Part shown: positions 1 through 64,000 of the stretch, one piece after another | How the letters are laid out: each line of letters opens with the position of its first letter | Position numbering within the stretch: the first letter of the stretch is position 1 | Source: Candidatus Dojkabacteria bacterium | Lineage (GTDB): Bacteria; Patescibacteriota; Dojkabacteria; SC72; JAFGCJ01 | Assembly (NCBI GenBank): GCA_016932785.1 | Contig: JAFGCJ010000002.1 | Coordinates: forward strand, 273,777 to 337,776 | Reading direction: 5' to 3' | Length of the DNA stretch: 64,000 bases | Program-made: the position numbers and the translations under genes | Notes under the pieces: model-generated | The model's database searches: none | What the model saw: the letters and a program-made list of their open reading frames with translations, nothing else | What the model was told of the DNA's origin: nothing

Positions 1-526
1 TGACAAGATTAACCTCACCACTTTCAACAATTTCTGCCATACTATCTATGTAACCACCCATACCTTTTATTTGCGGTGTAAATAGCGGGCTATCCGATCC
101 TAATGCTTTTTGCTGGTCATGGGTCATAATGGCATTATCATAATATGGGGTAACGGTGAAGCCTAAACCGTACAAATCAGGCCTTAAATCATCATAGCTT
201 GTAAGCCGGTGAGGTAGCATATCGGCCTTACACACTAAGAAATGTCTCTTACCTAAAGCATGTCCAAATTGTATAGAAGCCCCGAATATAGTCACAGTCT
301 GCTGATTAAGACTAAAACGGATAGCACCTTCAGGAAAAAATGATGGATCGAAAACAGGATCAACAACACATGGAAGAGGGAAAAACTCGTCCGATAATGT
401 TCCAACACGTTCTCCGAGAGCTCTTCTAGCAGAATTAATTGTACTAACGCCAAGGAAATAGAGCACATTCTCTCTAGTATCGGGTTTCAAAGTTTTTGGG
501 TCATCGTATCGTTCAGTTATAAACAA
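1..526 (-). CDS. partial CDS: N-terminal ~175 codons of an unrecognised soluble protein (C-terminus beyond window edge)
   Basis: Hand translation of the minus strand is open from an in-frame stop at 551-553 down to nt 1 (..LFITERYDDPKTLKPDTRENVLYFLGVSTINSARRALGERVGTL..IKGMGGYIDSMAEIVESGEVNLV). It is absent from the ORF track because it has no stop in the window. There is no ATG; TTG at 526-524 is the first candidate start. Family not recognised. Confidence 0.5.
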   Translation of the reverse strand, partial: MFITERYDDPKTLKPDTRENVLYFLGVSTINSARRALGERVGTLSDEFFPLPCVVDPVFDPSFFPEGAIRFSLNQQTVTIFGASIQFGHALGKRHFLVCKADMLPHRLTSYDDLRPDLYGLGFTVTPYYDNAIMTHDQQKALGSDSPLFTPQIKGMGGYIDSMAEIVESGEVNLV

Positions 527-818
527 TATGTCAAGTGTTTTGATCTTAGATTATTTAGCCTAATAAATTATACTCCAAGTTAGGCCTTATCGCACGAACA
601 ATTATTATTGAATTTACATAATCCATTCCCAATATTTACATCACTCAACCAACTTATATCAAAAATGATTTACATTCTATCTCATTAACTCACCAATCTT
701 TCTAAAACCCGACTTACTTAGCACCTAAAAACCTTTAAGTGGCCTAACCCAGAAGAAATATTGTTTTTCCATAATAAGTGCTATAAACTTAAATAATACT
801 TTATTAAACAGTCCGTCT

Positions 819-1580
819 ATGGAAATCCTTCTATATTCACTCCTCTTATCATTAGGAATTCAGATTCTATTTTTTATTTTTGCTTTCCTTTTAAAGACGG
901 ACAAACTTACTGACCTTACATACGGGTTGACCTTCATAATTCTAGTTTTTTTCGCGATTACCCTGTCTCCTATGATTACAGTCAACAAAATAATCTTATT
1001 AGCAATGATCTGTTTATGGGCCCTAAGATTAATTTCCTACCTGTTCTATAGAATCAACAAAATGAAAAAGGATACACGGTTTGATGAGATGAGAACTGAT
1101 TTCCTCAAATTCGCACGGTTCTGGATCTTTCAGGGAATTTCAGTATGGATAATAATGCTCCCGTCATTAATATATTTTTCCCAACTAAAGTCTCACAGTT
1201 TCTCTATAGTCTCGGTATTAGGAATTATCATTTGGTTTACTGGACTATTGATTGAAACAATCGCTGACATTCAAAAGTTTATGTTTAAAAGCAAACCTGA
1301 GAATAAAGGCCTATGGATCGAATCGGGTCTATGGAAATATTCCCGTCATCCAAATTATTTCGGTGAAATTCTTTGCTGGGTAGGAGTTTTTACATTCATT
1401 ACGCCGATATTACGAAACTGGGAATTTTTAACAGTAATAAGCCCGTTATATATCACAACATTATTACTTTTTGTATCAGGAATCCCAATATTGGAAAAAA
1501 GATATAACGAACGCTACAAGAACAACAGAGATTATCAGGAGTACAAAAACTCAACAAGCTTGTTGATACCACTGCCATAG
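819..1580 (+). CDS. DUF1295 / steroid 5-alpha-reductase-like polytopic membrane protein
   Basis: 253-aa multi-TM ORF. The C-terminal WKYSRHPNYFGEILCWVG motif is typical of the DUF1295/ICMT-fold family. Confidence 0.75.
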   Translation: MEILLYSLLLSLGIQILFFIFAFLLKTDKLTDLTYGLTFIILVFFAITLSPMITVNKIILLAMICLWALRLISYLFYRINKMKKDTRFDEMRTDFLKFARFWIFQGISVWIIMLPSLIYFSQLKSHSFSIVSVLGIIIWFTGLLIETIADIQKFMFKSKPENKGLWIESGLWKYSRHPNYFGEILCWVGVFTFITPILRNWEFLTVISPLYITTLLLFVSGIPILEKRYNERYKNNRDYQEYKNSTSLLIPLP

Positions 1581-1759
1581 AAACTTCTCCGAAAATATCT
1601 TGGAAGTTGACATTATCGCTCCAAAATCCGTCCCAAAATTTACCCTACTGCTTTTATAACGAAATTACGCTATAATATGTAACTTAAGAAATGAACACAG
1701 TAATCTTAAAACCATTATCTCTAGTAATTTCCAGTATTAATTTTTAATTACCTTATATT

Positions 1760-1969
1760 ATGGCAACTGGTACAGTTAAAACAGTTACCGACAGAGGTTT
1801 CGGCTTCATAAAGCAAGACGATTCAGAAAACGAAATCTTCTATCATGAGTCCTCTCTAGAAGGCGATCTTGCCGAGAGGAAATTGAAAGTCGGTGACAAG
1901 GTCAGCTTTGAGGTTGAACAAGCCGAAAAAGGACCAAGGGCAGTAAATATTGCACTCGCAGAAGAATAA
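1760..1969 (+). CDS. cold-shock domain protein (CspA family)
   Basis: 69 aa. GTVKTVTDRGFGFIKQDD is an RNP-1-like (K/R)GFGFI motif and EIFYHES is RNP-2-like. Size is typical for a cold-shock domain protein. Confidence 0.9.
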   Translation: MATGTVKTVTDRGFGFIKQDDSENEIFYHESSLEGDLAERKLKVGDKVSFEVEQAEKGPRAVNIALAEE

Positions 1970-1997
1970 TTCCTCGAGCGCATTCTTATTGTAAATG

Positions 1998-2029
1998 AAA
2001 GAGAAGGTACACATGTATCTTCTCTTTTT
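1998..2029 (+). terminator. rho-independent terminator after the csp gene
   Basis: Hairpin AAAGAGAAGGTAC / GTATCTTCTCTTT followed by a T-run, about 30 nt after the stop at 1969. Confidence 0.75.
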
Positions 2030-2437
2030 GGTCATCCAACGAAAAAACGTATTCTACAGATTTTTCATACCGAGCTTGATACAGCGCCAGCTAGAGAGAG
2101 TTCTTTCTTTGAAACAGACATTAAAGAAATAGAGATTTTCGCGACACATCTTGCTCACTTCGAATATAAAAAACAGACAGAAACCAGAGATACAATAATT
2201 GGAATAGTGACAATGGACGTCAATCCGGTTAATATTGCCTGATCTGATTTTCAAAAAGTATTGCGTTATAACCAACAGTTCCCACGTTTGTTTCATTACC
2301 TATCCCATCTTGTCTCAAAGACGTCCTATTCTTTCAAAACACCTCCTCGTAATGTATCATTGAAGATATGGTTTATACGTATCTACGAGACACCATGCAG
2401 CAGATGCCAAACCTCGAAAATAGATAAAAAAGTGATT

Positions 2438-3199
2438 ATGTTTTCACAAGTTTTACAAAAAACTACTCAAGAAATAGCTCAGGAAATTGTTGCTGCTTAT
2501 AATTCTTCAAGTGGAATTTTCTCAAATAAGATCAACGCAGAGGATTTAACACCAGTAACAACCATTGACAACAAAATTCAATATTTATTTTGGGTAATCC
2601 AGTTGGATTACGCAACAAAATCATCGTTACTTTATAAAAATGCCCATAACCTATGGGAAGATAATAATCAATGGGTTAGCGTAGATTACTTGCAATCTAT
2701 ACCAGACAAGGAGTTAATGAATATGATTCTCACAAAACTACACCCCAGATATCCAAAAGAGATATACATTCGATTCAAAACAAATGCTGATAAGCTGAAG
2801 TCCGATTATTCTTCTAAAGCAATTAACATCGTCAAAAATTCTGACTCTGCAAATGAGTTACTTAAAAGAATCAGGGACTTTAGAGGATTCGGCCCCAAGC
2901 TCGGTAACTTACTCACACGGACCTATATAGACATTCTGGATCTAAAATATAATGACCTAGACTCAATAATGCCTCCTGTAGATATACATGATGTGAGACA
3001 AACTTACGAATGGGGCTTAATTAATGACAAGAGCATGACAAACAAAAACATCAACACCGTAAAGAAAATCTGGAATAGAGCCTGTATTGAGTCAAAAGTA
3101 AGCTGGATAAAATTTGATAAAGCACTTTGGCTTCTCGGATCAGAAGGAAAAAGGACAGGTAATTTAGCGAAAGACTTTGACGATAATTTAGGTTTGTAA
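2438..3199 (+). CDS. HhH-GPD-like DNA glycosylase superfamily protein (tentative)
   Basis: ORF 2261..3199 trimmed to Met60 (MFSQVLQK..). FRGFGPKLGNLL is a helix-hairpin-helix-type loop. It is followed by PPVDIHDVRQT, which resembles the vDtHv.Rv segment of endonuclease III/AlkA-type enzymes. Catalytic residues were not verified. Confidence 0.45.
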   Translation: MFSQVLQKTTQEIAQEIVAAYNSSSGIFSNKINAEDLTPVTTIDNKIQYLFWVIQLDYATKSSLLYKNAHNLWEDNNQWVSVDYLQSIPDKELMNMILTKLHPRYPKEIYIRFKTNADKLKSDYSSKAINIVKNSDSANELLKRIRDFRGFGPKLGNLLTRTYIDILDLKYNDLDSIMPPVDIHDVRQTYEWGLINDKSMTNKNINTVKKIWNRACIESKVSWIKFDKALWLLGSEGKRTGNLAKDFDDNLGL

Positions 3200-3262
3200 T
3201 GACTATTCTTGCCTCTAACGGCAATTTTTCACCACGATTTCAAGCACTTCTTAGTTGAAATT

Positions 3263-3898
3263 CTACATTTCTGAATCAGGAGACAGACTCGTCCATTTCA
3301 CCTTAGTTTTATCATTTTTATCAACCACGCAATTATACTTTTTGCCTACCTGGAAATAAGACAGACTATACTCTGGAAGAGGTATCTCCTTAGAGAAGGA
3401 ATACTTTTCAATCTCATCTCCTGATATCTCCAAGATGAACTTGTACAACTGATTTCCGTCCTTCTTGCGATCTGTCTTCTCAATCCCAAGAATTTCTGCA
3501 ACTCCAGATTTACCAGGTGTAAAATCTTCTGTGACATTGCCCACTACATTTTTGGGCTTCGGATCATCGGTATTATCAAAAAAAACTTTTGTTTTATCTT
3601 GCGGATCGTACTTAACGTAGAACATGTTCCCGGGCTGAAACAACGAAGTCTCCAATCTCGATATAATCGTTCTAATTGAGGCCTTAAATGGCTCTTCTCC
3701 TTCAGGATAAACCTCAAGCTCTACAACTACTAAGGGCTGATCATTTACAGTCATATATCCGGCACCACTCTCCGATAGTTTGATAACTTTTGCCACAGCA
3801 CTTTTACCTGTCTCCAAAACTCTTTTCTGTTCAGAATCTCCGAAAAATGCCTTAAAGGTAGTACCCAATGACGCAAAAAGATTGCTGAAGTAGCCCAT
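3263..3898 (-). CDS. hypothetical protein
   Basis: ORF 3263..3952 trimmed to Met19 (MGYFSNLFASLG..). Long uninterrupted frame with no motif recognised. Confidence 0.5.
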   Translation of the reverse strand: MGYFSNLFASLGTTFKAFFGDSEQKRVLETGKSAVAKVIKLSESGAGYMTVNDQPLVVVELEVYPEGEEPFKASIRTIISRLETSLFQPGNMFYVKYDPQDKTKVFFDNTDDPKPKNVVGNVTEDFTPGKSGVAEILGIEKTDRKKDGNQLYKFILEISGDEIEKYSFSKEIPLPEYSLSYFQVGKKYNCVVDKNDKTKVKWTSLSPDSEM

Positions 3899-4023
3899 GA
3901 TTAGAGTAACCAATTTATTAACAAGATAATAGCCTCTCTGATGACCAAACACAATCCTTAATTCCTACCCCATCTAGAACCTCCCATTGACAACATATTT
4001 TCTGTAGACTAACATGAAAAAGT

Positions 4024-4545
4024 ATGACAGCTACTATTTCACCTCCAACAGAATCGCCTGGCGAAGACACACTAGGACCAGCAGAAGAACATGATGAAAT
4101 GGCACAACCCGAAGCAACTCCTGTACAAGAAACTGAAAGGCTCGGTCCTATACGTAAACTCCTCGATGTCTTCCAAGAAGCAATGGTACGGCTCGAACTC
4201 ACCGAATCACGAGAACAAATTATTGAGGCTTACGCTGTAGGTCTTCAGCAAATTGACGAAGGGATCGCATCAAGAAAATACGACCCAAGATTGGGTTTGG
4301 TCGCGGCAGGAACACTATGTACAAACTGGCAATGGCGAGGAATGCCAAATGGTATAGACCGTATAGAAGCGCAAAGTTTCGTCCTCGTGCATAACAAATT
4401 CAATAGAAGAACTCCCATCACCATCATACCAAGAGAAGAACCGGTATATGAGGAGATACCGACAGGAAGAGGACACGACGAGGGAACTTGGTCTATTCAG
4501 GAACTCTCATTACACGCAAAAAAAGTAAGTCAACAAAATCCATAA
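4024..4545 (+). CDS. hypothetical protein (G+C-rich ORFan)
   Basis: 173-aa ORF preceded by TTGACA-N17-TAACAT. It is visibly G+C-richer than its neighbours, with alternate-frame shadow ORFs at 3918..4202 and 4245..4427. Confidence 0.5.
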   Translation: MTATISPPTESPGEDTLGPAEEHDEMAQPEATPVQETERLGPIRKLLDVFQEAMVRLELTESREQIIEAYAVGLQQIDEGIASRKYDPRLGLVAAGTLCTNWQWRGMPNGIDRIEAQSFVLVHNKFNRRTPITIIPREEPVYEEIPTGRGHDEGTWSIQELSLHAKKVSQQNP

Positions 4546-4716
4546 GAGAATTTTTTAATCTCAAACATCACTTTCATCGAAACTTATCGCACGGCTCACC
4601 AACTCAGGCTGTCATATTTTTAAGGATGTAGATCGGAATTTCACCTTTACAGCAAAAATCCACCAGATCGAGTAGTCCTGTCTGTACCCCTACGCTAAAT
4701 CAGACTTAACCGAGAT

Positions 4717-5937
4717 CTATGATTCCTTAGTTTTTGACCTCCGCCTAACTACAAAGATCACAATAATTACTACAACAACACCGAAAACAAAGCAGACTAG
4801 ACCGCCACAAACCAAGAACACCCACGTGTAACTCACCAAATCATCATCTTCATCAACCTCCTCCTCTTTCTCATCAAAGCCATACTCATCCTGCTCATAC
4901 TCTATAAATATTTCCTTCTCCTCTTCGGTAAGTTTTTCATAATCTGGAATATCCATCACTTCCGAGACATACCCAGTATCATCAATATAGAGGTAACCCC
5001 CTTCGCCCAGTTCGGTCACCTCTCCATTGATTGAATCAGTAATTTCCAATGTTCCTTCATAAGTAAAGTATTCCGATATACCTATCTGATCATCATATCG
5101 AACCTTAAACGTCGTACCCCTAACTCCAACAGTCGAGGTTGGAGTCTCAATCTCGAACTTGGCACGAACTCCCTTCGGAGTATGAACATTCGTTGTCACC
5201 TCACCCATTCTTAAGCTGATAGCAGTCTTTGCAAGATTTCCCTGAACAAAAAACTGAGCGATGGCAAAATTCGTCATTTCCTTAATGTCCATCTCGGCTA
5301 CCTTCTCGAAAACAACAGTACAACGTGACTCAAATCCGGTAGCAATATAATCACCCATATGAAGCTTATCTCCAACCTTTGCTTCCCTATAGGAATCATT
5401 CCCACGTATTTGAACTTCCACATCACCCTCGATCCTCTTAATTACAACCTCAAGATCTTCTGAAAATGTAATTTTATCACTCCCCATAGATGCTTCCGTG
5501 CAACAGTCGCTTAATACTTCTTCACAATCTCGTTGTACATAATACTGGCTGTTACAGTTATCAACGCAGTCACAATATGCTTTTATCTCATCATACCAAT
5601 CGTATGCGTAAGTCCCAGGCGTTACTCTATCCTCCCAACCAACACAGGTCCCCGGACTATCAAAGGAAGTATACCTCACAATCGAGTTACAGCCTGAATT
5701 TCCAACACATTCGTTATATGCATCTAGATTACTCTCCGGCAAAGTCGCTCGATTCTGCTGGCATTCATTGTACTCATCCTCACATTCTTGTGATTCAGAC
5801 TCACTTACATCAGGATCATTACAGATGTTCGTATACTGCGCATTTGCTGACTCAAAGTTTGAGAAGAAAAGTACCACAAATACTGCTACACCAAGAGAAA
5901 AAGTTAGTAAAGTAAAAGCGCTATATTTAAGCTTCAT
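4717..5937 (-). CDS. membrane-anchored Cys-rich protein with FecR-like domain
   Basis: N-terminal signal/TM (FTLLTFSLGVAVFVVLFF), then a Cys-rich acidic region. KVGDKLHMGDYIATGFESRCTVVF resembles the FecR-domain core. There is a C-terminal TM plus a basic tail. Confidence 0.6.
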   Translation of the reverse strand: MKLKYSAFTLLTFSLGVAVFVVLFFSNFESANAQYTNICNDPDVSESESQECEDEYNECQQNRATLPESNLDAYNECVGNSGCNSIVRYTSFDSPGTCVGWEDRVTPGTYAYDWYDEIKAYCDCVDNCNSQYYVQRDCEEVLSDCCTEASMGSDKITFSEDLEVVIKRIEGDVEVQIRGNDSYREAKVGDKLHMGDYIATGFESRCTVVFEKVAEMDIKEMTNFAIAQFFVQGNLAKTAISLRMGEVTTNVHTPKGVRAKFEIETPTSTVGVRGTTFKVRYDDQIGISEYFTYEGTLEITDSINGEVTELGEGGYLYIDDTGYVSEVMDIPDYEKLTEEEKEIFIEYEQDEYGFDEKEEEVDEDDDLVSYTWVFLVCGGLVCFVFGVVVVIIVIFVVRRRSKTKES

Positions 5938-5977
5938 TGCTGTTTTTATAAAAATTTGAATAGTCCGATGATCGGTT

Positions 5978-6163
5978 CTACAGATTCAGATAACTCATCA
6001 ACTCGTAGACCATAAATGCCGGCCATACAATAGCCTTAAGAATACCTAGCACTCCGACCCAAAATCCACTCGCAGTCGAAATGAAGTAGATAACGGCTCC
6101 AATAAAACCCAGGCCATATATTGCACCCGCAGGGGCAGCATAGGAAACATGCTTCTTCGCCAT
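5978..6163 (-). CDS. small two-TM membrane protein
   Basis: 61-aa ORF with two clear hydrophobic helices (GAIYGLGFIGAVIYFI; GVLGILKAIVWPAFMV). Confidence 0.5.
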   Translation of the reverse strand: MAKKHVSYAAPAGAIYGLGFIGAVIYFISTASGFWVGVLGILKAIVWPAFMVYELMSYLNL

Positions 6164-6295
6164 TAAAATCGATAAATAATGTTAAATAAATCGCCTTCTT
6201 TGTAGAATCTAAAATATACCATTCTGCAAAATTATCGTCCAGTTAGGTGTTAGCTAGTGTTCGTGAGAGTTCATAACATCTGCTAAAATAGGATC

Positions 6296-6973
6296 ATGAA
6301 CAACATTGACGTAAAAAAACTAAAGCTTTTTGTTTGCTCAACAACAATTACATCTCGGCTTCTTCCAAAGTTTGAAGACTTTGTTGGACGGAAAGCCGAT
6401 GGAATGAAGGTGGCTTTTATACCCGATGGCGCATTAGCCGAAGAAGGCAGCGAAAAATGGATCAACGAGTTTCAAAACAGTCTCAAAAAAATCGGATTCA
6501 AGTTAACAGAATACCACCTGGGAAAAGTACAAGATAAAAATCATTCATCACTTCTTGCTTTCGATGCTATTTTAGTAGCAGGTGGATCAAGTTGAAAATT
6601 AATAGATCTTTACCGAAAAACCCGTTTCGATGTCTTCCTTAATCAAGCTTTCGAAAAAGGAATAACATATATCGGCTCCAGTGCGTCAGGTATGATACTA
6701 TCATCATCTTTGGATTCGTCAGACTGGTACATCGGAGAAGAGGAACGGGGAACAAAAGAAATTCAGGGACTTGGGTATCTTTCCTTCCAAGTTTATCCTC
6801 ACTTTGAAGAAAAATTTCTTCCGGAAATATTAAAAAAGAGAAACCATGGGCTCAATTACTTACTACTAAAAGATGGTGAGGCTTTTTCGTATGATGGGCA
6901 GGTAATGAAGTTTTATGGAGAGAAGAACCTATATCCCAGGGATGATATAGACAATTTACGACCTACAAGCTGA
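6296..6973 (+). pseudogene. peptidase S51 (dipeptidase E/cyanophycinase family) interrupted by one in-frame TGA
   Basis: ORFs 6296..6595 and 6692..6973 are in the same frame, and hand translation of 6596-6691 is open. The only interruption is TGA at 6593-6595. The joined product reads ..AILVAGGSS*KLIDLY..ITYIGSSASGMIL.. This matches the GGGNTFxLL and catalytic GxSAG motifs of PepE-like enzymes. Confidence 0.7.
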
Positions 6974-6979
6974 AAGAGT

Positions 6980-6994
6980 AACCGAATGACACGG
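6980..6994. repeat. left arm of a 15-bp perfect inverted repeat bracketing the 7.0-8.0 kb G+C-rich cassette
   Basis: AACCGAATGACACGG is the exact reverse complement of 8013-8027. Confidence 0.8.
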
Positions 6995-7026
6995 GTAAAA
7001 AAGGAGAAATTGGCAAGAAAATTCGG

Positions 7027-7260
7027 CTACTCTTCGTCTCTGGTTTCACCTCCTTGTATAAGGGTGGTTTGACGAGCTCGAAGCTCGTTTTCGCACTTTT
7101 CGCACAAATGCGAAATTCTCGTCAAGCCAAAACTTTTTATGTGATGGTCGCAAAACCACTTCTTGCAACCGTCACATTTAATGACTGCATTATTTCCGCA
7201 GCCTCTATGACATTTGACAAGAAATCCTATGTAGGGTCGGAAGGCCCTTCTTTTAGCCAT
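7027..7260 (-). CDS. small AN1-like zinc-finger protein
   Basis: MAKRRAFRPY.. start chosen (ORF track gives 7281). The Cys/His pattern C-x3-C-x7-C-x2-C-x4-C-x2-H..H-x-C plus CEKC resembles an AN1-type two-zinc finger. It overlaps the upstream gene by 8 nt, suggesting translational coupling. Confidence 0.55.
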   Translation of the reverse strand: MAKRRAFRPYIGFLVKCHRGCGNNAVIKCDGCKKWFCDHHIKSFGLTRISHLCEKCENELRARQTTLIQGGETRDEE

Positions 7261-7933
7261 CTTGACCTCCTTCCCCACCACTGCAAAACTTCTCTAGGGT
7301 AAGGGGTATTCCCTCACCCGAGATCTCTCCGTCGAGAGATCGCTGATGGATAGCCTCGAAGTGCTCGCAAGTAACCGTCTCCCCAGGAATCCAGCGAACC
7401 GGTTTACACATGATCAACCAGCTCCTCGCATATTCCGCTCCCAGAAGACATTGTTCGTCTTCCTTTAGATACAGACTAGCGAGTCCGTCCTTTACGACGG
7501 TTTCTTCGCTAGCCGGAAGGCCTTCAGGAGAGAACACGTACGCATACATATTCCCTGTGACTTCCTTTTTCCAAATAACTGCTCGTTTCTTAGGTCCAAC
7601 AGTGCCTATCCAGACCTTAATGAGTACGACTTCGTCGAAGTCGTACCCAAATACGGCCATGCCGCCGGAATGGTCGTAATACTCAAAACAACCGGTCCAA
7701 CGCACCTGTTGACCGGTCTGAGGATTTACAACTTTTCTCGGAAGATTCTTGGCCTCTTCCGGGAGATTTTCAAACCCACATTCTTCAAACTCACCAGTCT
7801 GCTGAATTTCCTCAACCTCGGCATTTGCCTCGCCGAGAGTCATGTATTGTTGCTTGTTCAATTGATCAGCAACAATAACCAAAACCACCAATAAAACGAC
7901 TATAAGAATAGCCAAAAGAAATTCGTTCCTCAT
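7253..7933 (-). CDS. membrane-anchored hypothetical protein (G+C-rich ORFan)
   Basis: AAGGAGG RBS 6 nt before the ATG at 7933. N-terminal TM LLAILIVVLLVVLVIV. No family motif recognised. Confidence 0.6.
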   Translation of the reverse strand: MRNEFLLAILIVVLLVVLVIVADQLNKQQYMTLGEANAEVEEIQQTGEFEECGFENLPEEAKNLPRKVVNPQTGQQVRWTGCFEYYDHSGGMAVFGYDFDEVVLIKVWIGTVGPKKRAVIWKKEVTGNMYAYVFSPEGLPASEETVVKDGLASLYLKEDEQCLLGAEYARSWLIMCKPVRWIPGETVTCEHFEAIHQRSLDGEISGEGIPLTLEKFCSGGEGGQDG

Positions 7934-7958
7934 CGTCGGCCTCCTTTTTCGTTTTTAT

Positions 7959-8010
7959 GTTGAACCAGAACAAAACCCACAAAAACATGCTGGCTTTATT
8001 CTGGTTCAAC
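7959..8010 (-). promoter_or_regulatory. 12-bp perfect stem hairpin in the 5' region of the cassette
   Basis: GTTGAACCAGAA (7959-7970) and TTCTGGTTCAAC (7999-8010) with a 28-nt loop. It sits between the right IR arm and the RBS of 7933. Confidence 0.6.
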
Positions 8011-8012
8011 TT

Positions 8013-8027
8013 CCGTGTCATTCGGTT
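8013..8027. repeat. right arm of the 15-bp inverted repeat
   Basis: CCGTGTCATTCGGTT followed by TTTAAAG. Exact complement of 6980-6994. Confidence 0.8.
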
Positions 8028-8153
8028 TTTAAAGATCGTCTGTTTTACCAGACCTATAGTATTGTACCATTTGTTGACCTATGTCATCAACACAACCACG
8101 GAAACCCAGATGCACAATAAGGATAAATAAACCGCGAAAATATTAGATTTGCT

Positions 8154-9170
8154 TCAATTCCGACTCCCATCAAAATCCATATATCTGCTCACCCACTCTT
8201 TAAAAGTCCATTCTTTATTCCACCACACCCTGTCTGTCCGCTGGACCCATTCCCAAATAATGGTTCTATCGTGCAACATAAAAACTTTCCACCTCTCTTC
8301 AAATTCCTCCTGTTTTCCTTGAGCCTCAAGATAAGCATTCACAAATGCATATGCCAAATCAACATTTTCCGTATCAAAATATACGCTAAACATTCGCGAC
8401 AAATCGGCCTCCCCGTTTCCAAAACTTGATTCCATAAGATCAAACAAACCCGTTACCTCCCAGGAATCATCAACCTTATCAACAACCATATTTCCAGGTT
8501 TGTAATCCTGCATAACAAAGGCAACCTCAAATGGCATTTTCATAGAGGGCCTCGCTTTATCCAGGATATCTTGAGCCCACTCAACTTCAGAATCGGGTGT
8601 CATCTTATTATATCCACGTGATTTTTCTAGGCGATCCATAATTTCTCCTTCGTACCATGTGACATAATCAGGTTTGAATGGAATAACGTTGCTCGTCTCA
8701 ATATCGTATTTACCGGGAAAATCCCATGTAAGTTTTTGAGCTTCGGCAAGCATCCGCCCCTGTGCTTTTGCTATCTCGAGTCTATCCTCCTTTGAAAAAT
8801 CGGCATCATCTATACTGTCAGACAAGTGATGACCGGACATTCTAGGCATGATGACATAAGACCAGCCAAATATAGACTCATCTTCATCAAGAAGATACGG
8901 CCAAGGGACCGGAACCTTCGTTTGTTCGTGAAGAAGATCGGCAAAAAATTTTTCAGTTTTGAATTGCCAAGGATAATGCGGAACACCACGAAGTACATAT
9001 TCCCCCTTGCTACTTGTCAAAAACATATTCTGTCCAAACAGCCCTGCTTCAGTCTCAGCAGTATCTCTCAATTTGCCAAGATCAAACTTATCAAGCGCTT
9101 TTTGAAGCTGGGAATCCGATATTTCTCCGAGTCTGTCTGAGTATTTTTTAGATTTATTGGTCTTATTCAT
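8154..9170 (-). CDS. phosphotransferase enzyme family protein (APH/choline-kinase-like fold)
   Basis: 338 aa. VMQDYKPGNMVV is a catalytic-loop-like xDxKPGN motif and TGLFDLMES is the D-x-x metal-binding-segment equivalent. Substrate unknown. Confidence 0.6.
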   Translation of the reverse strand: MNKTNKSKKYSDRLGEISDSQLQKALDKFDLGKLRDTAETEAGLFGQNMFLTSSKGEYVLRGVPHYPWQFKTEKFFADLLHEQTKVPVPWPYLLDEDESIFGWSYVIMPRMSGHHLSDSIDDADFSKEDRLEIAKAQGRMLAEAQKLTWDFPGKYDIETSNVIPFKPDYVTWYEGEIMDRLEKSRGYNKMTPDSEVEWAQDILDKARPSMKMPFEVAFVMQDYKPGNMVVDKVDDSWEVTGLFDLMESSFGNGEADLSRMFSVYFDTENVDLAYAFVNAYLEAQGKQEEFEERWKVFMLHDRTIIWEWVQRTDRVWWNKEWTFKEWVSRYMDFDGSRN

Positions 9171-9344
9171 AGCTATATAACAACGTTAATGCCAGATTAT
9201 TTCATAAAGATAAGGAATTGTACACCAAAACAACGTTTTTGACCCCTCTTGCTGCCAAAACGCCAGCCATCCCATAGTGTACACTGAGCCCCAAGAATGC
9301 TATAATAGCAGACCTTTTCAATTATTTCATAGATACAAATCAAA

Positions 9345-10865
9345 GTGGCAGAATATGTAATCGCACAACAGATAGATATTCGACCTGAAGCCCCTGTCTT
9401 TGTTATTGCAACAGAAACTCAACCCCTAGAAAGGCCAACTCTTCAAGAAAATCTCGAACAACTTCCCGAGACAGTACGGATAGAATTTTTCAGACAATTA
9501 AGAGAACTTGAAATTGGTCCTCAATGTCATGGTAATTGTCCATTTTGTTGCTGTGAAGACACCCCATATCCTGCAAGTTCACCCATTGCAGCCGAATATC
9601 TTCGCTTCCATGAAATAGATACAGCAATAAGAGAATTGGCCACTATAGATCATGAAACGGGAATATATCTTCCAAGCTTCTTTCTTGGAAGTGATGTACT
9701 GGAGTGGAAAGACCGCCAGTTAACATATCTCGACATACTAAAACTAATACACGATATATACGGACCTGAAGCACTGGCTTATAAATACATATCGACAAGA
9801 GTCCCCGAAGGAACGGAATATCTTGTGGGAGATATTCTTAGGCTGTGTGACGGTCTTCTTAGTTCTCTACGCAACAAAGGGTATGATTATCCCGCATTTA
9901 AATTTGCTATCTCACTCACAAACCACAATGCTGTAAGAATAGCAGGAATAGTTGATTCCCTGCTTTCTGAAGGCATCATCGGCCGAGATGGAATAACTCC
10001 TTCAGGATCCACAGCATTGATACTGAGAAATAGAAGACTTGCCACAAAATCTGACGATGGACTTTCCTCTGTCGCGCCTGAAATAATCGGTGTTATGGGA
10101 GGCCTGCTTGAACCACTAGACGAGCCTCTGATAGGAGGTTCCACGGAAATTCTTAGATTCCCCAATGCCACATTGAGCCTTGATCAGTTTGATCAAGAAG
10201 GGAGACTGGCAGGTCGAAGAATACGAAAAGTTAAGGACGATCGATTCTTCAAACTTACCGGTATTGCCGGAATAGCTGGATCACCTGTAGTAGGATCTGC
10301 CGTACTTCACGACGCCACAATCTGCAATATTATCGAAATGAGCCCTCTGACAAGACAAAGACGCCACGGAGTAAGAACCTACCCTATAAGATTTACAACA
10401 CCAGACGGAAGTATTTTCTACAGAGTACTGCGACGTAGCTCATTAGGTAACGGCTTAATTCCCCAGGTAACAGTTAGTATCTTCGATGAATCAGGTTCAT
10501 TGATCACTTACGGTCCATCAGGTCCATTTCTAAAGTTTATCCCCGAAGAAAATATACTCATGAAGCTATATCAAATCTATGTGAAATCATTTGCCAAGAA
10601 AACTGATGGAATCAGACACCCATCCCGTCATGAACTCGACTTTATACATAGTGCAATAGCAGAAATCCAGAACCCACACAGACCTATGCTAGCGGACTTT
10701 TACCCTACCCCCAAACGTAAAATGCTAAGACTCATGTCAAGAATTCTAAGTGAGGCGATATATCCCTTAGATCCAGACCATACCTCACCTCCTTTGTTAA
10801 CATCGACAGAACAACGCAACCGTATAGAACTTGAATCCATAGTTACGTCACTTTCAAAGCCCTAG
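9345..10865 (+). CDS. hypothetical protein with CxxxCxxC motif (possible divergent radical-SAM-like), G+C-rich
   Basis: 506-aa ORF with a GTG start. An extended -10 (TGcTATAAT, 9298-9306) lies upstream. GPQCHGNCPFCCCED contains C-x3-C-x2-C with an aromatic residue before the last Cys. Confidence 0.55.
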   Translation: MAEYVIAQQIDIRPEAPVFVIATETQPLERPTLQENLEQLPETVRIEFFRQLRELEIGPQCHGNCPFCCCEDTPYPASSPIAAEYLRFHEIDTAIRELATIDHETGIYLPSFFLGSDVLEWKDRQLTYLDILKLIHDIYGPEALAYKYISTRVPEGTEYLVGDILRLCDGLLSSLRNKGYDYPAFKFAISLTNHNAVRIAGIVDSLLSEGIIGRDGITPSGSTALILRNRRLATKSDDGLSSVAPEIIGVMGGLLEPLDEPLIGGSTEILRFPNATLSLDQFDQEGRLAGRRIRKVKDDRFFKLTGIAGIAGSPVVGSAVLHDATICNIIEMSPLTRQRRHGVRTYPIRFTTPDGSIFYRVLRRSSLGNGLIPQVTVSIFDESGSLITYGPSGPFLKFIPEENILMKLYQIYVKSFAKKTDGIRHPSRHELDFIHSAIAEIQNPHRPMLADFYPTPKRKMLRLMSRILSEAIYPLDPDHTSPPLLTSTEQRNRIELESIVTSLSKP

Positions 10866-10919
10866 TAAAACACCAGATTCATCAACACTATTTTCAACAT
10901 TCACAGAAACAATGCTACA

Positions 10920-11702
10920 ATGATTGTGCCTAATGGCATCAACCTAAAAATGACACACGAAACACGTCCCAGAACAGTTAAGATAAATGGTCGCCGCTAC
11001 ACCTACCTAACCCTTGGGGAGCAACAACCACTCATTTTTATTCCCGGATGGTGCGATCAATCAGACGACTATCTTGGACTGATCAAAGAACTATCCAAGA
11101 ACTTCAAAGTTTATGTCCCTGATCTCCCCAATTTTGGAAAATCCAGAACAAAGGAAAAATTTTGTTTTGATACATATTCGAAATTTCTTACCGGCTTCAT
11201 TGAAACGCTCAAAATCAAAAACCCTACCATTGTAGGTTTTTCATTCGGTGGGATAATCGCTGTTGATCTTGCCTATAAAACAGATCTGAAATCAGTATTC
11301 TTAATAAACTCACTGGGGGCACCTGATATGAAACCGAAGCTATTTCTTTTTATTTCTATTCTAGCAAATACTATCCTTGAAATCGGGTCTTCACCAGTAC
11401 ATATGACAAAGATACTCTACCACTGGTTCAGAAACTTCCTTTCAAACGTATGGAGGAGAGATTTCCGGAGCTTCCAGAATCAAATTCTATACACAGGCCA
11501 TCCATCCATTTCCAAAGTTGATGAGAAGATTACAGTTATCTGGTCTATCAATGATGTAATCTTCAAACCCGAATATCCCTTCATTTTAAAAAATTCATTT
11601 CAAAATGCCAGGCTAATTCGCCTGCCCGGAGGTCACTTTGACTGCACCCTAAATCCCAAAAAATACGCAAAAATAATTACCAAAAACGGGTCTGAAAACT
11701 GA
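10920..11702 (+). CDS. alpha/beta hydrolase fold protein
   Basis: IFIPGWCDQSDDY, VPDLPNFGKS and the nucleophile elbow GFSFGG. The start could instead be Met11 (10950). A TGcTACAAT extended -10 lies at about 10907-10915. Confidence 0.7.
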   Translation: MIVPNGINLKMTHETRPRTVKINGRRYTYLTLGEQQPLIFIPGWCDQSDDYLGLIKELSKNFKVYVPDLPNFGKSRTKEKFCFDTYSKFLTGFIETLKIKNPTIVGFSFGGIIAVDLAYKTDLKSVFLINSLGAPDMKPKLFLFISILANTILEIGSSPVHMTKILYHWFRNFLSNVWRRDFRSFQNQILYTGHPSISKVDEKITVIWSINDVIFKPEYPFILKNSFQNARLIRLPGGHFDCTLNPKKYAKIITKNGSEN

Positions 11703-11792
11703 CACCTTTCGAGAAACTCATTTCCAATTTGTCAGCTAAAATAAAAATCTGTATTATGAAACTAAACCCCTTAACTTTTTATCTCCAAATAA

Positions 11793-12038
11793 ATGGCGGA
11801 TGATAATAATTCATCAAGATCGCAAGCACAGAAAAAAGCGCTTAGATCTTTTCTTTTACATCTTATAATTTTTGTCGTGGTAAATCTCATTATCATGATA
11901 ATTCCGGTATTTTATGACGGAAATTTCGACTTTACGTTCGAGGATAGAGGGCCAATGCTTTATGGATCGATTGGCTGGGGACTAGGATTGGCAATTCATG
12001 GAACGGTAGTCCTGGTTGACAGATTGATGAACAAGTAA
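11793..12038 (+). CDS. 2TM domain-containing small membrane protein
   Basis: 81 aa. The pattern LRSFLLHLIIFVVVNLIIMII .. GWGLGLAIHG is typical of the 2TM family. Confidence 0.65.
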   Translation: MADDNNSSRSQAQKKALRSFLLHLIIFVVVNLIIMIIPVFYDGNFDFTFEDRGPMLYGSIGWGLGLAIHGTVVLVDRLMNK

Positions 12039-12079
12039 CGTTCGAACTGTAGATTTTTTAAGTTCACACTGAAAAACGC

Positions 12080-12094
12080 CACCGAAAGGACGGG
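12080..12094. repeat. left arm of an imperfect inverted repeat bracketing the 12.1-13.1 kb G+C-rich cassette
   Basis: CACCGAAAGGACGGG compared with the reverse complement of 13086-13100 (AACCGAAAGGAAGGG): 13/15 identical. It shares the AACCGAA core with the 6980/8013 pair. Confidence 0.6.
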
Positions 12095-12115
12095 CATATC
12101 CGTGGAGCGGATATG

Positions 12116-12148
12116 AATACCATATTAGGGGGATGGTATTGCGTTTTT
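12116..12148 (+). terminator. rho-independent terminator after the 2TM gene
   Basis: AATACCAT / ATGGTATT stem followed by GCGTTTTTAT. It is preceded by a second 8-bp hairpin, CATATCCG / CGGATATG (12095-12115). Confidence 0.6.
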
Positions 12149-12172
12149 ATGTCGGAGAGACAGCTTTCAGCT

Positions 12173-13066
12173 TCATTGATTCTGCAGAGCTGGATACTGC
12201 TCCCTCACTGTTTCTTGCCAGATTCCATAGGAATCGTGTTCCTTGAATCCTATGGGAATCCCGTACTCATCTACTTCAGCCTCTTGAGCAAACTCTCCGA
12301 AGAGCTGAGTCCACTCTTTTTGCACAGAGACCCACATAGCATCCTGTTCTGGTTCTCCGTAACCTTTGAAATACCAGAACATCTGAATCCACTGGGCCTC
12401 TGCTTCCATCTCTGGAAGTTTTTTCTTGAGAGTGGAGATCGCACGATCACCAAACTCTTGAGATCCAATGCCTCCGACCTCCTGCTCCAGATCTGAATAG
12501 ATCTGAGAAATTTGCCGTAGATGGATGTACTCCTGGGTCAAACACGACCAGGAGTTTGGGCTCTCCAAGAGAGCCGGATAGACATTCAAATCGAAGCGGA
12601 GAACTTTATAGCTCCCCACAATAACAATCTCTATGGGGTCGATCTCTACTTGAACTGCTCTCTTAGGCACAGGCTGATATACAACTGTCATCATCTGTGC
12701 TTTCCAGAATCCTTCATCGCCAAGGCTCATGACGCTTTGATGATCCTGATCACGAGCCTGTTGAAGAAATTCCTCTGAGGCCAATGAAGCCAAGCGTGGG
12801 ATATCTTCCCTCTTGGCCGTCTTTTCGAGGAGCTCTAAGAATTGCTCCTTCATTTCGCCCACAGGAACAGATGACGCAACTACCTCCTCAGATGGTACAG
12901 AAGTGTCCGTCGGGCTAAAGACAACAGTCGGCTCGATTGTCACAGTCTCGGGTCTCGATGACCCGGCTGTAACAAACCCAGCCGCGACTAGCAAGATAAC
13001 AACCACGAGTATTCCCAAAACGCGCAAGTTTCTTTTCTTCCTTGTCTTCTTTGACATTTTTATCAT
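12173..13066 (-). CDS. membrane-anchored hypothetical protein (G+C-rich ORFan)
   Basis: 297-aa ORF with a basic N-terminus and TM (VLGILVVVILLVAAGFV). Five alternate-frame shadow ORFs in the track indicate elevated G+C. Confidence 0.6.
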   Translation of the reverse strand: MIKMSKKTRKKRNLRVLGILVVVILLVAAGFVTAGSSRPETVTIEPTVVFSPTDTSVPSEEVVASSVPVGEMKEQFLELLEKTAKREDIPRLASLASEEFLQQARDQDHQSVMSLGDEGFWKAQMMTVVYQPVPKRAVQVEIDPIEIVIVGSYKVLRFDLNVYPALLESPNSWSCLTQEYIHLRQISQIYSDLEQEVGGIGSQEFGDRAISTLKKKLPEMEAEAQWIQMFWYFKGYGEPEQDAMWVSVQKEWTQLFGEFAQEAEVDEYGIPIGFKEHDSYGIWQETVREQYPALQNQ

Positions 13067-13085
13067 TCCCCCAACACAATTTTTT

Positions 13086-13100
13086 CCCTTCCTTTCGGTT
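13086..13100. repeat. right arm of the inverted repeat
   Basis: CCCTTCCTTTCGGTT followed by TTTTAATG. This has the same ..TTCGGTTTTT..AA context as 8013-8034. Confidence 0.6.
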
Positions 13101-13330
13101 TTTTAATGAACTTGAGGCCCATAGAGGGCACTCTTCAGTCATATTATAGCCCACAGTCCACAATGAAGTAAAACCCATTAACAAAAGGAAAATCGTCAAG
13201 AACAGACATCAAAATTTTCTACAAATTCTGTTTTCATGATCTCACACCACATCAGTTAGATCACTTTTCCTATAACAATTCGTATGCAATAATGTATAAG
13301 ACCTCGAATATATTTTAATATCAAATCATC

Positions 13331-13819
13331 ATGCCTAAATCCAAAAAGAAATCCTCCTCAAAAACAGAAGACAAAATTGAAAAGAAAATTTCAGAGGCAA
13401 TAACCCGGAATGCTCCCAAAATTCTAGACGCGCTAATACCCACGATTCTTTTTCCCATCGTATACCTGCTTTTAAATAAATACTACAGAGACATAAAACT
13501 ATTTAACGAGAACTTCAGAGATATTCTTCCCCTTATTAATTTCTCCTTCCTCGCGGGTTTCGTGTTAAGCTTCACTCGACTATTTTTCTGGAATGATAAG
13601 TACAAAAGGATAACAACTATCGCAAGTAATCTTATTTTCCTTTACGTCAATTATCATGTCTGGAATATTTTTCCCTTTGATACCTCAGTAATAGGCAATC
13701 CCAAAACATGGGACACGGTGTTCAGGGTTTTAATGGTAATTGTTACCGTAGCATCAATTTTCGGTACTTTTGCAGAACTCGTAAGGCTTATGACCCCGAA
13801 GGAAGAAGAAAAGAAATAG
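13331..13819 (+). CDS. hypothetical 4-TM membrane protein
   Basis: 162-aa ORF with a Lys-rich N-terminus and several hydrophobic helices. No motif recognised. Confidence 0.5.
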   Translation: MPKSKKKSSSKTEDKIEKKISEAITRNAPKILDALIPTILFPIVYLLLNKYYRDIKLFNENFRDILPLINFSFLAGFVLSFTRLFFWNDKYKRITTIASNLIFLYVNYHVWNIFPFDTSVIGNPKTWDTVFRVLMVIVTVASIFGTFAELVRLMTPKEEEKK

Positions 13820-14190
13820 AGGAGAATAGTACTTACGCAATTTTTTACTCTCCTTAGCCGACAAGCAAGTATCTACACACAAGTGAAAATAAAGCATTAG
13901 TGACCATTATTAATACTCCAAGGGCCAAGGGTATTTTATAAATATCTCCTTTCATATTTCTGCTGTATAAATTTATCATCGGAATTGAACGATTACTCAT
14001 ATAGATACGTGAACCGACCCCAAAAGCAACCAACTCCTCAGTACATACGCCCTCGAACACACCAAAAGTCACCTACTCGTCAAACTCCTGACATTTACGC
14101 TCAACCATTATTGTGGTAACATGCCCAGGGTCATTTTCGGACAAGAATAATGACTTTACACGAAAAACTTGAATTTTTTACTACACAAAC

Positions 14191-17100
14191 TTGACTCTAG
14201 CATTAATATCGTTCGCAATATTCTTCATAATAAGCGCCATTATTCTTGTGACGGCCTATTTCAGTCCAATTCCAAGAAAAATAGGCTTCAGAAATATTAG
14301 GCGACGTTTCGGTAATACTGTTCTTGTTGTTATTGGCTCACTTGTTGGTGCCGCTCTAATTTCTGGATCACTTGTTCTATCGGACTCTCTAGACAAAACG
14401 TTTGTAGATATTGTTCACAGAATGATCGGAGAACAGGATGCAGAGATTACCCTCAGCGAGAAAGCCTACAGCAACAAACCACTACCCTACTTAGCTGAAG
14501 AAGAGACCGAAGAGATAAAGGATATGCTGGATATCGATGAAGTTGATGGAGTTTTCACTTCGCTTGCTATTAGAACCTCGCCACAGAAAATTAACGACGA
14601 GGGAGAACCAGTTATCAACACCTATCAAATACGTATAGACGGAGTTGACATGGAATCTCTAAAGAAGTTTGGGGAGTCCCCGGTCGAATTAGTCGATATC
14701 AAGGACAATGAAGTTCTTATTTCAAAACCTCTTGCCAAGAAACTTGAGCTTTCTGTCGGAGACACAATCCGTGCACCTTATGGTCCGCTTAGTATCGACT
14801 TCAAAGTAAAGAAAATATATGAAGAAAACGGACTTATTGATGGTTGGAGAATAATAACCACCAACAAATATCTAACCTCTCAGCTTGGAATTCCAAAAGA
14901 CTCCTACAATACAATTGTTATTTCCGCTAAAGGTGGAATCGAACCGGAGAACTACGATGGACCAGAATTTGAAAAAACTTTGGAAAAGGCCCTTGAGGAT
15001 TTCGACTCAGATACCTACGAACTCTCAGTTATGGAGTGGAAAAAAGAAGCCCTTGAAGGCTATGGAATGAAAACCTTCGTAATAATGTTTATTGTGCTTA
15101 GCTTTTTCGGAGTATTTTCCGGTATTTTGCTCATAGTTAATCTTTACTCAATGCTTGCCGAAGAACGTAAACGCGAAATGGGGATCCTGAGAGCCATAGC
15201 CCTCACAAGACTTCAACTGACGAAAACATTTATATATGAAGGGTTTCTCTACACTCTTATTTCGTCCGCAATAGGATCAATCCTCGGAGTTGGAATCGGC
15301 TATATATTGGTACACAGTCTCGACCAGATGTTTGCGAAAATGATGTCATTGACAGGAGGAGAAGACCTCTTCAAACTTTCATTCGGCTTCAAATGGCAAA
15401 GTCTCCTTATCGCTTTCAGCGCGGGCTTTCTCTTTACAATTGTAACTGCCATTCTCTCCAGCTACAAAATAAGCAAATTAAGTATTGTAACTGCAATAAA
15501 AGACATCAAAGAAAAAGCAGATCTTCAAATCGGATGCAAATGGATTGCAAAAACATTCGTTTATGGTCTAGGACTATTTTCAAGTCTGCTTTTTACTCTT
15601 TCCTTCTTTGTTATTAGAACATTTATGGATGAAGGAAGAAATCAGGATGGAAATCCGCTTGCCGAAATGACAACCAGCAACTATAACGATACGGTAGATT
15701 TAATACAGGCCCACGTCCTTTATATAGGTATTCAGTTAACACTTGCACTGGGAGTAATGTTCATTAACAGGATCGCAAAGGCGCTATTAAAAAAGGATAT
15801 TGACAGAGTAACAGTAACAATAGCTTCCCTTTCAAACATAGCAATCACAGCATCTATGATAACCCTAGATTCCTTCAGATCAGCTTTTATGCAGGATGCC
15901 GGAACAGCATTATTTTTCATTCTAAGTGTATCTCTGGTGATATCACTTGCCCTAGCTGTTACGTATAACCTGAATATCATTTCGACAATTCTCGGCTACC
16001 CTCTTCGGAGAATAGGCAGTCTCAGATCGGTTGTGAGAATGGCGTTTCGTTATCCAGCTGAAAATATTAAGAGAACGGGAATTACTTTAGTTATGTTTGC
16101 CCTTATAATTTTCTTAATTGCCTATGTAAGCATGGTAAAGGCAACGGTGGATCAAGAGACAAGAAAAATGCTACTTAACACTCTTGGCGGATACGACCTG
16201 ATAATAATTCCCGGTCCTGACACAACAATGCAACAAACAGACCAGATTATCGAAGATCTAGAAGATTTAAAGGATGTTGACAGAGTATCAAAGATGGGAC
16301 AAACCGTTGTTGTTTTACCTCAGTACAAATATAAGGACTTGGAGGAGGCACAGTATTGGGGAGATCCTTCACAAACACCAAGTCATTCGGAGGAAGATAG
16401 TTTCCGCTCCTACTATAGCAGTCTTCCTGAAGATTTCATTAAGAAAGCAAGAATTTCGTTATCTGAACGGGCAAAAGGATATGAAACCGACGAAGAGGTC
16501 TGGGATAAGGTTATTGAAGACAGCTCTAAGATTGTCCTGGGAGATGCATTTGCGGCAACGCAAGGCTTTGGACAACAGCCGAAAATCTCTGTCGGAGACA
16601 AGGTAATTGTTTCCGATCTTTTCGAGCAAAAAGATATTGAGAAGGAAGTTATTGGAATAGTAAAAGCTCAAGAAGGAGGAAGTCCGTCAGCTAGCTTCTC
16701 ACCTTACATTATAACTACCAACAAGCACGTAGAGGAAGAATTCGATGAGAATTATTTAAATCGATATTCTGCAAAAAGTCTTCTAGCCGCTTTTAATGGA
16801 GATAACACTATCGAGAAGACAAATTCTATAAAAAAAGAGCTAATTAGTTACAATATATCAATGATAATGAATATTGATGATATGACAGAAACAGCTATTT
16901 CTTTTATAAATTCAATGATGATACTTCTCCAGGGATTCCTCGCATTCTGCCTGATAGTAGGAACTTCAGGACTTGCAATAATAATAACCAGAGCAGTACA
17001 CGAAAGACGGCAGCAAATAGGAATGATGCGTAGTCTTGGGTTCCAAAGGTGGATGATACTTGCAAGTTTCTTTATTGAGTCAACCTTCATAACAATGCTA

Positions 17101-17316
17101 GGAATAGTGATAGGACTTTCAACAGGGACTATCGGTGCTCTCATCTCCTTCGAAGTAGCATACCAGGATCAACCTGACGTTTCACCGGTATTTCCCATCC
17201 GGGAAATAGCACTAATTTGTCTGTTTGTTTACATAGCATCCATGCTGTTTGCTATCCTTCCTTCAATAAAAGCCGCTCGTTTGAGTCCGGTTGAAGCAAC
17301 TGACTATCCAGAATAA
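14191..17316 (+). CDS. ABC transporter permease, MacB/FtsX family with two FtsX modules and large extracytoplasmic domains
   Basis: 1041 aa with a TTG start. N-terminal FRNIRRRFGNTVLVVIGSLVGAALI and internal AFRYPAENIKRTGITLVMFALIIF are typical FtsX-type starts. EERKREMGILRAIALTR and HERRQQIGMMRSLGFQR are the conserved intracellular loops. Confidence 0.85.
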   Translation: MTLALISFAIFFIISAIILVTAYFSPIPRKIGFRNIRRRFGNTVLVVIGSLVGAALISGSLVLSDSLDKTFVDIVHRMIGEQDAEITLSEKAYSNKPLPYLAEEETEEIKDMLDIDEVDGVFTSLAIRTSPQKINDEGEPVINTYQIRIDGVDMESLKKFGESPVELVDIKDNEVLISKPLAKKLELSVGDTIRAPYGPLSIDFKVKKIYEENGLIDGWRIITTNKYLTSQLGIPKDSYNTIVISAKGGIEPENYDGPEFEKTLEKALEDFDSDTYELSVMEWKKEALEGYGMKTFVIMFIVLSFFGVFSGILLIVNLYSMLAEERKREMGILRAIALTRLQLTKTFIYEGFLYTLISSAIGSILGVGIGYILVHSLDQMFAKMMSLTGGEDLFKLSFGFKWQSLLIAFSAGFLFTIVTAILSSYKISKLSIVTAIKDIKEKADLQIGCKWIAKTFVYGLGLFSSLLFTLSFFVIRTFMDEGRNQDGNPLAEMTTSNYNDTVDLIQAHVLYIGIQLTLALGVMFINRIAKALLKKDIDRVTVTIASLSNIAITASMITLDSFRSAFMQDAGTALFFILSVSLVISLALAVTYNLNIISTILGYPLRRIGSLRSVVRMAFRYPAENIKRTGITLVMFALIIFLIAYVSMVKATVDQETRKMLLNTLGGYDLIIIPGPDTTMQQTDQIIEDLEDLKDVDRVSKMGQTVVVLPQYKYKDLEEAQYWGDPSQTPSHSEEDSFRSYYSSLPEDFIKKARISLSERAKGYETDEEVWDKVIEDSSKIVLGDAFAATQGFGQQPKISVGDKVIVSDLFEQKDIEKEVIGIVKAQEGGSPSASFSPYIITTNKHVEEEFDENYLNRYSAKSLLAAFNGDNTIEKTNSIKKELISYNISMIMNIDDMTETAISFINSMMILLQGFLAFCLIVGTSGLAIIITRAVHERRQQIGMMRSLGFQRWMILASFFIESTFITMLGIVIGLSTGTIGALISFEVAYQDQPDVSPVFPIREIALICLFVYIASMLFAILPSIKAARLSPVEATDYPE

Positions 17317-17342
17317 AAATTATAAATTTAGATTTAATAAAA

Positions 17343-18026
17343 ATGAGTAAAAAAGAGAAAATTGTAGATGCAAAAAACCTCAAAAAAATCTACAACCAAG
17401 GTCATCCCAATGAAGTGCAAGCTCTCAAGGGTATCGACCTTACAGTTGATAAAGGAGAAACAATGACAATAATGGGTCCATCCGGTTCCGGGAAAACTAC
17501 ACTACTCAACTGTATTTCAGGTATCGACGAGGCTACATCCGGTGAGATTTTCGTTGCTGGAAAAGACCTCCAGAAAATGAAAGACGGTGAAAAAACAAGG
17601 TACAGAGCCAAAAATATGGGCTTTATTTTCCAGACCTTCAACCTTATACCTGTACTAACCGCAGTAGAAAATGTCGAAATGCCCCTTCTTGTTACAGGCG
17701 TAAAGGCAAAAGAAGCACGCGAGCGTTCACTAGAGATGCTAAAAATTGTTGGACTTGAGGATCGGGCAGAGCACAAACCATCTGAACTTTCAGGAGGTCA
17801 GGTCCAAAGAGTTACAATCGCCAGATCTCTTGTTCACAGGCCGGCAATAGTCTGGGCTGACGAACCTACAGGAAATCTCGACAGTAAAACAGCTCACAGC
17901 GTCTTCGATTTAATGCTCGAACTCAACGATAAGTACAATGAAACTTTCGTTGTAGTGACCCACGATGAGGAAATTGCAAAGAAAACCCAGCGAATAGTAA
18001 ATATCGACAGCGGTAAACTCGTATAG
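17343..18026 (+). CDS. ABC transporter ATP-binding protein (MacB/LolD-like)
   Basis: Walker A GPSGSGKTTLLN, signature LSGGQVQRVTIARSL, Walker B IVWADEPTGNLD. It lies 26 nt after the permease. Confidence 0.92.
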   Translation: MSKKEKIVDAKNLKKIYNQGHPNEVQALKGIDLTVDKGETMTIMGPSGSGKTTLLNCISGIDEATSGEIFVAGKDLQKMKDGEKTRYRAKNMGFIFQTFNLIPVLTAVENVEMPLLVTGVKAKEARERSLEMLKIVGLEDRAEHKPSELSGGQVQRVTIARSLVHRPAIVWADEPTGNLDSKTAHSVFDLMLELNDKYNETFVVVTHDEEIAKKTQRIVNIDSGKLV

Positions 18027-18138
18027 CACGATAGTATCTTTACAAATATTTTCCGCAAAAATTTTCTAGAGGTTGTTGACGTAGATTAAACAAAACTACG
18101 ATAATAAACCGAATATAAGAAATGTCTTTACTAACTGG

Positions 18139-18987
18139 ATGAAAATAAACCAAACTAAAGTACATGGACAAACCATAGAATACTACGATCAGGGAATTGG
18201 AGATACTCTACTGATGATTCATGGTCTTCTTAATGCTAAGGAGGGACTAGAACCTTCGGCGGACATACTATCCAAGAATTTCAGGATAATAGTACCTGAC
18301 TTACCCGGTTACGGCGGATCAGACCAATTTCTAGAAGGTGAATCCCACGAGGAATTTGCAGACTTTCTATCAGACTTTATTGAAGAGCTTTCACTATCCC
18401 ACATACACATACTTGGAACGTCGTTTGGAGGCACAATCGCAATAGATTTTGCCTCAAGATATCCTCAAAAAACAAACAAACTAATTCTTCGTGCTCCTCT
18501 CTACGACAGCAACCAGATCCCGAAAATGATTAGCAACGACATTTCAAAATCACTCATAAAAAACATAACCAAACCCGTCATACTTCAGAAACATATTGCC
18601 AGAATCGTCTGCAAAATTTACGCAGATGTTGTAGAGAAAAAGACATCCGACCTCCAAGACCAAAATTCCTCTGAAGTACTCCAGAAAACAACCAACATAT
18701 GGCTTAACAGAATGAATGACGAAAGGGTCAGAGAAATGATGAGAAATATTCTAATAAACCTTTTATACATAGACCTAAGACCGCAGATTAAACAGATCAC
18801 CAATGAGACACTGATTCTCTGGAAAAAAGGTGACCATTTCGTAGGAGAATCGGGAGAAGAGCTGCATAAAATCTTGAAAAACTCGAAGTACCTTGAAATG
18901 CATGGCAAATACCACGCAATGATCAATGACAACATAGATGTACTAACCAGACGCATAACAGATTTTCTTAATGAACAAAACAAGTAA
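18139..18987 (+). CDS. alpha/beta hydrolase fold protein
   Basis: LLMIHGLLN, VPDLPGYGGSD, nucleophile elbow GTSFGG. Confidence 0.7.
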   Translation: MKINQTKVHGQTIEYYDQGIGDTLLMIHGLLNAKEGLEPSADILSKNFRIIVPDLPGYGGSDQFLEGESHEEFADFLSDFIEELSLSHIHILGTSFGGTIAIDFASRYPQKTNKLILRAPLYDSNQIPKMISNDISKSLIKNITKPVILQKHIARIVCKIYADVVEKKTSDLQDQNSSEVLQKTTNIWLNRMNDERVREMMRNILINLLYIDLRPQIKQITNETLILWKKGDHFVGESGEELHKILKNSKYLEMHGKYHAMINDNIDVLTRRITDFLNEQNK

Positions 18988-19708
18988 CCCCAAAATTTCT
19001 ATTGTTATTCCTGCCTTTAATGAGGAAGGATACATAGACGAGTGCCTCGAGTCTATTCTCAACCAAGACTTCGATCAAGATTATGAGGTAATAGTTGTAA
19101 ACAATACATCTACCGATAATACAGAAAAGATTGTAAGAGAGTATAAAAATGTAATCCTAGTAGAGGAACAAATAAAAGGTATCGCACAGGCAAGACAAAC
19201 GGGCTTTATGGCAGCAAAATCAGATATTATCGTATCAACCGATGCTGATGTAATCGTTCCAAGAACCTGGCTTTCTTCAATATGGAATCTTATGCTAGAC
19301 AACAAAGACGCTGTAGCAATTGGAGGATATTGGATATTATACGGAAACCCAATCTTCGAGTTCATATACAAAAAAGCTGCAGATTTAGATATTCTCACCA
19401 AATTAACCAAGATTTATAGCGGACAACCCCTTTCAACAGCTAATCTTGCAGTGAGAAAGTGGGCCTGGGAAAAAGTCGGCGGTTTTGACACAGAAATAAA
19501 AACAGCCAGTGGTATGGATGACATAGATATAACCCTCAAGCTCTCCAAAATTGGAAGGGTCATTGCTTCAAATGATTTTATCGTAAGGGCATCGGCAAGA
19601 AGGTATATCAAAAAACCATGGACTATACCTTTAAGACTGATAAACGCCTTATCCTTCTCTCTTTTTGGAAGAGGAATCTGGAGAAAGGGCAATTCTGACG
19701 TAAGATAG
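18971..19708 (+). CDS. glycosyltransferase family 2
   Basis: ISIVIPAFNEEGYIDECLESILNQ .. YEVIVVNNTSTDNT .. VSTDADV (DxD). It overlaps the upstream gene by 17 nt. Confidence 0.8.
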   Translation: MNKTSNPKISIVIPAFNEEGYIDECLESILNQDFDQDYEVIVVNNTSTDNTEKIVREYKNVILVEEQIKGIAQARQTGFMAAKSDIIVSTDADVIVPRTWLSSIWNLMLDNKDAVAIGGYWILYGNPIFEFIYKKAADLDILTKLTKIYSGQPLSTANLAVRKWAWEKVGGFDTEIKTASGMDDIDITLKLSKIGRVIASNDFIVRASARRYIKKPWTIPLRLINALSFSLFGRGIWRKGNSDVR

Positions 19709-19806
19709 GTATTTTTGACATCCTCAAGAATTATCAACATACCTGCAAGGCTTAACATGCTATAATGAAACCACCGACATCCGTGATAAATTTTTACTAG
19801 CCCATT

Positions 19807-21549
19807 ATGTCGTTTGCCACAGAATATCCTAACAACAAACAGAAGAATTCTACTGGATCTCCCCCACCATCTTCTCAGAACACTTCAAATGCACCTGCAG
19901 CACCTGGTTCAGGAGCCACCCAATCAGATATAACGTCTCAACAAACTCAAAAGCAGTCTCAGCAGACTTCAATACCGACACCTACAACAAATCAACCGAC
20001 AACAGCTACGCAACCGGCCGTGCCACCCCAGGGTACCAATCCTGTTCAACCAAATGTCCAATTGACATCTTCACCACAGAATACGACATCAGGAACTTCT
20101 AAAGCCGCAGCAGATACATCTATGCGATCTCAAACGTCCAATCAGGTACCAACAGCTGCCGAACCGACTAAAACGCTCAGCAAACAGCCAACCCAGCAAC
20201 AAGTAACTCCCGAGAAAGTAACACCCAAACCAGAAGAAAACTCTCTTCCGCCACTATCCAAACAACCGACACCATCAAAATCAGCAGCAATTTCACAACA
20301 AGCAGTCAGTTCTAAACAGCCAACTCCTACAAACGGAAGATTAAAAATACCCGTCTGGCTAATAATTGTACTTTCAATTATATTACTCGGAGCAATAGGA
20401 ACTGCTGTTTATTTTTTTGTGCTGAAAGACTCCGACTTTTTGAAAGATTTAGGTCTCTCCTCGGATGCTAAAACATGCACCTATGAAGGTAACACATACA
20501 ACGACGGTCAGGCTTTCACAGCCTCAGACGGATGTACCAAGTGCACCTGCACTAACGGAACCACTGAATGTTCCGATGAGGAATGTACATCAAAGGAAAA
20601 CCTCCCAGAAGTACCCGAAGGCTACAGCGATCTTTCTGAAGAAGCTATAACCTATGGAGCCGGAGATTCAGACAATCGAGAGATATATCTAATGAGGAAC
20701 GTATCCGACACACCTAGAAAAATTGGAGACGGCATGTATCCAGCCATGTCACCTGATCAAAAAGCAGTAGCATACACCGAGCAAACCAGTGGCAATACTG
20801 AAGATGCAGATACTATCTATTTCTATAGCATCGGAGACAGATCAACATTGGAGATGACCCAAGATGGAGGAAACATACAACAAGTTACATGGTCACCTGA
20901 CGGTAATTATTTCGTCGTAATATCAGGAACATCTTCTGTAGCAACCAATACAGTCTACTCATATCCAGAACAGGAAAAAATATACGAATTCGACTCAGTG
21001 GCAGGAAAGGCTATGTTTTGGATCAACGAAGACAGAATAATCTTTAACGAGCCTCAGGAAGTTACCCCAGACAGACCATGGGAAAGCGGAATGGGAACAG
21101 GAGTATCATCTGCTGAAATAGTGGCTCAGACCCAAAAGACAAACCAATTACTCACCGCGGAGGCATTAGTCGAGTACGAACTAATCGACGTCACTGCTGA
21201 TGGAAATATACTCTATTCAAAGACTATTGCTAGCAGTCAAAACCAATGGTCACAGGACGACCTACAGGCCACATACTGGGAAATGAGTACCTCCGGAGAA
21301 GACAATACTCAAGTCGGCCATCCGGACATAACTGTTGAAGAAAAAATACTAGGACTTACAGACAAATCAATAAACGATTATCAGGTACTCAGTTATCAGA
21401 TGAACCCTGACCATACAAACTGGTATGCTTATGTTCTTGTTGAGTCCGACGGAGACAGTACAACAGACGGTGAAATCTTCGTTATAGATACGACAGCAGA
21501 AACAGACACCTCTCTGAAAATCGGAGACGGCTATTCTGTTTCCTGGTAA
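19807..21549 (+). CDS. single-pass membrane protein: Q/T/P/S-rich N-region, VWC-like Cys module, TolB/PD40-like beta-propeller region
   Basis: About 180 aa of low-complexity sequence, then TM IPVWLIIVLSIILLGAIGTAVYFFVL. This is followed by CTYEGNTYNDGQAFTASDGCTKCTCTNGTTECSDEEC and then PD40-like strings (YPAMSPDQKAVAY, VTWSPDGNYFVV). Confidence 0.6.
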   Translation: MSFATEYPNNKQKNSTGSPPPSSQNTSNAPAAPGSGATQSDITSQQTQKQSQQTSIPTPTTNQPTTATQPAVPPQGTNPVQPNVQLTSSPQNTTSGTSKAAADTSMRSQTSNQVPTAAEPTKTLSKQPTQQQVTPEKVTPKPEENSLPPLSKQPTPSKSAAISQQAVSSKQPTPTNGRLKIPVWLIIVLSIILLGAIGTAVYFFVLKDSDFLKDLGLSSDAKTCTYEGNTYNDGQAFTASDGCTKCTCTNGTTECSDEECTSKENLPEVPEGYSDLSEEAITYGAGDSDNREIYLMRNVSDTPRKIGDGMYPAMSPDQKAVAYTEQTSGNTEDADTIYFYSIGDRSTLEMTQDGGNIQQVTWSPDGNYFVVISGTSSVATNTVYSYPEQEKIYEFDSVAGKAMFWINEDRIIFNEPQEVTPDRPWESGMGTGVSSAEIVAQTQKTNQLLTAEALVEYELIDVTADGNILYSKTIASSQNQWSQDDLQATYWEMSTSGEDNTQVGHPDITVEEKILGLTDKSINDYQVLSYQMNPDHTNWYAYVLVESDGDSTTDGEIFVIDTTAETDTSLKIGDGYSVSW

Positions 21550-21597
21550 AACAGAAATATCTTAAAATCAAACCCTTTGCATTAAAGGTAATTACCT

Positions 21598-22398
21598 ATG
21601 AGTAATTTTTTGCCAGTACATGAAGAAATAAAACCTATCTATGAGTCCAAAGATCTTCTGGCTTTTGATAAGCCGATAGGTCTCCCTACAACATATAGAA
21701 GCACTTCAGATAACAGCGACTGCTTGATCAAAAGAGTATCTCAGCACTACCCCGACGTACTGACTGTTCAAGGATTTCAACCCAACGAAGGTGGTCTACT
21801 ATATAGACTGGATAATCTGACAAGTGGAATAGTTCTCATTGCAAGAAATCAAAAAACTTTTGACCACTTAAAAGAAATACAAGACAAAAATTTGCTTATA
21901 AAGAGATACTTTGCACTCTGCGAGAAAACCAGAAAATTCCAAAACGTTGCACTAAACCAGAAAACCATCGAAACTCAGAATTCCAAGAAGTATCCTACAT
22001 TTATGTCTTTACCTCAGGATTTCTTTAACATTGTAGGTCTTGAACCATTCGAAACAGAGAAAGCAGATTACCAGATAATTAATTATCCAATAGGTCACAG
22101 TAAAAAATCTTCTAGAAAAATGATAGCAGTGAAAGGGAAAAACTACAAAACAAGAGGAAAATCCCGCTCGGCGACAACAGCCTTCAGAATATTATCTGCA
22201 AAGGACAATCTTGTTCTTGTAGATGTCATAATTACCAAGGCAATCCGTCACCAGATACGGGTTCATCTTTCTTCAATAGGCCTGGGTATAATAGGTGACA
22301 AAATCTATCATCCTAACGGAGCAATCCTCGACAATCCCAGACTATATCTACACTGCGGAATAGTTTCTGTAACAGAAAATCCTCTGGAATTTGAATAA
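21598..22398 (+). CDS. pseudouridine synthase, RluA family
   Basis: LLAFDKPIGLPT, catalytic-Asp motif LYRLDNLTSGIVLIAR, and IRHQIRVHLSSIG. Confidence 0.8.
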   Translation: MSNFLPVHEEIKPIYESKDLLAFDKPIGLPTTYRSTSDNSDCLIKRVSQHYPDVLTVQGFQPNEGGLLYRLDNLTSGIVLIARNQKTFDHLKEIQDKNLLIKRYFALCEKTRKFQNVALNQKTIETQNSKKYPTFMSLPQDFFNIVGLEPFETEKADYQIINYPIGHSKKSSRKMIAVKGKNYKTRGKSRSATTAFRILSAKDNLVLVDVIITKAIRHQIRVHLSSIGLGIIGDKIYHPNGAILDNPRLYLHCGIVSVTENPLEFE

Positions 22399-22414
22399 AA
22401 TTTGGCAAATATAT
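22398..22414. repeat. 17-nt exact direct repeat, copy 1 (upstream of rubrerythrin)
   Basis: AAATTTGGCAAATATAT is identical to 23069-23085. It contains TTGGCA, which with N17 and TAAAAT could form the rbr promoter. Confidence 0.7.
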
Positions 22415-22448
22415 TTCTTAACTGTAAAATTAATACATAAATTTTTAT

Positions 22449-23042
22449 TTGAATACTATGAACAAACTATTAGAGGTACTGTCCAAAGCATTCATTGGCG
22501 AAAGCATGGCAAGAAATCGCTACACCTTCTACGGAAAAATTGCCCAAAAAGAAGGATACGAGAAAATCGGCGAAATATTTTTACTTACGGCAAATCAGGA
22601 GAAAGAACACGCAAACTGGCTTTTTAAGCTGATCCAAGAGGTAAAGGATAAAACAGGAGACAAGACAGATCCAATAGTGGTTGAATCTGAGGTTCCATCG
22701 GTTCTCGGAACCACAGAAGAAAACCTCAAAGCAGCAATGGCCGGAGAAAACTACGAGCACACTTCGATGTACCCGGAATTCGCTGACATTGCCGAAAAAG
22801 AAGATTTTCCTAAAATAGCTGACAGGCTCAGATCAATTGCCAAAGCAGAGAAAAACCATGAAGAAAGATATTCCATCTATCTGCAACAGCTTGAAACAGG
22901 AACACTATTTAGAAAAGAAAAACCAGTAAAATGGGTCTGCAGAGAATGCGGATATGTACATGAGGGAACAGAACCTCCAGCCGAATGCCCTTCCTGTTCA
23001 CATGAAAAGAGCTTCTACGAGCTAAAATGTGACTGCGCGTAG
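22449..23042 (+). CDS. rbr: rubrerythrin
   Basis: Ferritin-like diiron region (ESMARNRYTFYG.., ..EKEHANW.., ..GENYEHTSMYPEF.., ..AEKNHEERY..) plus a C-terminal rubredoxin-like WVCRECGY..CPSCSH. Confidence 0.9.
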   Translation: MNTMNKLLEVLSKAFIGESMARNRYTFYGKIAQKEGYEKIGEIFLLTANQEKEHANWLFKLIQEVKDKTGDKTDPIVVESEVPSVLGTTEENLKAAMAGENYEHTSMYPEFADIAEKEDFPKIADRLRSIAKAEKNHEERYSIYLQQLETGTLFRKEKPVKWVCRECGYVHEGTEPPAECPSCSHEKSFYELKCDCA

Positions 23043-23068
23043 CTGAAGGCTTTCAATATATTACTGTC

Positions 23069-23085
23069 AAATTTGGCAAATATAT
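23069..23085. repeat. 17-nt exact direct repeat, copy 2 (downstream of rubrerythrin)
   Basis: AAATTTGGCAAATATAT, 27 nt after the rbr stop. Confidence 0.7.
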
Positions 23086-23232
23086 GTCCAAAACATGTCA
23101 ACTACTTGTTGTCGGGTCGTGACAGATATGCATATTTAACTTTCCTTGCAACGAAAGTTAAATCCTTGCGTTAAGACATTTCAAATGGTAAATTGTTAAT
23201 AACTCATCACTTATCTTAACTGCTCGAAGTTC

Positions 23233-24939
23233 ATGACACAGTTCGGATTAGAATTCTTTAACTACATAGCATCTATTCTCGGAATACTTGTTTCATTATC
23301 GTCTGCAATCCTCTTTTATATAACACAACGCGTCGAATCTTCAATGAAGACATTCTGGCGCGCATTCGGATTTGCTGCGCTTTCCTTTGCTATCATTTTA
23401 TCTCTTCTCGAACGAAAATTTCCTGACATGGCTTTAACGGCACTACTTATTGAACTCGTAGGTTTCGCAAGCATTTTCAGAGGAGTACTTTCTGAACCTA
23501 CTCTTACACATCTAAGACAGGTGAAAGAAGACTCTACCAAAAAACTCGAAGATTTCAGCAAGAGCCGAAAAGAGAAGATTAGAAAAATTTTTCTTATTTC
23601 GTCCGCAGCACTGTTTATTATTGCGACGATGGCAACATTAATCTACTTCAATGACCTCATCCTCGAGAAGGTCAGCTTCGGTCCCTACCTAGCGCCAGGA
23701 TTGATAACACTATCCTCCATCTTCATTGCATGCACAATATTTCTTCAGGTTAAAAGGTATTTCACAGAAGGGGGAAACATCAGAACCAAGCTTTTGAACT
23801 TATGGCCTCTTATCGCATATGTGTTTCTACTAATAAGAGGAATACTACTGGTACTATACAGACTACCTGAGACAGATATCCTATTCCTTCACAAGATGAA
23901 AACTGTCTTTAGCGTCCCCTGGCAGATCTCGATACTTATGAGTCTTCTCGGTTTTATTTTTCTCGGATTATGGGTATGGGAATTCATCAAACCTCGTTTC
24001 TTTTTGAGAACATATGTCACTTTTCTCGCTATAGCATCTATAGTATCAAGTTTGGGTTCATTAATTTTCACACTTTTAATATTTAGAATAGTAGAACAAG
24101 ATAATCTTGAACTCATGACCGAAGGAGCACAGGCCCAATATCTTGTTATGGAAGACCGATCAAGAACAGCACTGATACTTGCCAGGTCAATTGCATCAGA
24201 CATAAACATCTCTGACGGGAAAATTGCCGATGACTATTCTGCCATATATGACAGAACTGAAACACAGCTTCTTGCTACGGGAACAGATGTTTTAAGAGTT
24301 TTCGATGCAAACGGAAACGTAGTCGTCAGTCCAAGTGACATTCGGGATCAAAATTTATCGTTCGAAGATGATCAAATCCTGCAACAAGTCCTTGAAAACA
24401 ATCAACCCGTCAAAACCTTCGGCGTTGAATCACACGTACTATCTCCGGTACTTATAGCACGCGGAATATATCCCATCATGAGCGGTAATAACCTAGTCGG
24501 TGCTGTAGAAGTCGGCTACAAGATGGATACAGCCTTTGTCGATTTTTCAAAAGATCTAACAGACCTCGACGTTACAATCTACACTGATAAAAACAGATCC
24601 GCAACCACTCTTTACAAGGAAGATGGCGTTTCAAGATGGGTTGGATCCAATGAGACCAATGAAGTGGTTCTAGAAAATGTACTCAAAGATGGAGAAAGCC
24701 AAAGTCTAGCTCTAGACCGGCTAGGTATAGATTTCTATAGTGCGTTTGTACCGATAAGAGACTTTAATGGCAAAATCATTGGAATGGTTTCTGTGGGATC
24801 TCCAACATATGAGCTATTTGAAAGTTCCAGACAGCAGCTACTGACAGCATTTTTAATTTTGACTCTCGTATCAATTGTGGCTGCAATGATAGGATATTTT
24901 GCCCTTCAAAGCTCTAAATCCATGGTAAAGGAAATTTAA
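23233..24939 (+). CDS. polytopic membrane protein with extracytoplasmic Cache-like domain and no recognisable output domain (tentative)
   Basis: About 8 N-terminal TM helices, then a ~250-aa soluble region closed by a last TM (LLTAFLILTLVSIVAAMIGYFAL). The ORF ends about 10 aa after that TM. The Cache assignment rests on architecture and weak pattern only. Confidence 0.45.
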   Translation: MTQFGLEFFNYIASILGILVSLSSAILFYITQRVESSMKTFWRAFGFAALSFAIILSLLERKFPDMALTALLIELVGFASIFRGVLSEPTLTHLRQVKEDSTKKLEDFSKSRKEKIRKIFLISSAALFIIATMATLIYFNDLILEKVSFGPYLAPGLITLSSIFIACTIFLQVKRYFTEGGNIRTKLLNLWPLIAYVFLLIRGILLVLYRLPETDILFLHKMKTVFSVPWQISILMSLLGFIFLGLWVWEFIKPRFFLRTYVTFLAIASIVSSLGSLIFTLLIFRIVEQDNLELMTEGAQAQYLVMEDRSRTALILARSIASDINISDGKIADDYSAIYDRTETQLLATGTDVLRVFDANGNVVVSPSDIRDQNLSFEDDQILQQVLENNQPVKTFGVESHVLSPVLIARGIYPIMSGNNLVGAVEVGYKMDTAFVDFSKDLTDLDVTIYTDKNRSATTLYKEDGVSRWVGSNETNEVVLENVLKDGESQSLALDRLGIDFYSAFVPIRDFNGKIIGMVSVGSPTYELFESSRQQLLTAFLILTLVSIVAAMIGYFALQSSKSMVKEI

Positions 24940-24960
24940 AGTTCTACCCTTTCAGACAGA

Positions 24961-27900
24961 ATGAACAAGATCAAAGAAGAATTGAAAAGAAGACGCCCCA
25001 TTTTAGGAATAATAATTTCTGTTTCAGTCTTACTTATAGCGGTTATGTTTCCTGTTGCATCACTATTTGAAAATAATTTTCTTGTAAGAATATTTAGGGA
25101 AGGCAATATTAAAGAGAACACCTCCACGAAATTCATAATGTCCATTCCATTTACAAATCAAATATATTTCACTTACGACCTGGGAAAAATTACCATCGAT
25201 GAGCACGGCGCACAGATGAAAGAAGACCAGACAAAGGGAGAAATCGAATTACTTGATCATTTGGAGTTCGAAAGAGGATCAGAGATTCAGGGATTCAAAG
25301 AATACAGCGTTACATCAGATTCATCTTCAATCACTTATCAGATATCGGACGACTATGACAACTGGTACTACTTTAACGGAGAAAAATGGGAACCTGTACA
25401 AGACTGTTCCACCTGTGAAAACAGTGCAAATGAAATTAACGAACATATTGACGATATAGATTTCAAAGAAGGATTTGTAAAAATAAAGACTATACTGAGG
25501 TCCGATGGCAATACAAGTCCAAGGCTGTTAAGACTTGAGCTAGAAATCAACGGGAGCGAACCACGGCTAACACAGAGGCAACGGAACTGGATGACAGTTC
25601 TTGGAGCTTCAGACAATTCCTCCTTAAGCAAGGACAATAATAAGACTATGCAGGAAGGATGTCTGTGCGACAGAGGAATAACGATTATGAGTGTCAGATA
25701 TAACGGCCCTGACGGTGTGACTATCAATGTTACAACAAGAAAATATGGAGACGTTGGAGCATTCATAAATGTACAAGACGGAGACATAATAACAATTGAC
25801 GGTTCGGATCTAGAATTTGCCCGTCTTGGTGCTGAAACAGATTTTGAAATCTCTGGAATCTGTGAAGACGAATTTGACGAAGAATGCATCAAAACAATTA
25901 CGGTTCATACTTCATGCTCAGAACCCATCTTTGGTATAGCCTTTGAAAATATTTCTGTTCTGTCATACATTGACGGGAACGGTAATGTATGTGACGACGA
26001 AAATGATCCTCCTTTAATTCTAGATGATGCTGCAACAATATGTGCAAACACCATGGCCGTCATTGACGTTCTGGCAAACGACAGTGATCCAGACGGCGAG
26101 ATCCTACCAGGAACCGTAGATATAATCTCTAATCCTTCTAAAGGCTCTACTGATATTAATTCACAAACAGGAGTAATACACTATACACCCAATAAAAATT
26201 ACACGGGGACAGATACTTTTATATACGAAGCCTGTGACACAAATAATGCATGCGGAACAGCTACCGTGACAATAATTATTAACGACTGTTCACAAAATGA
26301 CCCACCTGATCCACAAAACGACTACACAAAAATTTGCACAAATGAAAGAACTACTATTAATGTTCTTTCAAATGACTCTGATCCTAATGGAGAAATAGAC
26401 CGTAACACTCTAGAGATTGTATCAGGACCACTACATGGTACAGTAGACGATCTAAACAAGATCCAGGGTTCAATTACTTATACTCCCGATCAGGACTATG
26501 TTGGAAATGACACAATAATTTACCAAATATGCGATAACGACGGAGCATGCTCTTCGGCATCAGTATTTATAACTGTAGAGGAATGCTCCCCACTACCACA
26601 GGTCAACCCGGATCAAGCTCAGCTCTGCGTTAATACAAAAGTGCAGGTTGACATTCTTGCAAACGACTACGATCAAAACAATTCTCTTGATCCAGCAAGT
26701 GTAGCTGTTATCTCCGGACCTGGAAATGGCACATATGAAATTGATCAATCCAACGGAAAAATTACATATATTCCATACAAAGATTTCATCGGAACAGACC
26801 TTCTGAGCTACAGGGTATGCAACTCAAATAATGATTGTTCCACAACAACCCTCACGCTCACTGTTAAGGCATGTACCACAGTCAATCCCCATCTAGTCCT
26901 TGAGATCGACGACTCAGCCATTTGTGATCACGAGGACGTAACAATAACTGCAAAAGGTGTCGTTGTACTGCCTCAAGGTCAGTATGCGAAGCTCCGTTTA
27001 GCCTGGAGAATAGCCGAGCCAGAAGAAAAGCGTACAGAAATAGAATATTATAATTACGGCATAGTCAGCAATGGGTACTCTTTTTTGAAAGATATACCAT
27101 GGCCGGGAATAGACGAGGACGAGGGGATCATCAAAATAGAGGTGACTGCAACCTTGCTTGATCCCGTTACAAATGAGCCTATACTGTCAGAAGACGCACT
27201 CGAAGAATACTACTGGTTCCCATGGATATGTCCACCACCTCCCCCGCCTCCACCTCCACCTCCTCCACCAACAGACTATGAGGGATCAATTAGTATTAAC
27301 ACAAACCTTTGCGGTGTAACATACGGAAACGTTAATCTGACATTCACAGGGCAGACATCTATAAATCCCGATACTATAGAAAACCTTGAATATTCTCTTA
27401 TAACTGCGCTTGAAGAAGGATCTTCCTGGAGAGAAATAGACTTGTCAAAATCAGGTACTTTCATTTTCGACACATTTAATTTAAATAACGGTACATACTA
27501 TCTGGTTGTTAGGGCAACCCTAAAGGACGCCACCGAAATCTATTCTGAATACTGTTCGTTCACTGTAGATCAGACAAAAGCCGATCCAGAGTGCCTAATA
27601 TTTGGAGCAAACCAATTTGTTCTCGAATCTCAGCCTTCACCAATATCCGAAAGTGGAATAATATCTCTTGTAAAAAATGAGCCGCATATCTTTTATCTAG
27701 AGGCCAAATGTGCCTCCAGAGCAGGAGTCGTAAATATGGACACCTCAGAATATTACCCTCTTTCCTATGATCCATATTTGAAGCTGTGGACAGGAGATTT
27801 AACCTTCAAAGAAGAGGGAACGTTCAAGCTTCAGGGAGTAGTCTCCGGTGGAAGCCACAGTTATTTCAGAGAGATCAATACCGCTTTTGTAACTGAGAAG

Positions 27901-28692
27901 TCAACAATTATTGATTCCGACTCGAAAAACCCACTCGAAGAGGTGAATATAACGATCTACAACAAGGATCCGGACACACAAGAATTTTCAAAATGGAACA
28001 GCGAAACTTACAGCATAAGCAATCCTATGAAAACAGACAAAAACGGTGAATTTAGTGTAATTCTTCCGGAAGGTGTCTACTACCTTGAGGCAACAAAGTC
28101 AGGATACAATCCCTCTACTTCCTTGATAACAGAACTGGAGGAACACAGTGTGGTTACAGGTAATATTGAACTTGAACCAAAAGGAAATTTTCTCGCTCAA
28201 ATAGGTCGTTTCTTTAGTAAAAAAGGAAACACATATAATTTTCCGCTCACTATTCATCCTCTTCCAGACCATTATCTACTAGAAATAGGAAGCAGTGTAC
28301 CGGAAATTACGGCCTACAATTCAGAAGGACAATTAGTAAACATTTTAGAAACATACAGTGATAAACCACGAGTAGTAATGGTATATAGCAGCTGGAACAC
28401 ACTGGCTGAAGAGCAGGTAAAACAATTTGTCAGTCTATCAAATACACTCGATGAATACTCCTTCATTCCGATTTCAACCATGGAGCCCGACAACGTAAAC
28501 CTTACATACCTTGATAGAGGAAGATACGACTTGGAATTTTACAAACCCTCAAACTCTTTTTATGACAATTATTTTATTATAAGTTTGCCCGAATTTTTCC
28601 TGATTGACGAGAGTAATAAGGTTCAGGGTATAATAGTAGGACCGAGATCTGAGCAAGAGCTCGAGAGAACAATAACAGATATACTGGACTGA
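24961..28692 (+). CDS. giant surface protein: three tandem Ig/cadherin-like ~95-aa repeats, poly-Pro linker, carboxypeptidase-regulatory-like domain, C-terminal thioredoxin-fold domain lacking CxxC
   Basis: N-terminal TM. Repeats carry the pattern C.N....(I/V)(D/N)VL(A/S)ND.D.(D/N)..(I/L)....(V/L)..(I/V)S.P..G. ...G.I.Y.P...(Y/F).G.D...Y..C(D/N)....C. There are 13 consecutive Pro codons. VNITIYNKD..TDKNGEFSVILPEGVYYLEATKSGY is CarboxypepD_reg-like. RVVMVYSSWNTLAEEQVKQF aligns to the TlpA/ResA FWAsWCxPC site. Confidence 0.7.
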   Translation: MNKIKEELKRRRPILGIIISVSVLLIAVMFPVASLFENNFLVRIFREGNIKENTSTKFIMSIPFTNQIYFTYDLGKITIDEHGAQMKEDQTKGEIELLDHLEFERGSEIQGFKEYSVTSDSSSITYQISDDYDNWYYFNGEKWEPVQDCSTCENSANEINEHIDDIDFKEGFVKIKTILRSDGNTSPRLLRLELEINGSEPRLTQRQRNWMTVLGASDNSSLSKDNNKTMQEGCLCDRGITIMSVRYNGPDGVTINVTTRKYGDVGAFINVQDGDIITIDGSDLEFARLGAETDFEISGICEDEFDEECIKTITVHTSCSEPIFGIAFENISVLSYIDGNGNVCDDENDPPLILDDAATICANTMAVIDVLANDSDPDGEILPGTVDIISNPSKGSTDINSQTGVIHYTPNKNYTGTDTFIYEACDTNNACGTATVTIIINDCSQNDPPDPQNDYTKICTNERTTINVLSNDSDPNGEIDRNTLEIVSGPLHGTVDDLNKIQGSITYTPDQDYVGNDTIIYQICDNDGACSSASVFITVEECSPLPQVNPDQAQLCVNTKVQVDILANDYDQNNSLDPASVAVISGPGNGTYEIDQSNGKITYIPYKDFIGTDLLSYRVCNSNNDCSTTTLTLTVKACTTVNPHLVLEIDDSAICDHEDVTITAKGVVVLPQGQYAKLRLAWRIAEPEEKRTEIEYYNYGIVSNGYSFLKDIPWPGIDEDEGIIKIEVTATLLDPVTNEPILSEDALEEYYWFPWICPPPPPPPPPPPPPTDYEGSISINTNLCGVTYGNVNLTFTGQTSINPDTIENLEYSLITALEEGSSWREIDLSKSGTFIFDTFNLNNGTYYLVVRATLKDATEIYSEYCSFTVDQTKADPECLIFGANQFVLESQPSPISESGIISLVKNEPHIFYLEAKCASRAGVVNMDTSEYYPLSYDPYLKLWTGDLTFKEEGTFKLQGVVSGGSHSYFREINTAFVTEKSTIIDSDSKNPLEEVNITIYNKDPDTQEFSKWNSETYSISNPMKTDKNGEFSVILPEGVYYLEATKSGYNPSTSLITELEEHSVVTGNIELEPKGNFLAQIGRFFSKKGNTYNFPLTIHPLPDHYLLEIGSSVPEITAYNSEGQLVNILETYSDKPRVVMVYSSWNTLAEEQVKQFVSLSNTLDEYSFIPISTMEPDNVNLTYLDRGRYDLEFYKPSNSFYDNYFIISLPEFFLIDESNKVQGIIVGPRSEQELERTITDILD
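26020..26875 (+). repeat. three tandem ~285-nt coding repeats inside the giant surface protein
   Basis: Units start near 26020, 26300 and 26590. Each ends on a ..(V/I).(I/V)...C string (TVTIIINDC / FITVEEC / LTLTVKAC). They are diverged at the DNA level. Confidence 0.7.
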
Positions 28693-28782
28693 TCGATATT
28701 CTTTAGTTCTCCCAACAAATATCGGGCGCGTTTCAAGTTTCGGTCACTAGCCTATTTATCTTATTTGTTATTTCCTCATCTT

Positions 28783-29655
28783 ATGGCCGAGAAGAAAACA
28801 GAGAAAAAGGTTGAAGTATCGTCCCCTGTTGATTCTTCAACTACAACCACACCTGAAGCTCCAGCAAAGAAATCTTCGAAAGGACTTCTTATCGTTCTTG
28901 TAATAATTCTTGTACTTGTTATCCTAGGGCTTACCTGTTCATTAATTTGTGTTGTTTCGGGTTTCGGATCTGACATAATCGACCAAATAACAGAGGAAAG
29001 CACCGATGAGGAAGACGACGATGAAGAAGAATCTGAAATTAATGAAGACGAAGATACGAATGACGACGATGAAGAGGAAGAAAGTACACCTGCAAGATCT
29101 ACATTTAGCGGCAGTGTCGTCTCTGGAACATATGCTTCCGGATGGCAGATAAAAGAATACCTAGACGGCGCGGGATCTTCGATGCTTGTCTCCGGAGTTA
29201 CTTACCAGGGACTAACCGGTCTCGAAATTTATACTCCATCAAACAAGCTTGTCTTTAAAATGAGTGCTGTAAGTGGAATCGGAGGAACAGACGCATGTGA
29301 AAAACTCCATACATTCTCCGATACAAGTGCATCCTACATTTCTGATGTACAGACTAGATCTTTAGCAAGCGGAGTAACAACAACCGTCGTCGATCTATCA
29401 GCATCTACCTATTCACAATTCAACCTGTTTGACTTAAAAGCCAGAAGGATTGGTTCTGATCTATACTACGACAAAACATCCGCCTCAAGTTTTGACACAG
29501 CATGCGGGATAGACTACCAATTTTGGTGGTTTAATAATCTCAAGTTCAAAGCTGACGGATCAGATACTTCAGGTTATGATGTAGAGATAATGAATTCTCC
29601 AACTCCTTCTGAATTTACTGAACTGGAGAACATTCTCGGATCTCTGTCAGTATAG
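28783..29655 (+). CDS. membrane-anchored protein with acidic low-complexity linker
   Basis: ATG at 28783 (MAEKKTEKK..) is preferred over the TTG at 28765. TM LLIVLVIILVLVILGLTCSLICVV, a D/E-rich stretch, then a ~190-aa C-terminal domain of unknown family. Confidence 0.55.
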   Translation: MAEKKTEKKVEVSSPVDSSTTTTPEAPAKKSSKGLLIVLVIILVLVILGLTCSLICVVSGFGSDIIDQITEESTDEEDDDEEESEINEDEDTNDDDEEEESTPARSTFSGSVVSGTYASGWQIKEYLDGAGSSMLVSGVTYQGLTGLEIYTPSNKLVFKMSAVSGIGGTDACEKLHTFSDTSASYISDVQTRSLASGVTTTVVDLSASTYSQFNLFDLKARRIGSDLYYDKTSASSFDTACGIDYQFWWFNNLKFKADGSDTSGYDVEIMNSPTPSEFTELENILGSLSV

Positions 29656-29696
29656 TCAAAAAATTTTCTGCCCAGAAAAATTTATAGATTTATATT

Positions 29697-29948
29697 ATGG
29701 CCGTATTTAAACGGTTAATATTGGGCAGTTACATCATTTCTAGAGTTATTATAGCTATTTCAATTTTTATACCAGGAATAGCTTTCTTGCTAATCGCCAT
29801 AAGCAGAAGCCCATTTACACGACCTGCTGAGGCAGATTTTAAATCTGGTCAAATAAAATCTCAGATCACACAAGAAGAAAATATTGAAGACACCTCTGAG
29901 CACGTAGAAATTGGCTTCACTCAGGTCATAAGACCACTTTCAAGGTAG
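29697..29948 (+). CDS. small membrane protein
   Basis: 83-aa ORF with one or two TM segments (IISRVIIAISIFIPGIAFLLIAI). Confidence 0.4.
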   Translation: MAVFKRLILGSYIISRVIIAISIFIPGIAFLLIAISRSPFTRPAEADFKSGQIKSQITQEENIEDTSEHVEIGFTQVIRPLSR

Positions 29949-29952
29949 GCTT

Positions 29953-30651
29953 TTAATTACTGAAGGTAAACTTTTCAAGGTCAATTATTTTTGAGCCGAT
30001 ATTATCTTCTGTAATACTTTTGACCAAAAATGCATTCTCTACTTTGAAATCACCTACAAAGAGTCTCCTCAAGTCAACAGAATTGCCATAAACACCAATT
30101 TTCCTTCCAAGATCGGCTATAAGCTTTCGAACGTATGTCCCGCTTGAACAGACGATTTCAAAAGTAACAACAGGCCAGTTAAATTTCTTTATTTCAAAAC
30201 TATAGACGTTTATCTTTTTAGGCTCGAGGAAGAATTTTATTCCTTTTCTAGCTAGAGAATAGGCCCTCTCTCCCTTAACACGTTTTGCAGAATATTTTGG
30301 AGGGATCTGTGCAATCGGCCCTACAAACAAAGCCAAAGGGCCTTCAATATCCTTACTTGTAAATTTAGGAAGTTTGCCACATCGCTCGATGACTTCACCA
30401 GTTGAATCCATTGTATCTGTCTCGTATCCGAACTCAGCTCTGACTTCATACCCTTTTTTCAACTTCTGCAGTGAGTCATTTAATTTTGTTCCTTTGCCGA
30501 GCAGAATTACTAGAAGACCCGTTGCAAAAGGGTCAAGGGTGCCTGAATGTCCGATTTTCTGATCTTTTGGAAGAATTTTCTTCAACTTTCTTATCACATC
30601 GTACGAAGTGACACCTTTCTCCTTATCGACAAGAAGGATACCATCAAACAT
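29953..30651 (-). CDS. truB: tRNA pseudouridine(55) synthase
   Basis: GILLVDKEKGVTSYDVIRKLKK and the catalytic-Asp motif GHSGTLDPFATGLL, followed by ..QIPPKYSAKRVKGERAY. Confidence 0.9.
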   Translation of the reverse strand: MFDGILLVDKEKGVTSYDVIRKLKKILPKDQKIGHSGTLDPFATGLLVILLGKGTKLNDSLQKLKKGYEVRAEFGYETDTMDSTGEVIERCGKLPKFTSKDIEGPLALFVGPIAQIPPKYSAKRVKGERAYSLARKGIKFFLEPKKINVYSFEIKKFNWPVVTFEIVCSSGTYVRKLIADLGRKIGVYGNSVDLRRLFVGDFKVENAFLVKSITEDNIGSKIIDLEKFTFSN

Positions 30652-30674
30652 ATAGGCCCATTTAATGAATTAAA

Positions 30675-33446
30675 CTAAAAGGTTGATGTTGCAATAAAGG
30701 TAAGTTGGTCAGTATAGGTCCCAGTCCCATCTTCTATATCGGGACTTGCTCCAATTGCCCACTGCACACGTCCTCCCTGAACTGGATTACCATTCGTGTT
30801 AAGAATTTCTACCGGAGCAGATTGAGGAAGATCACAATAATAATCATCGCCTGAAGTACAGTCACAGTCACCGTGTATATTTAGGAACCCAGAAGTTGCA
30901 GTACTAACAAATCCACTGGGATGGTTAAGACCGTAATATCCACTTCCAGTTCCAGTAATCTGATACTCTGACCCCGAAGGAACGCTTGGGATTTCATTGC
31001 TAGCATCCTTATACAAAGCCTGGTTAGCACTGATAACGGTGACCACTCCTCCAGAGTCAGCATTTGTCTCAATATCCATCCAGATAGAATTTACGGTACC
31101 CGTAAGACCGTCGGCATGAAGTATACCGGTATCACCAGAGTTCCGAACCTCAGTTATAAGCATCTCACCAAGATCTACCACATAACCGGCATCATCACTT
31201 GCCCCGCTGTGGCTATCACAGGGACTGGTACCACCGGCAGCATCACAATCTACATCCGTAGTCGCCGTATCAATATCAAAACTTAATACCGTATCCACAT
31301 ACCCCGTTACATTGACAGTGTCATCATCAATGATAGGAACGGAAAGTTCACCGAAATCGATGTCCGTGCCATTATCAAGAGTTATCTGAGTATCATACTC
31401 TCCTACGTTATCAGGATTAATAATCAGAGTATCACCTTGACTCGGAGTATCTGTGTTTGTACCTATTTTAATGTGAACAACACTATTGGAAGCAATCTCT
31501 GTTGCACCCGCATCCGTAGGAGCCGTAAAAGTAATTACGTCATTTGTAGAATCAATATTTACCCCCCAAACTCCACTTCCTGCACTTGCCGCCAAGGTTT
31601 TATCTGCCCCATCATCCTCAAGATCGATATCGTCTATACCAATACCATTAAAATCAAAGTCATTTGTACCATCAGTAGTAGTTTGATTCGGAACAAAATC
31701 AACAGTTATAGTATCTCCAGATGAATTTATGGCATAAGTAGTTGTAAACTGAATATCATGATTCGACGCAGTGCTAACCTGCAACCTTGTCATAGTATCT
31801 TTTATCCCGACAAGACTAAACGCCCCTGTACCAGTAAGACCCGACACCTTCCAGTACTCCACCCCACCATCCATGACGACCTCAACGTTGGGATTTAGCT
31901 CATCCACATAGAACAAACCTTCACAATCAGGACCAACATCCTCAACCGATTGAGCATTAGGACAAATAGCCACTTGATCCCCTAAACCTTTTCTTACATA
32001 TAATGAATACGATCCTCCGCGAGAACCAGGCAGATCAGAAAAGCCTCCCGGATAGTGGAAAAACGCCTTTCCTTCACCAACGCCTGCATCCAACTCCTCC
32101 CAATTTAGATCCTCATCTACAAACTCCACGTCAAACTCCGCCACTCTAAGGTCACCTTCCTTAACACCTATTTCTACATCTCCAAGTTGCGGGTTCTCCC
32201 CTACATCCACAATCCACGAATCTGTTCTAACAGCATCAAGATTTTCAGCCAAGTTTATTACCTTGAAATGCTGCTCACAGTGAGTTGCATAGTCACAAGT
32301 ACCAGAGCCATCACACCCAGCCTGACACAAGAAGCTCCCGCCACGAGCATAATTATCATCACCATATGCAATGCTGAATGAATAAGTATCATTACACACA
32401 TTTTCGGCCTCACACTGACCACTGGAACATGCCGTGCCCGGTGGACAATTCCTCCAATCAAGTTCACCAGTCGGAAAGCTACAACTACCATCAGCTGCGC
32501 ATCTCATAACTTCTCTTCCCTGCTGACACAAAGAATCATTACACATACTAAATTCTCCATAATTGCAACTCAGGACATTATCCGTCCCACAGTTATCTGT
32601 GAGCGTATATCCTTCTTCCGCAACAACCTGCTGAAGATACGAATCCGTCTGATCGTCAGAGCTACGGCAGGAACCTGAACCATCACAAGATGTGAACCAC
32701 TGTGTACCAGTACAATTACCGGACACACAGGTTTCTCCGTAATAACAGTAGTACTCAGGGGAAACCTCAGATACAACTCCATTACCGGTACATGTTGAAC
32801 CAGATGGTATACTCTCTACATAGTCATTGGTATCACAAGATCCGTTCCCATCGCAATATCCATCTCCCCGTTTTCTTTGACACTGTCCATTGCAGCTCCA
32901 CGAAGTATATTGACACTCACTATCCGGATCGTGATTATCGTTAACATTATGACAAATTCCAGCCGTTCCATCATATGCATCGCACCGCTGACACGTTCCC
33001 GAGCAAGAAATATTACAACAGAAACCGTCGACACAATATCCTGAAGTGCATTCACTTGAATTAGAGCATGACTGTCCGTTATTCTTTGTAGAATCTGTCT
33101 CCGGAGAATGATATATCGTAGTACCTGGTGAACCTACTCGAACGACATCCTCCTGATCATCTGTCTGATCGTCTGAGGTTGAAACTCCTTTTACTCCTCC
33201 TGATGCACCATTTTCATCTTCATCACTAGAACGAGAAAATTGCGTTTCCTCTGACTTATCGAGGATATCATCATCTTCATCTTTAGAAGAAATAGGATCA
33301 AAAAGATAGATCCACAGCCAGAGAAGCAATAACAACATAATCATTATCTTCATACTGGTTTTAAGAACATCGCTATCAAGCCATGGAAATCTATTTTTCA
33401 ATTTCCATTTAATATTTCTTGCTTTTAGTCTTAATCTCGTAAACAT
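30675..33446 (-). CDS. large secreted Cys-rich surface protein (ORFan)
   Basis: 923 aa. N-terminal TM (IMIMLLLLLWLWIYLF), an acidic linker, about 300 aa of Cys-rich repeats (e.g. CSNSSECTSGYCVDGFCCNISCSGTCQRC), then a Thr/Asp/Gly-rich beta-type region. Confidence 0.65.
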   Translation of the reverse strand: MFTRLRLKARNIKWKLKNRFPWLDSDVLKTSMKIMIMLLLLLWLWIYLFDPISSKDEDDDILDKSEETQFSRSSDEDENGASGGVKGVSTSDDQTDDQEDVVRVGSPGTTIYHSPETDSTKNNGQSCSNSSECTSGYCVDGFCCNISCSGTCQRCDAYDGTAGICHNVNDNHDPDSECQYTSWSCNGQCQRKRGDGYCDGNGSCDTNDYVESIPSGSTCTGNGVVSEVSPEYYCYYGETCVSGNCTGTQWFTSCDGSGSCRSSDDQTDSYLQQVVAEEGYTLTDNCGTDNVLSCNYGEFSMCNDSLCQQGREVMRCAADGSCSFPTGELDWRNCPPGTACSSGQCEAENVCNDTYSFSIAYGDDNYARGGSFLCQAGCDGSGTCDYATHCEQHFKVINLAENLDAVRTDSWIVDVGENPQLGDVEIGVKEGDLRVAEFDVEFVDEDLNWEELDAGVGEGKAFFHYPGGFSDLPGSRGGSYSLYVRKGLGDQVAICPNAQSVEDVGPDCEGLFYVDELNPNVEVVMDGGVEYWKVSGLTGTGAFSLVGIKDTMTRLQVSTASNHDIQFTTTYAINSSGDTITVDFVPNQTTTDGTNDFDFNGIGIDDIDLEDDGADKTLAASAGSGVWGVNIDSTNDVITFTAPTDAGATEIASNSVVHIKIGTNTDTPSQGDTLIINPDNVGEYDTQITLDNGTDIDFGELSVPIIDDDTVNVTGYVDTVLSFDIDTATTDVDCDAAGGTSPCDSHSGASDDAGYVVDLGEMLITEVRNSGDTGILHADGLTGTVNSIWMDIETNADSGGVVTVISANQALYKDASNEIPSVPSGSEYQITGTGSGYYGLNHPSGFVSTATSGFLNIHGDCDCTSGDDYYCDLPQSAPVEILNTNGNPVQGGRVQWAIGASPDIEDGTGTYTDQLTFIATSTF

Positions 33447-33726
33447 CCCTACTCTTCTAGTAATAAGAGAAGTAAATGCCCGAATAAAGAAAAACTAACC
33501 CTTGGAAATGGGCAGATCATAGCCAGAATTACTGACTTAACTAACATTCAGGCAGTTTAATTAAACTGAGTTATGAGCCTAATATCAATCTATAGGAATT
33601 TCCATCCAAAGTCAACCCTGCAAAACCCCAGATATGCCTATAACAATGCGAAATATTGCGTAGGAACATAGTTCGAGTAGAAACATCATCAACTTTGAGC
33701 TATAATTACAACAATTTAATAGAAAA

Positions 33727-33938
33727 ATGCTTTGACGGAGAGGAATGGGCTCCTGAGCAGCAAGGCGAAAAGTAAGTAGCCGAGACGTAGTTCCTGCGTA
33801 AAAGGATACCCTGATGTTGATTCCACAAAGTCAGGACAAAGGCAAAATCAGCGATGATTTTGCAAAAAGGGGTGGCACCACGATAAACTCGTCCCCAAAC
33901 AAATGGATCTTTAGGATTCATCTGTTTGGGGATTTTTT
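33727..33938 (+). promoter_or_regulatory. T-box riboswitch leader (Trp specifier) with intrinsic terminator, upstream of trpS
   Basis: UUGACGGAG-AGGAAUGGG-CUCCUGAGC carries UGG at 33746-33748. Stem III is GCAAAATCA/TGATTTTGC. The T-box core AAAAAGGGGUGGCACCACG lies at 33864-33882. The antiterminator is GGGG / bulge UGGCACC / ACGA-UCGU / CCCC. The competing terminator CCCCAAACA..TGTTTGGGG plus U6 lies at 33893-33938. A TATAAT is present at 33701-33706. Confidence 0.85.
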
Positions 33939-33961
33939 GTTAAACTTATTATTAATATATT

Positions 33962-35476
33962 ATGAACAACCACAAAAAAATCAAAAACAAACTAGACAAA
34001 CTTGGATTTAAGTACCAGACTATTGACCTTGCCACAGAGTCTTTGGATCTCGACGAACAGGTCCGCGCAGGGAATCTTAAATACAGCGAATGTGTTGGAA
34101 CACTTCTAATCAAAGACCAACGGGGTAATTACTATGCTTTCCTTAGAAGAGACGACAGAAAAATGGATGCCGAAAAGGTGAAAACGATTATTGGAAGCGA
34201 CTCATTTGATTTCTGTGATGACAAAGACCTTGAAAAAATAGGATTCGAATCAGGACTTCTTTCTCCAGTACTACTAAACGACGGCAAAAAACCAATCAAA
34301 GTATTTGTAGATCAAAATATCAAAAAGATGAAAGTCGTTAACTGTGGACCGGCAATTCCCGGTGCAACCCTCCGTCTCGATAAAGACGATCTCCTCAAGG
34401 CAGTTGGAGAATATGAATTTATAGATTTTACACAGCCTAACCCCCAGAGATCTGATGATCTTTTCTCCTCTGATAAGGTTGTTTACACCGCTGATACCCC
34501 AACAGGTCAGATGCATATCGGACATTACGTTGGAACACTAGAAAATCGGGTTAAGCTCCAAGATAGATTCAACTGTTTTTTCGGACTTGCCAACTATCAC
34601 TCATTTTCATATATGCAAAAAGGTGAGGGCCTCTATAAGAATCCAGATTTTATTCACGAAGTGACTCTACAGGTTGCCATGGATAATCTAGCGGTAGGAA
34701 TAAACCCCGAAAAGTGTACCTACTATATCGAATCAGATGTTCCTGAGACATGTGAACTTGCAATGCTCTTCAGCATGCTGGTATCACACAACCGCGCCCT
34801 AAGAAATCCGACCATTAAGGACGAAATTAAACTAAAAGGCATGGGAAATCAGTTCTCACTTGGATTCATCAACTATCCAATGCTCCAAGCAGCGGATATC
34901 CTTATATTTAAAGCCGAATTAATTCCTGTCGGCAAAGACCAGTTGCCCCATATTGAGCAATCGAGAGAAATAGCCCGAGACTTTAACGAGCTATATGGTG
35001 AGACATTCCCAATTCCAGAGGGTCTTGTAGGAAAGGTCGGAATGCTTCCAGGACTTGATAACAAAAAAATGAGCAAAAGTCTCGGAAATGCTATCGTATT
35101 CACTGATTCCGACGAAGAAATCAAAAAGAAAATAATGAGCATGTACACCGATCCTAACAGGATACATCCGACTGATCCTGGCAAGGTAAAAGACAACCCC
35201 GTATTTATATACCATGAAGCTTTCAATCCAGATAAGGAAGAAATTGAAGATTTGAAGGAACGCTATGAAACCGGAAAAGTCGGCGATGTGGAGGTAAAGG
35301 AGAAACTGGCAAATGCTATGATTAATTTCATCGCTCCAATTCGAGAAAGAAGAAAGAAATACGAGGATAATCCTGACCTTCTAAGAGAAATTCTATCAGA
35401 AGGCGGCAAAAAAGCTAGAAAAGAAGCAAAGAAAACCATGTCCGAAGTCAGAGAAAAGATGAAACTGGACTTCTAG
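33962..35476 (+). CDS. trpS: tryptophan--tRNA ligase with N-terminal YbaK/ProX-like (tRNA_edit-type) domain
   Basis: Residues ~1-165 follow the YbaK pattern (..CVGTLLIKD..YYAFLRRDDRKMD..GFESGLLSPVLL..VNCGPAIPGATLRL). The class Ic core has TPTGQMHIGHYVG (HIGH), PMLQAADIL, GKDQLPHIEQSREIARDFN and KKMSKS. The upstream T-box has a UGG specifier. Confidence 0.85.
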   Translation: MNNHKKIKNKLDKLGFKYQTIDLATESLDLDEQVRAGNLKYSECVGTLLIKDQRGNYYAFLRRDDRKMDAEKVKTIIGSDSFDFCDDKDLEKIGFESGLLSPVLLNDGKKPIKVFVDQNIKKMKVVNCGPAIPGATLRLDKDDLLKAVGEYEFIDFTQPNPQRSDDLFSSDKVVYTADTPTGQMHIGHYVGTLENRVKLQDRFNCFFGLANYHSFSYMQKGEGLYKNPDFIHEVTLQVAMDNLAVGINPEKCTYYIESDVPETCELAMLFSMLVSHNRALRNPTIKDEIKLKGMGNQFSLGFINYPMLQAADILIFKAELIPVGKDQLPHIEQSREIARDFNELYGETFPIPEGLVGKVGMLPGLDNKKMSKSLGNAIVFTDSDEEIKKKIMSMYTDPNRIHPTDPGKVKDNPVFIYHEAFNPDKEEIEDLKERYETGKVGDVEVKEKLANAMINFIAPIRERRKKYEDNPDLLREILSEGGKKARKEAKKTMSEVREKMKLDF

Positions 35477-35949
35477 ATTTTTATTAAAGAATTTTCGTAA
35501 TCCTTAACTCTCTTCGGTTTACCAGTTCGGCTAAGCTCTATCTCGTGGCCCTCTGCTTTTAATTTTGCCACATGAGCCTCAGTTCCTCCCGGATACTTAG
35601 GATTTAATTCTCCACCTGCTTTAAGTGTCCTCCAGTAAGGTGTAATTTCATCAATTTTCTTACCACGCTCTTCCATATCCTCTTCCGCTGCCTTAGCGAC
35701 AAGTCCGACAAAAATACCGGTAACCATGGGACAACAGAAATCGGCTTTATATTTTTTGGAAAAGTAATCACGTATCTCTTCCTGGGTTATAAGCTTCCCT
35801 TTTGGAACTTTCTTCATAAGTTCCTCATACTCCGGGGCTGGAGGAATTACCATCTTTCCATGCATCTTCCAATTTCCACGAGGTTCGACATCTTTAATCA
35901 TTAGCTCTGTCTTGGAATTGAGCATCTCACGAGCTGTTTTTCTTGCCAT
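35473..35949 (-). CDS. MGMT/Atl-like DNA-binding-domain family protein (tentative)
   Basis: 158 aa. VPKGKLITQEEIRDYF .. ITPYWRTLKAGGELNPKYPGG .. KLKAEGHEI resembles the iP.Gkv.ty..ia / vPwhRVv..G.l / L..EG pattern of the methylated-DNA-protein-Cys methyltransferase DNA-binding domain. No PCHR active-site Cys is seen. Confidence 0.4.
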   Translation of the reverse strand: MARKTAREMLNSKTELMIKDVEPRGNWKMHGKMVIPPAPEYEELMKKVPKGKLITQEEIRDYFSKKYKADFCCPMVTGIFVGLVAKAAEEDMEERGKKIDEITPYWRTLKAGGELNPKYPGGTEAHVAKLKAEGHEIELSRTGKPKRVKDYENSLIKI

Positions 35950-35983
35950 AACAAGTAACTTCCAAATTAGATTGACACGATCT

Positions 35984-38173
35984 TTACAGATATTTCAGAA
36001 TTTTAGCCTTGTCCATGTCAACAAACTCAACATTATCCTTATCTCTCTTTTTCATCTCAACCTTATCTTCCTTAAGAGTTTTTTCACTGATAACTATTCT
36101 TAATGGAATACCAATCAAATCAGCATCAGCAAATTTCACTCCTGGTGAAACGTCCGACCTGTCATCCCAAAGAATTTCAACCCCAGATTCTGAAAGATCG
36201 TTATATAGTTTTTCTGATTCTTTTGTGATCTTCTTACCATCGCCAATAGAAACAAGAATCACAGAGAACGGAGCAATGCTCCTGGGCCACACTATTCCGT
36301 TCTCATCGTGATGCATTTCAACAACTGAAGCCATAGCACGTCCAACGCCAATCCCATAGGCTCCCATCCACATAGGTTTTTCCTTCCCATCCTTATCAAC
36401 AAAATAAGCCTTGTGAGGATTAGTGTAATAATGATCATATTTAAAGATATGTCCAACCTCAATTGACTTCTTCTCCTTTAAATAACCGTCCTTACATTTG
36501 GGACACTTCGCACCATCGTATGCCGAGGCAATATCGTCTATCTTTGAAACTTTGAAATCACGACCATAATTAACATTGAATGAATCTGTTGTCTTTTCTT
36601 TAAGTCCTCCAATGAGGTTTTTAGACATTTTTAGTGCAATATCTCCGACATAAATCACATTATCCCTACCCTCATCATGACCCCACGAGTGAACCCACCC
36701 ACTCTTTGTACCAATACTCGTAAGGTCCTCCTCATCAGCATAGTCAAGAACATCAATATCGTCGAACAGATTGGCAATCTTTGTAGCGTTAGCCTCGAGA
36801 TCTCCTCGTACAACGGCAATTATCAATCGCCCCTTTTTGTCTTTGAAAACAACATTCTTAAGAAAATGGGACTTTGGCTTCTTATAATGCTCCACATTTT
36901 CATCCATGGTACATACCCACTCAGGCTGCTCAATAATCTCAAAAGGTTTTTCTTCTTCATCTATGTTTACAGAATCCCTCACAAATTCTGCCTTCTCGAC
37001 GTTTGCTTTATAGCCACACCGGTCACACATGACAATCTTATCTCCTCCTGCACTAAACACCTTGTCCTCTCGAACATCTACGAAGTCTTTTACTTTGAGA
37101 TCCCGTCCAATATTCACATTCTTACGAAAGACTCTCTCCTTATGGGCACCGTCATAATAGTTCTTGTTATATTTAACAGACTCATCGATAATAAGCTCAA
37201 CTTTGCTATCCAGCCCTATCGGAGAAACATAACCAATAAACGATCCCAACTCATCAATCTCAGATTTTGTTGCAGGTCGTATAGTCTTGTACTTAAGCAG
37301 TCTTCGAAGCTTAATGAAGTCAATCCTGTAATCTCCACGTATCGTAATACATATGTACTTTTTCCCATCAACAACATAGACCATGTTCTTCAAAGTTTTT
37401 TCCGGATGTTGTGCATAGAATTTTAGGATCTTCTTATACTCCTTCTGGTTCTTCGACACATCCTCAACTTCCATTCGGAGTTCTTTCTCGTCTTCATCAA
37501 AATATAAATCCAATTCCTGAACTCTTTCAGGGGTAATTACCATAAATTCATGACTATAATCTCCTCCGAGCGCACCATTGTCGGCAATCACAGCCTCTGT
37601 CTTAAGCCCAACACGATTAAAAATCTTCTCGTAGGCCTTCCAGTATGCATCGTAGGTCTTCATAAAAGACTTTTCATCCCTCTCATAATTGTAAGCATCC
37701 TTCATCAAAAACTCTCGAACCCTTATTAGTCCTCCCCGGGGCCTCAACTCATCCCTGAACTTGGGAAGAAACTGATATACATTTATAGGAAGATCTTTAT
37801 AGCTCGGCTTTTCTGACTTTATAACTTCAGTCATAAGCGCTTCAGCTGTAGCACTCATTGCAAAGGTACGGCCAAAATGATCCTTAGCCACAATCATTTG
37901 TTCCCCAAATGCCTCATCACGGTTAGTAATTCTCCAAGGCTCAATAGGCTGCATTATAGGCAGTTCCATTCTCTGAGAACCAATGGCCTCCATCTCCTCA
38001 ACGATTATCTTAATAATCTTATCCTTAACTCGATAACCAAGCGGCATGAATGCATATCTCCCAGTAGCAACCTGCCGAATGAAACCTCCCCTATAAAGGA
38101 GTCTGTGACTTTCAGCCTGTGCATCAGATGGAACGGTCTTAGATGTTTTCAAAAAGTATTCAGTAAATTTCAT
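35984..38173 (-). CDS. proS: proline--tRNA ligase, bacterial type, with duplicated INS (YbaK-like) editing module
   Basis: Class II motifs (FRDELRPRGGLIRVREFLMKDAY; GAYGIGVGRAMASVVE) and a C-terminal anticodon-binding region. At 729 aa it is longer than the usual ~570 aa. It has two INS-like units (LKNMVYV..ITIRGDYRIDFIKL..YVSPIG..NVNIGRDLKV and LKNVVFK..AVVRGDLEANATKI..NVNYGRDFKV). Confidence 0.9.
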   Translation of the reverse strand: MKFTEYFLKTSKTVPSDAQAESHRLLYRGGFIRQVATGRYAFMPLGYRVKDKIIKIIVEEMEAIGSQRMELPIMQPIEPWRITNRDEAFGEQMIVAKDHFGRTFAMSATAEALMTEVIKSEKPSYKDLPINVYQFLPKFRDELRPRGGLIRVREFLMKDAYNYERDEKSFMKTYDAYWKAYEKIFNRVGLKTEAVIADNGALGGDYSHEFMVITPERVQELDLYFDEDEKELRMEVEDVSKNQKEYKKILKFYAQHPEKTLKNMVYVVDGKKYICITIRGDYRIDFIKLRRLLKYKTIRPATKSEIDELGSFIGYVSPIGLDSKVELIIDESVKYNKNYYDGAHKERVFRKNVNIGRDLKVKDFVDVREDKVFSAGGDKIVMCDRCGYKANVEKAEFVRDSVNIDEEEKPFEIIEQPEWVCTMDENVEHYKKPKSHFLKNVVFKDKKGRLIIAVVRGDLEANATKIANLFDDIDVLDYADEEDLTSIGTKSGWVHSWGHDEGRDNVIYVGDIALKMSKNLIGGLKEKTTDSFNVNYGRDFKVSKIDDIASAYDGAKCPKCKDGYLKEKKSIEVGHIFKYDHYYTNPHKAYFVDKDGKEKPMWMGAYGIGVGRAMASVVEMHHDENGIVWPRSIAPFSVILVSIGDGKKITKESEKLYNDLSESGVEILWDDRSDVSPGVKFADADLIGIPLRIVISEKTLKEDKVEMKKRDKDNVEFVDMDKAKILKYL

Positions 38174-38236
38174 TATAAATCTAGTTTAATTTATTTTTAG
38201 GACAGCGTCTACTTTACTTCCAGGGTTTGCTGTACA

Positions 38237-38503
38237 ACAAAAAACTCGCCTATACACACCAGTCTTACTGGTATGCAAAGACGAGCTTTCTCGTGTTACC
38301 ACTTTGCTTTGATTTAACGTTACCGCTAAACCCTCTCTAACTGACTCCATAACTTACGTGAATCAGTGTCCCATTTATTTGCTTCGGTCGGGCTTCCGAA
38401 AAAAGTTGGTGCTGCTATGCAGCTTTTCCTCTTTCACTCCCAGGCGGGTTCGCTCAATCTCTCAACTTCGCTACTATTCCTGTTCACAGTGAGCTATTCA
38501 ATT
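38237..38503 (-). promoter_or_regulatory. T-box riboswitch leader (Pro specifier) with intrinsic terminator, upstream of proS
   Basis: Read on the minus strand: AAUAGUA..GAA-CCC-G specifier region (CCC = 38448-38446). The T-box core is CAAAGCAAAGUGGUAACACGAG (38312-38291). The antiterminator is GCAAAG / bulge UGGUAAC / ACGAG-AAAG-CUCGU / CUUUGC (38307-38275). The terminator is CUCGUCUUUGCAUACC..GGUGUGUAUAGGCGAG plus U6 (38286-38239). Confidence 0.8.
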
Positions 38504-38509
38504 AAGCAA

Positions 38510-38538
38510 ATTATATATTTTGATATCGATACTGTCAA
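38510..38538 (-). promoter_or_regulatory. consensus sigma70-type promoter of the proS leader
   Basis: Minus strand TTGACA (38538-38533), N17, TATAAT (38515-38510). It lies immediately after the stop of the upstream gene. Confidence 0.75.
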
Positions 38539-38544
38539 AAGGTC

Positions 38545-39207
38545 TTATTTGTAAAAAGCCATATTCATAAAGGTCTGCTCTGTCACTACGGCAAAATCAG
38601 GAGCATATTTTGGACGAACATGATCTGAAAATAAAACTTTATTTGGATCCCTGCGCACTACCTGATTCTGACCGGAAAATAGAAAATATTGAGGGCTCCC
38701 TGCAACACAACCAAGATCAGTCCAAATAAATTGAGAAGACGCATGTCCTCTTACTGAATCCCAGCTTTTACGAGAAAAGGTAAAGGCGGCTGAGGCAATT
38801 ACTCTTGAAATCATCCAGAAATTTGACTGGCCCATTTCCATAATCTTAAACTTTGCATTCTGACCAGGCCATCTATTTGACGAGATAATTTTAAATAGAT
38901 CAGGACAACCTGTTATAGCAGTAATTTCATGAACCGAAGCAAAGGCCGCTATTGGAATATTACTATCGGGTTCAGGCATACAAGACAGAAATTGTACATA
39001 CTTAGCATTTTCAAGAACGGGGTCACTTGCAGGACCACCATCCCACGCAACATCAATTCTTTCCCAATCCATTTTGCTGCACCAACTAATTACACCCCCT
39101 AATTCTTCAAAAACCCTTTCAGGATCTTCAAACGGGTTGCTCCAAACAAGACCCAACACAGGATCTTCACCTCTTTCCTGGATTTGATTAAGTTGCTCTG
39201 ACATCAC
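38545..39207 (-). CDS. hypothetical protein
   Basis: 220-aa ORF between tyrS and the proS leader. No family motif recognised. Confidence 0.55.
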   Translation of the reverse strand: MMSEQLNQIQERGEDPVLGLVWSNPFEDPERVFEELGGVISWCSKMDWERIDVAWDGGPASDPVLENAKYVQFLSCMPEPDSNIPIAAFASVHEITAITGCPDLFKIISSNRWPGQNAKFKIMEMGQSNFWMISRVIASAAFTFSRKSWDSVRGHASSQFIWTDLGCVAGSPQYFLFSGQNQVVRRDPNKVLFSDHVRPKYAPDFAVVTEQTFMNMAFYK

Positions 39208-39281
39208 GAATATTAAAACCCTATTAAGTAACTATATGGGATTTTACCACTATAGGCACAGTCAAACAAATGAAAAAACTT

Positions 39282-40907
39282 CTATCTCATTAGGTTCTCC
39301 AGACGTGTAATCAAATCCGCCATACTCTTAGGTTCAAAATGCCTTCTGGCGGGTTCCAAAATCTTTACTACTGCTTCAGATACAGCTGTCTTTAGATCCA
39401 ACGGATGAAGCTTGCCTTCCTCAAACAGATTAAACATTTCCTGCTCAGATTCAAAATTGATATCTCCTCCATGTTTCTTTTCTCTTTTGACCTCTAGCTT
39501 TCCTAAAATAGGAAAAACCAAGTGCTTCGCCCAATCTAAAACGGGATTAAACTCAATCTCCCTTTCAGGACAGAAAGCTCCATTTATCTTCCTTCGTATC
39601 TCATCGACACTGTCATGGATAAACACACACGTATCAGGCTTAGATTTACTCATTTTCATCTCTGACCAAAGTTCTCTAAGCCTTGCCTTATCCTTAATCG
39701 GCCAAACTGGCGGCTTACCAAGACCAAGAATTAGGTGGTGATGAATTGCAACAGGCTTTATCTTATTCTTGCTTTCGTCCAATAATGGAGAGACCTCGAG
39801 TTTTTCAGCAACTTCGCGAGCTATAACATGTGCCTTCCTCTGATCCATACCCCCATGAGCAATATTTACACCAATATTAAAAATATCATTAACCTGCATC
39901 GGCGGATATACAAGCCAGGCAAAGCATTGATTCTCTCCCTCACGCCTACCCATAATCGTGGAACTCTTTACTACACGAGCCAGAGTCAGATTCTTGGAGA
40001 CATCAATAAACGATTGCCAGTACTTATCATTATTGTGATAAAACTCAGATCCAAGGATAAAATTCACTTTCAACGGATCAGCCCCGGCACACTTCAACGA
40101 TGCAATTAATGCTTCCTTAAAATATCCCACTGCAACTTCAGTTATCGTCTCAAGATCTCCATTTAGCTTTCCATTTATCCAGGCATGCCAATCTGCAAGC
40201 AAGATATTGCACTCAACACCGGCCTTGAGTAGATCCTTGATTTTAAGAGCAGTCATAAGTCCGCTCCCAATATGGAGTTTACCGGAAATTTCAAAACCAA
40301 TATAATGGCGAAGCTTAGTTTCTCCAACTATCAGCGATTCCAGATCCTTCTCCGTAAGACACTCTTCAAGATTTCCCGTTATTAAACTTTTCTTCTTTTC
40401 TTGGCTGAGAGAAAGACTCATCTCTATTTTCTCCTTATTACTTAATTTATCGGCCAATTGGGTCACTCTAACATTATGCAATTTACTCAGTGCTTCTTCA
40501 ACACTAAGGTTTATACCCTTAGCCAAATCCCCGGCTCCCATACTCCATCTATCCATATCCGCGGCTTCTTTATCAACCAATATTGGGATGTCAAGCAGGA
40601 AAGGATTTAAACACCCTGGCCGAAACTTAAAATTTTCCGCTAATGCTTGTTCGTCCAGAATATCCCATTTCCCGATGTTTTTCCTCAGAAGCTTCTGATC
40701 AATGCGTTGATCCCCCTTAAGCAGAACAGCAAAAAAGCCCTCAGATGTTTTCACAACTAAAGTCTTTATTGCAATTTGCGGATCATAATTCTTGTCCACT
40801 GAAGAATCGACCTTTCGAGCAGATATGGCCCTATCCGTAAAAGTAATTTCTTCAAAGTTCAGTCCTATTTTCTTCAATTTTCTGGCAACAGAATCAAATG
40901 TATGCAT
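39282..40907 (-). CDS. tyrS: tyrosine--tRNA ligase, archaeal/eukaryotic type, with N-terminal YbaK/ProX-like domain
   Basis: The core closely parallels M. jannaschii TyrRS from memory: HYIGFEISGKLHIGSG, LLADWHAWIN, YPPMQVNDIFNIGVNIAHGGMDQRKAHVIARE, KMSKSKPDTCVFIHDS and HGGDINFESEQEMFNLFEEGKLHPLDLKTAVSEAVVKILEPARR. The N-terminal ~160 aa follow the YbaK pattern (..IAIKTLVVK..FFAVLLKGDQRID..FRPGCLNPFLL..SMGAGDLAKGINLS). Confidence 0.88.
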   Translation of the reverse strand: MHTFDSVARKLKKIGLNFEEITFTDRAISARKVDSSVDKNYDPQIAIKTLVVKTSEGFFAVLLKGDQRIDQKLLRKNIGKWDILDEQALAENFKFRPGCLNPFLLDIPILVDKEAADMDRWSMGAGDLAKGINLSVEEALSKLHNVRVTQLADKLSNKEKIEMSLSLSQEKKKSLITGNLEECLTEKDLESLIVGETKLRHYIGFEISGKLHIGSGLMTALKIKDLLKAGVECNILLADWHAWINGKLNGDLETITEVAVGYFKEALIASLKCAGADPLKVNFILGSEFYHNNDKYWQSFIDVSKNLTLARVVKSSTIMGRREGENQCFAWLVYPPMQVNDIFNIGVNIAHGGMDQRKAHVIAREVAEKLEVSPLLDESKNKIKPVAIHHHLILGLGKPPVWPIKDKARLRELWSEMKMSKSKPDTCVFIHDSVDEIRRKINGAFCPEREIEFNPVLDWAKHLVFPILGKLEVKREKKHGGDINFESEQEMFNLFEEGKLHPLDLKTAVSEAVVKILEPARRHFEPKSMADLITRLENLMR

Positions 40908-40931
40908 GTATATAGAATAACAAAATAAACA

Positions 40932-41014
40932 TCCAGGGGGCAGGATTCGAACCTGCGAAGCCTTTCAGCGTTGGATTTACAGTCCAATGCATTTGACCAC
41001 TCTGCCACCCCTGG
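40932..41014 (-). tRNA. tRNA-Tyr (anticodon GUA), class II with long variable arm, no encoded CCA
   Basis: Minus strand: CCAGGGG-UG-GCA(GAGUGGUCAAA)UGC-A-UUGGA(CUGUAAA)UCCAA-CGCUGAAAGGCUUC-GCAGG(UUCGAAU)CCUGC-CCCCUGG-A. It has a 7-bp acceptor stem, the T-loop consensus and discriminator A. It ends 24 nt upstream of the tyrS ATG. Confidence 0.92.
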
Positions 41015-41018
41015 TATG

Positions 41019-41045
41019 ATGCCTGGCTTCGGCGATGCCTGACAT
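41019..41045. repeat. REP-derived remnant (two direct copies of the REP right arm) abutting the tRNA-Tyr 5' end
   Basis: ATGCCTGgcttcggcgATGCCTGACAT. The second copy matches the right arm of the REP at 46138-46150 except for one base. Confidence 0.55.
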
Positions 41046-41376
41046 ATATAATCGAGACATAGCTCACAACCACTGGCCTTTACTTCATGAAGATGGAGGA
41101 AAAGGGTAAAACCCAAATGGCTGTGAGCTTTTTTATTGGAAGTAGACCTGGATCAAACGAGTGCCAAAGGCTAGCCTCTTTCCAGGTCTTTGGAGATCAC
41201 AATATTTGTTTAGCACAAGAGTGCTAACTAGTTGTAATCACCGCGATACACTACTATCACCTCCTCTATAAAGAACAGCGGTTATTTTAGGCCTTAATTC
41301 CAGATAATACTCCTGGTCGGCCACCGCTCAATAAATCCGTACAAAATTAACTTTTCATTAAGCGAAAGCCCACCGG

Positions 41377-41400
41377 TGCCAGGCATAGCCTATGCCAGCA
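41377..41400. repeat. REP-like palindrome (degenerate copy, opposite orientation)
   Basis: TGCCAGGCATAG-C-CTATGCCAGCA has the same core as the REPs flanking the RAYT gene. It carries one A.A mismatch at the variable arm position. Confidence 0.65.
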
Positions 41401-41475
41401 TATTCAATTCTGCGTCCATTCGGCATAACACAAATCTGCTCTTTAAGTATTTTTTGCTTTTAGCAGCGGTTTTGC

Positions 41476-41838
41476 CAAATAAAAACGCCTTTACACAAAC
41501 CCGATCAGCTCGATCAGATTTATGCAAAGGCGTTCAGTAAACGCGGTACCACTTTGCTTTAGTCTATTGTCTTTTAACAATAAAAAAACACCACGGCGGG
41601 TGTTCGAAGTCAAGACAATAAACTCTTGTCCGGAGTGCTCTGACTTCTTTGCCGACACACTCTTTTCGCTGTCACGGGCGAAACCCGTCAATCTTTTAAC
41701 TGTAATAGTACAGTTTTTTGAGATGAAGCTCAGGAGGGTAATTCTGAAGTTTACTTGCGAAAGCCTTGCTCCAACCGGCTTTTCTCATTTGCCACAGAAA
41801 ACTTCTTACTATTTCTCCGTCAACGCTTTTAAATGAAC
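41476..41838 (-). promoter_or_regulatory. T-box riboswitch leader (Tyr specifier, full-length Stem I) with intrinsic terminator
   Basis: Read on the minus strand: GCGUUGACGGAG-AAAUAGUA-[GAAGUUU..distal..AAACUUC]-AGAAU-UAC-C-CUCCUGAGC (UAC = 41740-41738). The T-box core is AAAGCAAAGUGGUACCGCG (41560-41541). The antiterminator is GCAAAG / bulge UGGUACC / GCGUU-UACUG-AACGC / CUUUGC (41557-41524). The terminator is AACGCCUUUGCA..UGUAAAGGCGUU plus UUUUUAUUU (41534-41476). Confidence 0.85.
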
Positions 41839-41845
41839 TAATTAC

Positions 41846-41874
41846 ATTATATCATAATTTTGTTTTTTTATCAA
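41846..41874 (-). promoter_or_regulatory. near-consensus sigma70-type promoter of the Tyr T-box leader
   Basis: Minus strand TTGATA (41874-41869), N17, TATAAT (41851-41846). Confidence 0.7.
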
Positions 41875-42007
41875 GGTTTTTATGCATTAAAACCCCATAA
41901 ACAAAGACAAATACTTAAAATTGACCCCAATCGAAAACACAAATATAATCGAAACATGGACTCAGTCTTTTTCAGATTTCACTACCTAATTTCATCTCTC
42001 CTCATAT

Positions 42008-44131
42008 ATGTCAGATTTAAAAGATAGTTCTTCGACACCCAAGTCAGAAGAAAACCAAACATCTTCTCCCAAAAAATCAGGGCGTGGGAAAACTGTTGTA
42101 ATAATCCTGCTGGTTTTAGCGATCATTCTTGTCTGTTGTGTTTCTGCAGGAATAATCGGATATATTATTTATAAAAATTCTGAAGGAGACGGTAAAAGCA
42201 CCTTTACTCCAAAAAAGTTTGACCTCACACTTAATGAAGTTCAACAGGAGGTTACACAGACTTTCGGTACGGACGCAGGAGAGATTGAAGTAACAGACAA
42301 TTCAAGCCCAATCTTTGGCACCAAGATTCAAATCGGGGAGAACTTCCTAGACGAAGAAGAACAAATATCGATAAGTTTCAGAGAGATCACGGACCTTGAT
42401 ATTCCCGATGATCTAAATGCTGTAAGTGATCTAATAGTACTTACAAAAACAAACCCAGATTTGATGTTTAATCATCCTGTAGCAGTCACCATTCCTTACG
42501 ACAAAACGGAAACAAAATACGGCGAGCTAATTGGAGCCTACGAATACGACGAAGATACAGGGACAATCGAATCTACAACACTACTTGAGCACGACCAGGA
42601 CAATGGAACTGTGACTTTTCTAACCTCACACTTTACTAATTTCTTCCTGATAGAACTTGAAAAAACGTGGAACGATATAAAGTCTGGAGAATATGACACA
42701 GGATTTCGACCAGTCAATGACGGTTGGTTTATAGAAAACTGGGGAGCATATATAACTGACCGAGGCAACTGTATCGGAATGTCCACAGTTGCAAAATATG
42801 TTTACTCCCATCAGGACTTGTTCGATGATGAGTTTTACGATGCTCTGCGAGAGGGTGATGTCGACGATCAGAAGGACGACAAGATTGCAAATGAGCTGGC
42901 AGCACGTGCCCAGCTATCACTAAGCAACAGATGGAACACAATTAAGCAGGATCTGGATAGATTCAGCAAACTTGAGCAACCATCTCCTTCAAGTTTTCAT
43001 GGCAAGGCTATACTAATGAATTTCTTCGTTACAGGAGAACCTCAGGTTTTGTACGTTATGAAATTTTGGAAAGAATACAAGACCGATGGCACATGGGTAT
43101 GGAAAACTGGAAGATATCACGCAATAATGACCTACAAATATGAAGGCGGAAAATTCGCCCTCTATGACCCCAACTTCCCCTATCGTAAAGGCAAAACCAG
43201 CTGGGACAACGAGGTAACCTATTCGTGGGATAAAGGATTCGGAGTCTACGATGACGGTTATGGAGGCTACAACTACTTCCGGCATATCGGGCCAAACCTG
43301 GTTATCCAAGACAGTTTAATTGCAGGCCTGATCGACAAAGCCAAGGGAGGATTCCAGGATGACGAATTCCCCGAAATCGAATTCTATTCCCCAGAGGATG
43401 GATCAACAGTAACCGGGAAATCTGTAGTAATAACAGGAAAAGTATCTGGTGGAAAATACGAAACCGAAGCCGGAGAAAAGTACATGCACTGGTATCACCA
43501 AAACGAAAAAGGCGGTATCCAATATGTCCGCGGACCGGTAAATGCAGATGGTACATTCAGTCAGGAACTACCAGTAGTACCAGGAAGCAATACTGTAAAC
43601 GTACTCCTAGCCGGCTCACAGCCAAATAAAGAATGGGCCGGATACGACTCTATTTCCTTTGATGCAACAGTAAAACCTGCCGACATGATTGTCACTCTGA
43701 CCTGGAGTAAAAACCAAAGCGATATTGACCTTCATGTCACAGATCCCCAGGGTAATCACGTTTGGTATAGCAACATGAACGCCCCTACTGGAGCTCAGTT
43801 GGACTTCGACAATACCTCAGGATATGGGCCGGAGCACTACACGATAAGCTCAGAAGAAGGAGACCAGATGCCATACGGTAATTACAAAGTGGATGTCGTT
43901 TACTATGCAGATCATGACGCAGACTACGATTCTACACAGCCCGTTCCCTGGACTATTACCGCACGATGGGTAAGCAGAATTCTTCCTGATACTCAAGAAA
44001 AAATATGGGAGAGCGTAACAAGATCTGGAGTTCTGACATCGGAAGGACAGACAACTGGAGCTTATACGATTAATTACGAAGAGCCTGCTACTGATGAAAT
44101 TGAAATCGTTGCAAATCCATTTGGGATATAG
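42008..44131 (+). CDS. membrane-anchored protein with putative papain-like Cys-His-Asp domain and C-terminal DUF2135 (YfaP-like) domain
   Basis: TM VVIILLVLAIILVCCVSAGIIGYIIY. Candidate triad: GNCIGMS, RYHAIM and LYDPNF. The C-terminal LTWSKNQSDIDLHVTDPQGNHVWYSN..GAQLDFDNTSGYGPEHY matches the DUF2135 signature as I recall it. Confidence 0.6.
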   Translation: MSDLKDSSSTPKSEENQTSSPKKSGRGKTVVIILLVLAIILVCCVSAGIIGYIIYKNSEGDGKSTFTPKKFDLTLNEVQQEVTQTFGTDAGEIEVTDNSSPIFGTKIQIGENFLDEEEQISISFREITDLDIPDDLNAVSDLIVLTKTNPDLMFNHPVAVTIPYDKTETKYGELIGAYEYDEDTGTIESTTLLEHDQDNGTVTFLTSHFTNFFLIELEKTWNDIKSGEYDTGFRPVNDGWFIENWGAYITDRGNCIGMSTVAKYVYSHQDLFDDEFYDALREGDVDDQKDDKIANELAARAQLSLSNRWNTIKQDLDRFSKLEQPSPSSFHGKAILMNFFVTGEPQVLYVMKFWKEYKTDGTWVWKTGRYHAIMTYKYEGGKFALYDPNFPYRKGKTSWDNEVTYSWDKGFGVYDDGYGGYNYFRHIGPNLVIQDSLIAGLIDKAKGGFQDDEFPEIEFYSPEDGSTVTGKSVVITGKVSGGKYETEAGEKYMHWYHQNEKGGIQYVRGPVNADGTFSQELPVVPGSNTVNVLLAGSQPNKEWAGYDSISFDATVKPADMIVTLTWSKNQSDIDLHVTDPQGNHVWYSNMNAPTGAQLDFDNTSGYGPEHYTISSEEGDQMPYGNYKVDVVYYADHDADYDSTQPVPWTITARWVSRILPDTQEKIWESVTRSGVLTSEGQTTGAYTINYEEPATDEIEIVANPFGI

Positions 44132-44276
44132 GACTGGAAGAACGAATTAATACGAATAAATCGGATAGCAATTCGAATTTGAAGCAGACAGCAAGTTGGT
44201 CGATAGAGGCACCGGGGGCAGAGTCGCCCTCTCACGTGTAAAGGGCGACCCCGCCGAAGGCGTGGAAACAGATAAT

Positions 44277-44561
44277 TCATGGCCATGACTGGGCGGGCTG
44301 AATTTTTGTAATGACGCACGAGCCCTCTATCATTTCATGATCTGAAACTGATGAGGGACAGCTGAGTTCTCCAGTAAAGAGATTCTTTTCAGCACACCCG
44401 CTGTACGGAATAGAAAAACCCTCTGGAGATCTGTACAGAGCTTCAGCCTTGTAGTCACAGTCCACGGTCATGTTCTTATATACAAGCCCCCCCACTGCAA
44501 TCAGGAGCAACACAGCCAGTACCACCACTCCTGCTCTTCTTGCTACGATCCAGAATTTCAT
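44277..44561 (-). CDS. small membrane-anchored hypothetical protein (G+C-rich)
   Basis: ORF 44277..44663 trimmed to Met35 (MKFWIVARRAGVVVLAVLLLIAV..), which is preceded by GGGAGGTGAGGGAG. Confidence 0.5.
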   Translation of the reverse strand: MKFWIVARRAGVVVLAVLLLIAVGGLVYKNMTVDCDYKAEALYRSPEGFSIPYSGCAEKNLFTGELSCPSSVSDHEMIEGSCVITKIQPAQSWP

Positions 44562-44787
44562 CTCCCTCACCTCCCAGACAAAAGTCCCTATCATCTCTGA
44601 TAGAGCTACATAAAAACACACAGTATTCTTATGAAGCCCTATCAGATCCCAACTTGCTGTCAAAGAACGGGGCTTGAAGTCCGCAAGACCCGGAATTTGA
44701 GCCCAGAGACATTCGACCCTAAATTTTGGGCAAGATTATAGCACAAAGTGGAATCTAATAGGCAAATCTGTAAAACAAAGGATCCCC

Positions 44788-46077
44788 TTATATCAATCTG
44801 GCCGAAATTACCAACAATCCGACCAAAGCAATCAACCCCATTGCACTCGCCACCCTTGCATAGTATTTCTCCGAGCCGGAAACCCGCGCTATGAAAGCCT
44901 TAAACATACTGTTACTCGAAACAGCCATAACAATAGTAAGCCAAGCCAGACCACTAGACAAATCACCCGCCCTAAACTGCCTGGCCATTGAAAGAGTAAC
45001 AGCATCAACATCAGCAATTCCAGAAACAATACCTACAACAGCATAACCGAAAGAACTCAAGTTCATTCCGGCAAAAGCCCTTGTAATAAAAGAGATAACC
45101 GAATAGATCAACCCAAACATTATTGCAGGCCGAAGAGAAAGCGGACTACCGAGTTTTATCTCCGCCTCATTCTTATCCTCTGAACCTACCTCTGCCTTGT
45201 TTGACCACCTTGCCAAAACAGCAATACCAGCAAGAGACATCACTAGTATAGGAAGTGTATCTAACGACAACATGGAAAAATCCACAACCCAGACTTCAAG
45301 CATTACTCTGAAAAGCTTAACCACCGTCGCGGCGACTGCGGCAAAAGCATAGGCATCAACATATTTTGGGTTCTTCTTACTATCCTGAGCGGTCGACTGA
45401 GTAACTGCGGTACTACTTACCAAACCACCCAGAACCCCAGTCAAACCGATCCCATGCGCCCCACCTACCATCTTTGTAAGAACATAACCCACAAAACTCA
45501 CACCAGAAACGAAAATCACCATCAGCCATGTTTCGTACGGATTAAATGCGTCATTTACACCAAGTATTGCAAAATCCTTATTCGGCAATAACGGCAAAAT
45601 TACGAAAACCATGAAAACAAACTTAAGAGTGTCATACCACTCAATCTGCTTCGTCTTCTTCGCAAAACCATGCAGCAAGTCCTTTGCCGAAAGCAAAATA
45701 GCAAGTATAACCGAAAGAATTACTGCCAGATTCTGATAATCCTCTATCATCGAAACCGAAGATAAAACATAGACCAATAACACACTAAGCTCAGTAGTAA
45801 GCCCCATATACCCCTTCACAGCCGAAACATAATATGACGTGACGATTAAAATTATTATCCCGCCTAAAACAATATATATGAGAACAGGAAGATCATTCCG
45901 CTGCGCAATATACGATGTTATCGCTCCGAGAAGCGCAACTATTAAATACGTCCTGATACCAGCGAAACCCCGCTTCTTCTTACGCGTACCTTTCTGCTGG
46001 TATATCTCACGCTCAAGACCGACGAGACCACCGATTGCTACTGAAACAAGGAAGTTCGTAAGAAGAGACAGCTCCAT
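44788..46077 (-). CDS. MgtC/SapB family plus DUF4010 membrane protein
   Basis: Start taken at MELSLL.. (Met15 of the track ORF). VAIGGLVGLEREIYQQKG..FAGIRTYLIVALLGAI is the MgtC N-terminal signature. About 12 TM segments overall. Confidence 0.7.
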   Translation of the reverse strand: MELSLLTNFLVSVAIGGLVGLEREIYQQKGTRKKKRGFAGIRTYLIVALLGAITSYIAQRNDLPVLIYIVLGGIIILIVTSYYVSAVKGYMGLTTELSVLLVYVLSSVSMIEDYQNLAVILSVILAILLSAKDLLHGFAKKTKQIEWYDTLKFVFMVFVILPLLPNKDFAILGVNDAFNPYETWLMVIFVSGVSFVGYVLTKMVGGAHGIGLTGVLGGLVSSTAVTQSTAQDSKKNPKYVDAYAFAAVAATVVKLFRVMLEVWVVDFSMLSLDTLPILVMSLAGIAVLARWSNKAEVGSEDKNEAEIKLGSPLSLRPAIMFGLIYSVISFITRAFAGMNLSSFGYAVVGIVSGIADVDAVTLSMARQFRAGDLSSGLAWLTIVMAVSSNSMFKAFIARVSGSEKYYARVASAMGLIALVGLLVISARLI

Positions 46078-46123
46078 AATGTACAAGCAGTTTAAATTAG
46101 GGCTATTAGATTGTAGCACAGGA

Positions 46124-46150
46124 TGTCAGGCATAGGCTATGCCTGACATA
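46124..46150. repeat. REP palindrome flanking the RAYT gene (3' side)
   Basis: ATGTCAGGCATAG-G-CTATGCCTGACAT has 13-nt perfect arms around a single central nt. It overlaps the last codons and stop of the RAYT ORF. Confidence 0.8.
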
Positions 46151-46607
46151 GAGTCTTTGTAAAATGAATGTATCGTGGATTAATGTATAACCACTTGTAA
46201 AAGGAAGGGTCGTATACATACCCTTCCTTGACCGGATTTCTCTCGATATACCTGATCAGCCTACGTAAACTGCTCTTTGTGAAAACAGATTTTGCTTGAT
46301 AACGCCCCTGAAAAGTATGCCCCACAAGCCTATATTTCAAATTGAAATATTTCGAATATGATGTTAAAAGTCTCTGCATAAGAATTGATATCTCATCGCC
46401 AAAACCCTGCCTAACAACCAAATGAAAATGATTATCCATAAGACAATATCCTATTAGCTCTATACCACAATCAAAGACAGTCCTCTTCAATTTACTAATA
46501 AAGAATAACCGGTCTATTCTCGACCGAAAAATCCTTTTTTTTCTATTACCACGATTGTATACATGATATATAACACCAGATTTATAGTCCCTCTTAACTC
46601 TATTCAT
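46137..46607 (-). mobile_element. REP-associated tyrosine transposase (RAYT; IS200/IS605 Y1 transposase-like)
   Basis: 156 aa. VIYHVYNRGN, the HUH motif LMDNHFHLVV, GHTFQGRYQAK and the catalytic-Tyr region LIRYIERNPVKEG. It is flanked on both sides by cognate palindromes. Confidence 0.85.
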
Positions 46608-46660
46608 AAAACCATTCTAAGGGCAAATTCTTAAGAATCCATTAACAAATATCCTTCCGG

Positions 46661-46685
46661 TGTCTGGCATAGGCTATGCCAGACA
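46661..46685. repeat. REP palindrome flanking the RAYT gene (5' side)
   Basis: TGTCTGGCATAG-G-CTATGCCAGACA has perfect 12-nt arms. It differs from the 46124 copy by an A>T change that is compensated in the other arm. Confidence 0.8.
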
Positions 46686-46686
46686 T

Positions 46687-46722
46687 AAAAAGAGAAAGCC
46701 CCTTTCGAGGCCCTCTCTTTAC
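46687..46722 (-). terminator. rho-independent terminator of the 46748..47014 gene
   Basis: Minus strand AAAGAGAGGGCC-UCGAAA-GGGGCUUUCUCUUU followed by UUUAU. Confidence 0.6.
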
Positions 46723-46747
46723 ACCACTTGAATAAAAGGAAATTTTC

Positions 46748-47014
46748 TTAGCTAACCCCTTCTTCTTGCTTTTTCTTTGCGGACAATGCAGCAAGTACAA
46801 GAATCAAAACAATCAATAAAACTAAGCAACAAACCAAACCGTAAGTAAGTCTTCCACCTTCAATCAAACGCTCAAAAAAGTTTTTCGTATCGTCATCGGT
46901 AGCACCAGAGACAGTCCCGTTATCTTTTGCAAAAACAACTGCCGACATGGCAATATTTCCAGAAACAAAGGCTTTACTAAAGGTTTCTTTAATTTTTGCT
47001 ACGATATTTTTCAT
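46748..47014 (-). CDS. small tail-anchored membrane protein
   Basis: 88-aa ORF with a C-terminal TM (LTYGLVCCLVLLIVLILVLAAL) and a terminator downstream. Confidence 0.45.
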   Translation of the reverse strand: MKNIVAKIKETFSKAFVSGNIAMSAVVFAKDNGTVSGATDDDTKNFFERLIEGGRLTYGLVCCLVLLIVLILVLAALSAKKKQEEGVS

Positions 47015-47081
47015 GGTCTTTTTATAAAAACTTGGTTAAAATTGATTAACCTGTTAATATTTTACTATAGATATATTACAG

Positions 47082-48617
47082 GTGTCAATACTACAGGATA
47101 TGCCAAAACAACAACCCGCCAACACTATAGGTGTAACAAGAAATCCTTTTACCAAGGTAACTTCCCTTGTTTTGACAATATCCGTTCTTATATACGGTTT
47201 AGTCGTTCGGATTGCAACAATAACCGATTTTAAAATATATAAAGATAGTTATAAATTTTTACTCCTTGCGAGAGCTTTTCAGCAGGGACAACCGATTTCG
47301 GAGATTTACCCAAATTATCCAGATTTCCTAGGCGTTGTTTTTTATAAGTGGCTTTACCCCTTCCTAATAGGGATTACAGCCCGAATCGTAGAGTTCTTCC
47401 AGTTTGACAAGGGGAATTTTCTAAGCAACAACTACTTTGAATATATAGCCAATGCAATAGTAATACTATCCTCAATCGCCACTCTATTTATTCTCTACAA
47501 GATCTGCAAGTCCTTGAAATTCACGAAAATACAGACATTAGGAACACTCATTCTATTCTGGCTTTCAGGAACTCAAATTATTTGGAATAGATTCATAATT
47601 ACAGATACACTGGCCGGCCTCATCGTGGCAATTGTCTTCTACATTTGGGTCAGAATTCTTGAAAATCCAAGAAAGCAAAGCCTAAAGACAAGAGTATCGC
47701 TTTGGTTATCATGTATTGCTGCGGCAATTTGCCGACCTGAACTTGCTGTTCTTTTAGTTTTTCCCATAGTTGTATCACTGCCTAATAACGCCACAACAAA
47801 ATCGGCGCTTACTTTTCACAAATGGACTAGAATATCATGGGGAGCATTTGTACTCATAACGGCAATCTCCTTTATTTTCTCAAAGATTTTTACAAGAAAT
47901 ATAAGTGGAGACATACTTCTATGGGGATTAATTGCCCTTCTTGCTGTTGATGTTTTCCTGAAGAAAACGGACAAATCGATTGTTATTCCAACATATGCTG
48001 CCCTGACAGTTGGAATACTTGAACTCATATATTTTCTATTCAATCCTTACATATCGAGATACATTGTAATTCTCATGCCACTCCTAACAATTCTCGGTGG
48101 GTATAGCCTAGGATTTACAATCAGGGACACCATTAAAAATTTAAACTCAGTACCCTCGAAACTACAGCGGTACATGGGTAAATCAGCGATCTTGGTCACA
48201 GCCGGAACTCTAATAGTAATTCAGTTTATATCGCCTTTTTTGGCAGGGCCCTCTGAAGAAAAAGACTATCAGGGAGAAGTAGCTGAAAAAGTCTGCGACT
48301 ACATAGACAAGGAAACCAAGAAAACTCCTGGTTCCATTGAGATTCTAGTTAAACAAGAGGAGGCATTCCTGTGGGAAGAAAAGTGTCATGACTACGACAT
48401 CCAGTATTATAAGGAAGGAATTCCTGAATCAGACGCCGACATGATATTTATCGTCTTCGAAAAGCACGCGATAAGTGATGTCGAGAGAGCAGCAATTATT
48501 GGTGATTACAAGGGTAATTTGTTCTACGAGATGTCTTTTGTTACTAAGGGGTTATATAGGGATGGTACGGTTGTTGAGAGTGATACTGAAGTTGAGGTTT
48601 TGGAGTTTGTGAGGTAG
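47082..48617 (+). CDS. polytopic membrane protein, GT-C (ArnT/PMT-like) glycosyltransferase candidate
   Basis: 511 aa with about 10 TM segments and a C-terminal soluble domain. GTG start; an ATG alternative is at 47100. The family call rests on topology and neighbourhood only. Confidence 0.45.
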   Translation: MSILQDMPKQQPANTIGVTRNPFTKVTSLVLTISVLIYGLVVRIATITDFKIYKDSYKFLLLARAFQQGQPISEIYPNYPDFLGVVFYKWLYPFLIGITARIVEFFQFDKGNFLSNNYFEYIANAIVILSSIATLFILYKICKSLKFTKIQTLGTLILFWLSGTQIIWNRFIITDTLAGLIVAIVFYIWVRILENPRKQSLKTRVSLWLSCIAAAICRPELAVLLVFPIVVSLPNNATTKSALTFHKWTRISWGAFVLITAISFIFSKIFTRNISGDILLWGLIALLAVDVFLKKTDKSIVIPTYAALTVGILELIYFLFNPYISRYIVILMPLLTILGGYSLGFTIRDTIKNLNSVPSKLQRYMGKSAILVTAGTLIVIQFISPFLAGPSEEKDYQGEVAEKVCDYIDKETKKTPGSIEILVKQEEAFLWEEKCHDYDIQYYKEGIPESDADMIFIVFEKHAISDVERAAIIGDYKGNLFYEMSFVTKGLYRDGTVVESDTEVEVLEFVR

Positions 48618-48825
48618 AGGGGAAAGAATTCACACATAAACAATCTATATTTCACAGAAAGGAACAGCAAGAGCAGCAGCAGAAATGACCCAAAGGGCCC
48701 ACCAAGATATTCACCAGTTCCAGTCCCGTTGGGACTGATGAATATCAAGGCTTCGTCCACCAGATCTTTCCCCACTTCGTTCATGGGACGTGAGAAAAAT
48801 TGGTGTCAGGTAAAGGTGCTGCGTC

Positions 48826-50460
48826 CTAGGGGTCTACCCCAAACGCAATTCCGCAGTAGGTTTCCGCTCCGTTGCTGTCGATAACGTAAGCCCGCACCGT
48901 GTGGTACGTGCCAGCACTCCAGTTTCCAACGAGCGCCGTCTGAGTGTTCACATTGAGATTCCGGTACATGTCCACGGTCCACCAGATTTCTTCTATCTCG
49001 GCTGTACTGGTAACATGGACTGTCGCGTAGATGTCCTGGTTCTTGGGAACATACCACCACGTCTCGAATCTGGTCGTTGGAGCCAGAGAGATATTACACT
49101 CGATCTGCTCCTGCATTTGCGACTGGTGCCCGTTCAATATCAAAGGGAGATACACCAGGCTTTGCTCTTCCCAGCAGGCTACACGAACATGCGCATAGGA
49201 ATTCCCGGTCTCTTCGTCGTCCGAGTATCCCTGGAGCCAACAACTGTTGCTAAGAGCCACCACATCGGGGTAATTAGCCCCGAAAAGCGCCTCGGGTACA
49301 ACAGTCTGGCTTTCTGTGATGACAACTCCATCGCGCTGGACGAGAGCCATCTGGAGACCCGACAGGTCTTCCAACGGGTTGCTCTGCGTCGTGATCGAGC
49401 GGTATGTGACGTTGATACCGACACTTGATTCCGTGACCGCCGGATACATTTCATGGCGATTGGTCACATCGGTCAGCGCCCAGTCCCGCAAGTGGACACC
49501 TGCAGAAGAGTACGTCGTACCAGAGATGTGCCACGTAGCTCCGGGAACCTCATCCTCGTGAGCCCAGGTCACATGGACACGCCCGTTCCCGTCAATCGCA
49601 ACGTCAGGAAACTGATCGAACCCCGCCAAGAGCAAGTCCTCTCTGTGAGCGACCGCTGCATTCGACGGATCCAGCCAAGCGACACTTACGTCTCGCCGGC
49701 ATTCTGCAACCCCACAGCTATCATTGTAGTACCTACTGCTGTGATAGGCCGCAACGATCAAAGTATCACCATCTACCTGTCGCGAAGCCATGCGAACAGC
49801 AGAAGCTGTCCCGGCAGCTCCGGCAGGAGATACCGATCGCTCAGACCCGACAGTCGCAATGCCGGCACTCACAGTCACGGGAACCGCGTCTAGTTCTTGG
49901 TTGTGGCGATACACTACGACCCAGGAGTTCCCACCAGCATACGCCAGGGCGATACCGCCAAGGTTGGTCGACACCGAAGGAGTAAACGTCACTGTAGGAG
50001 CTAGCACTGTGCCTCCCACATTGTAGTGGGTGCACCTCACCGCACCCGGACCCGAGGTCCCAGCGACATACTCCGACCAGCAAACTATTACCTGCTGGCC
50101 ATTCCAAGAGCTCGCGATCTTTACGCGCGCGCCGTTTCCTGTCACCGTATACACCCCTTGAACTGTTACCGTCTTGTTCAACACTATGAGATCGCTCATC
50201 GTGACGGTTCCATCTGAGGCATAATCAGCGGCTAGAACTCGGCTATCCGACAGATTAACAAGTTCGACATGTGCCCCTGATCCCAAGTCCAAGACAGGAC
50301 CGAGTACGATGCTTTCGTTTCCAGCAGCCAACACATCGTCGGCAGTGCTCTGGGAAGAGGGGGCAGCGACCACATTCTCGCCTGGAAGGGCCAGAATAAG
50401 CGCCACCAATCCAACAACAGCGGCCAAAACCGCAATACATACATTCAATTTCTTGTTCAT
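48826..50460 (-). CDS. secreted hypothetical protein (strongly G+C-rich ORFan)
   Basis: Track ORF trimmed to Met56 (MNKKLNVCIAVLAAVVGLVALILALP.., a signal peptide), which is preceded by AAGGAG. A spot count gives 35/60 G+C at 49861-49920. Many alternate-frame shadow ORFs are present. Confidence 0.65.
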   Translation of the reverse strand: MNKKLNVCIAVLAAVVGLVALILALPGENVVAAPSSQSTADDVLAAGNESIVLGPVLDLGSGAHVELVNLSDSRVLAADYASDGTVTMSDLIVLNKTVTVQGVYTVTGNGARVKIASSWNGQQVIVCWSEYVAGTSGPGAVRCTHYNVGGTVLAPTVTFTPSVSTNLGGIALAYAGGNSWVVVYRHNQELDAVPVTVSAGIATVGSERSVSPAGAAGTASAVRMASRQVDGDTLIVAAYHSSRYYNDSCGVAECRRDVSVAWLDPSNAAVAHREDLLLAGFDQFPDVAIDGNGRVHVTWAHEDEVPGATWHISGTTYSSAGVHLRDWALTDVTNRHEMYPAVTESSVGINVTYRSITTQSNPLEDLSGLQMALVQRDGVVITESQTVVPEALFGANYPDVVALSNSCWLQGYSDDEETGNSYAHVRVACWEEQSLVYLPLILNGHQSQMQEQIECNISLAPTTRFETWWYVPKNQDIYATVHVTSTAEIEEIWWTVDMYRNLNVNTQTALVGNWSAGTYHTVRAYVIDSNGAETYCGIAFGVDP

Positions 50461-50877
50461 TTCGTAGCTCCTTTTTTTTCGTGTCTGATTTTTGAACTTT
50501 ATTAACACCTTTTTACCTGATTTGCCCGTTTTAGCTAGCGGATATACTAAAGACAAAAATCTACCAAAATGATGAGGCCTTGAACCACCTCTTATCCCCA
50601 GTATATCCGCTGCTATAACAAGCAACTTTTTTCTGCTGCTGCTTTACTAAAACCGATAGCTATTTTCTCGTGGTCTACCATTAAATAAGGTAAGCACACA
50701 ACAAGCCATCGTAAATAGCATTATAACCTTTAATAAAGCAACTTTATCAAAGAACTAATTAATTGCTATATAAAATTATTATACCAGATACAGCCAATAA
50801 ATTAAATACACTATAGGTTGTCACGAGGCGCTATTTCTGATATACTTTCACCATATATTAACTATTTACTAGCCAAA

Positions 50878-52344
50878 ATGAACGCGATTAGCCAAGGCCT
50901 AAAAAGTAAGCTCATTATGGGATATAGAATTCTCATAATTCTAGCGATACCACTTCTATTCGGAGCATACCTTTGGTTCAGGAATACCTTACCCTTAGGT
51001 TATTCTAAACGATATGAAATTCAAATTGGAACAAACGATGACAACCAGTCAAAGGCCTGCTATTTCAGAAATCAAGTTGCAGATGGAAGAATGAGTGAGA
51101 CATTCACAATGAATAACGACTTTTACAGAAAACTTTACAGCGGACCAATATATGTTGTCTGCAATCCTTCCCTACAAACTGAAGATATTGACAGTATAGA
51201 GTTCACTGCAACATTCAAATCTGACCAAAGTATCCAGATTGGAATGACAGATTACGATAGTTATTACTATCAAAGCCTTTACCTTACAAATATCTTTGGA
51301 TGGAATCACGTAAGACTTCCAGATAATACTGATATTTATTCTCAAAACAAAATCGGCAGAAAAGACGAGATTACCTTAGAGGAGTGGCTCAAAAACAACG
51401 TTAAAGACAGCAATCCCAGGGTTGGCATAACAAAAGATATCAAAATTGCACCAGAAATCATTTATGACGAAACCGAAATCGAATCACTGGCAAAGCCCGG
51501 CAAAACCACCTCTATCAGCACTCCGATCAGAGGTGGCAACTACACTATCTATACAGTACTCCAAGATGAAATTGCCATCAATGTAACCAAAAGAGATTTC
51601 AATAGATCCAAAGGTTCAGACCAAATAGAACTCATTCTTTTCGATCACGAGGGAAATGAAATAGATAATCAGACAATCGCCGACGATGGAACCACAGGAA
51701 CCAGGGACACAAACTCTGAATCCACTCAGTCAGCTCAAATCAATAAAAAGAGCATTAAGACAGGCCTCTACACTCTTGAAGTCAATAGCGGCTCAGACCT
51801 ACAAATAGAGGATATAACAATCAATTCAGAAAAGGTCGTCTTCAAAGGCTTTATATATCCCCTTTCACAAGTAACAATTTTCACGAAAACCGACATATCA
51901 AGTAGAATCGAGTTTTATTCCCACAGAAATGACACTAGTCAGAAAGCTACGGTTAACGACGGAAGAGAGTTTATTGTTGGTCAGCAAGGTACAAAAGAAA
52001 TAAATCTTACAGAGGAATCCAACACTATTGCAATCGAAGAAGGAGGAATACAGATTCTTGGAACAACATACTTTTCGTTTACAGAAGATCAGTATTTCCT
52101 TCCATCACAATATTACCTGACCAAAAGCATCAGCGATGAAAACGACCTTAATATACTGAAAAACTACTCAAACCCTCAATCAAGAGCACATGATTTTGTT
52201 GAAGTAACTCAGATTATTTCAAAAGAGGATTTCATTTTCGCAGAAGACAATATTGTTATTTTTGCTATTAACTTCGAACCCGACGGGTCGCCAATAATTC
52301 TTGGCGATATTGCAGTAAAGTTTGAAAAATTCAGAGATAACTAA
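50878..52344 (+). CDS. membrane-anchored hypothetical protein
   Basis: ATG at 50878 is preferred over the TTG at 50818. TM ILIILAIPLLFGAYLWF. The stop overlaps the next gene's ATG by 1 nt (TAATG). Confidence 0.55.
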   Translation: MNAISQGLKSKLIMGYRILIILAIPLLFGAYLWFRNTLPLGYSKRYEIQIGTNDDNQSKACYFRNQVADGRMSETFTMNNDFYRKLYSGPIYVVCNPSLQTEDIDSIEFTATFKSDQSIQIGMTDYDSYYYQSLYLTNIFGWNHVRLPDNTDIYSQNKIGRKDEITLEEWLKNNVKDSNPRVGITKDIKIAPEIIYDETEIESLAKPGKTTSISTPIRGGNYTIYTVLQDEIAINVTKRDFNRSKGSDQIELILFDHEGNEIDNQTIADDGTTGTRDTNSESTQSAQINKKSIKTGLYTLEVNSGSDLQIEDITINSEKVVFKGFIYPLSQVTIFTKTDISSRIEFYSHRNDTSQKATVNDGREFIVGQQGTKEINLTEESNTIAIEEGGIQILGTTYFSFTEDQYFLPSQYYLTKSISDENDLNILKNYSNPQSRAHDFVEVTQIISKEDFIFAEDNIVIFAINFEPDGSPIILGDIAVKFEKFRDN

Positions 52345-54215
52345 TGACAATAGAACTTCAACTCAAAAACCGAAAAAACTGGGTACTGTTCCTTTTGTAC
52401 ATAGGACTCATTCTTACAACGTTAATTGCAAGCATCTCAGAGCTAATAGGAATTAAGTACATTTCAACGTTTATTACTGCAAGACCACTGATAATAATCT
52501 CTATACTTGCTTCTCTTGTCGCTGTTTTCATCTTTAGGGATGACCTTAAGAGCATTATCAATCAGTGGTCAGAAACAACAGAAAGGAAAATTACCCCAAA
52601 TCAGATATTTACTTCAAACATATTAATGGGTTTCATCTTTATTGGTACCCTATTAAGGTCACTGAATCTCGATGCATTCGATCTTCACCCTGATGAGGCT
52701 ATTGTTTATTTTGTTGCAAGGAACATCAACAGAACAGGGTACGCAATACTAGATTCCGGACTTTTCTATGCCAGAGGAATACTCCAGGAATACCTGATTT
52801 CTTTTTTAATAAAGAACTCCGGTTCAAGTGAGACAATCCTGAGAGTTCCCAGTGTAATAGCAGGAATCATCGTTATCATCGCTGCTTACTTTCTTGGTAA
52901 AAAGCTAAAAAACAACATCTTAGGTATACTGACATCTTTATATATAGCCATATCAGGCTGGCAAATAATCTTTTCGAGATACGCCAGGATGTATATCTTC
53001 TTTCAACTATCTTTTGTAGCATACATTATTTTCTTCTACCAGGGACTTGTTGAAAAAAAGGTTTTTTACAACATTCTAACTGTTATAACAGGTATAGCGT
53101 GTATTTTCCTCTATGAAATGTCACCTGTAATATTTTTACCCTTCATATTCCTTTTGATCTATAACTATAGGAAATGCCTTAAAGACCCGAGATTCTGGAT
53201 TTCTAGCACAATCCTGATTTTTACCTTTATCATCTATAAGTACATGTCCAATATCGGAATGGTTCAGATGCGAGGCGCAGGAACACAGGATCTTCTTGAA
53301 AGATCCATAGGTGGGTATAGCGGCGGAAATCTATCAGCTTACCCGCTTTCACTGCTTCAGATGTTTCCTATGCTTACATTGTTTTTGATAGCAGGAGCCG
53401 CCATTTTCATTATCATTAAAAAGAGAAACCTATACTACAAATATCTAGGATGGACATTTTTAAGCAGTTTGACGCTAGTTACAATTACTGACCTGATTGG
53501 CGCAAAAAATCAGCCCAGATACATATTTTTTCTGTTCCCTATATTCGTGACTCTTGCGATATACGGTCTGTACTGCATTTCCTCTTTTATAGCATGGTTA
53601 ATATCAAAAACCTACGATGTAATAACAGATATAACCGAATATACAAAAGAGAGAAGCTATCCCCTGATTATAGCCGTGATTCAGCTATGCATATTTTTAA
53701 TGCTTTTCTTTTCAAACGACGTAGAAATTGGCTTAACACTATGGAATGAACAGAAAACAGGAACTGAGTCATTCGGAATGTACGATATTACAACAACAAT
53801 TAGACACCTCCCAGACTGGGAAAATGCAGCCGAATATGTATCAAAAAATTACTCGGAAAATGATGTAATTATTACTACGGCAGAGTTAAGTCTTCTACCT
53901 CAGTATTACCTCAAAGACAAGATTATCGATTACTGGCTAAGAACAGAAAACTGGGAAGAGTCAACCTTTACAACCCAAGATGGTAGAAAACTGGATATCT
54001 ATCAGGGAGTTGACATTCTAAATACCAAAAGTGCGCTAGAGAATGTCATTGCTCACAACGAACGAGTGTGGATACTAACCAACCACTCAATATTCATTGA
54101 GGGACACAACAAACCCGAAGTCATAAAATTTTTCCGTGAAAACGAAGACCATATTGAATTCGAATCTGGTCAGGAATCAAAGGTATACCTTTTCGATAGA
54201 AACGCTGAGGAGTAA
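52344..54215 (+). CDS. GT-C family glycosyltransferase (ArnT / PMT_2-like)
   Basis: 623 aa, polytopic. The first extracytoplasmic loop FDLHPDEAIVYFVARNI carries the D-E-type motif typical of ArnT/PMT enzymes. There is a C-terminal soluble domain. Confidence 0.6.
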   Translation: MTIELQLKNRKNWVLFLLYIGLILTTLIASISELIGIKYISTFITARPLIIISILASLVAVFIFRDDLKSIINQWSETTERKITPNQIFTSNILMGFIFIGTLLRSLNLDAFDLHPDEAIVYFVARNINRTGYAILDSGLFYARGILQEYLISFLIKNSGSSETILRVPSVIAGIIVIIAAYFLGKKLKNNILGILTSLYIAISGWQIIFSRYARMYIFFQLSFVAYIIFFYQGLVEKKVFYNILTVITGIACIFLYEMSPVIFLPFIFLLIYNYRKCLKDPRFWISSTILIFTFIIYKYMSNIGMVQMRGAGTQDLLERSIGGYSGGNLSAYPLSLLQMFPMLTLFLIAGAAIFIIIKKRNLYYKYLGWTFLSSLTLVTITDLIGAKNQPRYIFFLFPIFVTLAIYGLYCISSFIAWLISKTYDVITDITEYTKERSYPLIIAVIQLCIFLMLFFSNDVEIGLTLWNEQKTGTESFGMYDITTTIRHLPDWENAAEYVSKNYSENDVIITTAELSLLPQYYLKDKIIDYWLRTENWEESTFTTQDGRKLDIYQGVDILNTKSALENVIAHNERVWILTNHSIFIEGHNKPEVIKFFRENEDHIEFESGQESKVYLFDRNAEE

Positions 54216-54230
54216 ATTTCTGTTGTCGGA

Positions 54231-54956
54231 TTAAGCTTCTCCATAAAAATATACCATAAAGGAGAATTTCTTTAGTATCGGGATCTTCTCCAGTATTGCA
54301 TCAATTCTATCATACAAGGGAAAAAGTGCCTTAGGAAAAGGCAAAGTGTAAAGAAAATTACCAACCTCAATAGTCCTAAAACCATACATTTCTCCCCACT
54401 TTTTCATATTCTTCTTGGTTATTTGCAGCATTCCCCGTTCCTCAGGTATTGTAAGAATTTCCCAAGTATTCTTCGGGAATAATCTATTCGGCTCCATAAA
54501 AACTGCCCTTCCACCAGGTTTAAGGATTCTTTTCACTTCTTTGACCGCCTCTACAGGATCAGGAATGTGATGCAAAGTTGTGGCATAAAACACGCAATCA
54601 AAACAGTTATCGGGAAACTTTGTCTTTTGCCCATTGTCCACAGTGAGAGTAACCCTGTTGTATTTTTTCAGCTTATCTTCGGAAATCTTTATCATTTCAT
54701 ATGAAATATCAATTCCGTGAAAATCAAGACTGGGAAACCTCCTCATCAGATGTTTAGCGTGAATAGCTGAGCCGATTCCAATCTCCAGTATTCTTTCTGT
54801 ACCTTCGAGTCGCAGTAGATCAATTATTTTATCTAATTTCTTGATATGATTCCTATTCTCACGACTGATTATCTTATCAACGAAATCATACTCCTGGGCC
54901 GTTTTGTTATGGTATTCCTTTTGTTTCTGAAGTTCATCGTTATTTTTTTCTACCAT
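54231..54956 (-). CDS. class I SAM-dependent methyltransferase
   Basis: Motif I ILEIGIGSAIHA. DCVFYATTLHHIPD and LKPGGRAVFMEP are typical of the Methyltransf_11/25 type. Confidence 0.8.
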   Translation of the reverse strand: MVEKNNDELQKQKEYHNKTAQEYDFVDKIISRENRNHIKKLDKIIDLLRLEGTERILEIGIGSAIHAKHLMRRFPSLDFHGIDISYEMIKISEDKLKKYNRVTLTVDNGQKTKFPDNCFDCVFYATTLHHIPDPVEAVKEVKRILKPGGRAVFMEPNRLFPKNTWEILTIPEERGMLQITKKNMKKWGEMYGFRTIEVGNFLYTLPFPKALFPLYDRIDAILEKIPILKKFSFMVYFYGEA

Positions 54957-56108
54957 TTACTCACACAAAAATTTAACATACTTCTCGGCCACAGATTTTA
55001 TAGTAAAATCTCTACTCATTTCTCTGCTCTTCTCGCCATATTTTATTCGCAAATTACGGTCATTAACAATCTTTTCAATTTTTTGAGCTAGGTCGTCACT
55101 ATCCGCAACCCTAGCAAAGATACCATTTACACCTTCCTTGACAATATCCTCTGCTCCTCCACATTTCGTGCTGACTATTGGCAATCCTGTATACATAGCC
55201 TCAACTAACACAATTCCAAACCCTTCGTGCAGAGAAGACATAACATAAATGTCACTTGCTTCTAAATACTGAAATTTCTCTTCGTCTGATAATCTTCCAA
55301 GAAAATGGACTCTTTCTCGGACACCCAGTTTTTCAGCAAGATTTTCCAGGATTTTTTTGTCTGGACCTTCGCTGACAATTAACGATTCTACGTTTTCCGG
55401 AAGTTTCGCCAAAGCCTCAATTAGATAGTTATATCCTTTTCTGCCTATTATTCTACCAACAGAAATCAGATAAAGCTTAGATTCATCGAGACCTAACTGT
55501 TCACGAGATTTCTTGTCATATTCACAAAACACGCTACCAAGGCTCAAAACGTCAATCTCCTTTTTTATCCCAAACCATTCGCGAGCCTTAGTCTTGACAT
55601 CATTACTTATTGCACTTAGTCTATTCGAAAGTAGTGTAACAAGGTGAACTGTCCACCTAAAGAAAAACCACCTGTGAGGAGACCAAACTTGATCAGGTTT
55701 GTATAAATCTCCACCAACAATTGTCAGATAATGTTTTCTTTTAAAGAGTTTCGCCAGTACCAATCCGAGAACTCCCGATGGAACAGCAAACCACGAGTAC
55801 ACAATATCGTACTTATTCTTTCTCATTAATTCGAGTCCCTTCAGAAAACCCAAAATTGGAAACGTCACCAGTGTCACAAGGGGAGCATTACTCCAGGATG
55901 ATCTTCCAACCGACCTGATTCTATATACCCTAATACCATTAATTTTTTCCTCCTTACTAAGATCGGACGAGCCTGCGGTCAAAACGTCTACCTCTATATT
56001 GGAACATTTCCTTTTAGCTTCCTCAAATATTTGCTTACAGGCAATACCTCCACCGCCACCGAGTGGTGGATATTCATAGTTTACAAGTAGAATATGGTAA
56101 TTCCTCAT
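54957..56108 (-). CDS. glycosyltransferase family 4 (GT-B)
   Basis: Start at MRNYHILLVNYEYPPLGGGGG. The C-terminal EGFGIVLVEAMYTGLPIVSTKCGGAEDIV is the GT4 E-x7-E region. Confidence 0.85.
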   Translation of the reverse strand: MRNYHILLVNYEYPPLGGGGGIACKQIFEEAKRKCSNIEVDVLTAGSSDLSKEEKINGIRVYRIRSVGRSSWSNAPLVTLVTFPILGFLKGLELMRKNKYDIVYSWFAVPSGVLGLVLAKLFKRKHYLTIVGGDLYKPDQVWSPHRWFFFRWTVHLVTLLSNRLSAISNDVKTKAREWFGIKKEIDVLSLGSVFCEYDKKSREQLGLDESKLYLISVGRIIGRKGYNYLIEALAKLPENVESLIVSEGPDKKILENLAEKLGVRERVHFLGRLSDEEKFQYLEASDIYVMSSLHEGFGIVLVEAMYTGLPIVSTKCGGAEDIVKEGVNGIFARVADSDDLAQKIEKIVNDRNLRIKYGEKSREMSRDFTIKSVAEKYVKFLCE

Positions 56109-56147
56109 TAAAAAATAGTACCAAAGTAAATACCAACAATACAAGAA

Positions 56148-57095
56148 CTACTCTTTCTCATACACCCTCCTCACACTATAAATCTTCTTCCCATTCAACT
56201 CGTAATAACTCCTTATTAACAACTCCCCCATCAACCCAAGAACAATAAACTGCGACCCAGTAACAAAAAACATCACCGAAACAATAAGCATGGGGTTTCC
56301 CGTCATATCAAAATCCTGAAAAATCTTCATACCAATCAAGGCTAATCCAGCAACAAAACTCAGCACATAGGAGACCAACGCAACAGGACCCAATATCTGA
56401 ATCGGCGTAGTCTTGTGCATCAACAGAAACTTAAGGTTTGCAATGTCCAGTATAACCTTGAACGTTCTCATGAGACCGTACTTACTTTTTCCTTTTTTTC
56501 TAGGTCTGTGGTTGACTTCCATCTCAGCAATACGGGCGCCATATTCACCGGCTATCTCAGCTATAAACCTGTGAAGTTCACCATATAATTTCAGCTCATT
56601 AGCTAATTCTTTTGTCATAACCTTGAGTGCACAACCTCTATCGTGTATCTTTGTTCCAAACATTCTTTTGATTATTAAATTGGCTATTCTTGATGGAAAT
56701 TTTCTAACAAGGGCTTTGTCTTTTCTATTTTTCCTCCATCCGACAACCATATCAAGATCGTCTTTTTTCAGCTTTTCTATCATAGCTGGGATATCTCTGG
56801 GATCGTTCTGCATATCAGAATCCATCGTAACAATAAGATCGCCCTTTGAGTAATCGAAACCTGCCATTAGCGAGGCTGTCTGCCCGCTGTTCCTTCTAAA
56901 ATCAACAATCTTATGATTAGAGTATTTCTTAACAATATTTTGAAGAACAAAAAGTGTATCGTCCGTTGATCCATCATTGATCCAGATGACCTCGCAGTCT
57001 AGACCTGTAGTACCCATAGCTTGGTTAATCTCCTTGGCAAGAGGTTTCACATTTTTCTCTTCATTATATGCGGGTAGAACTATTGATATATCCAT
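56148..57095 (-). CDS. GT2 polyprenyl-phosphate glycosyltransferase (DPM1/ArnC-like) with C-terminal TM helices
   Basis: ISIVLPAYNEEKNV.., WINDGSTDDT, MDSDMQNDP (DxD), plus two C-terminal TM segments. Confidence 0.85.
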   Translation of the reverse strand: MDISIVLPAYNEEKNVKPLAKEINQAMGTTGLDCEVIWINDGSTDDTLFVLQNIVKKYSNHKIVDFRRNSGQTASLMAGFDYSKGDLIVTMDSDMQNDPRDIPAMIEKLKKDDLDMVVGWRKNRKDKALVRKFPSRIANLIIKRMFGTKIHDRGCALKVMTKELANELKLYGELHRFIAEIAGEYGARIAEMEVNHRPRKKGKSKYGLMRTFKVILDIANLKFLLMHKTTPIQILGPVALVSYVLSFVAGLALIGMKIFQDFDMTGNPMLIVSVMFFVTGSQFIVLGLMGELLIRSYYELNGKKIYSVRRVYEKE

Positions 57096-57181
57096 TCCTG
57101 TATTATATCATGCTGGAATAGTATTTTTCAACCTATAGTATAAACAGAGGGCCGGGAAGCAAAACAAAATCTGTGACCAAA

Positions 57182-57562
57182 CTAGCAACAATAATACTTA
57201 TCTTTCACACCTTTCTTTCTATCACCAAAAGGATTTCCATACTTTCTAACATTTTTCATCATTTCATTATTAGATGGTGTATTATCGCCTTTCTTCGCAA
57301 GAATTCTTCTAGCCTTAAGGATAGCGTCATAGAGCTTAACACCGTTCGGGCAGGCTATTTCACAAGCTCTGCAGCCCGTACAGCAAAAAATCTGATCCTT
57401 GTCGATCTTTCCGTTCTTGAGCATAAATGCCCTTCCTCTAGCCGAATATCCTTCACGTCTCAAAGCTTTGAATACAGGACAAACACTCCTGCAAAATCCA
57501 CAATTTGAGCATTTTCTGAGTATCTCTTTAATTTCAAGCAATTCTTTTTCTTCTCTGCTCAT
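57182..57562 (-). CDS. 2x[4Fe-4S] ferredoxin-type protein (GlcF/HdrD N-terminal-like)
   Basis: CSNCGFCRSVCP and CTGCRACEIACP clusters, with SARGRAFML between them as in GlcF. Confidence 0.75.
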   Translation of the reverse strand: MSREEKELLEIKEILRKCSNCGFCRSVCPVFKALRREGYSARGRAFMLKNGKIDKDQIFCCTGCRACEIACPNGVKLYDAILKARRILAKKGDNTPSNNEMMKNVRKYGNPFGDRKKGVKDKYYCC

Positions 57563-57594
57563 TTACCTTTGAAAGCCTTCAAAACTTAGAAAAT

Positions 57595-58776
57595 TTAACC
57601 AATTGACCGGAAAACACCGTCAGGATCGTATTTTTTCTTTATTTTTATAAATTCTGCCCTTACATCTTCTGGCATATATTCCGATTTTGCTGTTCCATAA
57701 CCATGCTCTCCTGTAACATTTCCGCCTATTTTAACAACAAAATCCAACATTTCCCGCAGCAGATCTTCCTGGTCCGTCCTAAAACGTGGATGAAAGATTC
57801 CATATCCGATATGGCCAAAGACAGGAATTTTGTGCTTTCTAAACCAATTCAACAAATTTTCCTTTTGATCTATTTTCGTAACGTAGGGATCGTCAAGCAG
57901 CATAAATCCAGCAGCAGTAAGAACACTTCCCAACCCTACTCTACTCTTCCAAACTTTTCCTTTTTCAATGGCTTTTACACTACCTCGAGAGTAGTCAGAA
58001 TACTCAATTATCAGCCTATAATTGGAAGGAGAAATTTTTGAATATTCGCAACATATCGGGCACATAAACTCAAGCATAGCAACATTTTTGTCGTCCTGTA
58101 GTTCACTTATCTTTGAAATGAGCTCTACAATCGAATCAAATTCCAGAATATCATAAGATATGTCTTTATTTATCTTAATAGTATCAAGTATAAGTCTTGT
58201 TACAATACCAAAAGTTCCTTCTTTTCCCGAAAGCCTCTTGATTTCATCATCGTCATCTATTACTCGAGTTTTGCCTGTACCATCGACAAATTCTATTTCT
58301 CTTACCCAATCCGACATTCTTCCATATCTCATTCCCCTCATACCAATAGCGTTAGTAGAATACATACCACCAATTGTTGCAGCCATCAACGACGCTGGTG
58401 TAACAGGAAAAAAACGGTCAGACAAAGCAAGACAGTCATTAAGTTCAGAAAGAATAACACCTGAACCTACTTCCACAGATGATCCTGTTAATTTTATGAA
58501 ATCAAAAGCAGATAGATCTAAAACAATACCGGTTGTAGGGACACTGGCACCAGTCATAGAAGTTCCACCACCTCGAACAGTTAGCAAAATCTCGACTTCG
58601 TTTGCTAATTTCACAACCTCAGACACTTGGCGAAGTTCGGTCGGAATTATAACTGCATCGCATTGACCAGACACAACACTAAAATCAGTAGAACAAATAT
58701 CTAGATCTGAAGGACCTTCAAAAACAATCTGCGGATATCTATCTTTTACTTTTTCGAGAAATGAAGAATCATTCAT
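57595..58776 (-). CDS. FAD-linked oxidase (GlcD / D-lactate dehydrogenase-like)
   Basis: Start at Met22 (MNDSSFLEK), giving an ATGAATGA overlap with the upstream stop. VRGGGTSMTGASVP is the FAD_binding_4 motif. C-terminal GEHGYG. Confidence 0.8.
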   Translation of the reverse strand: MNDSSFLEKVKDRYPQIVFEGPSDLDICSTDFSVVSGQCDAVIIPTELRQVSEVVKLANEVEILLTVRGGGTSMTGASVPTTGIVLDLSAFDFIKLTGSSVEVGSGVILSELNDCLALSDRFFPVTPASLMAATIGGMYSTNAIGMRGMRYGRMSDWVREIEFVDGTGKTRVIDDDDEIKRLSGKEGTFGIVTRLILDTIKINKDISYDILEFDSIVELISKISELQDDKNVAMLEFMCPICCEYSKISPSNYRLIIEYSDYSRGSVKAIEKGKVWKSRVGLGSVLTAAGFMLLDDPYVTKIDQKENLLNWFRKHKIPVFGHIGYGIFHPRFRTDQEDLLREMLDFVVKIGGNVTGEHGYGTAKSEYMPEDVRAEFIKIKKKYDPDGVFRSIG

Positions 58777-59566
58777 CAGTACTAAATATTGAAGAAATAT
58801 CCTTAATATTAATATTGTGATAAGGAATTGATCGTTCATTAGAATTACGAAGCCTTAACAGACACATTGGGCATGACGTATAAATAAGTTGCGCCTTTAT
58901 AGATAATGCCTCCTTAATCCTGTTCCCACAGATATCGTTGGATATTTGAGTATTATTAGTACCCATTCCAGCACCACCTCCACAGCAGGAAGCCTTTTCC
59001 TTGTTTTTTTGCATTTCTACAAAGTCACCTCCACGCGCCTTAAGCGATTCATTAATAATAAATCTCGGTTCATCATAAATACCCGAATATCTTCCAAGGT
59101 GACAAGGATCATGATACGTAATAAGAACATCCTCCTTCGCTACTTGAAGTAGATGACCCTCTGTCAGCTTTGACTTTTTTTCAAGTTCATTAGCAATCAC
59201 AACTGACGAGTGTTCAACATTAATATTCCAATTCCCCTCCAAGATCTCTTTGTAATCATTACTCAGTACTCTATAGCAAGCTGGACAATTTGTAATTATT
59301 TTACCAACCCCATACTCATGAAAAATTTCGGCATTCTTTTTTACCAAAGTAACGAAATCATCGAATTCACCAGAATTATTTACCGGCGAACCACAACAAT
59401 TTTCTACACCTTCTAGCTCAATAAATTCAATCCCTAATAATCTGAATATGCTCCGATATTTCTCCAGAAGATCTGTTAATACAAACCGTGTTAAACAACC
59501 CGGATAATATAAGGTATTTCCAGTAGAAAATTTTTCAAATAGTTTTCCGAAAAAACTCATAGACAA
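58769..59566 (-). CDS. CCG-domain (Fe-S)-binding protein (GlcF/HdrD C-terminal-like, LutA-like)
   Basis: Two Cys-rich CCG domains: YYPGC..NCCGSP..NCPACY and YHDPCHL..SCCGGG..SCPMC. Confidence 0.75.
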   Translation of the reverse strand: MSMSFFGKLFEKFSTGNTLYYPGCLTRFVLTDLLEKYRSIFRLLGIEFIELEGVENCCGSPVNNSGEFDDFVTLVKKNAEIFHEYGVGKIITNCPACYRVLSNDYKEILEGNWNINVEHSSVVIANELEKKSKLTEGHLLQVAKEDVLITYHDPCHLGRYSGIYDEPRFIINESLKARGGDFVEMQKNKEKASCCGGGAGMGTNNTQISNDICGNRIKEALSIKAQLIYTSCPMCLLRLRNSNERSIPYHNINIKDISSIFSTDE

Positions 59567-59645
59567 AAGAATATTACCAGAAGCCGACTCTCTTGTTTAG
59601 GTATAGGCTTAAGACTGTTTATACTATTTTATTAGTACCAAGAAA

Positions 59646-59689
59646 TTGACATTTACATTCCTCTAGGTTATACTGAGTGAGCACTCAGT
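59646..59689 (+). promoter_or_regulatory. promoter (TTGACA-N17-TATACT) overlapped by an 18-bp palindromic operator candidate
   Basis: TTGACA at 59646-59651, TATACT at 59669-59674. The palindrome ACTGAGTG-AG-CACTCAGT at 59672-59689 covers the GTG start (59677) of the TetR gene. Confidence 0.6.
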
Positions 59690-60291
59690 TATTTATTAAA
59701 GATAGCATAAGAAATCGAAGAAGAAACAAGGAAAAAACAAGAAAAGAAATCACTAGGGCTGCTATCAAGATCTTTACAAAACAGGGCTTCGTTAAAACGT
59801 CAACGCTGGAGATAGCCAAGGAAGCAAAGGTCGCGCATGGTACAGTCTTTTTCCACTTCCCTACAAGAGCCGAGCTTATGATCGAAAGTATCTACAGGAC
59901 AATGGATAAACTGGCCTACGAGCTAGACCTACTCTCACGGAAAACAACTGATCTTCGAAAATTGTGCAGGCTTTTTCTAAGAGAAATTTCCATTAAAGAG
60001 ACCTTTTATTCCCGACTAGTTCGCGATTTGCCTCAACTTCCTTTAGACATTCAGCGACTAGTCTTTGCATCCCTCAGTGGTTTTTCTACACACTTTGTTG
60101 AAGTAATAGAAAGAGGCCAAAAGAAAGGTAACTTCAGAAATATTACACCTAAAACTGCAGTCTTCTATTGGTTTGGAATGGTGAACTATCTTTATTCCTA
60201 TCCAGAGCTACTAGGCACGAAGAAAATAACCAAGAACGAGGAGACAGAATTAATTGATTTCTTTATTAAAGCACTGAAAAATCGAGGCTGA
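59677..60291 (+). CDS. TetR/AcrR family transcriptional regulator
   Basis: The N-terminal HTH is RKEITRAAIKIFTKQGFVKTSTLEIAKEAKVAHGTVFFHFPTRAEL. It is divergent from the FAD-oxidase operon. GTG start with essentially no leader. Confidence 0.8.
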   Translation: MSTQLFIKDSIRNRRRNKEKTRKEITRAAIKIFTKQGFVKTSTLEIAKEAKVAHGTVFFHFPTRAELMIESIYRTMDKLAYELDLLSRKTTDLRKLCRLFLREISIKETFYSRLVRDLPQLPLDIQRLVFASLSGFSTHFVEVIERGQKKGNFRNITPKTAVFYWFGMVNYLYSYPELLGTKKITKNEETELIDFFIKALKNRG

Positions 60292-60334
60292 TTTATGCCC
60301 CCACTGCCTAAAATAATTTATTAAATTTATATAA

Positions 60335-60619
60335 ATGGCTGACAAATCAAACGGGCCAAAACCCAGCAAAGTCTGCATTGTATGCACTATGCCTATGGTA
60401 AAGCCGGAAGATTATCCAGGAGGAAACACGGCTCTGGATTATTGCGTACATTGCGGAACAGAGAATGGAATATACCCCTACAGGAAACTAGTAAAGGGAT
60501 TTGCAGAGTTTATGCAAAAAACTCAAGGAATGGACCCAGATCAGGCAATGAAGGCGTCAAAAGAATTCATCGACAACTGCGAAGCGGTAAAGCAGGGCCG
60601 CGTCAAAGTTGAGAAGTAG
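60335..60619 (+). CDS. putative zinc-ribbon domain protein
   Basis: 94 aa. CIVC..(19)..CVHC zinc ribbon followed by a helical tail (KGFAEFMQKTQGMDPDQAMK). This is the Zn_ribbon_2-like layout. Confidence 0.55.
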   Translation: MADKSNGPKPSKVCIVCTMPMVKPEDYPGGNTALDYCVHCGTENGIYPYRKLVKGFAEFMQKTQGMDPDQAMKASKEFIDNCEAVKQGRVKVEK

Positions 60620-60641
60620 CAATTGTGCAAGAAGCTGCCCA

Positions 60642-60677
60642 GAGGGAGGAGTGTTTTATACACTCCTCTCTTCTTTT
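60642..60677 (+). terminator. rho-independent terminator
   Basis: GAGGGAGGAGTG-TTTTATA-CACTCCTCTCTTC followed by TTTT. Confidence 0.7.
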
Positions 60678-60694
60678 AATAAAATGCAACAGTT

Positions 60695-60735
60695 AACGGA
60701 GGGCTTGCTTAACGCAAGCTCCCCCGTTTTGTTTT
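60695..60735. terminator. second hairpin between convergent genes (possibly bidirectional)
   Basis: AACGGAGGGCTTGC-TTAAC-GCAAGCTCCCCCGTT followed by TTGTTTT on the plus strand. It lies about 30 nt beyond the stop of the minus-strand RRM gene. Confidence 0.55.
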
Positions 60736-60761
60736 CTTATGCTAATACAAAAGGAAAAGTG

Positions 60762-61019
60762 TTACTTATTCTCTGATGGTCTCGCAAAGTCAACTTTCAA
60801 CTGTCTTCCATCCAGCTCCTTACCGTTCAGGGTGTCAATAGCAGCCTGAGCTTCAGCTTCACTGGACATTGTGACAAAGGCAAAGCCTCTTGATCTTCCA
60901 GAGATCTTGTCACGAATTATGCTACATTCCTCAACAGTACCAGCCTGGCTGAAGAACTCGCTTAGGGCCTCTTCGGTCGTGTCCCAACTGAGGTTGCCTA
61001 CAAAAACCTTATTGTTCAT
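60762..61019 (-). CDS. RNA-binding protein (single RRM domain)
   Basis: 85 aa. RNP-2 is KVFVGNL and RNP-1 is RGFAFVTM. Confidence 0.9.
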   Translation of the reverse strand: MNNKVFVGNLSWDTTEEALSEFFSQAGTVEECSIIRDKISGRSRGFAFVTMSSEAEAQAAIDTLNGKELDGRQLKVDFARPSENK

Positions 61020-61213
61020 TAAAGATAATGAATAAAAAATAAAAACTAACTACTGAAAAAAGAATAAATCTTTCTGAGCCGTAAACTTGTTCATGTAGCT
61101 CAATTTCTGTAGCCGAGATATTATATCAAAAACATAGAGAAAAGTTTATATCGATGATAGTATGAATTTATTATGATAAAATAGGATTAAATAATTTGTA
61201 ATTAATCAAACTT

Positions 61214-61966
61214 ATGAAGAAGCTCCGGACCTATAACCTAATAATGGGCTTTTTTCATCTAATTCAGGCTGGTCTGATGATTGCCCTCAGTAACGATTTC
61301 GCTCTTCCAGTGACAACACGTTATCTTAGATTTAATATACAAACTCAATCATTGCAACCCAAGTCTGAAGAGATAGCTACTCTCAAAATAGGCCCTCTGG
61401 TAGCACTTTTCTTACTTATGTCCGCGATGGCCCACTTTCTATTAACAATTCCGAGAATTTACAACTGGTACACCAAGAATCTAAAAAAGGGGATAAACTA
61501 CGCCAGATGGTACGAGTATTCCCTCAGTTCCTCGGTAATGATTGTTGTAATAGCAATGCTTACTGGAGTTTATGACTTGAGTAGTCTCATTCTAATGTTT
61601 TCAATAAATGCGATGATGATATTCTGCGGACTAATGATGGAAAGGCACAATCAAAACACCAAGAAAACGGACTGGGTGCCGTATGTGTTCGGTTGCTTCG
61701 CAGGAGCTGTACCTTGGGTTGTTATTGCCCTTTATCTATTCGGTTCAGCCGACGGAGAGAATCGAGCACCAGATTTCGTTTACTATATATTCTTCTCGAT
61801 TTTCCTGTTCTTCAACTCTTTTGCTGTAAATATGTTTTTGCAGTACAAGAAGGTTGGAAAATGGAAGGACTACTTATTCGGAGAAAAGGTATACATTTTG
61901 CTCAGTCTGCTTGCCAAATCACTACTAGCCTGGCAGGTATTCGGAGGAACTTTGAGACCGGAATAA
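61214..61966 (+). CDS. heliorhodopsin
   Basis: 250 aa with 7 TM. There are long collinear matches to heliorhodopsin 48C12 as I recall it: FHLIQ..LSNDFALP, RWYEYSLSSSVMIV (Glu101 is the counterion position), FGCFAGAVPW, FLFFNSFA, and LQYKKVGKWKDYLFGEKVYILLSLLAKSLLAWQVFGGTL. Lys235, codon 61916-61918, is at the Schiff-base position. Confidence 0.88.
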   Translation: MKKLRTYNLIMGFFHLIQAGLMIALSNDFALPVTTRYLRFNIQTQSLQPKSEEIATLKIGPLVALFLLMSAMAHFLLTIPRIYNWYTKNLKKGINYARWYEYSLSSSVMIVVIAMLTGVYDLSSLILMFSINAMMIFCGLMMERHNQNTKKTDWVPYVFGCFAGAVPWVVIALYLFGSADGENRAPDFVYYIFFSIFLFFNSFAVNMFLQYKKVGKWKDYLFGEKVYILLSLLAKSLLAWQVFGGTLRPE

Positions 61967-62024
61967 AAAAAATTACGTTAAAAAACCAGCTTTACTTCAT
62001 GTAAATGAGTGATAAAATCGTCCT

Positions 62025-62546
62025 ATGTCCTCAGAGGTTCGGATTGATAACACTCCAGAAAGAGACAAAGCCCTTAATGTAAGTGTTGTATTGGTTACCG
62101 GTTTCACCCCTATAGATGGAATATGCTTCCTGCTTGCAGAAAGAACGGAAACAGGACAAATGACTTTTCCGGGAGGTACTATGGAACCAGAAGAAATTTC
62201 TACAGTAGAAACAGCCACAAGAGAGCTTAGAGAAGAGACAGGTCTTGAGATGCCTATTTCAATACAAAACGAACTTGCTCCACCTATCCCATTACGAAGA
62301 ATTATGGACGACGGTGCAATAATAGACTTTCATATATTTGTCGTGCCTCTGGTACATATGTGTACTGCAGTGACTAACGGACTAGACGAAGAAATCGGGA
62401 AATGGAAATTCTATTCTGAAAGCCAAATCTACAGTGGAAACGATAAATTCCGAGATGTGCGGTGGATTTTAGACCATATTAGAATAAAAGCCCCTGCCTA
62501 TTTTCTTGTAGAATGCGCCTTAATGCAGCCCCGCCCGTTTAGGTGA
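62025..62546 (+). CDS. NUDIX hydrolase
   Basis: Nudix box GGTMEPEEISTVETATRELREETGL (G-x5-E-x7-REUxEExGU). Confidence 0.85.
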   Translation: MSSEVRIDNTPERDKALNVSVVLVTGFTPIDGICFLLAERTETGQMTFPGGTMEPEEISTVETATRELREETGLEMPISIQNELAPPIPLRRIMDDGAIIDFHIFVVPLVHMCTAVTNGLDEEIGKWKFYSESQIYSGNDKFRDVRWILDHIRIKAPAYFLVECALMQPRPFR

Positions 62547-62550
62547 AGGC

Positions 62551-63162
62551 CTACTCCTGCCAGATCCTATCAGCATTTAATCTAGGCTCCCAGTCACCTT
62601 CATCATCTTTTTCAACAATAAGTTTACCCTTTATCGTGACCGGTTTAGATATATCGACATAATTACCATCCTGATCCTGGACCTTAAGATCGCTCAACTG
62701 ATACATGGACGGAAGTTGATCCATCGAGTTTCTGCCATCATTTAGATCAATCACAAGGCGAATGTAAGTACTCTTTCTATCGGTATCATCTTTGTCATAT
62801 AACCTAATTGTGCAGGTACTCATACAATATACTGAAGTTGGAATACCAAGCAGTCCCTCAACCTCAACAATTTCTGTAGAATTAGATTCGTCAAATGCCT
62901 CATCAAAGGTAATATTAACAACCTCGTCCTCTTTTTCCTCATCGTCTGAGGTATCTTCGTCAGTCTTGGGAAGAAAAGACATTATTGTCGCACAACCTCC
63001 ACAGATCCAAAGAGGACTCGATACAACAATGAGTACCACTACAACGATTATAATTGTCCTTATAGTTTTTCCCTTCTCTTTCGCCTTAACAACTTCTTTG
63101 TCTTCTACATTTACCTTGGTAGTCTTATCCTTACTCTTATCAGAGGTTTTAGCCTTTGACAT
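62551..63162 (-). CDS. membrane-anchored hypothetical protein
   Basis: 203 aa. Lys-rich N-terminus, TM IIIVVVVLIVVSSPLWICGGCATIM, an acidic linker and a C-terminal domain of unknown family. Confidence 0.55.
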   Translation of the reverse strand: MSKAKTSDKSKDKTTKVNVEDKEVVKAKEKGKTIRTIIIVVVVLIVVSSPLWICGGCATIMSFLPKTDEDTSDDEEKEDEVVNITFDEAFDESNSTEIVEVEGLLGIPTSVYCMSTCTIRLYDKDDTDRKSTYIRLVIDLNDGRNSMDQLPSMYQLSDLKVQDQDGNYVDISKPVTIKGKLIVEKDDEGDWEPRLNADRIWQE

Positions 63163-63391
63163 AATTTTGTACTGAAATTTTAATTGTTGGGGCTTGGCAG
63201 TATTATAATAAAAATTTCAATCAAGATCTATATCAAAAGGTATACTTTATACCACAACACAGACAAAAGAGATACAGAGCCAACTAGTCACGCCTCAAGG
63301 CTTCAACAGGATCCAATCTTGCAATGCCTTCCCCTAAAGACTACCATTATAAGGTAGCAACTAATTGAAGATTAATTTCATTCATCAATAC

Positions 63392-63817
63392 ATGTCAAAA
63401 GATAAAACAAAAACCTGGACATGTCCAAAATGCGGACGGATCTTCCAGAAAAAGAATCAGCCTCATAGTTGCAGAAATATACCATTAAGCGATCACTTCA
63501 AAAACAAAGACCTCGCGAAGAAAATTTACAAAAAACTCTACGAAGAAACAAAAAAGAAGGTAGGACCATGCAAAGAAATATCACTCCCTTGCTGCATTCA
63601 CTGGTTTGGAACATATGATTTCATTGCGCTATTACCAAAGAAAGACAGGCTAGAGGTCAGGTTGGCTTTAGACGTTAAACTCAAGAAAAAAAGGATATTT
63701 GCAACGGTGCCACTATCAAAGACATTATCCAAGAATTGCTTAAACTTATATTCCGAAAATGAAATAGACGATGAACTACTTGACTGGATTAAGAAATCTT
63801 ACGAATTCAAGTCCTAA
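63392..63817 (+). CDS. hypothetical protein with N-terminal zinc-ribbon-like CPKC..H..C motif
   Basis: ATG at 63392 (MSKDKTKTWTCPKCGRIFQKKNQPHSC) is preferred over the TTG at 63365. It may be DUF5655-like, but that is not verified. Confidence 0.5.
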   Translation: MSKDKTKTWTCPKCGRIFQKKNQPHSCRNIPLSDHFKNKDLAKKIYKKLYEETKKKVGPCKEISLPCCIHWFGTYDFIALLPKKDRLEVRLALDVKLKKKRIFATVPLSKTLSKNCLNLYSENEIDDELLDWIKKSYEFKS

Positions 63818-63824
63818 ATACCGC

Positions 63825-64000
63825 TCATGAACTCATTATCCTCATGATTTCTCCGATGTATTTCGCATCCTCCGGCTCGCTACCCGTATACTCAGTAACA
63901 CTCCCCCCTACTACTTCTCTCTTCTCAGTAACTCCCCGCAGGACATCAACGAGAGTATTTCTCGTCAGTCCGCCTGGAGCCAGACACTTCACATGTCTGA
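63825..64000 (-). CDS. partial CDS: C-terminal 58 codons (start beyond window); possibly a methyltransferase
   Basis: Hand translation of the minus strand gives ..HVKCLAPGGLTRNTLVDVLRGVTEKREVVGGSVTEYTGSEPEDAKYIGEIMRIMSS* with the stop at 63827-63825. The L.PGG string is only weakly suggestive of a methyltransferase. Confidence 0.4.
   Translation of the reverse strand, partial: RHVKCLAPGGLTRNTLVDVLRGVTEKREVVGGSVTEYTGSEPEDAKYIGEIMRIMSS

Follow-up and report, generated by a model that had tools for sequence, protein, structure and literature searches.

In textbooks, TyrRS stands for the synthetase that can do without an editing domain, and in bacteria its S4-like domain binds the variable arm of the tRNA. 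To our knowledge, links of the INS superfamily have up to now been almost wholly with ProRS, and its members are described as single-domain apart from ProRS. All characterised INS members use a strictly conserved catalytic lysine and a GxxxP loop (PMC11286415). Mukai, Reynolds, Crnkovic and Soll (2017, Life 7:8) report an archaeal-type, DPANN-like TyrRS from Dojkabacteria (WS6) and further CPR bacteria, tRNATyr that has C1-G72 and keeps the bacterial V-arm, and N-terminal extra domains joined to TyrRS via a long helix, with evidence of domain swapping (PMC5370408). The pairing of an archaeal-type TyrRS with a hybrid tRNATyr in Dojkabacteria is therefore already known and not new. The text of that paper makes no mention of YbaK, ProX or an editing domain, and a search of the openly searchable literature for a YbaK/INS fusion to TyrRS or TrpRS found none, in agreement with the original prediction, which knew of no description of this architecture.

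The gene described here lies in a stretch of 64,000 nucleotides from a Candidatus Dojkabacteria bacterium (the window). In the ORF listing it is a single open frame without interruption, and the features of the locus are collected in Table 1. Pfam finds two domains in the 541-residue protein, PF04073 (tRNA_edit) at residues 40–137 and PF00579 at residues 197–518. Residues 1–160 correspond to positions 40428–40907, exactly the stretch that had been singled out in the original prediction. An identical protein (P0001) is found on a 598,548-bp contig, where it is annotated 'tyrosine--tRNA ligase [Candidatus Dojkabacteria bacterium]'. GC content is about 40% and even across the junction of the N-domain and the core, which shows neither a seam nor a foreign island. 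The AF2 model of the whole fusion has a mean pLDDT of 86.5, while the inter-domain geometry is only moderately confident (pTM 0.66), a point against the editing reading proposed below. A promoter and terminator scan of positions 39000–41500 gives 10 promoter-like sites against 5.5 expected, none of them convincing directly 5' of the tRNA.

Table 1. Features of the INS-TyrRS locus, in window positions.
Feature	Position	Strand	Basis
Fused gene: INS-superfamily domain, linker helix and archaeal-type TyrRS	39282..40907	-	ORF, 541 aa plus stop
N-terminal INS-superfamily (YbaK/ProX-like) domain, residues 1-155, 'clade T'	40443..40907	-	PF04073, profile vs PDB, AF2, Foldseek
Lys48 codon, equivalent of the catalytic Lys of the INS superfamily	40764..40766	-	Aligned with H. 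influenzae YbaK K46
G98-C-L-N-P102, GxxxP loop of the INS superfamily	40602..40616	-	Aligned with YbaK GGISP loop
Predicted long alpha-helix, residues 157-177, N-domain to TyrRS core	40377..40439	-	DSSP on AF2 model, pLDDT 67-85
Archaeal-type TyrRS core, residues 178-541, no S4-like C-terminal domain	39285..40376	-	NF006330, PDB search, alignment
24-nt spacer, tRNA-Tyr to ATG, no obvious Shine-Dalgarno	40908..40931	-	Sequence
tRNA-Tyr(GTA), 83 nt	40932..41014	-	ARAGORN; Rfam RF00005 63.9 bits

The N-domain belongs to the INS superfamily by profile, by fold and by its lysine and GxxxP loop. PF04073 scores 60.8 bits (E 1.7e-16) above a cut-off of 25.5, so similarity at the level of the YbaK/INS superfamily is found by profile. 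Against the PDB, the profile of the domain matches APE2540 (2e-9), YbaK (1.5e-8) and the INS domain of ProRS (1e-5); as a single sequence in phmmer it has no match in the PDB, and the relatives are found by profile only. The AF2 model of the domain has a pLDDT of 92.5. With this model, Foldseek gives TM scores of 0.84 to T. thermophilus ProX (2z0k/2cx5), 0.80–0.84 to 1wdv and 0.79–0.81 to YbaK (1dbx), all with probability 1.00. The three motifs quoted in the original prediction from the N-terminal ~160 residues are all located here: AIKTLVVK, which holds K48, PGCLNP, which spans G98 to P102, and SMGAGD. The catalytic lysine is indeed retained, as had been claimed. Among roughly 55 relatives, either TyrRS-linked or free-standing, K48, G98 and P102 never vary.

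The label YbaK-like holds at the level of the superfamily and fails for YbaK proper. The YbaK equivalog TIGR00011 (Cys-tRNAPro deacylase) gives only 25.3 bits against a cut-off of 153.25, and NF007951 is not reported; moreover, YbaK sensu stricto is a free-standing partner of ProRS, while this domain is covalently fused to TyrRS and the ProRS of the window has an INS domain of its own. Membership in ProXp-ala is also rejected, with profile E values of 0.41 (C. crescentus 5vxb) and 0.44 (1vjf), and in structure 9bu5 matches least well of the INS members (E 4.7e-4). For ProXp-ST1 (E. coli YeaK), hhalign gives a probability of 94%, E 1e-7 and 19% identity, a likeness at superfamily level only. 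Judged from sequence comparison, the domain is a member of a distinct CPR-specific INS clade, here called clade T. Its members match each other with E values of 1e-43 to 1e-58. Against any characterised INS family they reach only 1e-7 to 1e-9, at 15–21% identity, and they carry the signature FTDxA[IV]SARxxDTSxDxNY[DN]P upstream of the lysine. Neighbour-joining trees, which were drawn without support values, were used only alongside pairwise identities. Kuzmishin Nagy et al. (2020) reportedly present a sequence-similarity network with INS clusters that include ProXp-7, -8 and -9; clade T could correspond to ProXp-8, to ProXp-9 or to neither. ProXp-7 includes eukaryotic MCP3 (PMC11286415).

By score, motifs and domain content, the synthetase is intact and of the archaeal/eukaryal type. 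NCBIfam NF006330 (archaeal-type TyrRS) gives 404 bits against a cut-off of 220. The best solved relative of the core is P. horikoshii TyrRS 2cyc (E 1.6e-122, 52% identity, TM 0.88), and N. equitans 7fg6 gives E 7e-93. Identity to M. jannaschii TyrRS is about 33–34%, so that the core, described in the original prediction as of the M. jannaschii type, is archaeal-type as stated but nearer to Pyrococcus and DPANN. It is closest to the Pyrococcus/DPANN subgroup and appears to be DPANN-derived. The HIGH-like motif HIGS (residues 212–215), the KMSKS motif (418–422) and the tyrosine-pocket residues Y202 (in HYIGFE) and D341 (in QVNDIF) are invariant among the aligned homologues, and the pocket Tyr and Asp are thus conserved as predicted. 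R357-K358 is invariant as well, and falls at Arg174/Lys175 of the M. jannaschii enzyme by the 1j1u offset (query 175–370 equals chain 6–187). In M. jannaschii TyrRS these two residues read C1-G72 (PMC1934993). The C-terminus of the protein consists of the anticodon-binding helices. Since the active-site residues are canonical, the TyrRS is expected to be active and to discriminate against Phe.

The tRNA-Tyr gene next door has C1-G72, A73 and a long variable arm with a 3-bp stem and a GAAA loop, and CCA is not encoded. It is a hybrid of the bacterial long variable arm and the archaeal/eukaryal C1-G72/A73 identity set, and with this acceptor end, a bacterial V-arm and a bacterial host it is a CPR archaeal-identity tRNATyr. 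A bacterial-type tRNA 24 nt upstream had been predicted; the distance and the variable arm agree, while the acceptor end is archaeal/eukaryal. The spacers between tRNA-Tyr and TyrRS are likewise 23–24 nt at two other loci (L004, L005), and C1-G72/A73 is present in all tRNA-Tyr genes that adjoin the TyrRS genes of the examined relatives. Rfam finds no match beyond tRNA over the window.

The fusion is a real gene and recurs across CPR bacteria. At least 11 independent fused homologues are found on other CPR contigs, with N-domain identities of 37–51%; contigs with the same two-domain layout are P0002, P0003, P0004, P0006, P0009, P0010, P0031, L017, L020/L021 and P0219. Clade T is also fused to a second archaeal-type TyrRS core (L020/L021), only 39% identical to that of the window, and to bacterial-type TyrRS (L013/L019, P0121, P0124, P0125). 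The bacterial-type enzymes keep the S4 domain and match TIGR00234 end to end. Two further INS clades are fused to archaeal-type TyrRS as well (P0003, P0219). In L013/L019 and P0121, TyrRS carries, besides clade T, a deacylase domain of the CtdA-like B3/4 kind (PDB 9f7e, E 9e-16), a second proofreading-type module on one enzyme. Free-standing clade-T proteins of ~155 aa also occur in CPR bacteria, the closest being 43–53% identical to the N-domain, and JGI names the free-standing relatives 'prolyl-tRNA editing enzyme YbaK/EbsC'. The pattern-based locus search returned 6 genome and 4 metagenome loci; any count of fused versus free-standing forms is thus small and carries the bias of the pattern searched. 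Not all relatives have the domain. The closest TyrRS cores (P0005, P0029; 63–68% identical), from other CPR bacteria, have no N-domain, which counts against an editing role, and L007 and L008, near CPR relatives that share the tRNA identity, lack it too. The P0003 gene call extends into the upstream tRNA, and the NCBI entry of the TrpRS that neighbours the fused gene is truncated; start-site calls in the TyrRS/TrpRS region are therefore unreliable.

Two other synthetases in the window are relevant. The gene of a bacterial-type TrpRS at 33962–35476 encodes an N-domain related to that of TyrRS, in which the lysine is lost. The catalytic lysine is replaced in 48 of the 50 related N-domains linked to TrpRS. 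Because of this loss, retention of K48 on the TyrRS side reflects selection; the same TrpRS N-domains show that an appendage of this sort can be kept even where the canonical catalytic residue is missing, and this counts against the editing reading. The gene of a bacterial-type ProRS, with its own INS domain, lies 1.1 kb downstream of the TyrRS gene.

From the domain identity, the fold, the conserved catalytic residues, the intact synthetase and the real and recurrent fusion we infer catalytic activity, action in cis and a substrate. On balance the N-domain is slightly more likely than not to be a cis-acting aminoacyl-tRNA deacylase that proofreads the products of TyrRS, and the recurrent fusion and the invariant lysine strengthen this proposal. 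The archaeal-type TyrRS would charge the adjoining hybrid tRNA-Tyr, and the flexible 3' CCA end of the tRNA on the TyrRS dimer would then swing from the synthetic site to the N-domain, which helix 157–177 is predicted to tether to the core. To be hydrolysed, the A76 ester would be kept in position by Lys48 together with the G98-xxx-P102 loop's backbone, as happens in other INS enzymes. The pocket would admit a non-cognate aminoacyl group and shut out L-Tyr. The N-domain itself is probably little tRNA-specific, and specificity for tRNATyr would come via the TyrRS tether; YbaK acquires its tRNAPro specificity by association with ProRS (PMC11286415). Substrates would be the products that the canonical tyrosine pocket fails to reject, and D-Tyr-tRNATyr or tRNATyr with a ring-modified Tyr analogue is accordingly the most plausible. 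The free-standing homologues are what one would expect of a factor that edits in trans and that its partner has captured repeatedly. Whether clade T as a whole is a dedicated, previously unrecognised CPR tRNATyr proofreading family, with a trans form and repeated cis capture by three TyrRS lineages, at times alongside a CtdA-like B3/4 deacylase, we judge close to an even question, leaning slightly to the negative. Two points of background count against editing. TyrRS is classically non-editing because of its strong discrimination against Phe, and we know of no INS-family member that acts on D-aminoacyl-tRNA or on aromatic residues.

The N-domain could instead be a non-catalytic tRNA-binding or scaffolding appendage that gives higher acceptor-end affinity for the hybrid tRNATyr, or serves assembly, and so offsets the missing S4-like domain. 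A parallel would be the CPR archaeal-type TyrRS already known to bear an OB-fold (PheRS-B2) at the N-terminus, with the same topology predicted here, and the TrpRS N-domains of the same phylum, conserved although nearly all are without the lysine, imply that in these organisms the fold does have a non-hydrolytic role. We nevertheless regard it as unlikely, because Lys48 and GxxxP are invariant in all TyrRS-linked and free-standing members of the clade and because clade T also occurs free-standing; its presence on bacterial-type TyrRS that keep S4 argues against an S4 substitute, and co-fusion with a second deacylase-type domain points to editing. A further alternative, which we consider improbable, is that the N-domain mends an identity clash that would have arisen when an archaeal identity set entered a bacterium: tRNATyr and tRNAPro now share C1-G72 and A73, the archaeal-type TyrRS may make Tyr-tRNAPro or ProRS may mischarge tRNATyr, and an INS domain, with relatives that read tRNAPro's G72/A73, would clear both. 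This acceptor end, found beside all these TyrRS genes, is also present in the tRNA-Pro of L004; archaeal/eukaryal TyrRS depends most strongly on C1-G72 and A73 (PMC1934993), which are also strong determinants of bacterial tRNAPro (PMC9976931), ProXp-ala selects G72/A73 (PMC11295145), and the ProRS gene is close by. The clash reading is down-weighted because clade T is also found on bacterial-type TyrRS (L013, P0121, P0125), where no clash is expected. It is also at odds with L007 and L008, which share the tRNA identity yet have no such domain, and with the very weak similarity of clade T to ProXp-ala (E 0.4). Such an enzyme would in addition have to spare Tyr-tRNATyr and cut Tyr-tRNAPro, though positions 1-72 and 73 are shared.

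An ordinary YbaK/ProX trans-editing factor for ProRS (acting on Cys- or Ala-tRNAPro), fused to TyrRS by neighbourhood and with no link to tyrosine, is very improbable: the YbaK equivalog score is far under its cut-off, the ProRS of the window already has its own INS domain, and a TyrRS fusion that recurs in varied genomic contexts and on three TyrRS core types is hard to explain without some role connected with tyrosine. This is so even though YbaK and ProX-type proteins are among the best solved-structure matches, a ProRS gene is nearby, and the JGI name of the free-standing relatives points the same way. The chance of an artefact, with two genes run together through a frameshift in sequencing or assembly or through the gene calling, is negligible. 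No support for it was found other than the unreliable start calls (P0003 and the neighbouring TrpRS). The open frame and the conserved fused homologues in at least 11 independent assemblies, together with the even GC and a linker confidently predicted to be helical, exclude it; the same two-domain layout on independent contigs likewise excludes chance and mis-assembly. The fusion is thus no product of a frameshift.

A cis deacylase on TyrRS would have several consequences. Repeated fusion of lysine-retaining INS domains to TyrRS, on two archaeal-type cores and one bacterial-type core, from three INS clades and sometimes with a second deacylase fold, would imply an unrecognised fidelity problem at tyrosine codons; candidates are D-Tyr, Tyr analogues and identity clashes after lateral transfer. 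If active, the domain would be the first editing function known on a class Ic synthetase, and it may stand in for DTD on D-Tyr or clear an environmental Tyr analogue. The system is compact and testable, with one protein and one adjoining tRNA. It bears on the chiral and chemical cleanliness of translation in minimal-genome organisms, and may matter for the engineering of orthogonal archaeal TyrRS/tRNA pairs in bacteria.

Compared with known systems, the gene differs from the B2-TyrRS of Mukai et al. in what is appended: theirs is an RNA binder, the PheRS-beta B2 domain with its OB-fold, while here it is an INS deacylase-type domain with catalytic residues. DTD, which strips D-Tyr, D-Trp and D-Asp from tRNA, D-Tyr being the best-documented TyrRS error, is a possible functional analogue with an unrelated fold, and it is free-standing. 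CtdA, a free-standing canavanyl-tRNAArg deacylase, shares the PheRS B3-B4 fold that accompanies clade T on the TyrRS of L013/L019 and P0121 and that is absent from the window protein. YbaK, ProXp-x, ProXp-ST1/YeaK and APE2540-type proteins are single domains of ~155 residues with the lysine, GxxxP and SxGxG; free-standing clade T has the same size and layout, but only 15–21% identity to these families and a signature of its own. The protist ProXp-ala-ProRS fusions (Plasmodium, Trypanosoma) carry an INS domain N-terminally via a linker as an active cis or near-cis deacylase (PMC11286415), although clade T hardly resembles ProXp-ala (E 0.4). In bacterial ProRS, a class II enzyme, the INS domain sits between motifs 2 and 3 and has Ala-tRNAPro as the substrate that it hydrolyses, whereas the window domain is N-terminal on a class Ic enzyme, and sequence similarity between the two is low (E 1e-5). 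Both have the same fold and superfamily, with the same lysine and GxxxP, and the ProRS domain acts in cis on the product of its own synthetase.

The window protein carries the class Ic synthetase core (PF00579, Pfam) at residues 197-518. This core is of the archaeal type; it scores 404 bits with the NCBIfam equivalog NF006330 (cut-off 220), and the bacterial tyrS model TIGR00234 stays under its cut-off. The nearest solved proteins are P. horikoshii TyrRS (2cyc; E 1.6e-122, 52% identical when structurally aligned) and that of N. equitans, while M. jannaschii TyrRS is farther away. HIGS (212-215), KMSKS (418-422), tyrosine-pocket residues Y202 and D341, and R357-K358 are invariant across the TyrRS homologues aligned. 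By the alignment offset, R357-K358 takes the position of Arg174 and Lys175 of M. jannaschii TyrRS, which read C1-G72 (PMC1934993). With these motifs, pocket and basic pair invariant, the synthetase part looks fully functional from its sequence. The identical NCBI protein is named 'tyrosine--tRNA ligase [Candidatus Dojkabacteria bacterium]'. M164 in the linker lies roughly where unfused TyrRS homologues start. This Met may be left over from the original start codon or may serve as an internal start of translation, and in the alignment it is not kept among fused homologues.

Features of the TyrRS region in the window and in related loci (L-numbers)
Feature	Sequence	Position	Strand	Remarks
Bacterial-type TrpRS, 504 aa	window	33962-35476	+	TIGR00233 276 bits, cut-off 176.75
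Bacterial-type ProRS, 729 aa	window	35984-38173	-	about 160 aa over the usual length; two PF04073 stretches in the INS region
220-aa ORF	window	38545-39207	-	between TyrRS and ProRS genes, same strand; no Pfam match
Fused TyrRS gene	window	39282-40907	-	one unbroken 541-codon ORF
In-frame Met, M164	window	40416-40418	-	…KIEMSLSLSQEKKKSLITGNLEE
tRNA-Tyr(GTA)	window	40932-41014	-	24 nt upstream of the fused-TyrRS ATG
Upstream of tRNA-Tyr, ~1 kb	window	41015-42007		no ORF of at least 120 aa, no Rfam match; one weak terminator-like site, a few promoter-like sites
IS200-like (Y1_Tnp) transposase gene	window	46137-46607	-	5 kb from the TyrRS locus
Start of public P0003 gene call	L004	3001-3093		within the upstream tRNA-Tyr; first 31 residues are translated tRNA
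tRNA-Tyr(GTA) near fused archaeal-type TyrRS	L017	2553-2625		73 nt, without variable arm
Free-standing clade-T protein P0275 and upstream Asp/Glu racemase family gene (PF01177)	L010	3315-4468		the two overlap by 4 nt
Bacterial-type TyrRS with clade-T and B3_4 domains	L013	216-2672		about 820 aa; same ORF in L019

The original prediction of a bacterial-type class II tRNA-Tyr just upstream is right in position and in the long variable arm, which is as in bacterial tRNATyr, yet C1-G72 and A73 at the acceptor end make up the identity set that archaea and eukaryotes use for tyrosine. Mukai et al. 2017 (PMC5370408) described such a pairing, an archaeal-type TyrRS derived from DPANN and a C1-G72 tRNATyr that bears the variable arm, in Dojkabacteria (WS6) and other CPR phyla. 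In L004 and L005/L006 the fused gene is likewise preceded by this tRNA, at a distance of 23-24 nt, and the tRNA also adjoins unfused close TyrRS relatives in L007 and L008. P0003, the fused homologue in L004, probably starts in truth at the Met that opens MDTDF, 24 nt past the tRNA. The tRNA-Tyr of L017 (Ca. Shapirobacteria) apparently starts with A1-U72 rather than C1-G72 in a provisional register.

The N-terminal domain had been described as YbaK-like with a retained catalytic Lys. Its place in the INS superfamily is borne out; PF04073 (tRNA_edit) covers residues 40-137 with 60.8 bits (E 1.7e-16, Pfam cut-off 25.5), and a structure-search profile built from eight N-domains matches A. pernix APE2540 (2e-9), YbaK of E. 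coli (1.5e-8) and H. influenzae (1e-7), ProRS INS domains (about 1e-5) and T. thermophilus ProX. The AlphaFold model (pLDDT 92.5) superposes on ProX/ProXp-x with a TM of 0.84 and on APE2540 and YbaK with about 0.8, at only 15-21% identity. In profile alignments K48 (AIKTL) falls on YbaK K46, and G98-C-L-N-P102 matches the GGISP loop of YbaK. This conserved Lys and the GxxxP loop serve every INS-superfamily deacylase characterised so far (PMC11286415). The domain is not YbaK proper, as it reaches just 25 bits with TIGR00011, whose cut-off is 153. It barely resembles ProXp-ala (E 0.4), and E. coli YeaK (ProXp-ST1) is alike at the superfamily level only (hhalign E 1e-7, 19% identity).

The N-domain profile was searched against 1.8 billion representative proteins and then a 5.8-billion-protein set, and the window domain falls in a tight clade that we name clade T, marked by the signature FTDxA[IV]SARxxDTSxDxNY[DN]P-xx-[AS]IKTL, then PG[TCG][IV]CP[LF], then WSMGAG. 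About 30 members, encoded by Roizmanbacteria and other CPR bacteria, are free-standing proteins of ~155 aa that share 43-53% identity with the window domain (E 1e-48 to 1e-58). The full-length query finds seven more proteins with PF04073 and PF00579 (47-57% overall identity), and genome and metagenome scans add fused TyrRS in L017 and L020/L021. Three kinds of TyrRS partner occur within clade T: the Pyrococcus/DPANN-like archaeal-type core of the window; an archaeal/eukaryal-type core with 'YDGFEPSGQ' (L020/L021), 39% identical to the window core and scoring 363 bits with NF006330; and a bacterial-type TyrRS with an S4 domain (L013/L019, P0121, P0124, P0125; TIGR00234 339 bits). Two other INS clades sit on archaeal-type TyrRS. 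The P0003 core is the closest fused relative of the window core (69%), but the P0003 N-domain is only 24% identical and groups with free-standing Shapirobacteria 'YbaK/EbsC' proteins; the P0219 N-domain is more YbaK-like. Fused proteins branch among unfused ones at no fewer than five separate points of a neighbour-joining core tree that carries no support values, and pairwise identities agree. This sequence pattern suggests repeated capture or swapping of INS domains by TyrRS. The fusion is real and recurrent, and there is virtually no chance that it is an artefact. Other INS-like fusions in the representative search (P0188, P0221, P0265, P0170) join tRNA_edit to GatB (631 aa), to GatB_Yqey or to a Sir2 fragment.

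On some bacterial-type TyrRS of about 820 aa the clade-T domain occurs together with a B3_4 domain, in opposite order in L013/L019 and P0121. The B3_4 domain is nearest CtdA, a free-standing canavanyl-tRNAArg deacylase (PDB 9f7e, E 9e-16). Two deacylase folds on one TyrRS are hard to read as anything else than proofreading.

Three synthetase genes with tRNA_edit lie within 7 kb in the window (TrpRS, ProRS and TyrRS). The TrpRS has its own N-terminal PF04073 (residues 34-146, E 7.6e-19), distantly related to clade T (hhalign 97.6%, 22% identity). This fusion is widespread in Dojkabacteria and other Patescibacteria; 49 of the 120 best matches carry it, some with two tandem copies. The NCBI TrpRS annotation (P0310, 382 aa) starts at about residue 123 and cuts the domain off; homologues of 504 aa (61-77% identity) back the long form. 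Of 50 TrpRS domains only 2 have Lys at the catalytic position; the other 48 have Ser (21), Pro (12), Gly (7), Ala (7) or Thr (1), and the window TrpRS has Gly, showing that the INS fold can persist without this residue. By contrast, all clade-T sequences examined, whether TyrRS-linked or free-standing, keep the Lys, so its retention looks selected, which supports catalysis by the TyrRS domain.

The architecture is firmly established, as is its recurrence; for activity and substrate, we infer with a slight lean that the N-domain is a cis-acting aminoacyl-tRNA deacylase. Helix 157-177 would hold it near the synthetic site, the CCA end would pass to it after aminoacyl transfer, and K48 with the GxxxP loop would hydrolyse the non-cognate ester, L-Tyr being excluded. 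The core has a canonical Tyr pocket, and the substrates are therefore likely ones that every TyrRS accepts, such as D-Tyr or ring-substituted Tyr analogues. D-Tyr is the classical TyrRS error and is normally dealt with by DTD, and TyrRS and TrpRS are the classical D-amino-acid-transferring synthetases. INS-like domains on both enzymes fit the D-amino-acid idea, and the Lys-less TrpRS domains weaken it. The racemase-gene overlap in L010, a single case, weakly hints that an operon may connect the free-standing domain with D-amino-acid metabolism.

The same Lys-less domains, and the precedent of B2 (OB-fold) fusions, would suit a non-catalytic tRNA-binding appendage. We find this rather unlikely, given that Lys and GxxxP are invariant in clade T, that free-standing forms exist and that the clade is also fused to S4-bearing bacterial TyrRS. 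The domain might instead repair identity clashes between tRNATyr and tRNAPro, since both carry C1-G72/A73 in these bacteria (L004), the strongest determinants for archaeal-type TyrRS (PMC1934993) and strong ones for bacterial ProRS (PMC9976931) and ProXp-ala (PMC11295145). The idea is appealing, but the presence of the clade on bacterial-type TyrRS, and close relatives that have the same tRNA without the domain, make such a role distinctly improbable. The equivalog scores, an INS domain already present on the window ProRS and the recurrence with TyrRS all contradict the view that a ProRS-directed YbaK or ProX was joined to TyrRS by accident; we regard it as very improbable.

What is new is that a deacylase fold already known, here forming a new family (clade T), is attached to a synthetase that to our knowledge is not known to edit; the architecture and its recurrence would surprise specialists. 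Databases name the fused proteins just 'tyrosine--tRNA ligase', and full-text literature searches turned up no paper that describes a TyrRS or TrpRS with an INS/YbaK-type domain, in line with the original prediction for TyrRS. The INS superfamily comprises the ProRS INS domain and eight families of single-domain trans-editing proteins, the exceptions being a C-terminal extension in plants and, in some eukaryotes, ProXp-ala fused to ProRS (PMC11295145). YbaK obtains tRNAPro specificity via ProRS (PMC11286415), and tRNATyr specificity given to the N-domain by its tether to TyrRS would be a parallel case. N-terminal OB-fold fusions on TyrRS, Dojkabacteria archaeal-type TyrRS and the hybrid tRNATyr are already published, and the putative repeated capture or swapping of INS domains resembles the 'domain fusion and swapping' of B2-TyrRS noted there by Mukai et al. 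(PMC5370408).

Follow-up and report, generated by a model that had tools for sequence, protein, structure and literature searches.

A tyrosine T-box that probably controls the gene of its own ligand tRNA together with an archaeal-type tyrosyl-tRNA synthetase in Candidatus Dojkabacteria

Results

The window, a stretch of 64,000 nt from a Candidatus Dojkabacteria bacterium, carries on its minus strand, read 5' to 3', a promoter-like site, a Tyr T-box, an intrinsic terminator, a spacer of about 460 nt, a tRNA-Tyr gene with the anticodon GUA, and tyrS (Table 1). A motif scan, Rfam, ARAGORN and open reading frame (ORF) analysis put the promoter, the T-box, the tRNA and the synthetase gene at the positions, and on the strand, that a first-pass annotation had given them. 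For comparison, 176 loci were retrieved, and these are referred to by L-numbers where they need to be told apart.

Table 1. Features of the tRNA-Tyr-tyrS locus and of the nearby transposase gene, in window coordinates.
Feature	Position	Strand	Details
Promoter-like site TTGATA-17-TATAAT, extended -10 TG	41874..41846	minus	11/12 matches
Tyr T-box (RF00230)	41832..41523	minus	Rfam 88.9 bits, E 1e-19
Stem I	41826-41728	minus	includes GA/K-turn base and AGUA/GAA specifier loop
AG bulge of Stem I	41789-41783	minus	
Distal loop of Stem I	41776-41765	minus	
Specifier codon UAC (Tyr), context GAA-U-UAC-C	41740-41738	minus	pairs with GUA anticodon
Stem II-region hairpin	41689-41672	minus	
Stem III	41605-41587	minus	
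T-box sequence AAAGCAAAGUGGUACCGCG	41560-41542	minus	
UGGU of T-box bulge	41551-41548	minus	pairs with ACCA-3' end of tRNA
Intrinsic terminator, 24-bp hairpin and UUUUUAUUU	41534..41475 (stem 41534..41484)	minus	
Spacer, about 460 nt, strongly structured RNA domain	41474..41015	minus	diverged counterpart in L081 (3540-3978)
REP palindrome CTGGCATAGGCTATGCCTGGCA (22 nt, 41377-41398) and adjacent sequence	41402..41347	minus	
GGAGG, 8 nt, GUG and micro-ORF M-Y-R-G-D-Y-N-stop	41264-41260 (GGAGG); 41251-41228 (ORF)	minus	
Long hairpin just upstream of tRNA	41129..41061	minus	in plus-strand view followed by TTTTTTATT, terminator-like there
Two direct REP half-sites ATGTCAGGCAT...GCCAGGCAT	41046..41018	minus	83% identity over 29 nt to REP 46122-46150
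tRNA-Tyr (GUA)	41014..40932	minus	ARAGORN; Rfam 63.9 bits
tyrS	40907..39282	minus	ATG 24 nt past tRNA 3' end
REP-associated tyrosine transposase gene	46607-46137	minus	Pfam PF01797 (Y1_Tnp), E 6e-12

The tRNA-Tyr of the window has a C1-G72 pair, the discriminator A73 and a long variable arm, and its CCA end is not encoded; C1-G72 and A73 are found in every tRNA-Tyr compared (8/8), those of the window and of related lineages. The product of tyrS is a fusion of an N-terminal YbaK-like editing domain (residues 40-137; Pfam PF04073) with an archaeal-type tyrosyl-tRNA synthetase (TyrRS; residues 169-528; PF00579). It matches NCBIfam NF006330 with 404 bits and is 100% identical to an NCBI protein of Candidatus Dojkabacteria, and its best solved relatives include 2cyc, 2cya, 2cyb and 1j1u, which we take to be archaeal TyrRS entries. 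By sequence, the synthetase and the C1-G72 tRNA-Tyr qualify as an archaeal-identity pair. A scan of genome contigs returned no YbaK-TyrRS fusion and mostly TyrRS loci of DPANN archaea and other Patescibacteria, which served as T-box-negative controls; in many of the retrieved Patescibacteria loci tRNA-Tyr lies directly before tyrS with no T-box ahead of it.

The default Rfam scan reported the tRNA alone and missed the T-box because its score lies just under the gathering cut-off of 93 for RF00230; the leader was recovered by scanning with E-value thresholds instead. The orthologous leaders score 103.8 (L082), 99.4 (L086), 95.1 (L089) and 75 bits (L081), and the shortfall in the window is explained by insertions, the motifs all being present. 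Alignment to the Rfam model identified the GA/K-turn base of Stem I, the specifier loop, the AG bulge and the distal loop, and RNAalifold predicted 61 pairs from an alignment of seven leaders, 28 of them with compensatory changes, the pairs of Stem I being among those that covary. The UAC specifier, which matches the GUA anticodon of the downstream tRNA, is invariant in the orthologous leaders (7/7), whereas the base just before it is U, A or G; the alternative frame UUA is excluded for this reason.

In the predicted antiterminator fold the UGGU forms part of a 7-nt bulge, UGGUACC. The first-pass annotation had matched this bulge to an A discriminator in the adjacent tRNA, and the tRNA does carry A73. 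Folding gave -35.3 kcal/mol (z -9.4) for the terminator and -10.6 kcal/mol for the antiterminator. The two predicted structures are mutually exclusive, as the 5' arm of the terminator overlaps the 3' arm of the antiterminator in the common strand CGCCUUUGC (41532-41524), and a run of U follows the terminator. Equally strong promoter-like sites precede the orthologous leaders, for example, 12/12 in L089 and 10/12 in L081.

Eight distinct lineages, represented by the window, L081, L082, L086-88, L089/90, L167, L169 and L176, share the order T-box, tRNA-Tyr(GUA, A73), tyrS, and the TyrRS of the others are about 47-57% identical to that of the window. From the terminator stem to the tRNA there are 11 nt in L082, 12 in L167, 17 in L089, 24 in L169 and 54 in L086. 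Judged by length, four of these five gaps are too short for a separate promoter, and the two that were scanned (L082 and L089) contain no promoter-like site between terminator and tRNA. In L081, which has a long spacer, a scan of 1 kb gave a single promoter-like site, located ahead of the T-box. The distance from the tRNA 3' end to the ATG of tyrS is 23-36 nt in loci with no intervening gene. The parts of the locus, their order and their conservation can be read directly from these sequences. L081 also provides a second case of the design, in which a T-box-like proS leader is followed by tRNA-Pro and then by proS. An Rfam scan of this leader called no T-box; it is presumably T-box-like, given its orthology to the proS T-box of the window, itself sub-threshold, and a supporting nhmmer match.

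The spacer, in which the first-pass annotation had seen no further recognisable gene, is not empty: it holds conserved, structured sequence. It folds far better than shuffles of itself (z -7.2 and -5.6 by two estimates). With the repeat arms removed, the interior scores z -5.4 in the sense direction, against -3.4 for the antisense strand. The counterpart in L081 (3540-3978) has diverged in sequence and folds with a z of -6.4. Global alignment of the two spacers with MAFFT was unreliable, and local blastn yielded short collinear blocks alone, namely AATTGAATAT(T)GCTGG, GTGGGCTTTC and a 5' hairpin; L081 also has a long hairpin at the position equivalent to that of the hairpin just upstream of the tRNA in the window. 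Neither spacer has an Rfam match up to E = 10, and ARAGORN found no tmRNA and no further tRNA in the spacer. Two ORFs of 45 codons that run over the terminator (window 41527..41390; L081 3493-3630) were rejected as a conserved peptide, their likeness being confined to the terminator nucleotides. Some 460 nt of untranslated structured RNA is also a possible site of Rho-dependent or other termination, which counts against reading the locus as one operon.

The spacer had further been described as littered with REP sequences. These were correctly identified in kind, as copies of the palindrome also border a REP-associated tyrosine transposase gene nearby, but the spacer has just one 22-nt palindrome and one pair of half-sites; the 64 kb contain three full palindromes and this single half-site pair. 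The palindromes at 46122-46150 and 46659-46687 are inverted on either side of the Y1 transposase gene, as in REP/RAYT units, and the transposase ORF scores 53 bits with NCBIfam NF047646, under the cut-off of 80. The upstream end of the transposase unit (46631-46687) resembles the REP region of the spacer with 74% identity over 57 nt (E 8e-7), and the REP sequences of the spacer likely derive from the family to which the unit as a whole (46122..46687) belongs. In the predicted fold, the structured domain is closed by pairing of the half-sites with the spacer palindrome, 4 nt upstream of the tRNA.

Within this domain lies a micro-ORF preceded by GGAGG, and L081 has a collinear counterpart composed of GGAGG, 6 nt, AUG and the reading frame M-P-Y-F-G-K-D-G-Y-stop. 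Both spacers have two Tyr codons in an ORF of 7-9 codons, for which 20,000 shuffles gave a chance of 0.2-0.3% per spacer, a figure to be read with the fact that the ORF was spotted after the event and in two sequences only. The micro-ORF is a candidate Tyr-codon leader peptide. For the segment downstream of it two alternative pairings are predicted, one with the Shine-Dalgarno region and one with the ORF, through GGAGGU with AUCUCC in the window and GAGGCC with GGCCUC in L081. No canonical terminator follows the micro-ORF on the sense strand in the window or in L081.

Discussion

We believe that the locus is probably one transcription unit, in which the promoter, the Tyr T-box, the structured spacer leader, tRNA-Tyr and the YbaK-TyrRS mRNA would follow one another on a single transcript; its co-transcription, processing and regulatory response we infer from comparison of related sequences. 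The Tyr T-box most likely gates transcription of both the gene of its own ligand tRNA and the synthetase gene, since the order recurs in eight lineages, the gaps are short and both gaps scanned (2/2) lack promoter-like sites. The first-pass annotation had raised this form of control and, as the alternative, uncoupling of the leader by REP insertions with an internal promoter; comparison across lineages backs the former and leaves the latter disfavoured.

We propose the following model. By default, RNA polymerase would be stopped by the very stable terminator that follows the leader. Should uncharged tRNA-Tyr build up, its GUA anticodon would pair with the UAC specifier, its elbow would dock on distal Stem I and its free ACCA end would pair with UGGU, and these three contacts would stabilise the weak antiterminator. 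The polymerase would then continue through the spacer, yielding more tRNA-Tyr and more TyrRS. RNase P would free the 5' end of the tRNA and an endonuclease would cut its 3' end, after which CCA would be added, a step we include because the tRNA gene lacks CCA. The riboswitch would gate its own ligand as well as the synthetase, whose action depletes the inducing form of the tRNA, and the archaeal-identity partners, the C1-G72 tRNA and the archaeal-type TyrRS, would be made in step.

If the locus is gated in this manner, induction would raise the pool of inducer, as new and initially uncharged tRNA, along with the enzyme that removes the inducing form. Positive feedback would thereby be nested in negative feedback, with tRNA and synthetase kept in proportion. 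Such an arrangement would leave to be explained how an essential tRNA can be made from a gene that lies behind a terminator of -35 kcal/mol. If this is the sole tRNA-Tyr gene, the basal supply would have to come via leakage through that strong terminator, which argues for some other source of the tRNA. For small-genome CPR bacteria, a single unit would amount to a natural, compact, self-regulating tRNA/synthetase cassette. Archaeal-identity tRNA/synthetase pairs are the kind used as orthogonal systems in genetic-code expansion.

T-boxes control synthetase, biosynthesis and transporter genes. Our literature search found no paper describing T-box control of a tRNA gene or of the gene of the T-box's own ligand, and, as far as that search shows, the feedback layout proposed here would be new for T-boxes, provided that the locus is, as we think probable, one unit. 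The Bacillus subtilis tyrS leader is a class I transcriptional T-box of RF00230, known from the work of Grundy and Henkin. The window leader resembles it in the UAC specifier, the discriminator-matched UGGN bulge and the control, here probable, of a cognate synthetase gene, as well as in the Stem I K-turn, the S-turn specifier loop, the distal platform, Stem III and the competition between antiterminator and terminator. In contrast to B. subtilis, the host here is a CPR bacterium, the first downstream gene is that of the cognate tRNA, the synthetase is of archaeal type and bears a YbaK-like domain, and in both the window and L081 the terminator is separated from the first gene by about 440-460 nt of structured RNA. 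The thrU-tyrU-glyT-thrT-tufB operon of Escherichia coli is a mixed tRNA-mRNA operon from which the tRNAs are freed by RNase P and 3' processing. It likewise has tRNA genes ahead of a protein gene, an analogy for the co-transcription proposed here, but it has no riboswitch that uses an encoded tRNA as its ligand. The C1-G72 tRNA-Tyr/archaeal-type TyrRS pair of the window agrees with Mukai et al., 2017 (PMC5370408), who described C1-G72 tRNA-Tyr, often with a V-arm, and archaeal/eukaryal-type TyrRS in CPR phyla including Dojkabacteria, together with tRNA-Trp(A73)-TrpRS-A operons in CPR bacteria. The words T-box and YbaK do not occur in that paper, and neither T-box control of the Tyr pair nor the editing-domain fusion is described in it.

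The micro-ORF suggests an addition to the single-unit explanation rather than a replacement for it, in which two sensors act in series: ribosomes on the micro-ORF would sense how much charged tRNA-Tyr is available and alter the fold of the spacer, giving a second checkpoint after the T-box and before the tRNA and tyrS. We regard this as possible and put it forward tentatively. The collinear GGAGG, start codon and tiny Tyr-rich ORF in the window and L081, seldom matched in shuffled spacers, are consistent with it, as are the synonymous differences between the two ORFs in their Tyr and Asp codons (UAU/UAC and GAU/GAC), the alternative pairing of the downstream segment and the strand-specific excess of structure in both spacers. 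Against these stand the post hoc recognition of the ORF in just two sequences, the lack of a canonical terminator past it on the sense strand, and the relatives without the spacer, which manage without a micro-ORF. In E. coli, pheM-pheST is a synthetase operon under leader-peptide attenuation. The likeness to it lies in a short ORF rich in the cognate codon upstream of a synthetase gene, here a candidate sensor of charged tRNA; unlike pheM, the micro-ORF has no canonical terminator, has just two Tyr codons and lies between a T-box and a tRNA.

Extending this, the locus might be a self-contained cassette in which the T-box and the Tyr micro-ORF, within a conserved leader of about 380 nt, jointly gate the sole tRNA-Tyr and a dedicated, editing-domain archaeal-type TyrRS. 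With respect to its own ligand the riboswitch would in that case be obligatorily autocatalytic, and Dojkabacteria would use the design of T-box, cognate tRNA and synthetase for other amino acids as well. We offer this broader proposal as speculation, and consider it somewhat doubtful.

It is unlikely that the spacer is a mere non-autonomous, REP-bounded mobile element, mobilised by the nearby transposase and transcribed through without a role. In favour of this reading, each end of the spacer is similar to one end of the transposase unit, with the relative orientation kept, further copies of the palindrome occur nowhere but next to the transposase gene, and the arms form a long closing helix. 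However, neither the window nor the 176 loci contain another copy of the interior, which led us to reject the spacer as a multi-copy element, and it holds no remnant of a transposase protein; as a decayed transposase gene it was likewise rejected, blastx against the nearby transposase giving nothing better than E of about 1. Moreover, the L081 spacer has a similar length, the same position and conserved blocks outside the arms, in a lineage whose TyrRS is about 55-57% identical, and the structure signal of the interior is strand-specific. Like REP/RAYT systems, the window has an imperfect intergenic palindrome that is inverted around a single IS200-like Y1 transposase gene; it differs from them in that there are three full copies in 64 kb and that the spacer arms, 332 nt apart, close a larger conserved structure.

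Less probable again is that an insertion of about 460 nt split the T-box from tRNA-tyrS, with a promoter inside the spacer now driving both genes constitutively and the T-box controlling the spacer RNA alone or nothing. The window spacer does offer two weak promoter-like sites in the right orientation, TTGAGC-16-TATTAT (41331..41304) and TTGGCA-18-AAAAAT (41478..41449), each 9/12; given the strong terminator, constitutive supply of an essential tRNA is an appealing idea, and the REP-related ends point to insertion of at least a part of the spacer. These candidates are, however, far weaker than the 10-12/12 promoters that stand before every T-box of the group. TATTAT is common to the window and L081, but its distance from the -35 is 16 nt in the former and 23 nt in the latter, so a conserved internal promoter was rejected; the -35 of the better candidate is not kept in L081, the spacer of which has no promoter-like site. 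The T-box itself is intact with all its features conserved, and in the relatives without the spacer a second promoter would not fit. As the spacer predates the split from L081, and with weak candidates of 9/12 in the window, uncoupling by REP insertion is disfavoured. That the T-box is a decaying relic which has lost switching is highly improbable: its Rfam score is under the gathering threshold, but it is matched with E 1e-19, its functional motifs are all intact, its specifier and UGGU match the adjacent tRNA, and its pairs covary across orthologues, several of which are above threshold at 95-104 bits.

With regard to the genes that accompany tyrS, the 220-aa ORF that follows it in the window was rejected as a conserved partner gene, as the ORF found after tyrS in L082 is not similar to it. 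The L082 unit additionally carries an aminotransferase gene (Pfam Aminotran_1_2), which would suit a Tyr regulon if its product uses aromatic amino acids as substrates.

The tyrosine T-box and its downstream genes

From 41880 down to 39280 on the minus strand, the locus comprises a promoter, a tyrosine T-box leader with its terminator, a spacer of ~460 nt in which our scans recognise no gene, tRNA-Tyr(GUA) and tyrS, all on one strand (see table), which confirms the layout reported in the first-pass annotation. The tyrS product joins an archaeal-type TyrRS (PF00579; NF006330 at 404 bits) to an N-terminal editing domain of the YbaK-like kind (PF04073). Among the best solved relatives of the TyrRS part are 2cyc, 2cya and 1j1u. 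In NCBI, an identical protein is recorded for Candidatus Dojkabacteria, encoded on a 598,548-bp contig.

Features of the tyrosine locus and related elements (window positions unless a fetched locus, L, is named)
Feature	Position	Strand	Details
Promoter, near-consensus sigma-70-type	41874..41846	-	TTGATA-17-TATAAT, extended -10 TG
Tyr T-box leader	41832..41523	-	Rfam RF00230, 88.9 bits, E 1e-19
Stem III	41586-41605	-
Terminator hairpin	41534..41484	-	24 bp, then UUUUUAUUU
Spacer palindrome	41377-41398		22 nt
Micro-ORF	41251-41228 (with GGAGG 41228-41264)	-	M-Y-R-G-D-Y-N
Long hairpin	41061-41137	+	then TTTTTTATT
Promoter-like site	40993-41020	+	10/12 with TG
tRNA-Tyr(GUA)	41014..40932	-
tRNA-Tyr 3' end	40929-40932	-	…CCUGGA UGU
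tyrS ORF	40907..39282	-	541 codons, 24 nt 3' of tRNA-Tyr
Pro T-box	38496-38274	-	56 bits, upstream of proS
ProRS	35984-38173	-	729 residues
TrpRS, bacterial-type	33962-35476	+
Trp T-box	33723-33899	+	59 bits
Y1 transposase gene	46137-46607
Transposase unit	46122-46687
L081 micro-ORF	about 3771-3811		M-P-Y-F-G-K-D-G-Y
L081 proS leader region	7320-7800
L081 tRNA-Pro(UGG)	7691-7767
L082, stretch with extra gene	2748-5611
L167, stretch with extra genes	1875-4476
L167 YbaK-like ORF	2881-3342		153 codons

A default Rfam scan missed the Tyr T-box because its score falls just under the RF00230 gathering score of 93 bits. In the Rfam alignment its Stem I has a GA/K-turn base, an AGUA/GAA specifier loop, an AG bulge and a distal loop, followed by a Stem II-region hairpin, Stem III and the T-box sequence AAAGCAAAGUGGUACCGCG. 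When the leader was aligned with six orthologues, RNAalifold predicted 61 pairs, 28 of them with compensatory changes. Across these seven leaders GAA-N-UAC-CC is invariant save that N is U, A or G, so that the specifier is UAC; the alternative frame, UUA, is ruled out by the variable N. The bulge is UGGU in all seven and A73 is present in every T-box-linked tRNA-Tyr. To judge from these features, the element is a genuine, tyrosine-specific T-box. The predicted antiterminator (-10.6 kcal/mol, 7-nt bulge UGGUACC) shares the strand CGCCUUUGC with the terminator (-35.3 kcal/mol, z -9.4), and since the terminator is far stronger the default state would be 'off'. Stem III is followed by a seven-U run and was flagged as terminator-like, likewise in loci L089 and L082.

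Conservation of the gene order

Only eight YbaK-TyrRS fusion proteins, the window's own included, were found in the protein search; the others are ~47-55% identical to it over the alignment. The contigs of the fusion proteins, and further loci from a metagenome scan, were all scanned for T-boxes and tRNAs. The order T-box, tRNA-Tyr(GUA), tyrS recurs in eight distinct lineages: the window, L081, L082, L086/87/88, L089/90, L167, L169 and L176, the last being close to L086. The gap separating the terminator stem from the start of tRNA-Tyr is 11 nt in L082, 12 nt in L167, 17 nt in L089, 24 nt in L169, 54 nt in L086, about 440 nt in L081 and about 470 nt in the window. The promoter scan found no promoter-like site between leader and tRNA in L082, and the sole strong promoter in L089 is a 12/12 site upstream of the T-box. 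The simplest reading of these sequences is that tRNA-Tyr is transcribed in these lineages only by readthrough of the T-box terminator, and that the window inherited this design.

Where no gene intervenes, tRNA-Tyr lies 23-36 nt from the tyrS start codon. Extra genes occur between tRNA-Tyr and tyrS at two loci: L082 has a gene for an Aminotran_1_2 aminotransferase with a possible role in tyrosine metabolism, and L167 has a 297-codon ORF plus a free-standing YbaK-like ORF. The contig of L091 starts inside a tRNA-Tyr gene upstream of its fusion tyrS, and L083 is the only fusion-gene locus in which Rfam and tRNA scans detected neither T-box nor tRNA-Tyr upstream.

All eight T-box-linked tRNA-Tyr genes have C1-G72, and the variable arm is long in six, being short in L082 and L167. 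CCA is encoded by seven of the eight; the window's gene lacks it, as does the truncated gene of L091.

Proposed mechanism and alternatives

The sequences show which elements are present, how they are arranged and that the arrangement is conserved; the steps that follow are inferred. Uncharged tRNA-Tyr would stabilise the antiterminator, allowing RNA polymerase to pass through the spacer into tRNA-Tyr and tyrS. The tRNA would be freed by RNase P and a 3' endonuclease, with CCA then having to be added in the window's case, and the residual mRNA would be translated into TyrRS. With such readthrough, the riboswitch would raise not only the pool of its ligand but also the synthetase, which by charging the tRNA turns it into a form that no longer induces. 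The comparative evidence thus supports the main interpretation of the first-pass annotation, that the riboswitch governs its own ligand tRNA together with the synthetase; a T-box whose regulated genes appear to include its own tRNA ligand is a new aspect. A full-text literature search of incomplete coverage returned no paper in which a T-box controls a tRNA gene, which is absence of evidence only.

Two 9/12 promoter-like sites in the window spacer could instead mean that an internal promoter drives tRNA-Tyr and tyrS here. We consider this main alternative unlikely, as the L081 spacer has no such site and the T-box is fully conserved; on the same grounds the earlier suggestion that REP insertions uncoupled the leader from tyrS is disfavoured.

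Many other Patescibacteria loci with an archaeal-type TyrRS (L004, L008, L011, L019, L025, L033, L095, L130 and others) have tRNA-Tyr directly upstream of tyrS, often, as in these examples, within a tRNA cluster that continues downstream, which suggests that the pair travels as a unit. Neither an nhmmer profile nor Rfam detected a T-box at those loci. [quoted passage not shown] Linkage of the tRNA to its synthetase is therefore the older and more widely distributed trait, and among the loci compared a T-box ahead of the pair is confined to the fusion clade.

The spacer

The description of the spacer as REP-littered stands in so far as its ends are REP-related; it contains one palindrome only, and conserved structured sequence besides. 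On either side of an IS200-like Y1 transposase gene stands an extended copy of this palindrome, GGCATAGGCTATGCC; the gene matches the NCBIfam 'REP-associated tyrosine transposase' model below the model cut-off. CPR genomes may not previously have been recorded as carrying REP/RAYT systems. The upstream and downstream ends of the spacer match the ends of the unit (74% identity over 57 nt and 83% over 29 nt) in the same relative orientation as in the unit, and predicted pairing of the two repeat arms closes a ~385-nt domain ending 4 nt before the tRNA.

L081 carries a spacer of comparable length at the corresponding position. Shared collinear blocks, partly outside the repeat arms, comprise a 5' hairpin GCUGCYAAAAGC, AAUUGAAUAU(U)GCUGG, GUGGGCUUUC and AAUAU..GUGAUC. 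Both spacers are predicted to fold far more stably than shuffled sequence, at z -7.2 and -5.6 in the window (two runs) and -6.4 in L081; the interiors without arms reach ~-5.4 in the sense direction versus only ~-3.4 in antisense. No Rfam family matched either spacer, no second copy was found in the window or the fetched loci, and no transposase remnant was found within it. By these comparisons the spacer is more than REPs: a conserved structured leader accompanies the T-box in two lineages.

In both spacers GGAGG stands 6-8 nt ahead of the start codon of a very short ORF (7-9 codons in the two genomes) with two Tyr codons, a feature with a 0.2-0.3% chance of arising per spacer. Its Tyr and Asp codons show synonymous differences between window and L081, and a segment downstream has two alternative predicted pairing partners, the Shine-Dalgarno region and the ORF; no canonical terminator was found 3' of the ORF in either genome. 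That the ORF encodes a Tyr-codon leader peptide is a hypothesis that we rate as less likely than not. On the plus strand of the window, a long hairpin resembles an intrinsic terminator directed towards the tRNA gene, and a promoter-like site lies antisense within tRNA-Tyr; neither was found in L081.

Other T-boxes and editing domains

Two further T-boxes are present in the window, so that three (Trp, Pro and Tyr, the last at 89 bits) lie within 8.2 kb, all below the Rfam gathering threshold, and all would be missed by standard annotation. The Trp T-box, in which Stem I is ultrashort, the specifier UGG (GAA-UGG-G) and the bulge UGGC, sits ahead of a YbaK-TrpRS fusion gene. L081 has an orthologue of the window's proS leader (71% column identity, same T-box sequence and terminator), in which the Rfam scan called no T-box; the specifier there seems to be CCU or CCC and would form a wobble mismatch with a UGG anticodon. 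Unlike in the window, tRNA-Pro(UGG) lies between terminator and proS in L081. Tyrosine is thus not the only amino acid for which T-box, cognate tRNA and synthetase are arranged in this way.

Class Ic synthetases do not usually carry an editing domain. Both TyrRS and TrpRS of the window carry N-terminal YbaK/ProRS-INS-like domains (PF04073; weak match to TIGR00011), and in L167 the YbaK-like domain is a separate ORF directly before tyrS. Two stretches of the window ProRS match the editing-domain model, which suggests that its insertion domain is enlarged or duplicated.

Follow-up and report, generated by a model that had tools for sequence, protein, structure and literature searches.

A canonical heliorhodopsin of Candidatus Dojkabacteria and its genomic neighbourhood

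What can be said of the role of a heliorhodopsin (HeR) in a bacterium with no retinal-synthesis genes in view, and do the genes around it help to answer the question? The locus that raises this is an ATG-to-TAA open reading frame (ORF) of 250 codons plus stop at 61214..61966 (+) of the window, by which we mean the whole stretch of 64,000 nucleotides of contig JAFGCJ010000002.1 that was analysed. A preliminary description of this DNA had taken the ORF for a full-length HeR and had guessed at a reduced-genome, episymbiont-type host. The guess was a good one, as the exact protein is on record from a metagenome-assembled genome (MAG) of Candidatus Dojkabacteria, a member of the CPR/Patescibacteria: an exact-sequence look-up returned NCBI MBN2100709.1, deposited as "heliorhodopsin HeR [Candidatus Dojkabacteria bacterium]" and identical to the window protein. 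The same HeR sequence is present in the assembly of run SRR13394437. HeRs of this lineage have been reported before, with seven from Dojkabacteria among the 98 found in a screen of 1326 CPR genomes (Chiriac et al., 2022; PMC9166423), and HeR gene contexts have been described across monoderm phyla, Patescibacteria included (Bulzu et al., 2021; PMC8612252). Given the identical named deposit, the published Dojkabacteria HeRs and the published proposals of retinal scavenging, the presence of a HeR in Dojkabacteria, its annotation and the scavenging idea are already known. The significance of the ORF beyond a correct annotation is slight, and the window sequence easily passes the dedicated HeR model of the NCBI pipeline.

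Family assignment, functional residues and fold

The claim of a full-length HeR is borne out by two family profiles, both of which match the ORF from end to end. The Pfam Heliorhodopsin profile PF18761 is covered at positions 1-242 of 242 (E=1.3e-105, 352.5 bits, cutoff 26.7) and the NCBIfam HeR equivalog NF038020 at positions 1-244 of 244 (360.3 bits, cutoff 100). Among proteins of solved structure, the best sequence matches in HMMER are TaHeR from Thermoplasmatales archaeon SG8-52-1 (PDB 6is6, E=3.7e-84; further entries 7u55 and 7clj) and 48C12, the actinobacterial founding member of the family (E about 1e-65; PDB 6su3, 6su4, 6uh3 and 9ljj). Identity from a three-way MAFFT alignment is 56% to TaHeR over 243 aligned residues and 48% to 48C12. 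A wider search of protein databases with the HeR sequence returned 7000 proteins at E<=1e-10, dozens of them from CPR MAGs at 66-76% identity. Two other assignments were considered and rejected. Membership of another seven-helix family had as its sole candidate the one additional Pfam match, ABA_GPCR (E=6e-4), which falls under the cutoff of that family. A type-1 microbial rhodopsin was rejected as well, with no match to PF01036 at E<=0.01 and with SxxxK rather than DxxxK as the motif in TM7.

The preliminary description had also singled out a lysine, a glutamate and two histidines, and the motifs it quoted are all found in the protein, i.e., FFHLIQ (H15), AMAHFLL (H74), RWYEYSLSSS (E101) and SLLAKSLLAWQ (K235). 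In the MAFFT alignment the four residues coincide with those of characterised HeRs, and in HMMER too the lysine and glutamate are in register with 48C12 and TaHeR rather than misaligned. The predicted retinal Schiff-base lysine, K235 (codon AAA, 61916..61918, +), corresponds to K238 of TaHeR and K241 of 48C12, and the predicted Schiff-base counterion, E101 (codon GAG, 61514..61516, +), to E108 and E107, respectively. H15 (codon CAT, 61256..61258, +) is the equivalent of H23 in both proteins and H74 (codon CAC, 61433..61435, +) that of H82 in TaHeR and H80 in 48C12. All four are invariant in 37/37 close homologs (66-75% identity). The agreement extends to a longer set of residues, in which H15, S70, H74, N95, R98, W99 and E101 of the window HeR equal H23, S76, H80, N101, R104, W105 and E107 of 48C12, and Y102, E143, P167, S231, K235 and W240 equal Y108, E149, P172, S237, K241 and W246. 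P167 apart, these residues are invariant in the alignment of 37 homologs, and P167 is invariant in a separate listing. K235 closes the S231-x3-K235 motif of TM7 (S231-L-L-A-K235), which aligns with S234/K238 of TaHeR and S237/K241 of 48C12. An SxxxK motif in TM7 has been used as a criterion for HeRs, with SLVAK, SLIAK and SFVAK as its commonest forms (PMC9166423), whereas the window HeR has SLLAK.

Further positions, at 61682..61825 (+), belong to the lateral fenestration and a putative carotenoid-binding site. In 48C12 the fenestration positions are 162, 166, 169, 206, 207 and 210, and a rule stated in that numbering asks for aromatic residues paired at 162 and 206, small ones at 166 and 210, a glycine at 169 and an asparagine at 207 (bioRxiv 10.1101/2025.11.27.691015). 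All six positions of the window HeR agree with it, with Y157/F200 as the aromatic pair, C161/A204 as the small residues, G164 and N201; Y157, C161 and G164 lie in TM5 and F200, N201 and A204 in TM6.

The AlphaFold2 model (pLDDT 85.5, pTM 0.83) has seven helices and an AB beta-hairpin typical of HeRs at residues 30-58 (strands 30-41 and 46-58). The top Foldseek matches to this model are TaHeR at TM 0.86-0.89 (rmsd 2.4 to 6is6 at TM 0.89) and 48C12 at TM 0.82-0.87, whereas type-1 rhodopsins reach a query-normalised TM of just 0.43-0.63 with 8-15% identity. Lysines and arginines number 14 in the N-terminal, BC, DE and FG segments vs. six in the AB, CD, EF and C-terminal segments, a distribution that fits an inverted topology with a predicted cytoplasmic N-terminus. 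Profiles, residues, fold, topology signal and fenestration thus all agree, and the window HeR has every family-defining feature that is open to sequence testing. Judged by its sequence, the ORF is a genuine, intact, canonical heliorhodopsin of Candidatus Dojkabacteria.

The two characterised relatives differ in what they share with it. TaHeR is the closer in overall identity and is of the same length class, with the AB beta-hairpin in common. Its H23/H82/E108/S234/K238 are equivalent to H15/H74/E101/S231/K235, its fenestration residues Y164/C168/G171/F203/N204/A207 to Y157/C161/G164/F200/N201/A204, and its M210 to M207. It differs in coming from an archaeal host rather than a CPR bacterium, in having an EF loop four residues shorter, and at the pocket residues S106, N132, I136 and F197, where the window HeR follows 48C12 and not TaHeR. 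All functional residues and the fenestration are likewise common to 48C12, however, this protein has Q213 where the window HeR has M207 and belongs to a more distant clade.

Host, phylogeny and neighbouring genes

The preliminary description called the genome AT-rich, which holds in a moderate sense and no further, the GC content of the window being 40.2%. When 80 sequences were placed in a neighbour-joining tree with 48C12 as outgroup, the HeR grouped within a CPR clade in which Dojkabacteria are abundant, and TaHeR fell in a separate Thermoplasmata clade. The HeRs already on record from Dojkabacteria/WS6 and further CPR bacteria (NCBI entries such as UR61_C0008G0011, CVU76_02455 and the identical MBN2100709.1) share the clade of the window HeR. 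Recent horizontal transfer of the gene was rejected because its GC content equals that of the window (0.408 vs. 0.402) and the protein is nested in the CPR clade. The window as a whole is bacterial in character, with bacterial-type TruB and ProRS, MacB/FtsX, TetR and a single-RRM protein, and many of its ORFs have no family match. Two HeR contigs in the comparison, L007 (CAZJUO010000049.1, 9.1 kb) and L045 (CAZOCX010000106.1, 2.9 kb), are labelled "uncultured Gammaproteobacteria". Gammaproteobacteria are a diderm group said to be without HeRs. The HeRs of both contigs are placed within the CPR clade of the tree, therefore mis-binning is the likely cause of the label.

Pfam searches of the flanking ORFs confirm the gene order given in the preliminary description, in which HeR sits between an RRM gene and a NUDIX gene. 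Divergent from HeR, at 60762..61019 (-), lies a gene for an 85-aa single-RRM RNA-binding protein (RRM_1, E=3.5e-26), which scores 93.8 bits against NCBIfam Rbp_regulator, slightly under the cutoff of 100. The AT-rich intergenic region between the two divergent genes (61020..61213, 194 bp) contains sigma-70-like sites at 61145-61174 and 61154-61182 (+), found by consensus scan, which make up a candidate HeR promoter. On the other side, 58 bp separate HeR from a NUDIX hydrolase gene on the same strand (spacer 61967..62024, +). This gene, at 62025..62546 (+), encodes 173 aa and matches Pfam PF00293 (E=1.3e-10) with no specific (MutT-type) NCBIfam assignment; its NUDIX box carries a one-residue insertion, G-x5-E-x8-RE-x2-EE-x-G, and was missed by a rigid NUDIX-box regular expression. 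No terminator-like hairpin was found within the 58-bp spacer, and a consensus scan marks a promoter-like sigma-70 site there at 61991-62018 (+; TTTACT-16-TAAAAT with an upstream TG). The preliminary description had called HeR monocistronic, but with such a spacer the gene may or may not share a transcript with NUDIX. Rfam returned no RNA elements near the HeR gene. No alpha/beta hydrolase or ABC gene lies beside HeR, the nearest ones being >40 kb away.

The surroundings of this locus have some features of their own. Three NUDIX paralogs (173, 132 and 148 aa) form a local expansion within 6 kb 3' of HeR, with genes for DUF5655, arginase-family and hypothetical proteins between them (10812-16616 of locus L001, a segment that runs from window position 62025 to about 5 kb past the right end of the window). 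With three such paralogs so close together, a HeR-NUDIX adjacency by chance is likely. To the left, 1.6 kb upstream of HeR, a minus-strand trio at 57182-59566 encodes a Fer4 protein, an FAD-linked oxidase (FAD_binding_4 plus FAD-oxidase_C) and a CCG cysteine-rich protein, a set that resembles glycolate/D-lactate oxidase. In the relative L085 a different pair, CCG plus LUD, lies directly 5' of HeR and is not orthologous to the CCG set of the window by phmmer.

The preliminary description had suggested NUDIX or RRM genes as recurrent partners of HeR. For the comparison, 80 HeR loci were taken from named genomes serving as species representatives, and the neighbourhoods of four of the closest relatives (71-74% identical) were added. 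When eight neighbours from the window (FAD oxidase, CCG, TetR, Zn-ribbon, RRM, NUDIX, a 203-aa hypothetical protein and DUF5655) were searched by phmmer against the six-frame ORFs of the 80 loci, only the self-matches of L001 were recovered, and none of the 84 other HeR loci has the same NUDIX/RRM neighbours as the window. Among the four close relatives, two have a Na/Pi cotransporter and DUF1295 beside HeR, one has MerR and DUF2177, and one has the CCG/LUD lactate-utilisation pair. The nearest gene on each side was also called for each locus, and the resulting 74 downstream and 71 upstream proteins were scanned against Pfam. No family was counted more than three times (SDR 3, DUF2177 3, Na_Pi_cotrans 2, AhpC-TSA 2); NUDIX accounted for at most one of the 71 upstream and at most one of the 74 downstream neighbours, and RRM for fewer than two on either side. 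The orientation of the downstream gene is near random, with 41 on the same strand vs. 34 on the opposite one. Neither NUDIX nor RRM is among the ten HeR neighbour groups of a 2024 study, to which two of the recurrent families recovered here do belong (PMC11109279). In the same study only 38.6% of helR genes were predicted to be co-transcribed with their neighbours, and the lack of a conserved neighbour seen here agrees with that figure (PMC11109279).

The phmmer and Pfam comparison over the 84 other loci refutes the idea of NUDIX or RRM as recurrent partners. Within this clade no genomic partner of HeR is conserved, and the adjacency to NUDIX and RRM is probably incidental. The negative result is useful in that neither gene is worth pursuing as a HeR partner and, with no conserved genomic partner to go by, the function of the protein must come from experiments rather than from gene context. 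A gene for DUF1295, a steroid-reductase/ICMT-like membrane protein, is found 0.5-7.4 kb from HeR in five of ~84 distinct loci, three of them from Dojkabacteria (L082 at 3187-3945, L086 at 3057-3839, L011, L028 and L058). The DUF1295 gene of the window (819-1580, +) is 60 kb from HeR and the HeR-DUF1295 association is weak.

Chromophore supply and proposed function

The preliminary description had seen no carotenoid, blh or retinal genes in the window, and this stands, as Pfam searches of the window ORFs of >=90 aa, together with precomputed Pfam results for the rest, yielded none. Pfam families for carotenoid synthesis, Blh and carotenoid oxygenases were absent from the window, 10 kb to its right (L001) and 5.7 kb to its left (L088), which amounts to ~80 kb of the 598,548-bp contig. 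From known CPR metabolism we infer that the pathway is absent genome-wide, the sequence scan itself covering these ~80 kb. The reduced metabolism of CPR genomes and the lack of a crt, blh or carotenoid-oxygenase gene close by make it probable that the chromophore comes from hosts or surroundings and enters through the fenestration. There are parallels for such a supply. Rhodopsin-bearing Saccharibacteria are without blh and have been proposed to take up retinal from their hosts (Jaffe et al., 2022; PMC9296517), and the host of TaHeR is also without a retinal pathway, external retinal being loaded rapidly via an opening in the apoprotein (PMC9296517, citing Shihoya 2019). The Saccharibacteria rhodopsins (SacRs) resemble the present case in their CPR host, in having no blh (here, none within the ~80 kb scanned) and in a proposed supply of all-trans retinal from outside by way of an opening in the apoprotein. 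However, SacRs are type-1 rhodopsins with a DTS motif, which pump protons outward and have the opposite topology in the membrane (PMC9296517), whereas the window HeR is without a PF01036 match and is expected to be non-pumping. A preprint on bacterial schizorhodopsins contains nothing on retinal synthesis in Patescibacteria.

The reading that we favour, with a probability of roughly 0.65, is that the window HeR is a non-pumping light sensor or regulator with a slow photocycle, which uses exogenous retinal and acts on a partner encoded away from its own gene. By homology to TaHeR and 48C12, the protein would bind all-trans retinal, which green light would convert to the 13-cis form. The Schiff-base proton would then move to an internal acceptor group without a net transport of ions, and an intermediate with a long lifetime would serve as the signalling state. 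In that state the protein may modulate one or more partners via its positively charged cytoplasmic loops. Other HeRs have been shown to modulate glutamine synthetase, a photolyase and an ABC exporter. Judging from context, the retinal of the window HeR would be supplied from outside and would enter through the TM5/TM6 fenestration. The partner gene would not adjoin HeR, and "regulator" is to be read as a class-level statement.

Several other readings have to be weighed against this one. If HeR and the downstream NUDIX gene were co-transcribed as a functional pair, light-activated HeR could modulate the hydrolase, for example in cleaning up photo-oxidised nucleotides. The shared strand, the short gap and the missing terminator-like hairpin speak for such a pair, as do the regulation of adjacent enzymes by other HeRs (PMC11109279), the mitigation of oxidative stress that has been discussed as a role of HeRs in CPR bacteria (PMC9166423) and the unrelated NUDIX gene that lies immediately upstream of the HeR in L002 (HeR 73% identical). 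However, the ortholog of the window NUDIX adjoins HeR in no other locus by phmmer, NUDIX is all but missing from the upstream and downstream neighbours (<=1/71 and <=1/74), and the four closest relatives compared have quite different genes at these places. The gap holds its own promoter-like site, the cluster of three paralogs makes a chance adjacency likely, and NUDIX stands outside the ten published neighbour groups (PMC11109279), with no MutT-type NCBIfam assignment for the window protein. Such a pair is highly improbable in our view. A light-harvesting or ion-transporting rhodopsin is unlikely too, whether it is thought of as a proton transporter like the viral V2HeR3 or as a "two-antenna" device that combines an exogenous xanthophyll with retinal. 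The 56% identity to TaHeR counts against it, and so does the behaviour of TaHeR and 48C12, which reportedly do not transport ions. It would draw on the agreement at all six positions of the carotenoid-binding site and fenestration, on the benefit that supplementary energy would bring to CPR bacteria and on the proposal of two-antenna harvesting for 91% of monoderm HeRs, but antenna binding by HeRs rests on docking and not on demonstrated energy transfer, and the transporting viral subfamily is without the carotenoid-binding site that the window HeR has (10.1101/2025.11.27.691015).

The remaining readings turn on the chromophore. The failure to find a retinal pathway in the window and its flanks, as well as the occurrence of related HeRs in groundwater CPR MAGs (L008), would suit an apoprotein or a light-independent role in a cell with no chromophore supply, possibly in a dark or anoxic habitat. 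Against this, 37/37 relatives keep the Schiff-base lysine, the counterion and the residues of the pocket despite 25-34% overall divergence. Unless retinal is bound, such constancy is difficult to account for, and we therefore consider such a role very unlikely. It is conceivable, if distinctly doubtful, that in this bacterium, which apparently makes neither retinal nor carotenoids, the holoprotein depends on pigments from a host or neighbour (retinal and possibly a xanthophyll antenna at the fenestration) and reports "light plus pigment-producing host nearby" to a cytoplasmic partner. If this were true, HeR would be a chromophore-gated host-sensing device rather than the plain light sensor of the favoured reading.

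Other features of the window

Away from HeR, two synthetase genes flank that of the bacterial-type ProRS (35984-38173), and each of the two carries an N-terminal YbaK/ProRS-type editing domain (PF04073) of ~140 aa. One encodes a TyrRS of archaeal type at 39282-40907 (-) (NF006330, 404 bits; editing domain E=1.7e-16) and the other a TrpRS at 33962-35476 (+) (TIGR00233, 276 bits; editing domain E=7.6e-19). Beside the TyrRS gene, at 40932-41014 (-), lies a tRNA-Tyr(GTA) whose C1-G72 pair, A73 and V-arm are of archaeal identity. An archaeal-type TyrRS and a C1-G72 tRNA-Tyr have been published for WS6/Dojkabacteria (PMC5370408), the fusion in that paper being one of the PheRS-beta B2-domain and not of YbaK-like domains on both class Ic synthetases (PMC5370408).

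A 599-aa ORF at 48826-50625 (-) has a GC content of 0.537 and a GC3 of 0.575 vs. about 0.40 and 0.36 for the remaining window. It begins with a signal/TM-like segment and has no Pfam or NCBIfam match. With an IS200/Y1 transposase gene (46137-46607, -) only ~2 kb away, this ORF may be foreign DNA. Two large surface proteins are encoded in the region, one of 1243 aa at 24961-28692 (+) with Big_9, cadherin-like and CshA repeats and another of >2400 aa in L001 (18915-20753, -) with Ig-like repeats and a Peptidase_M23 domain. Very large surface proteins of this kind are typical of the attachment/lysis machinery of episymbiotic CPR bacteria.
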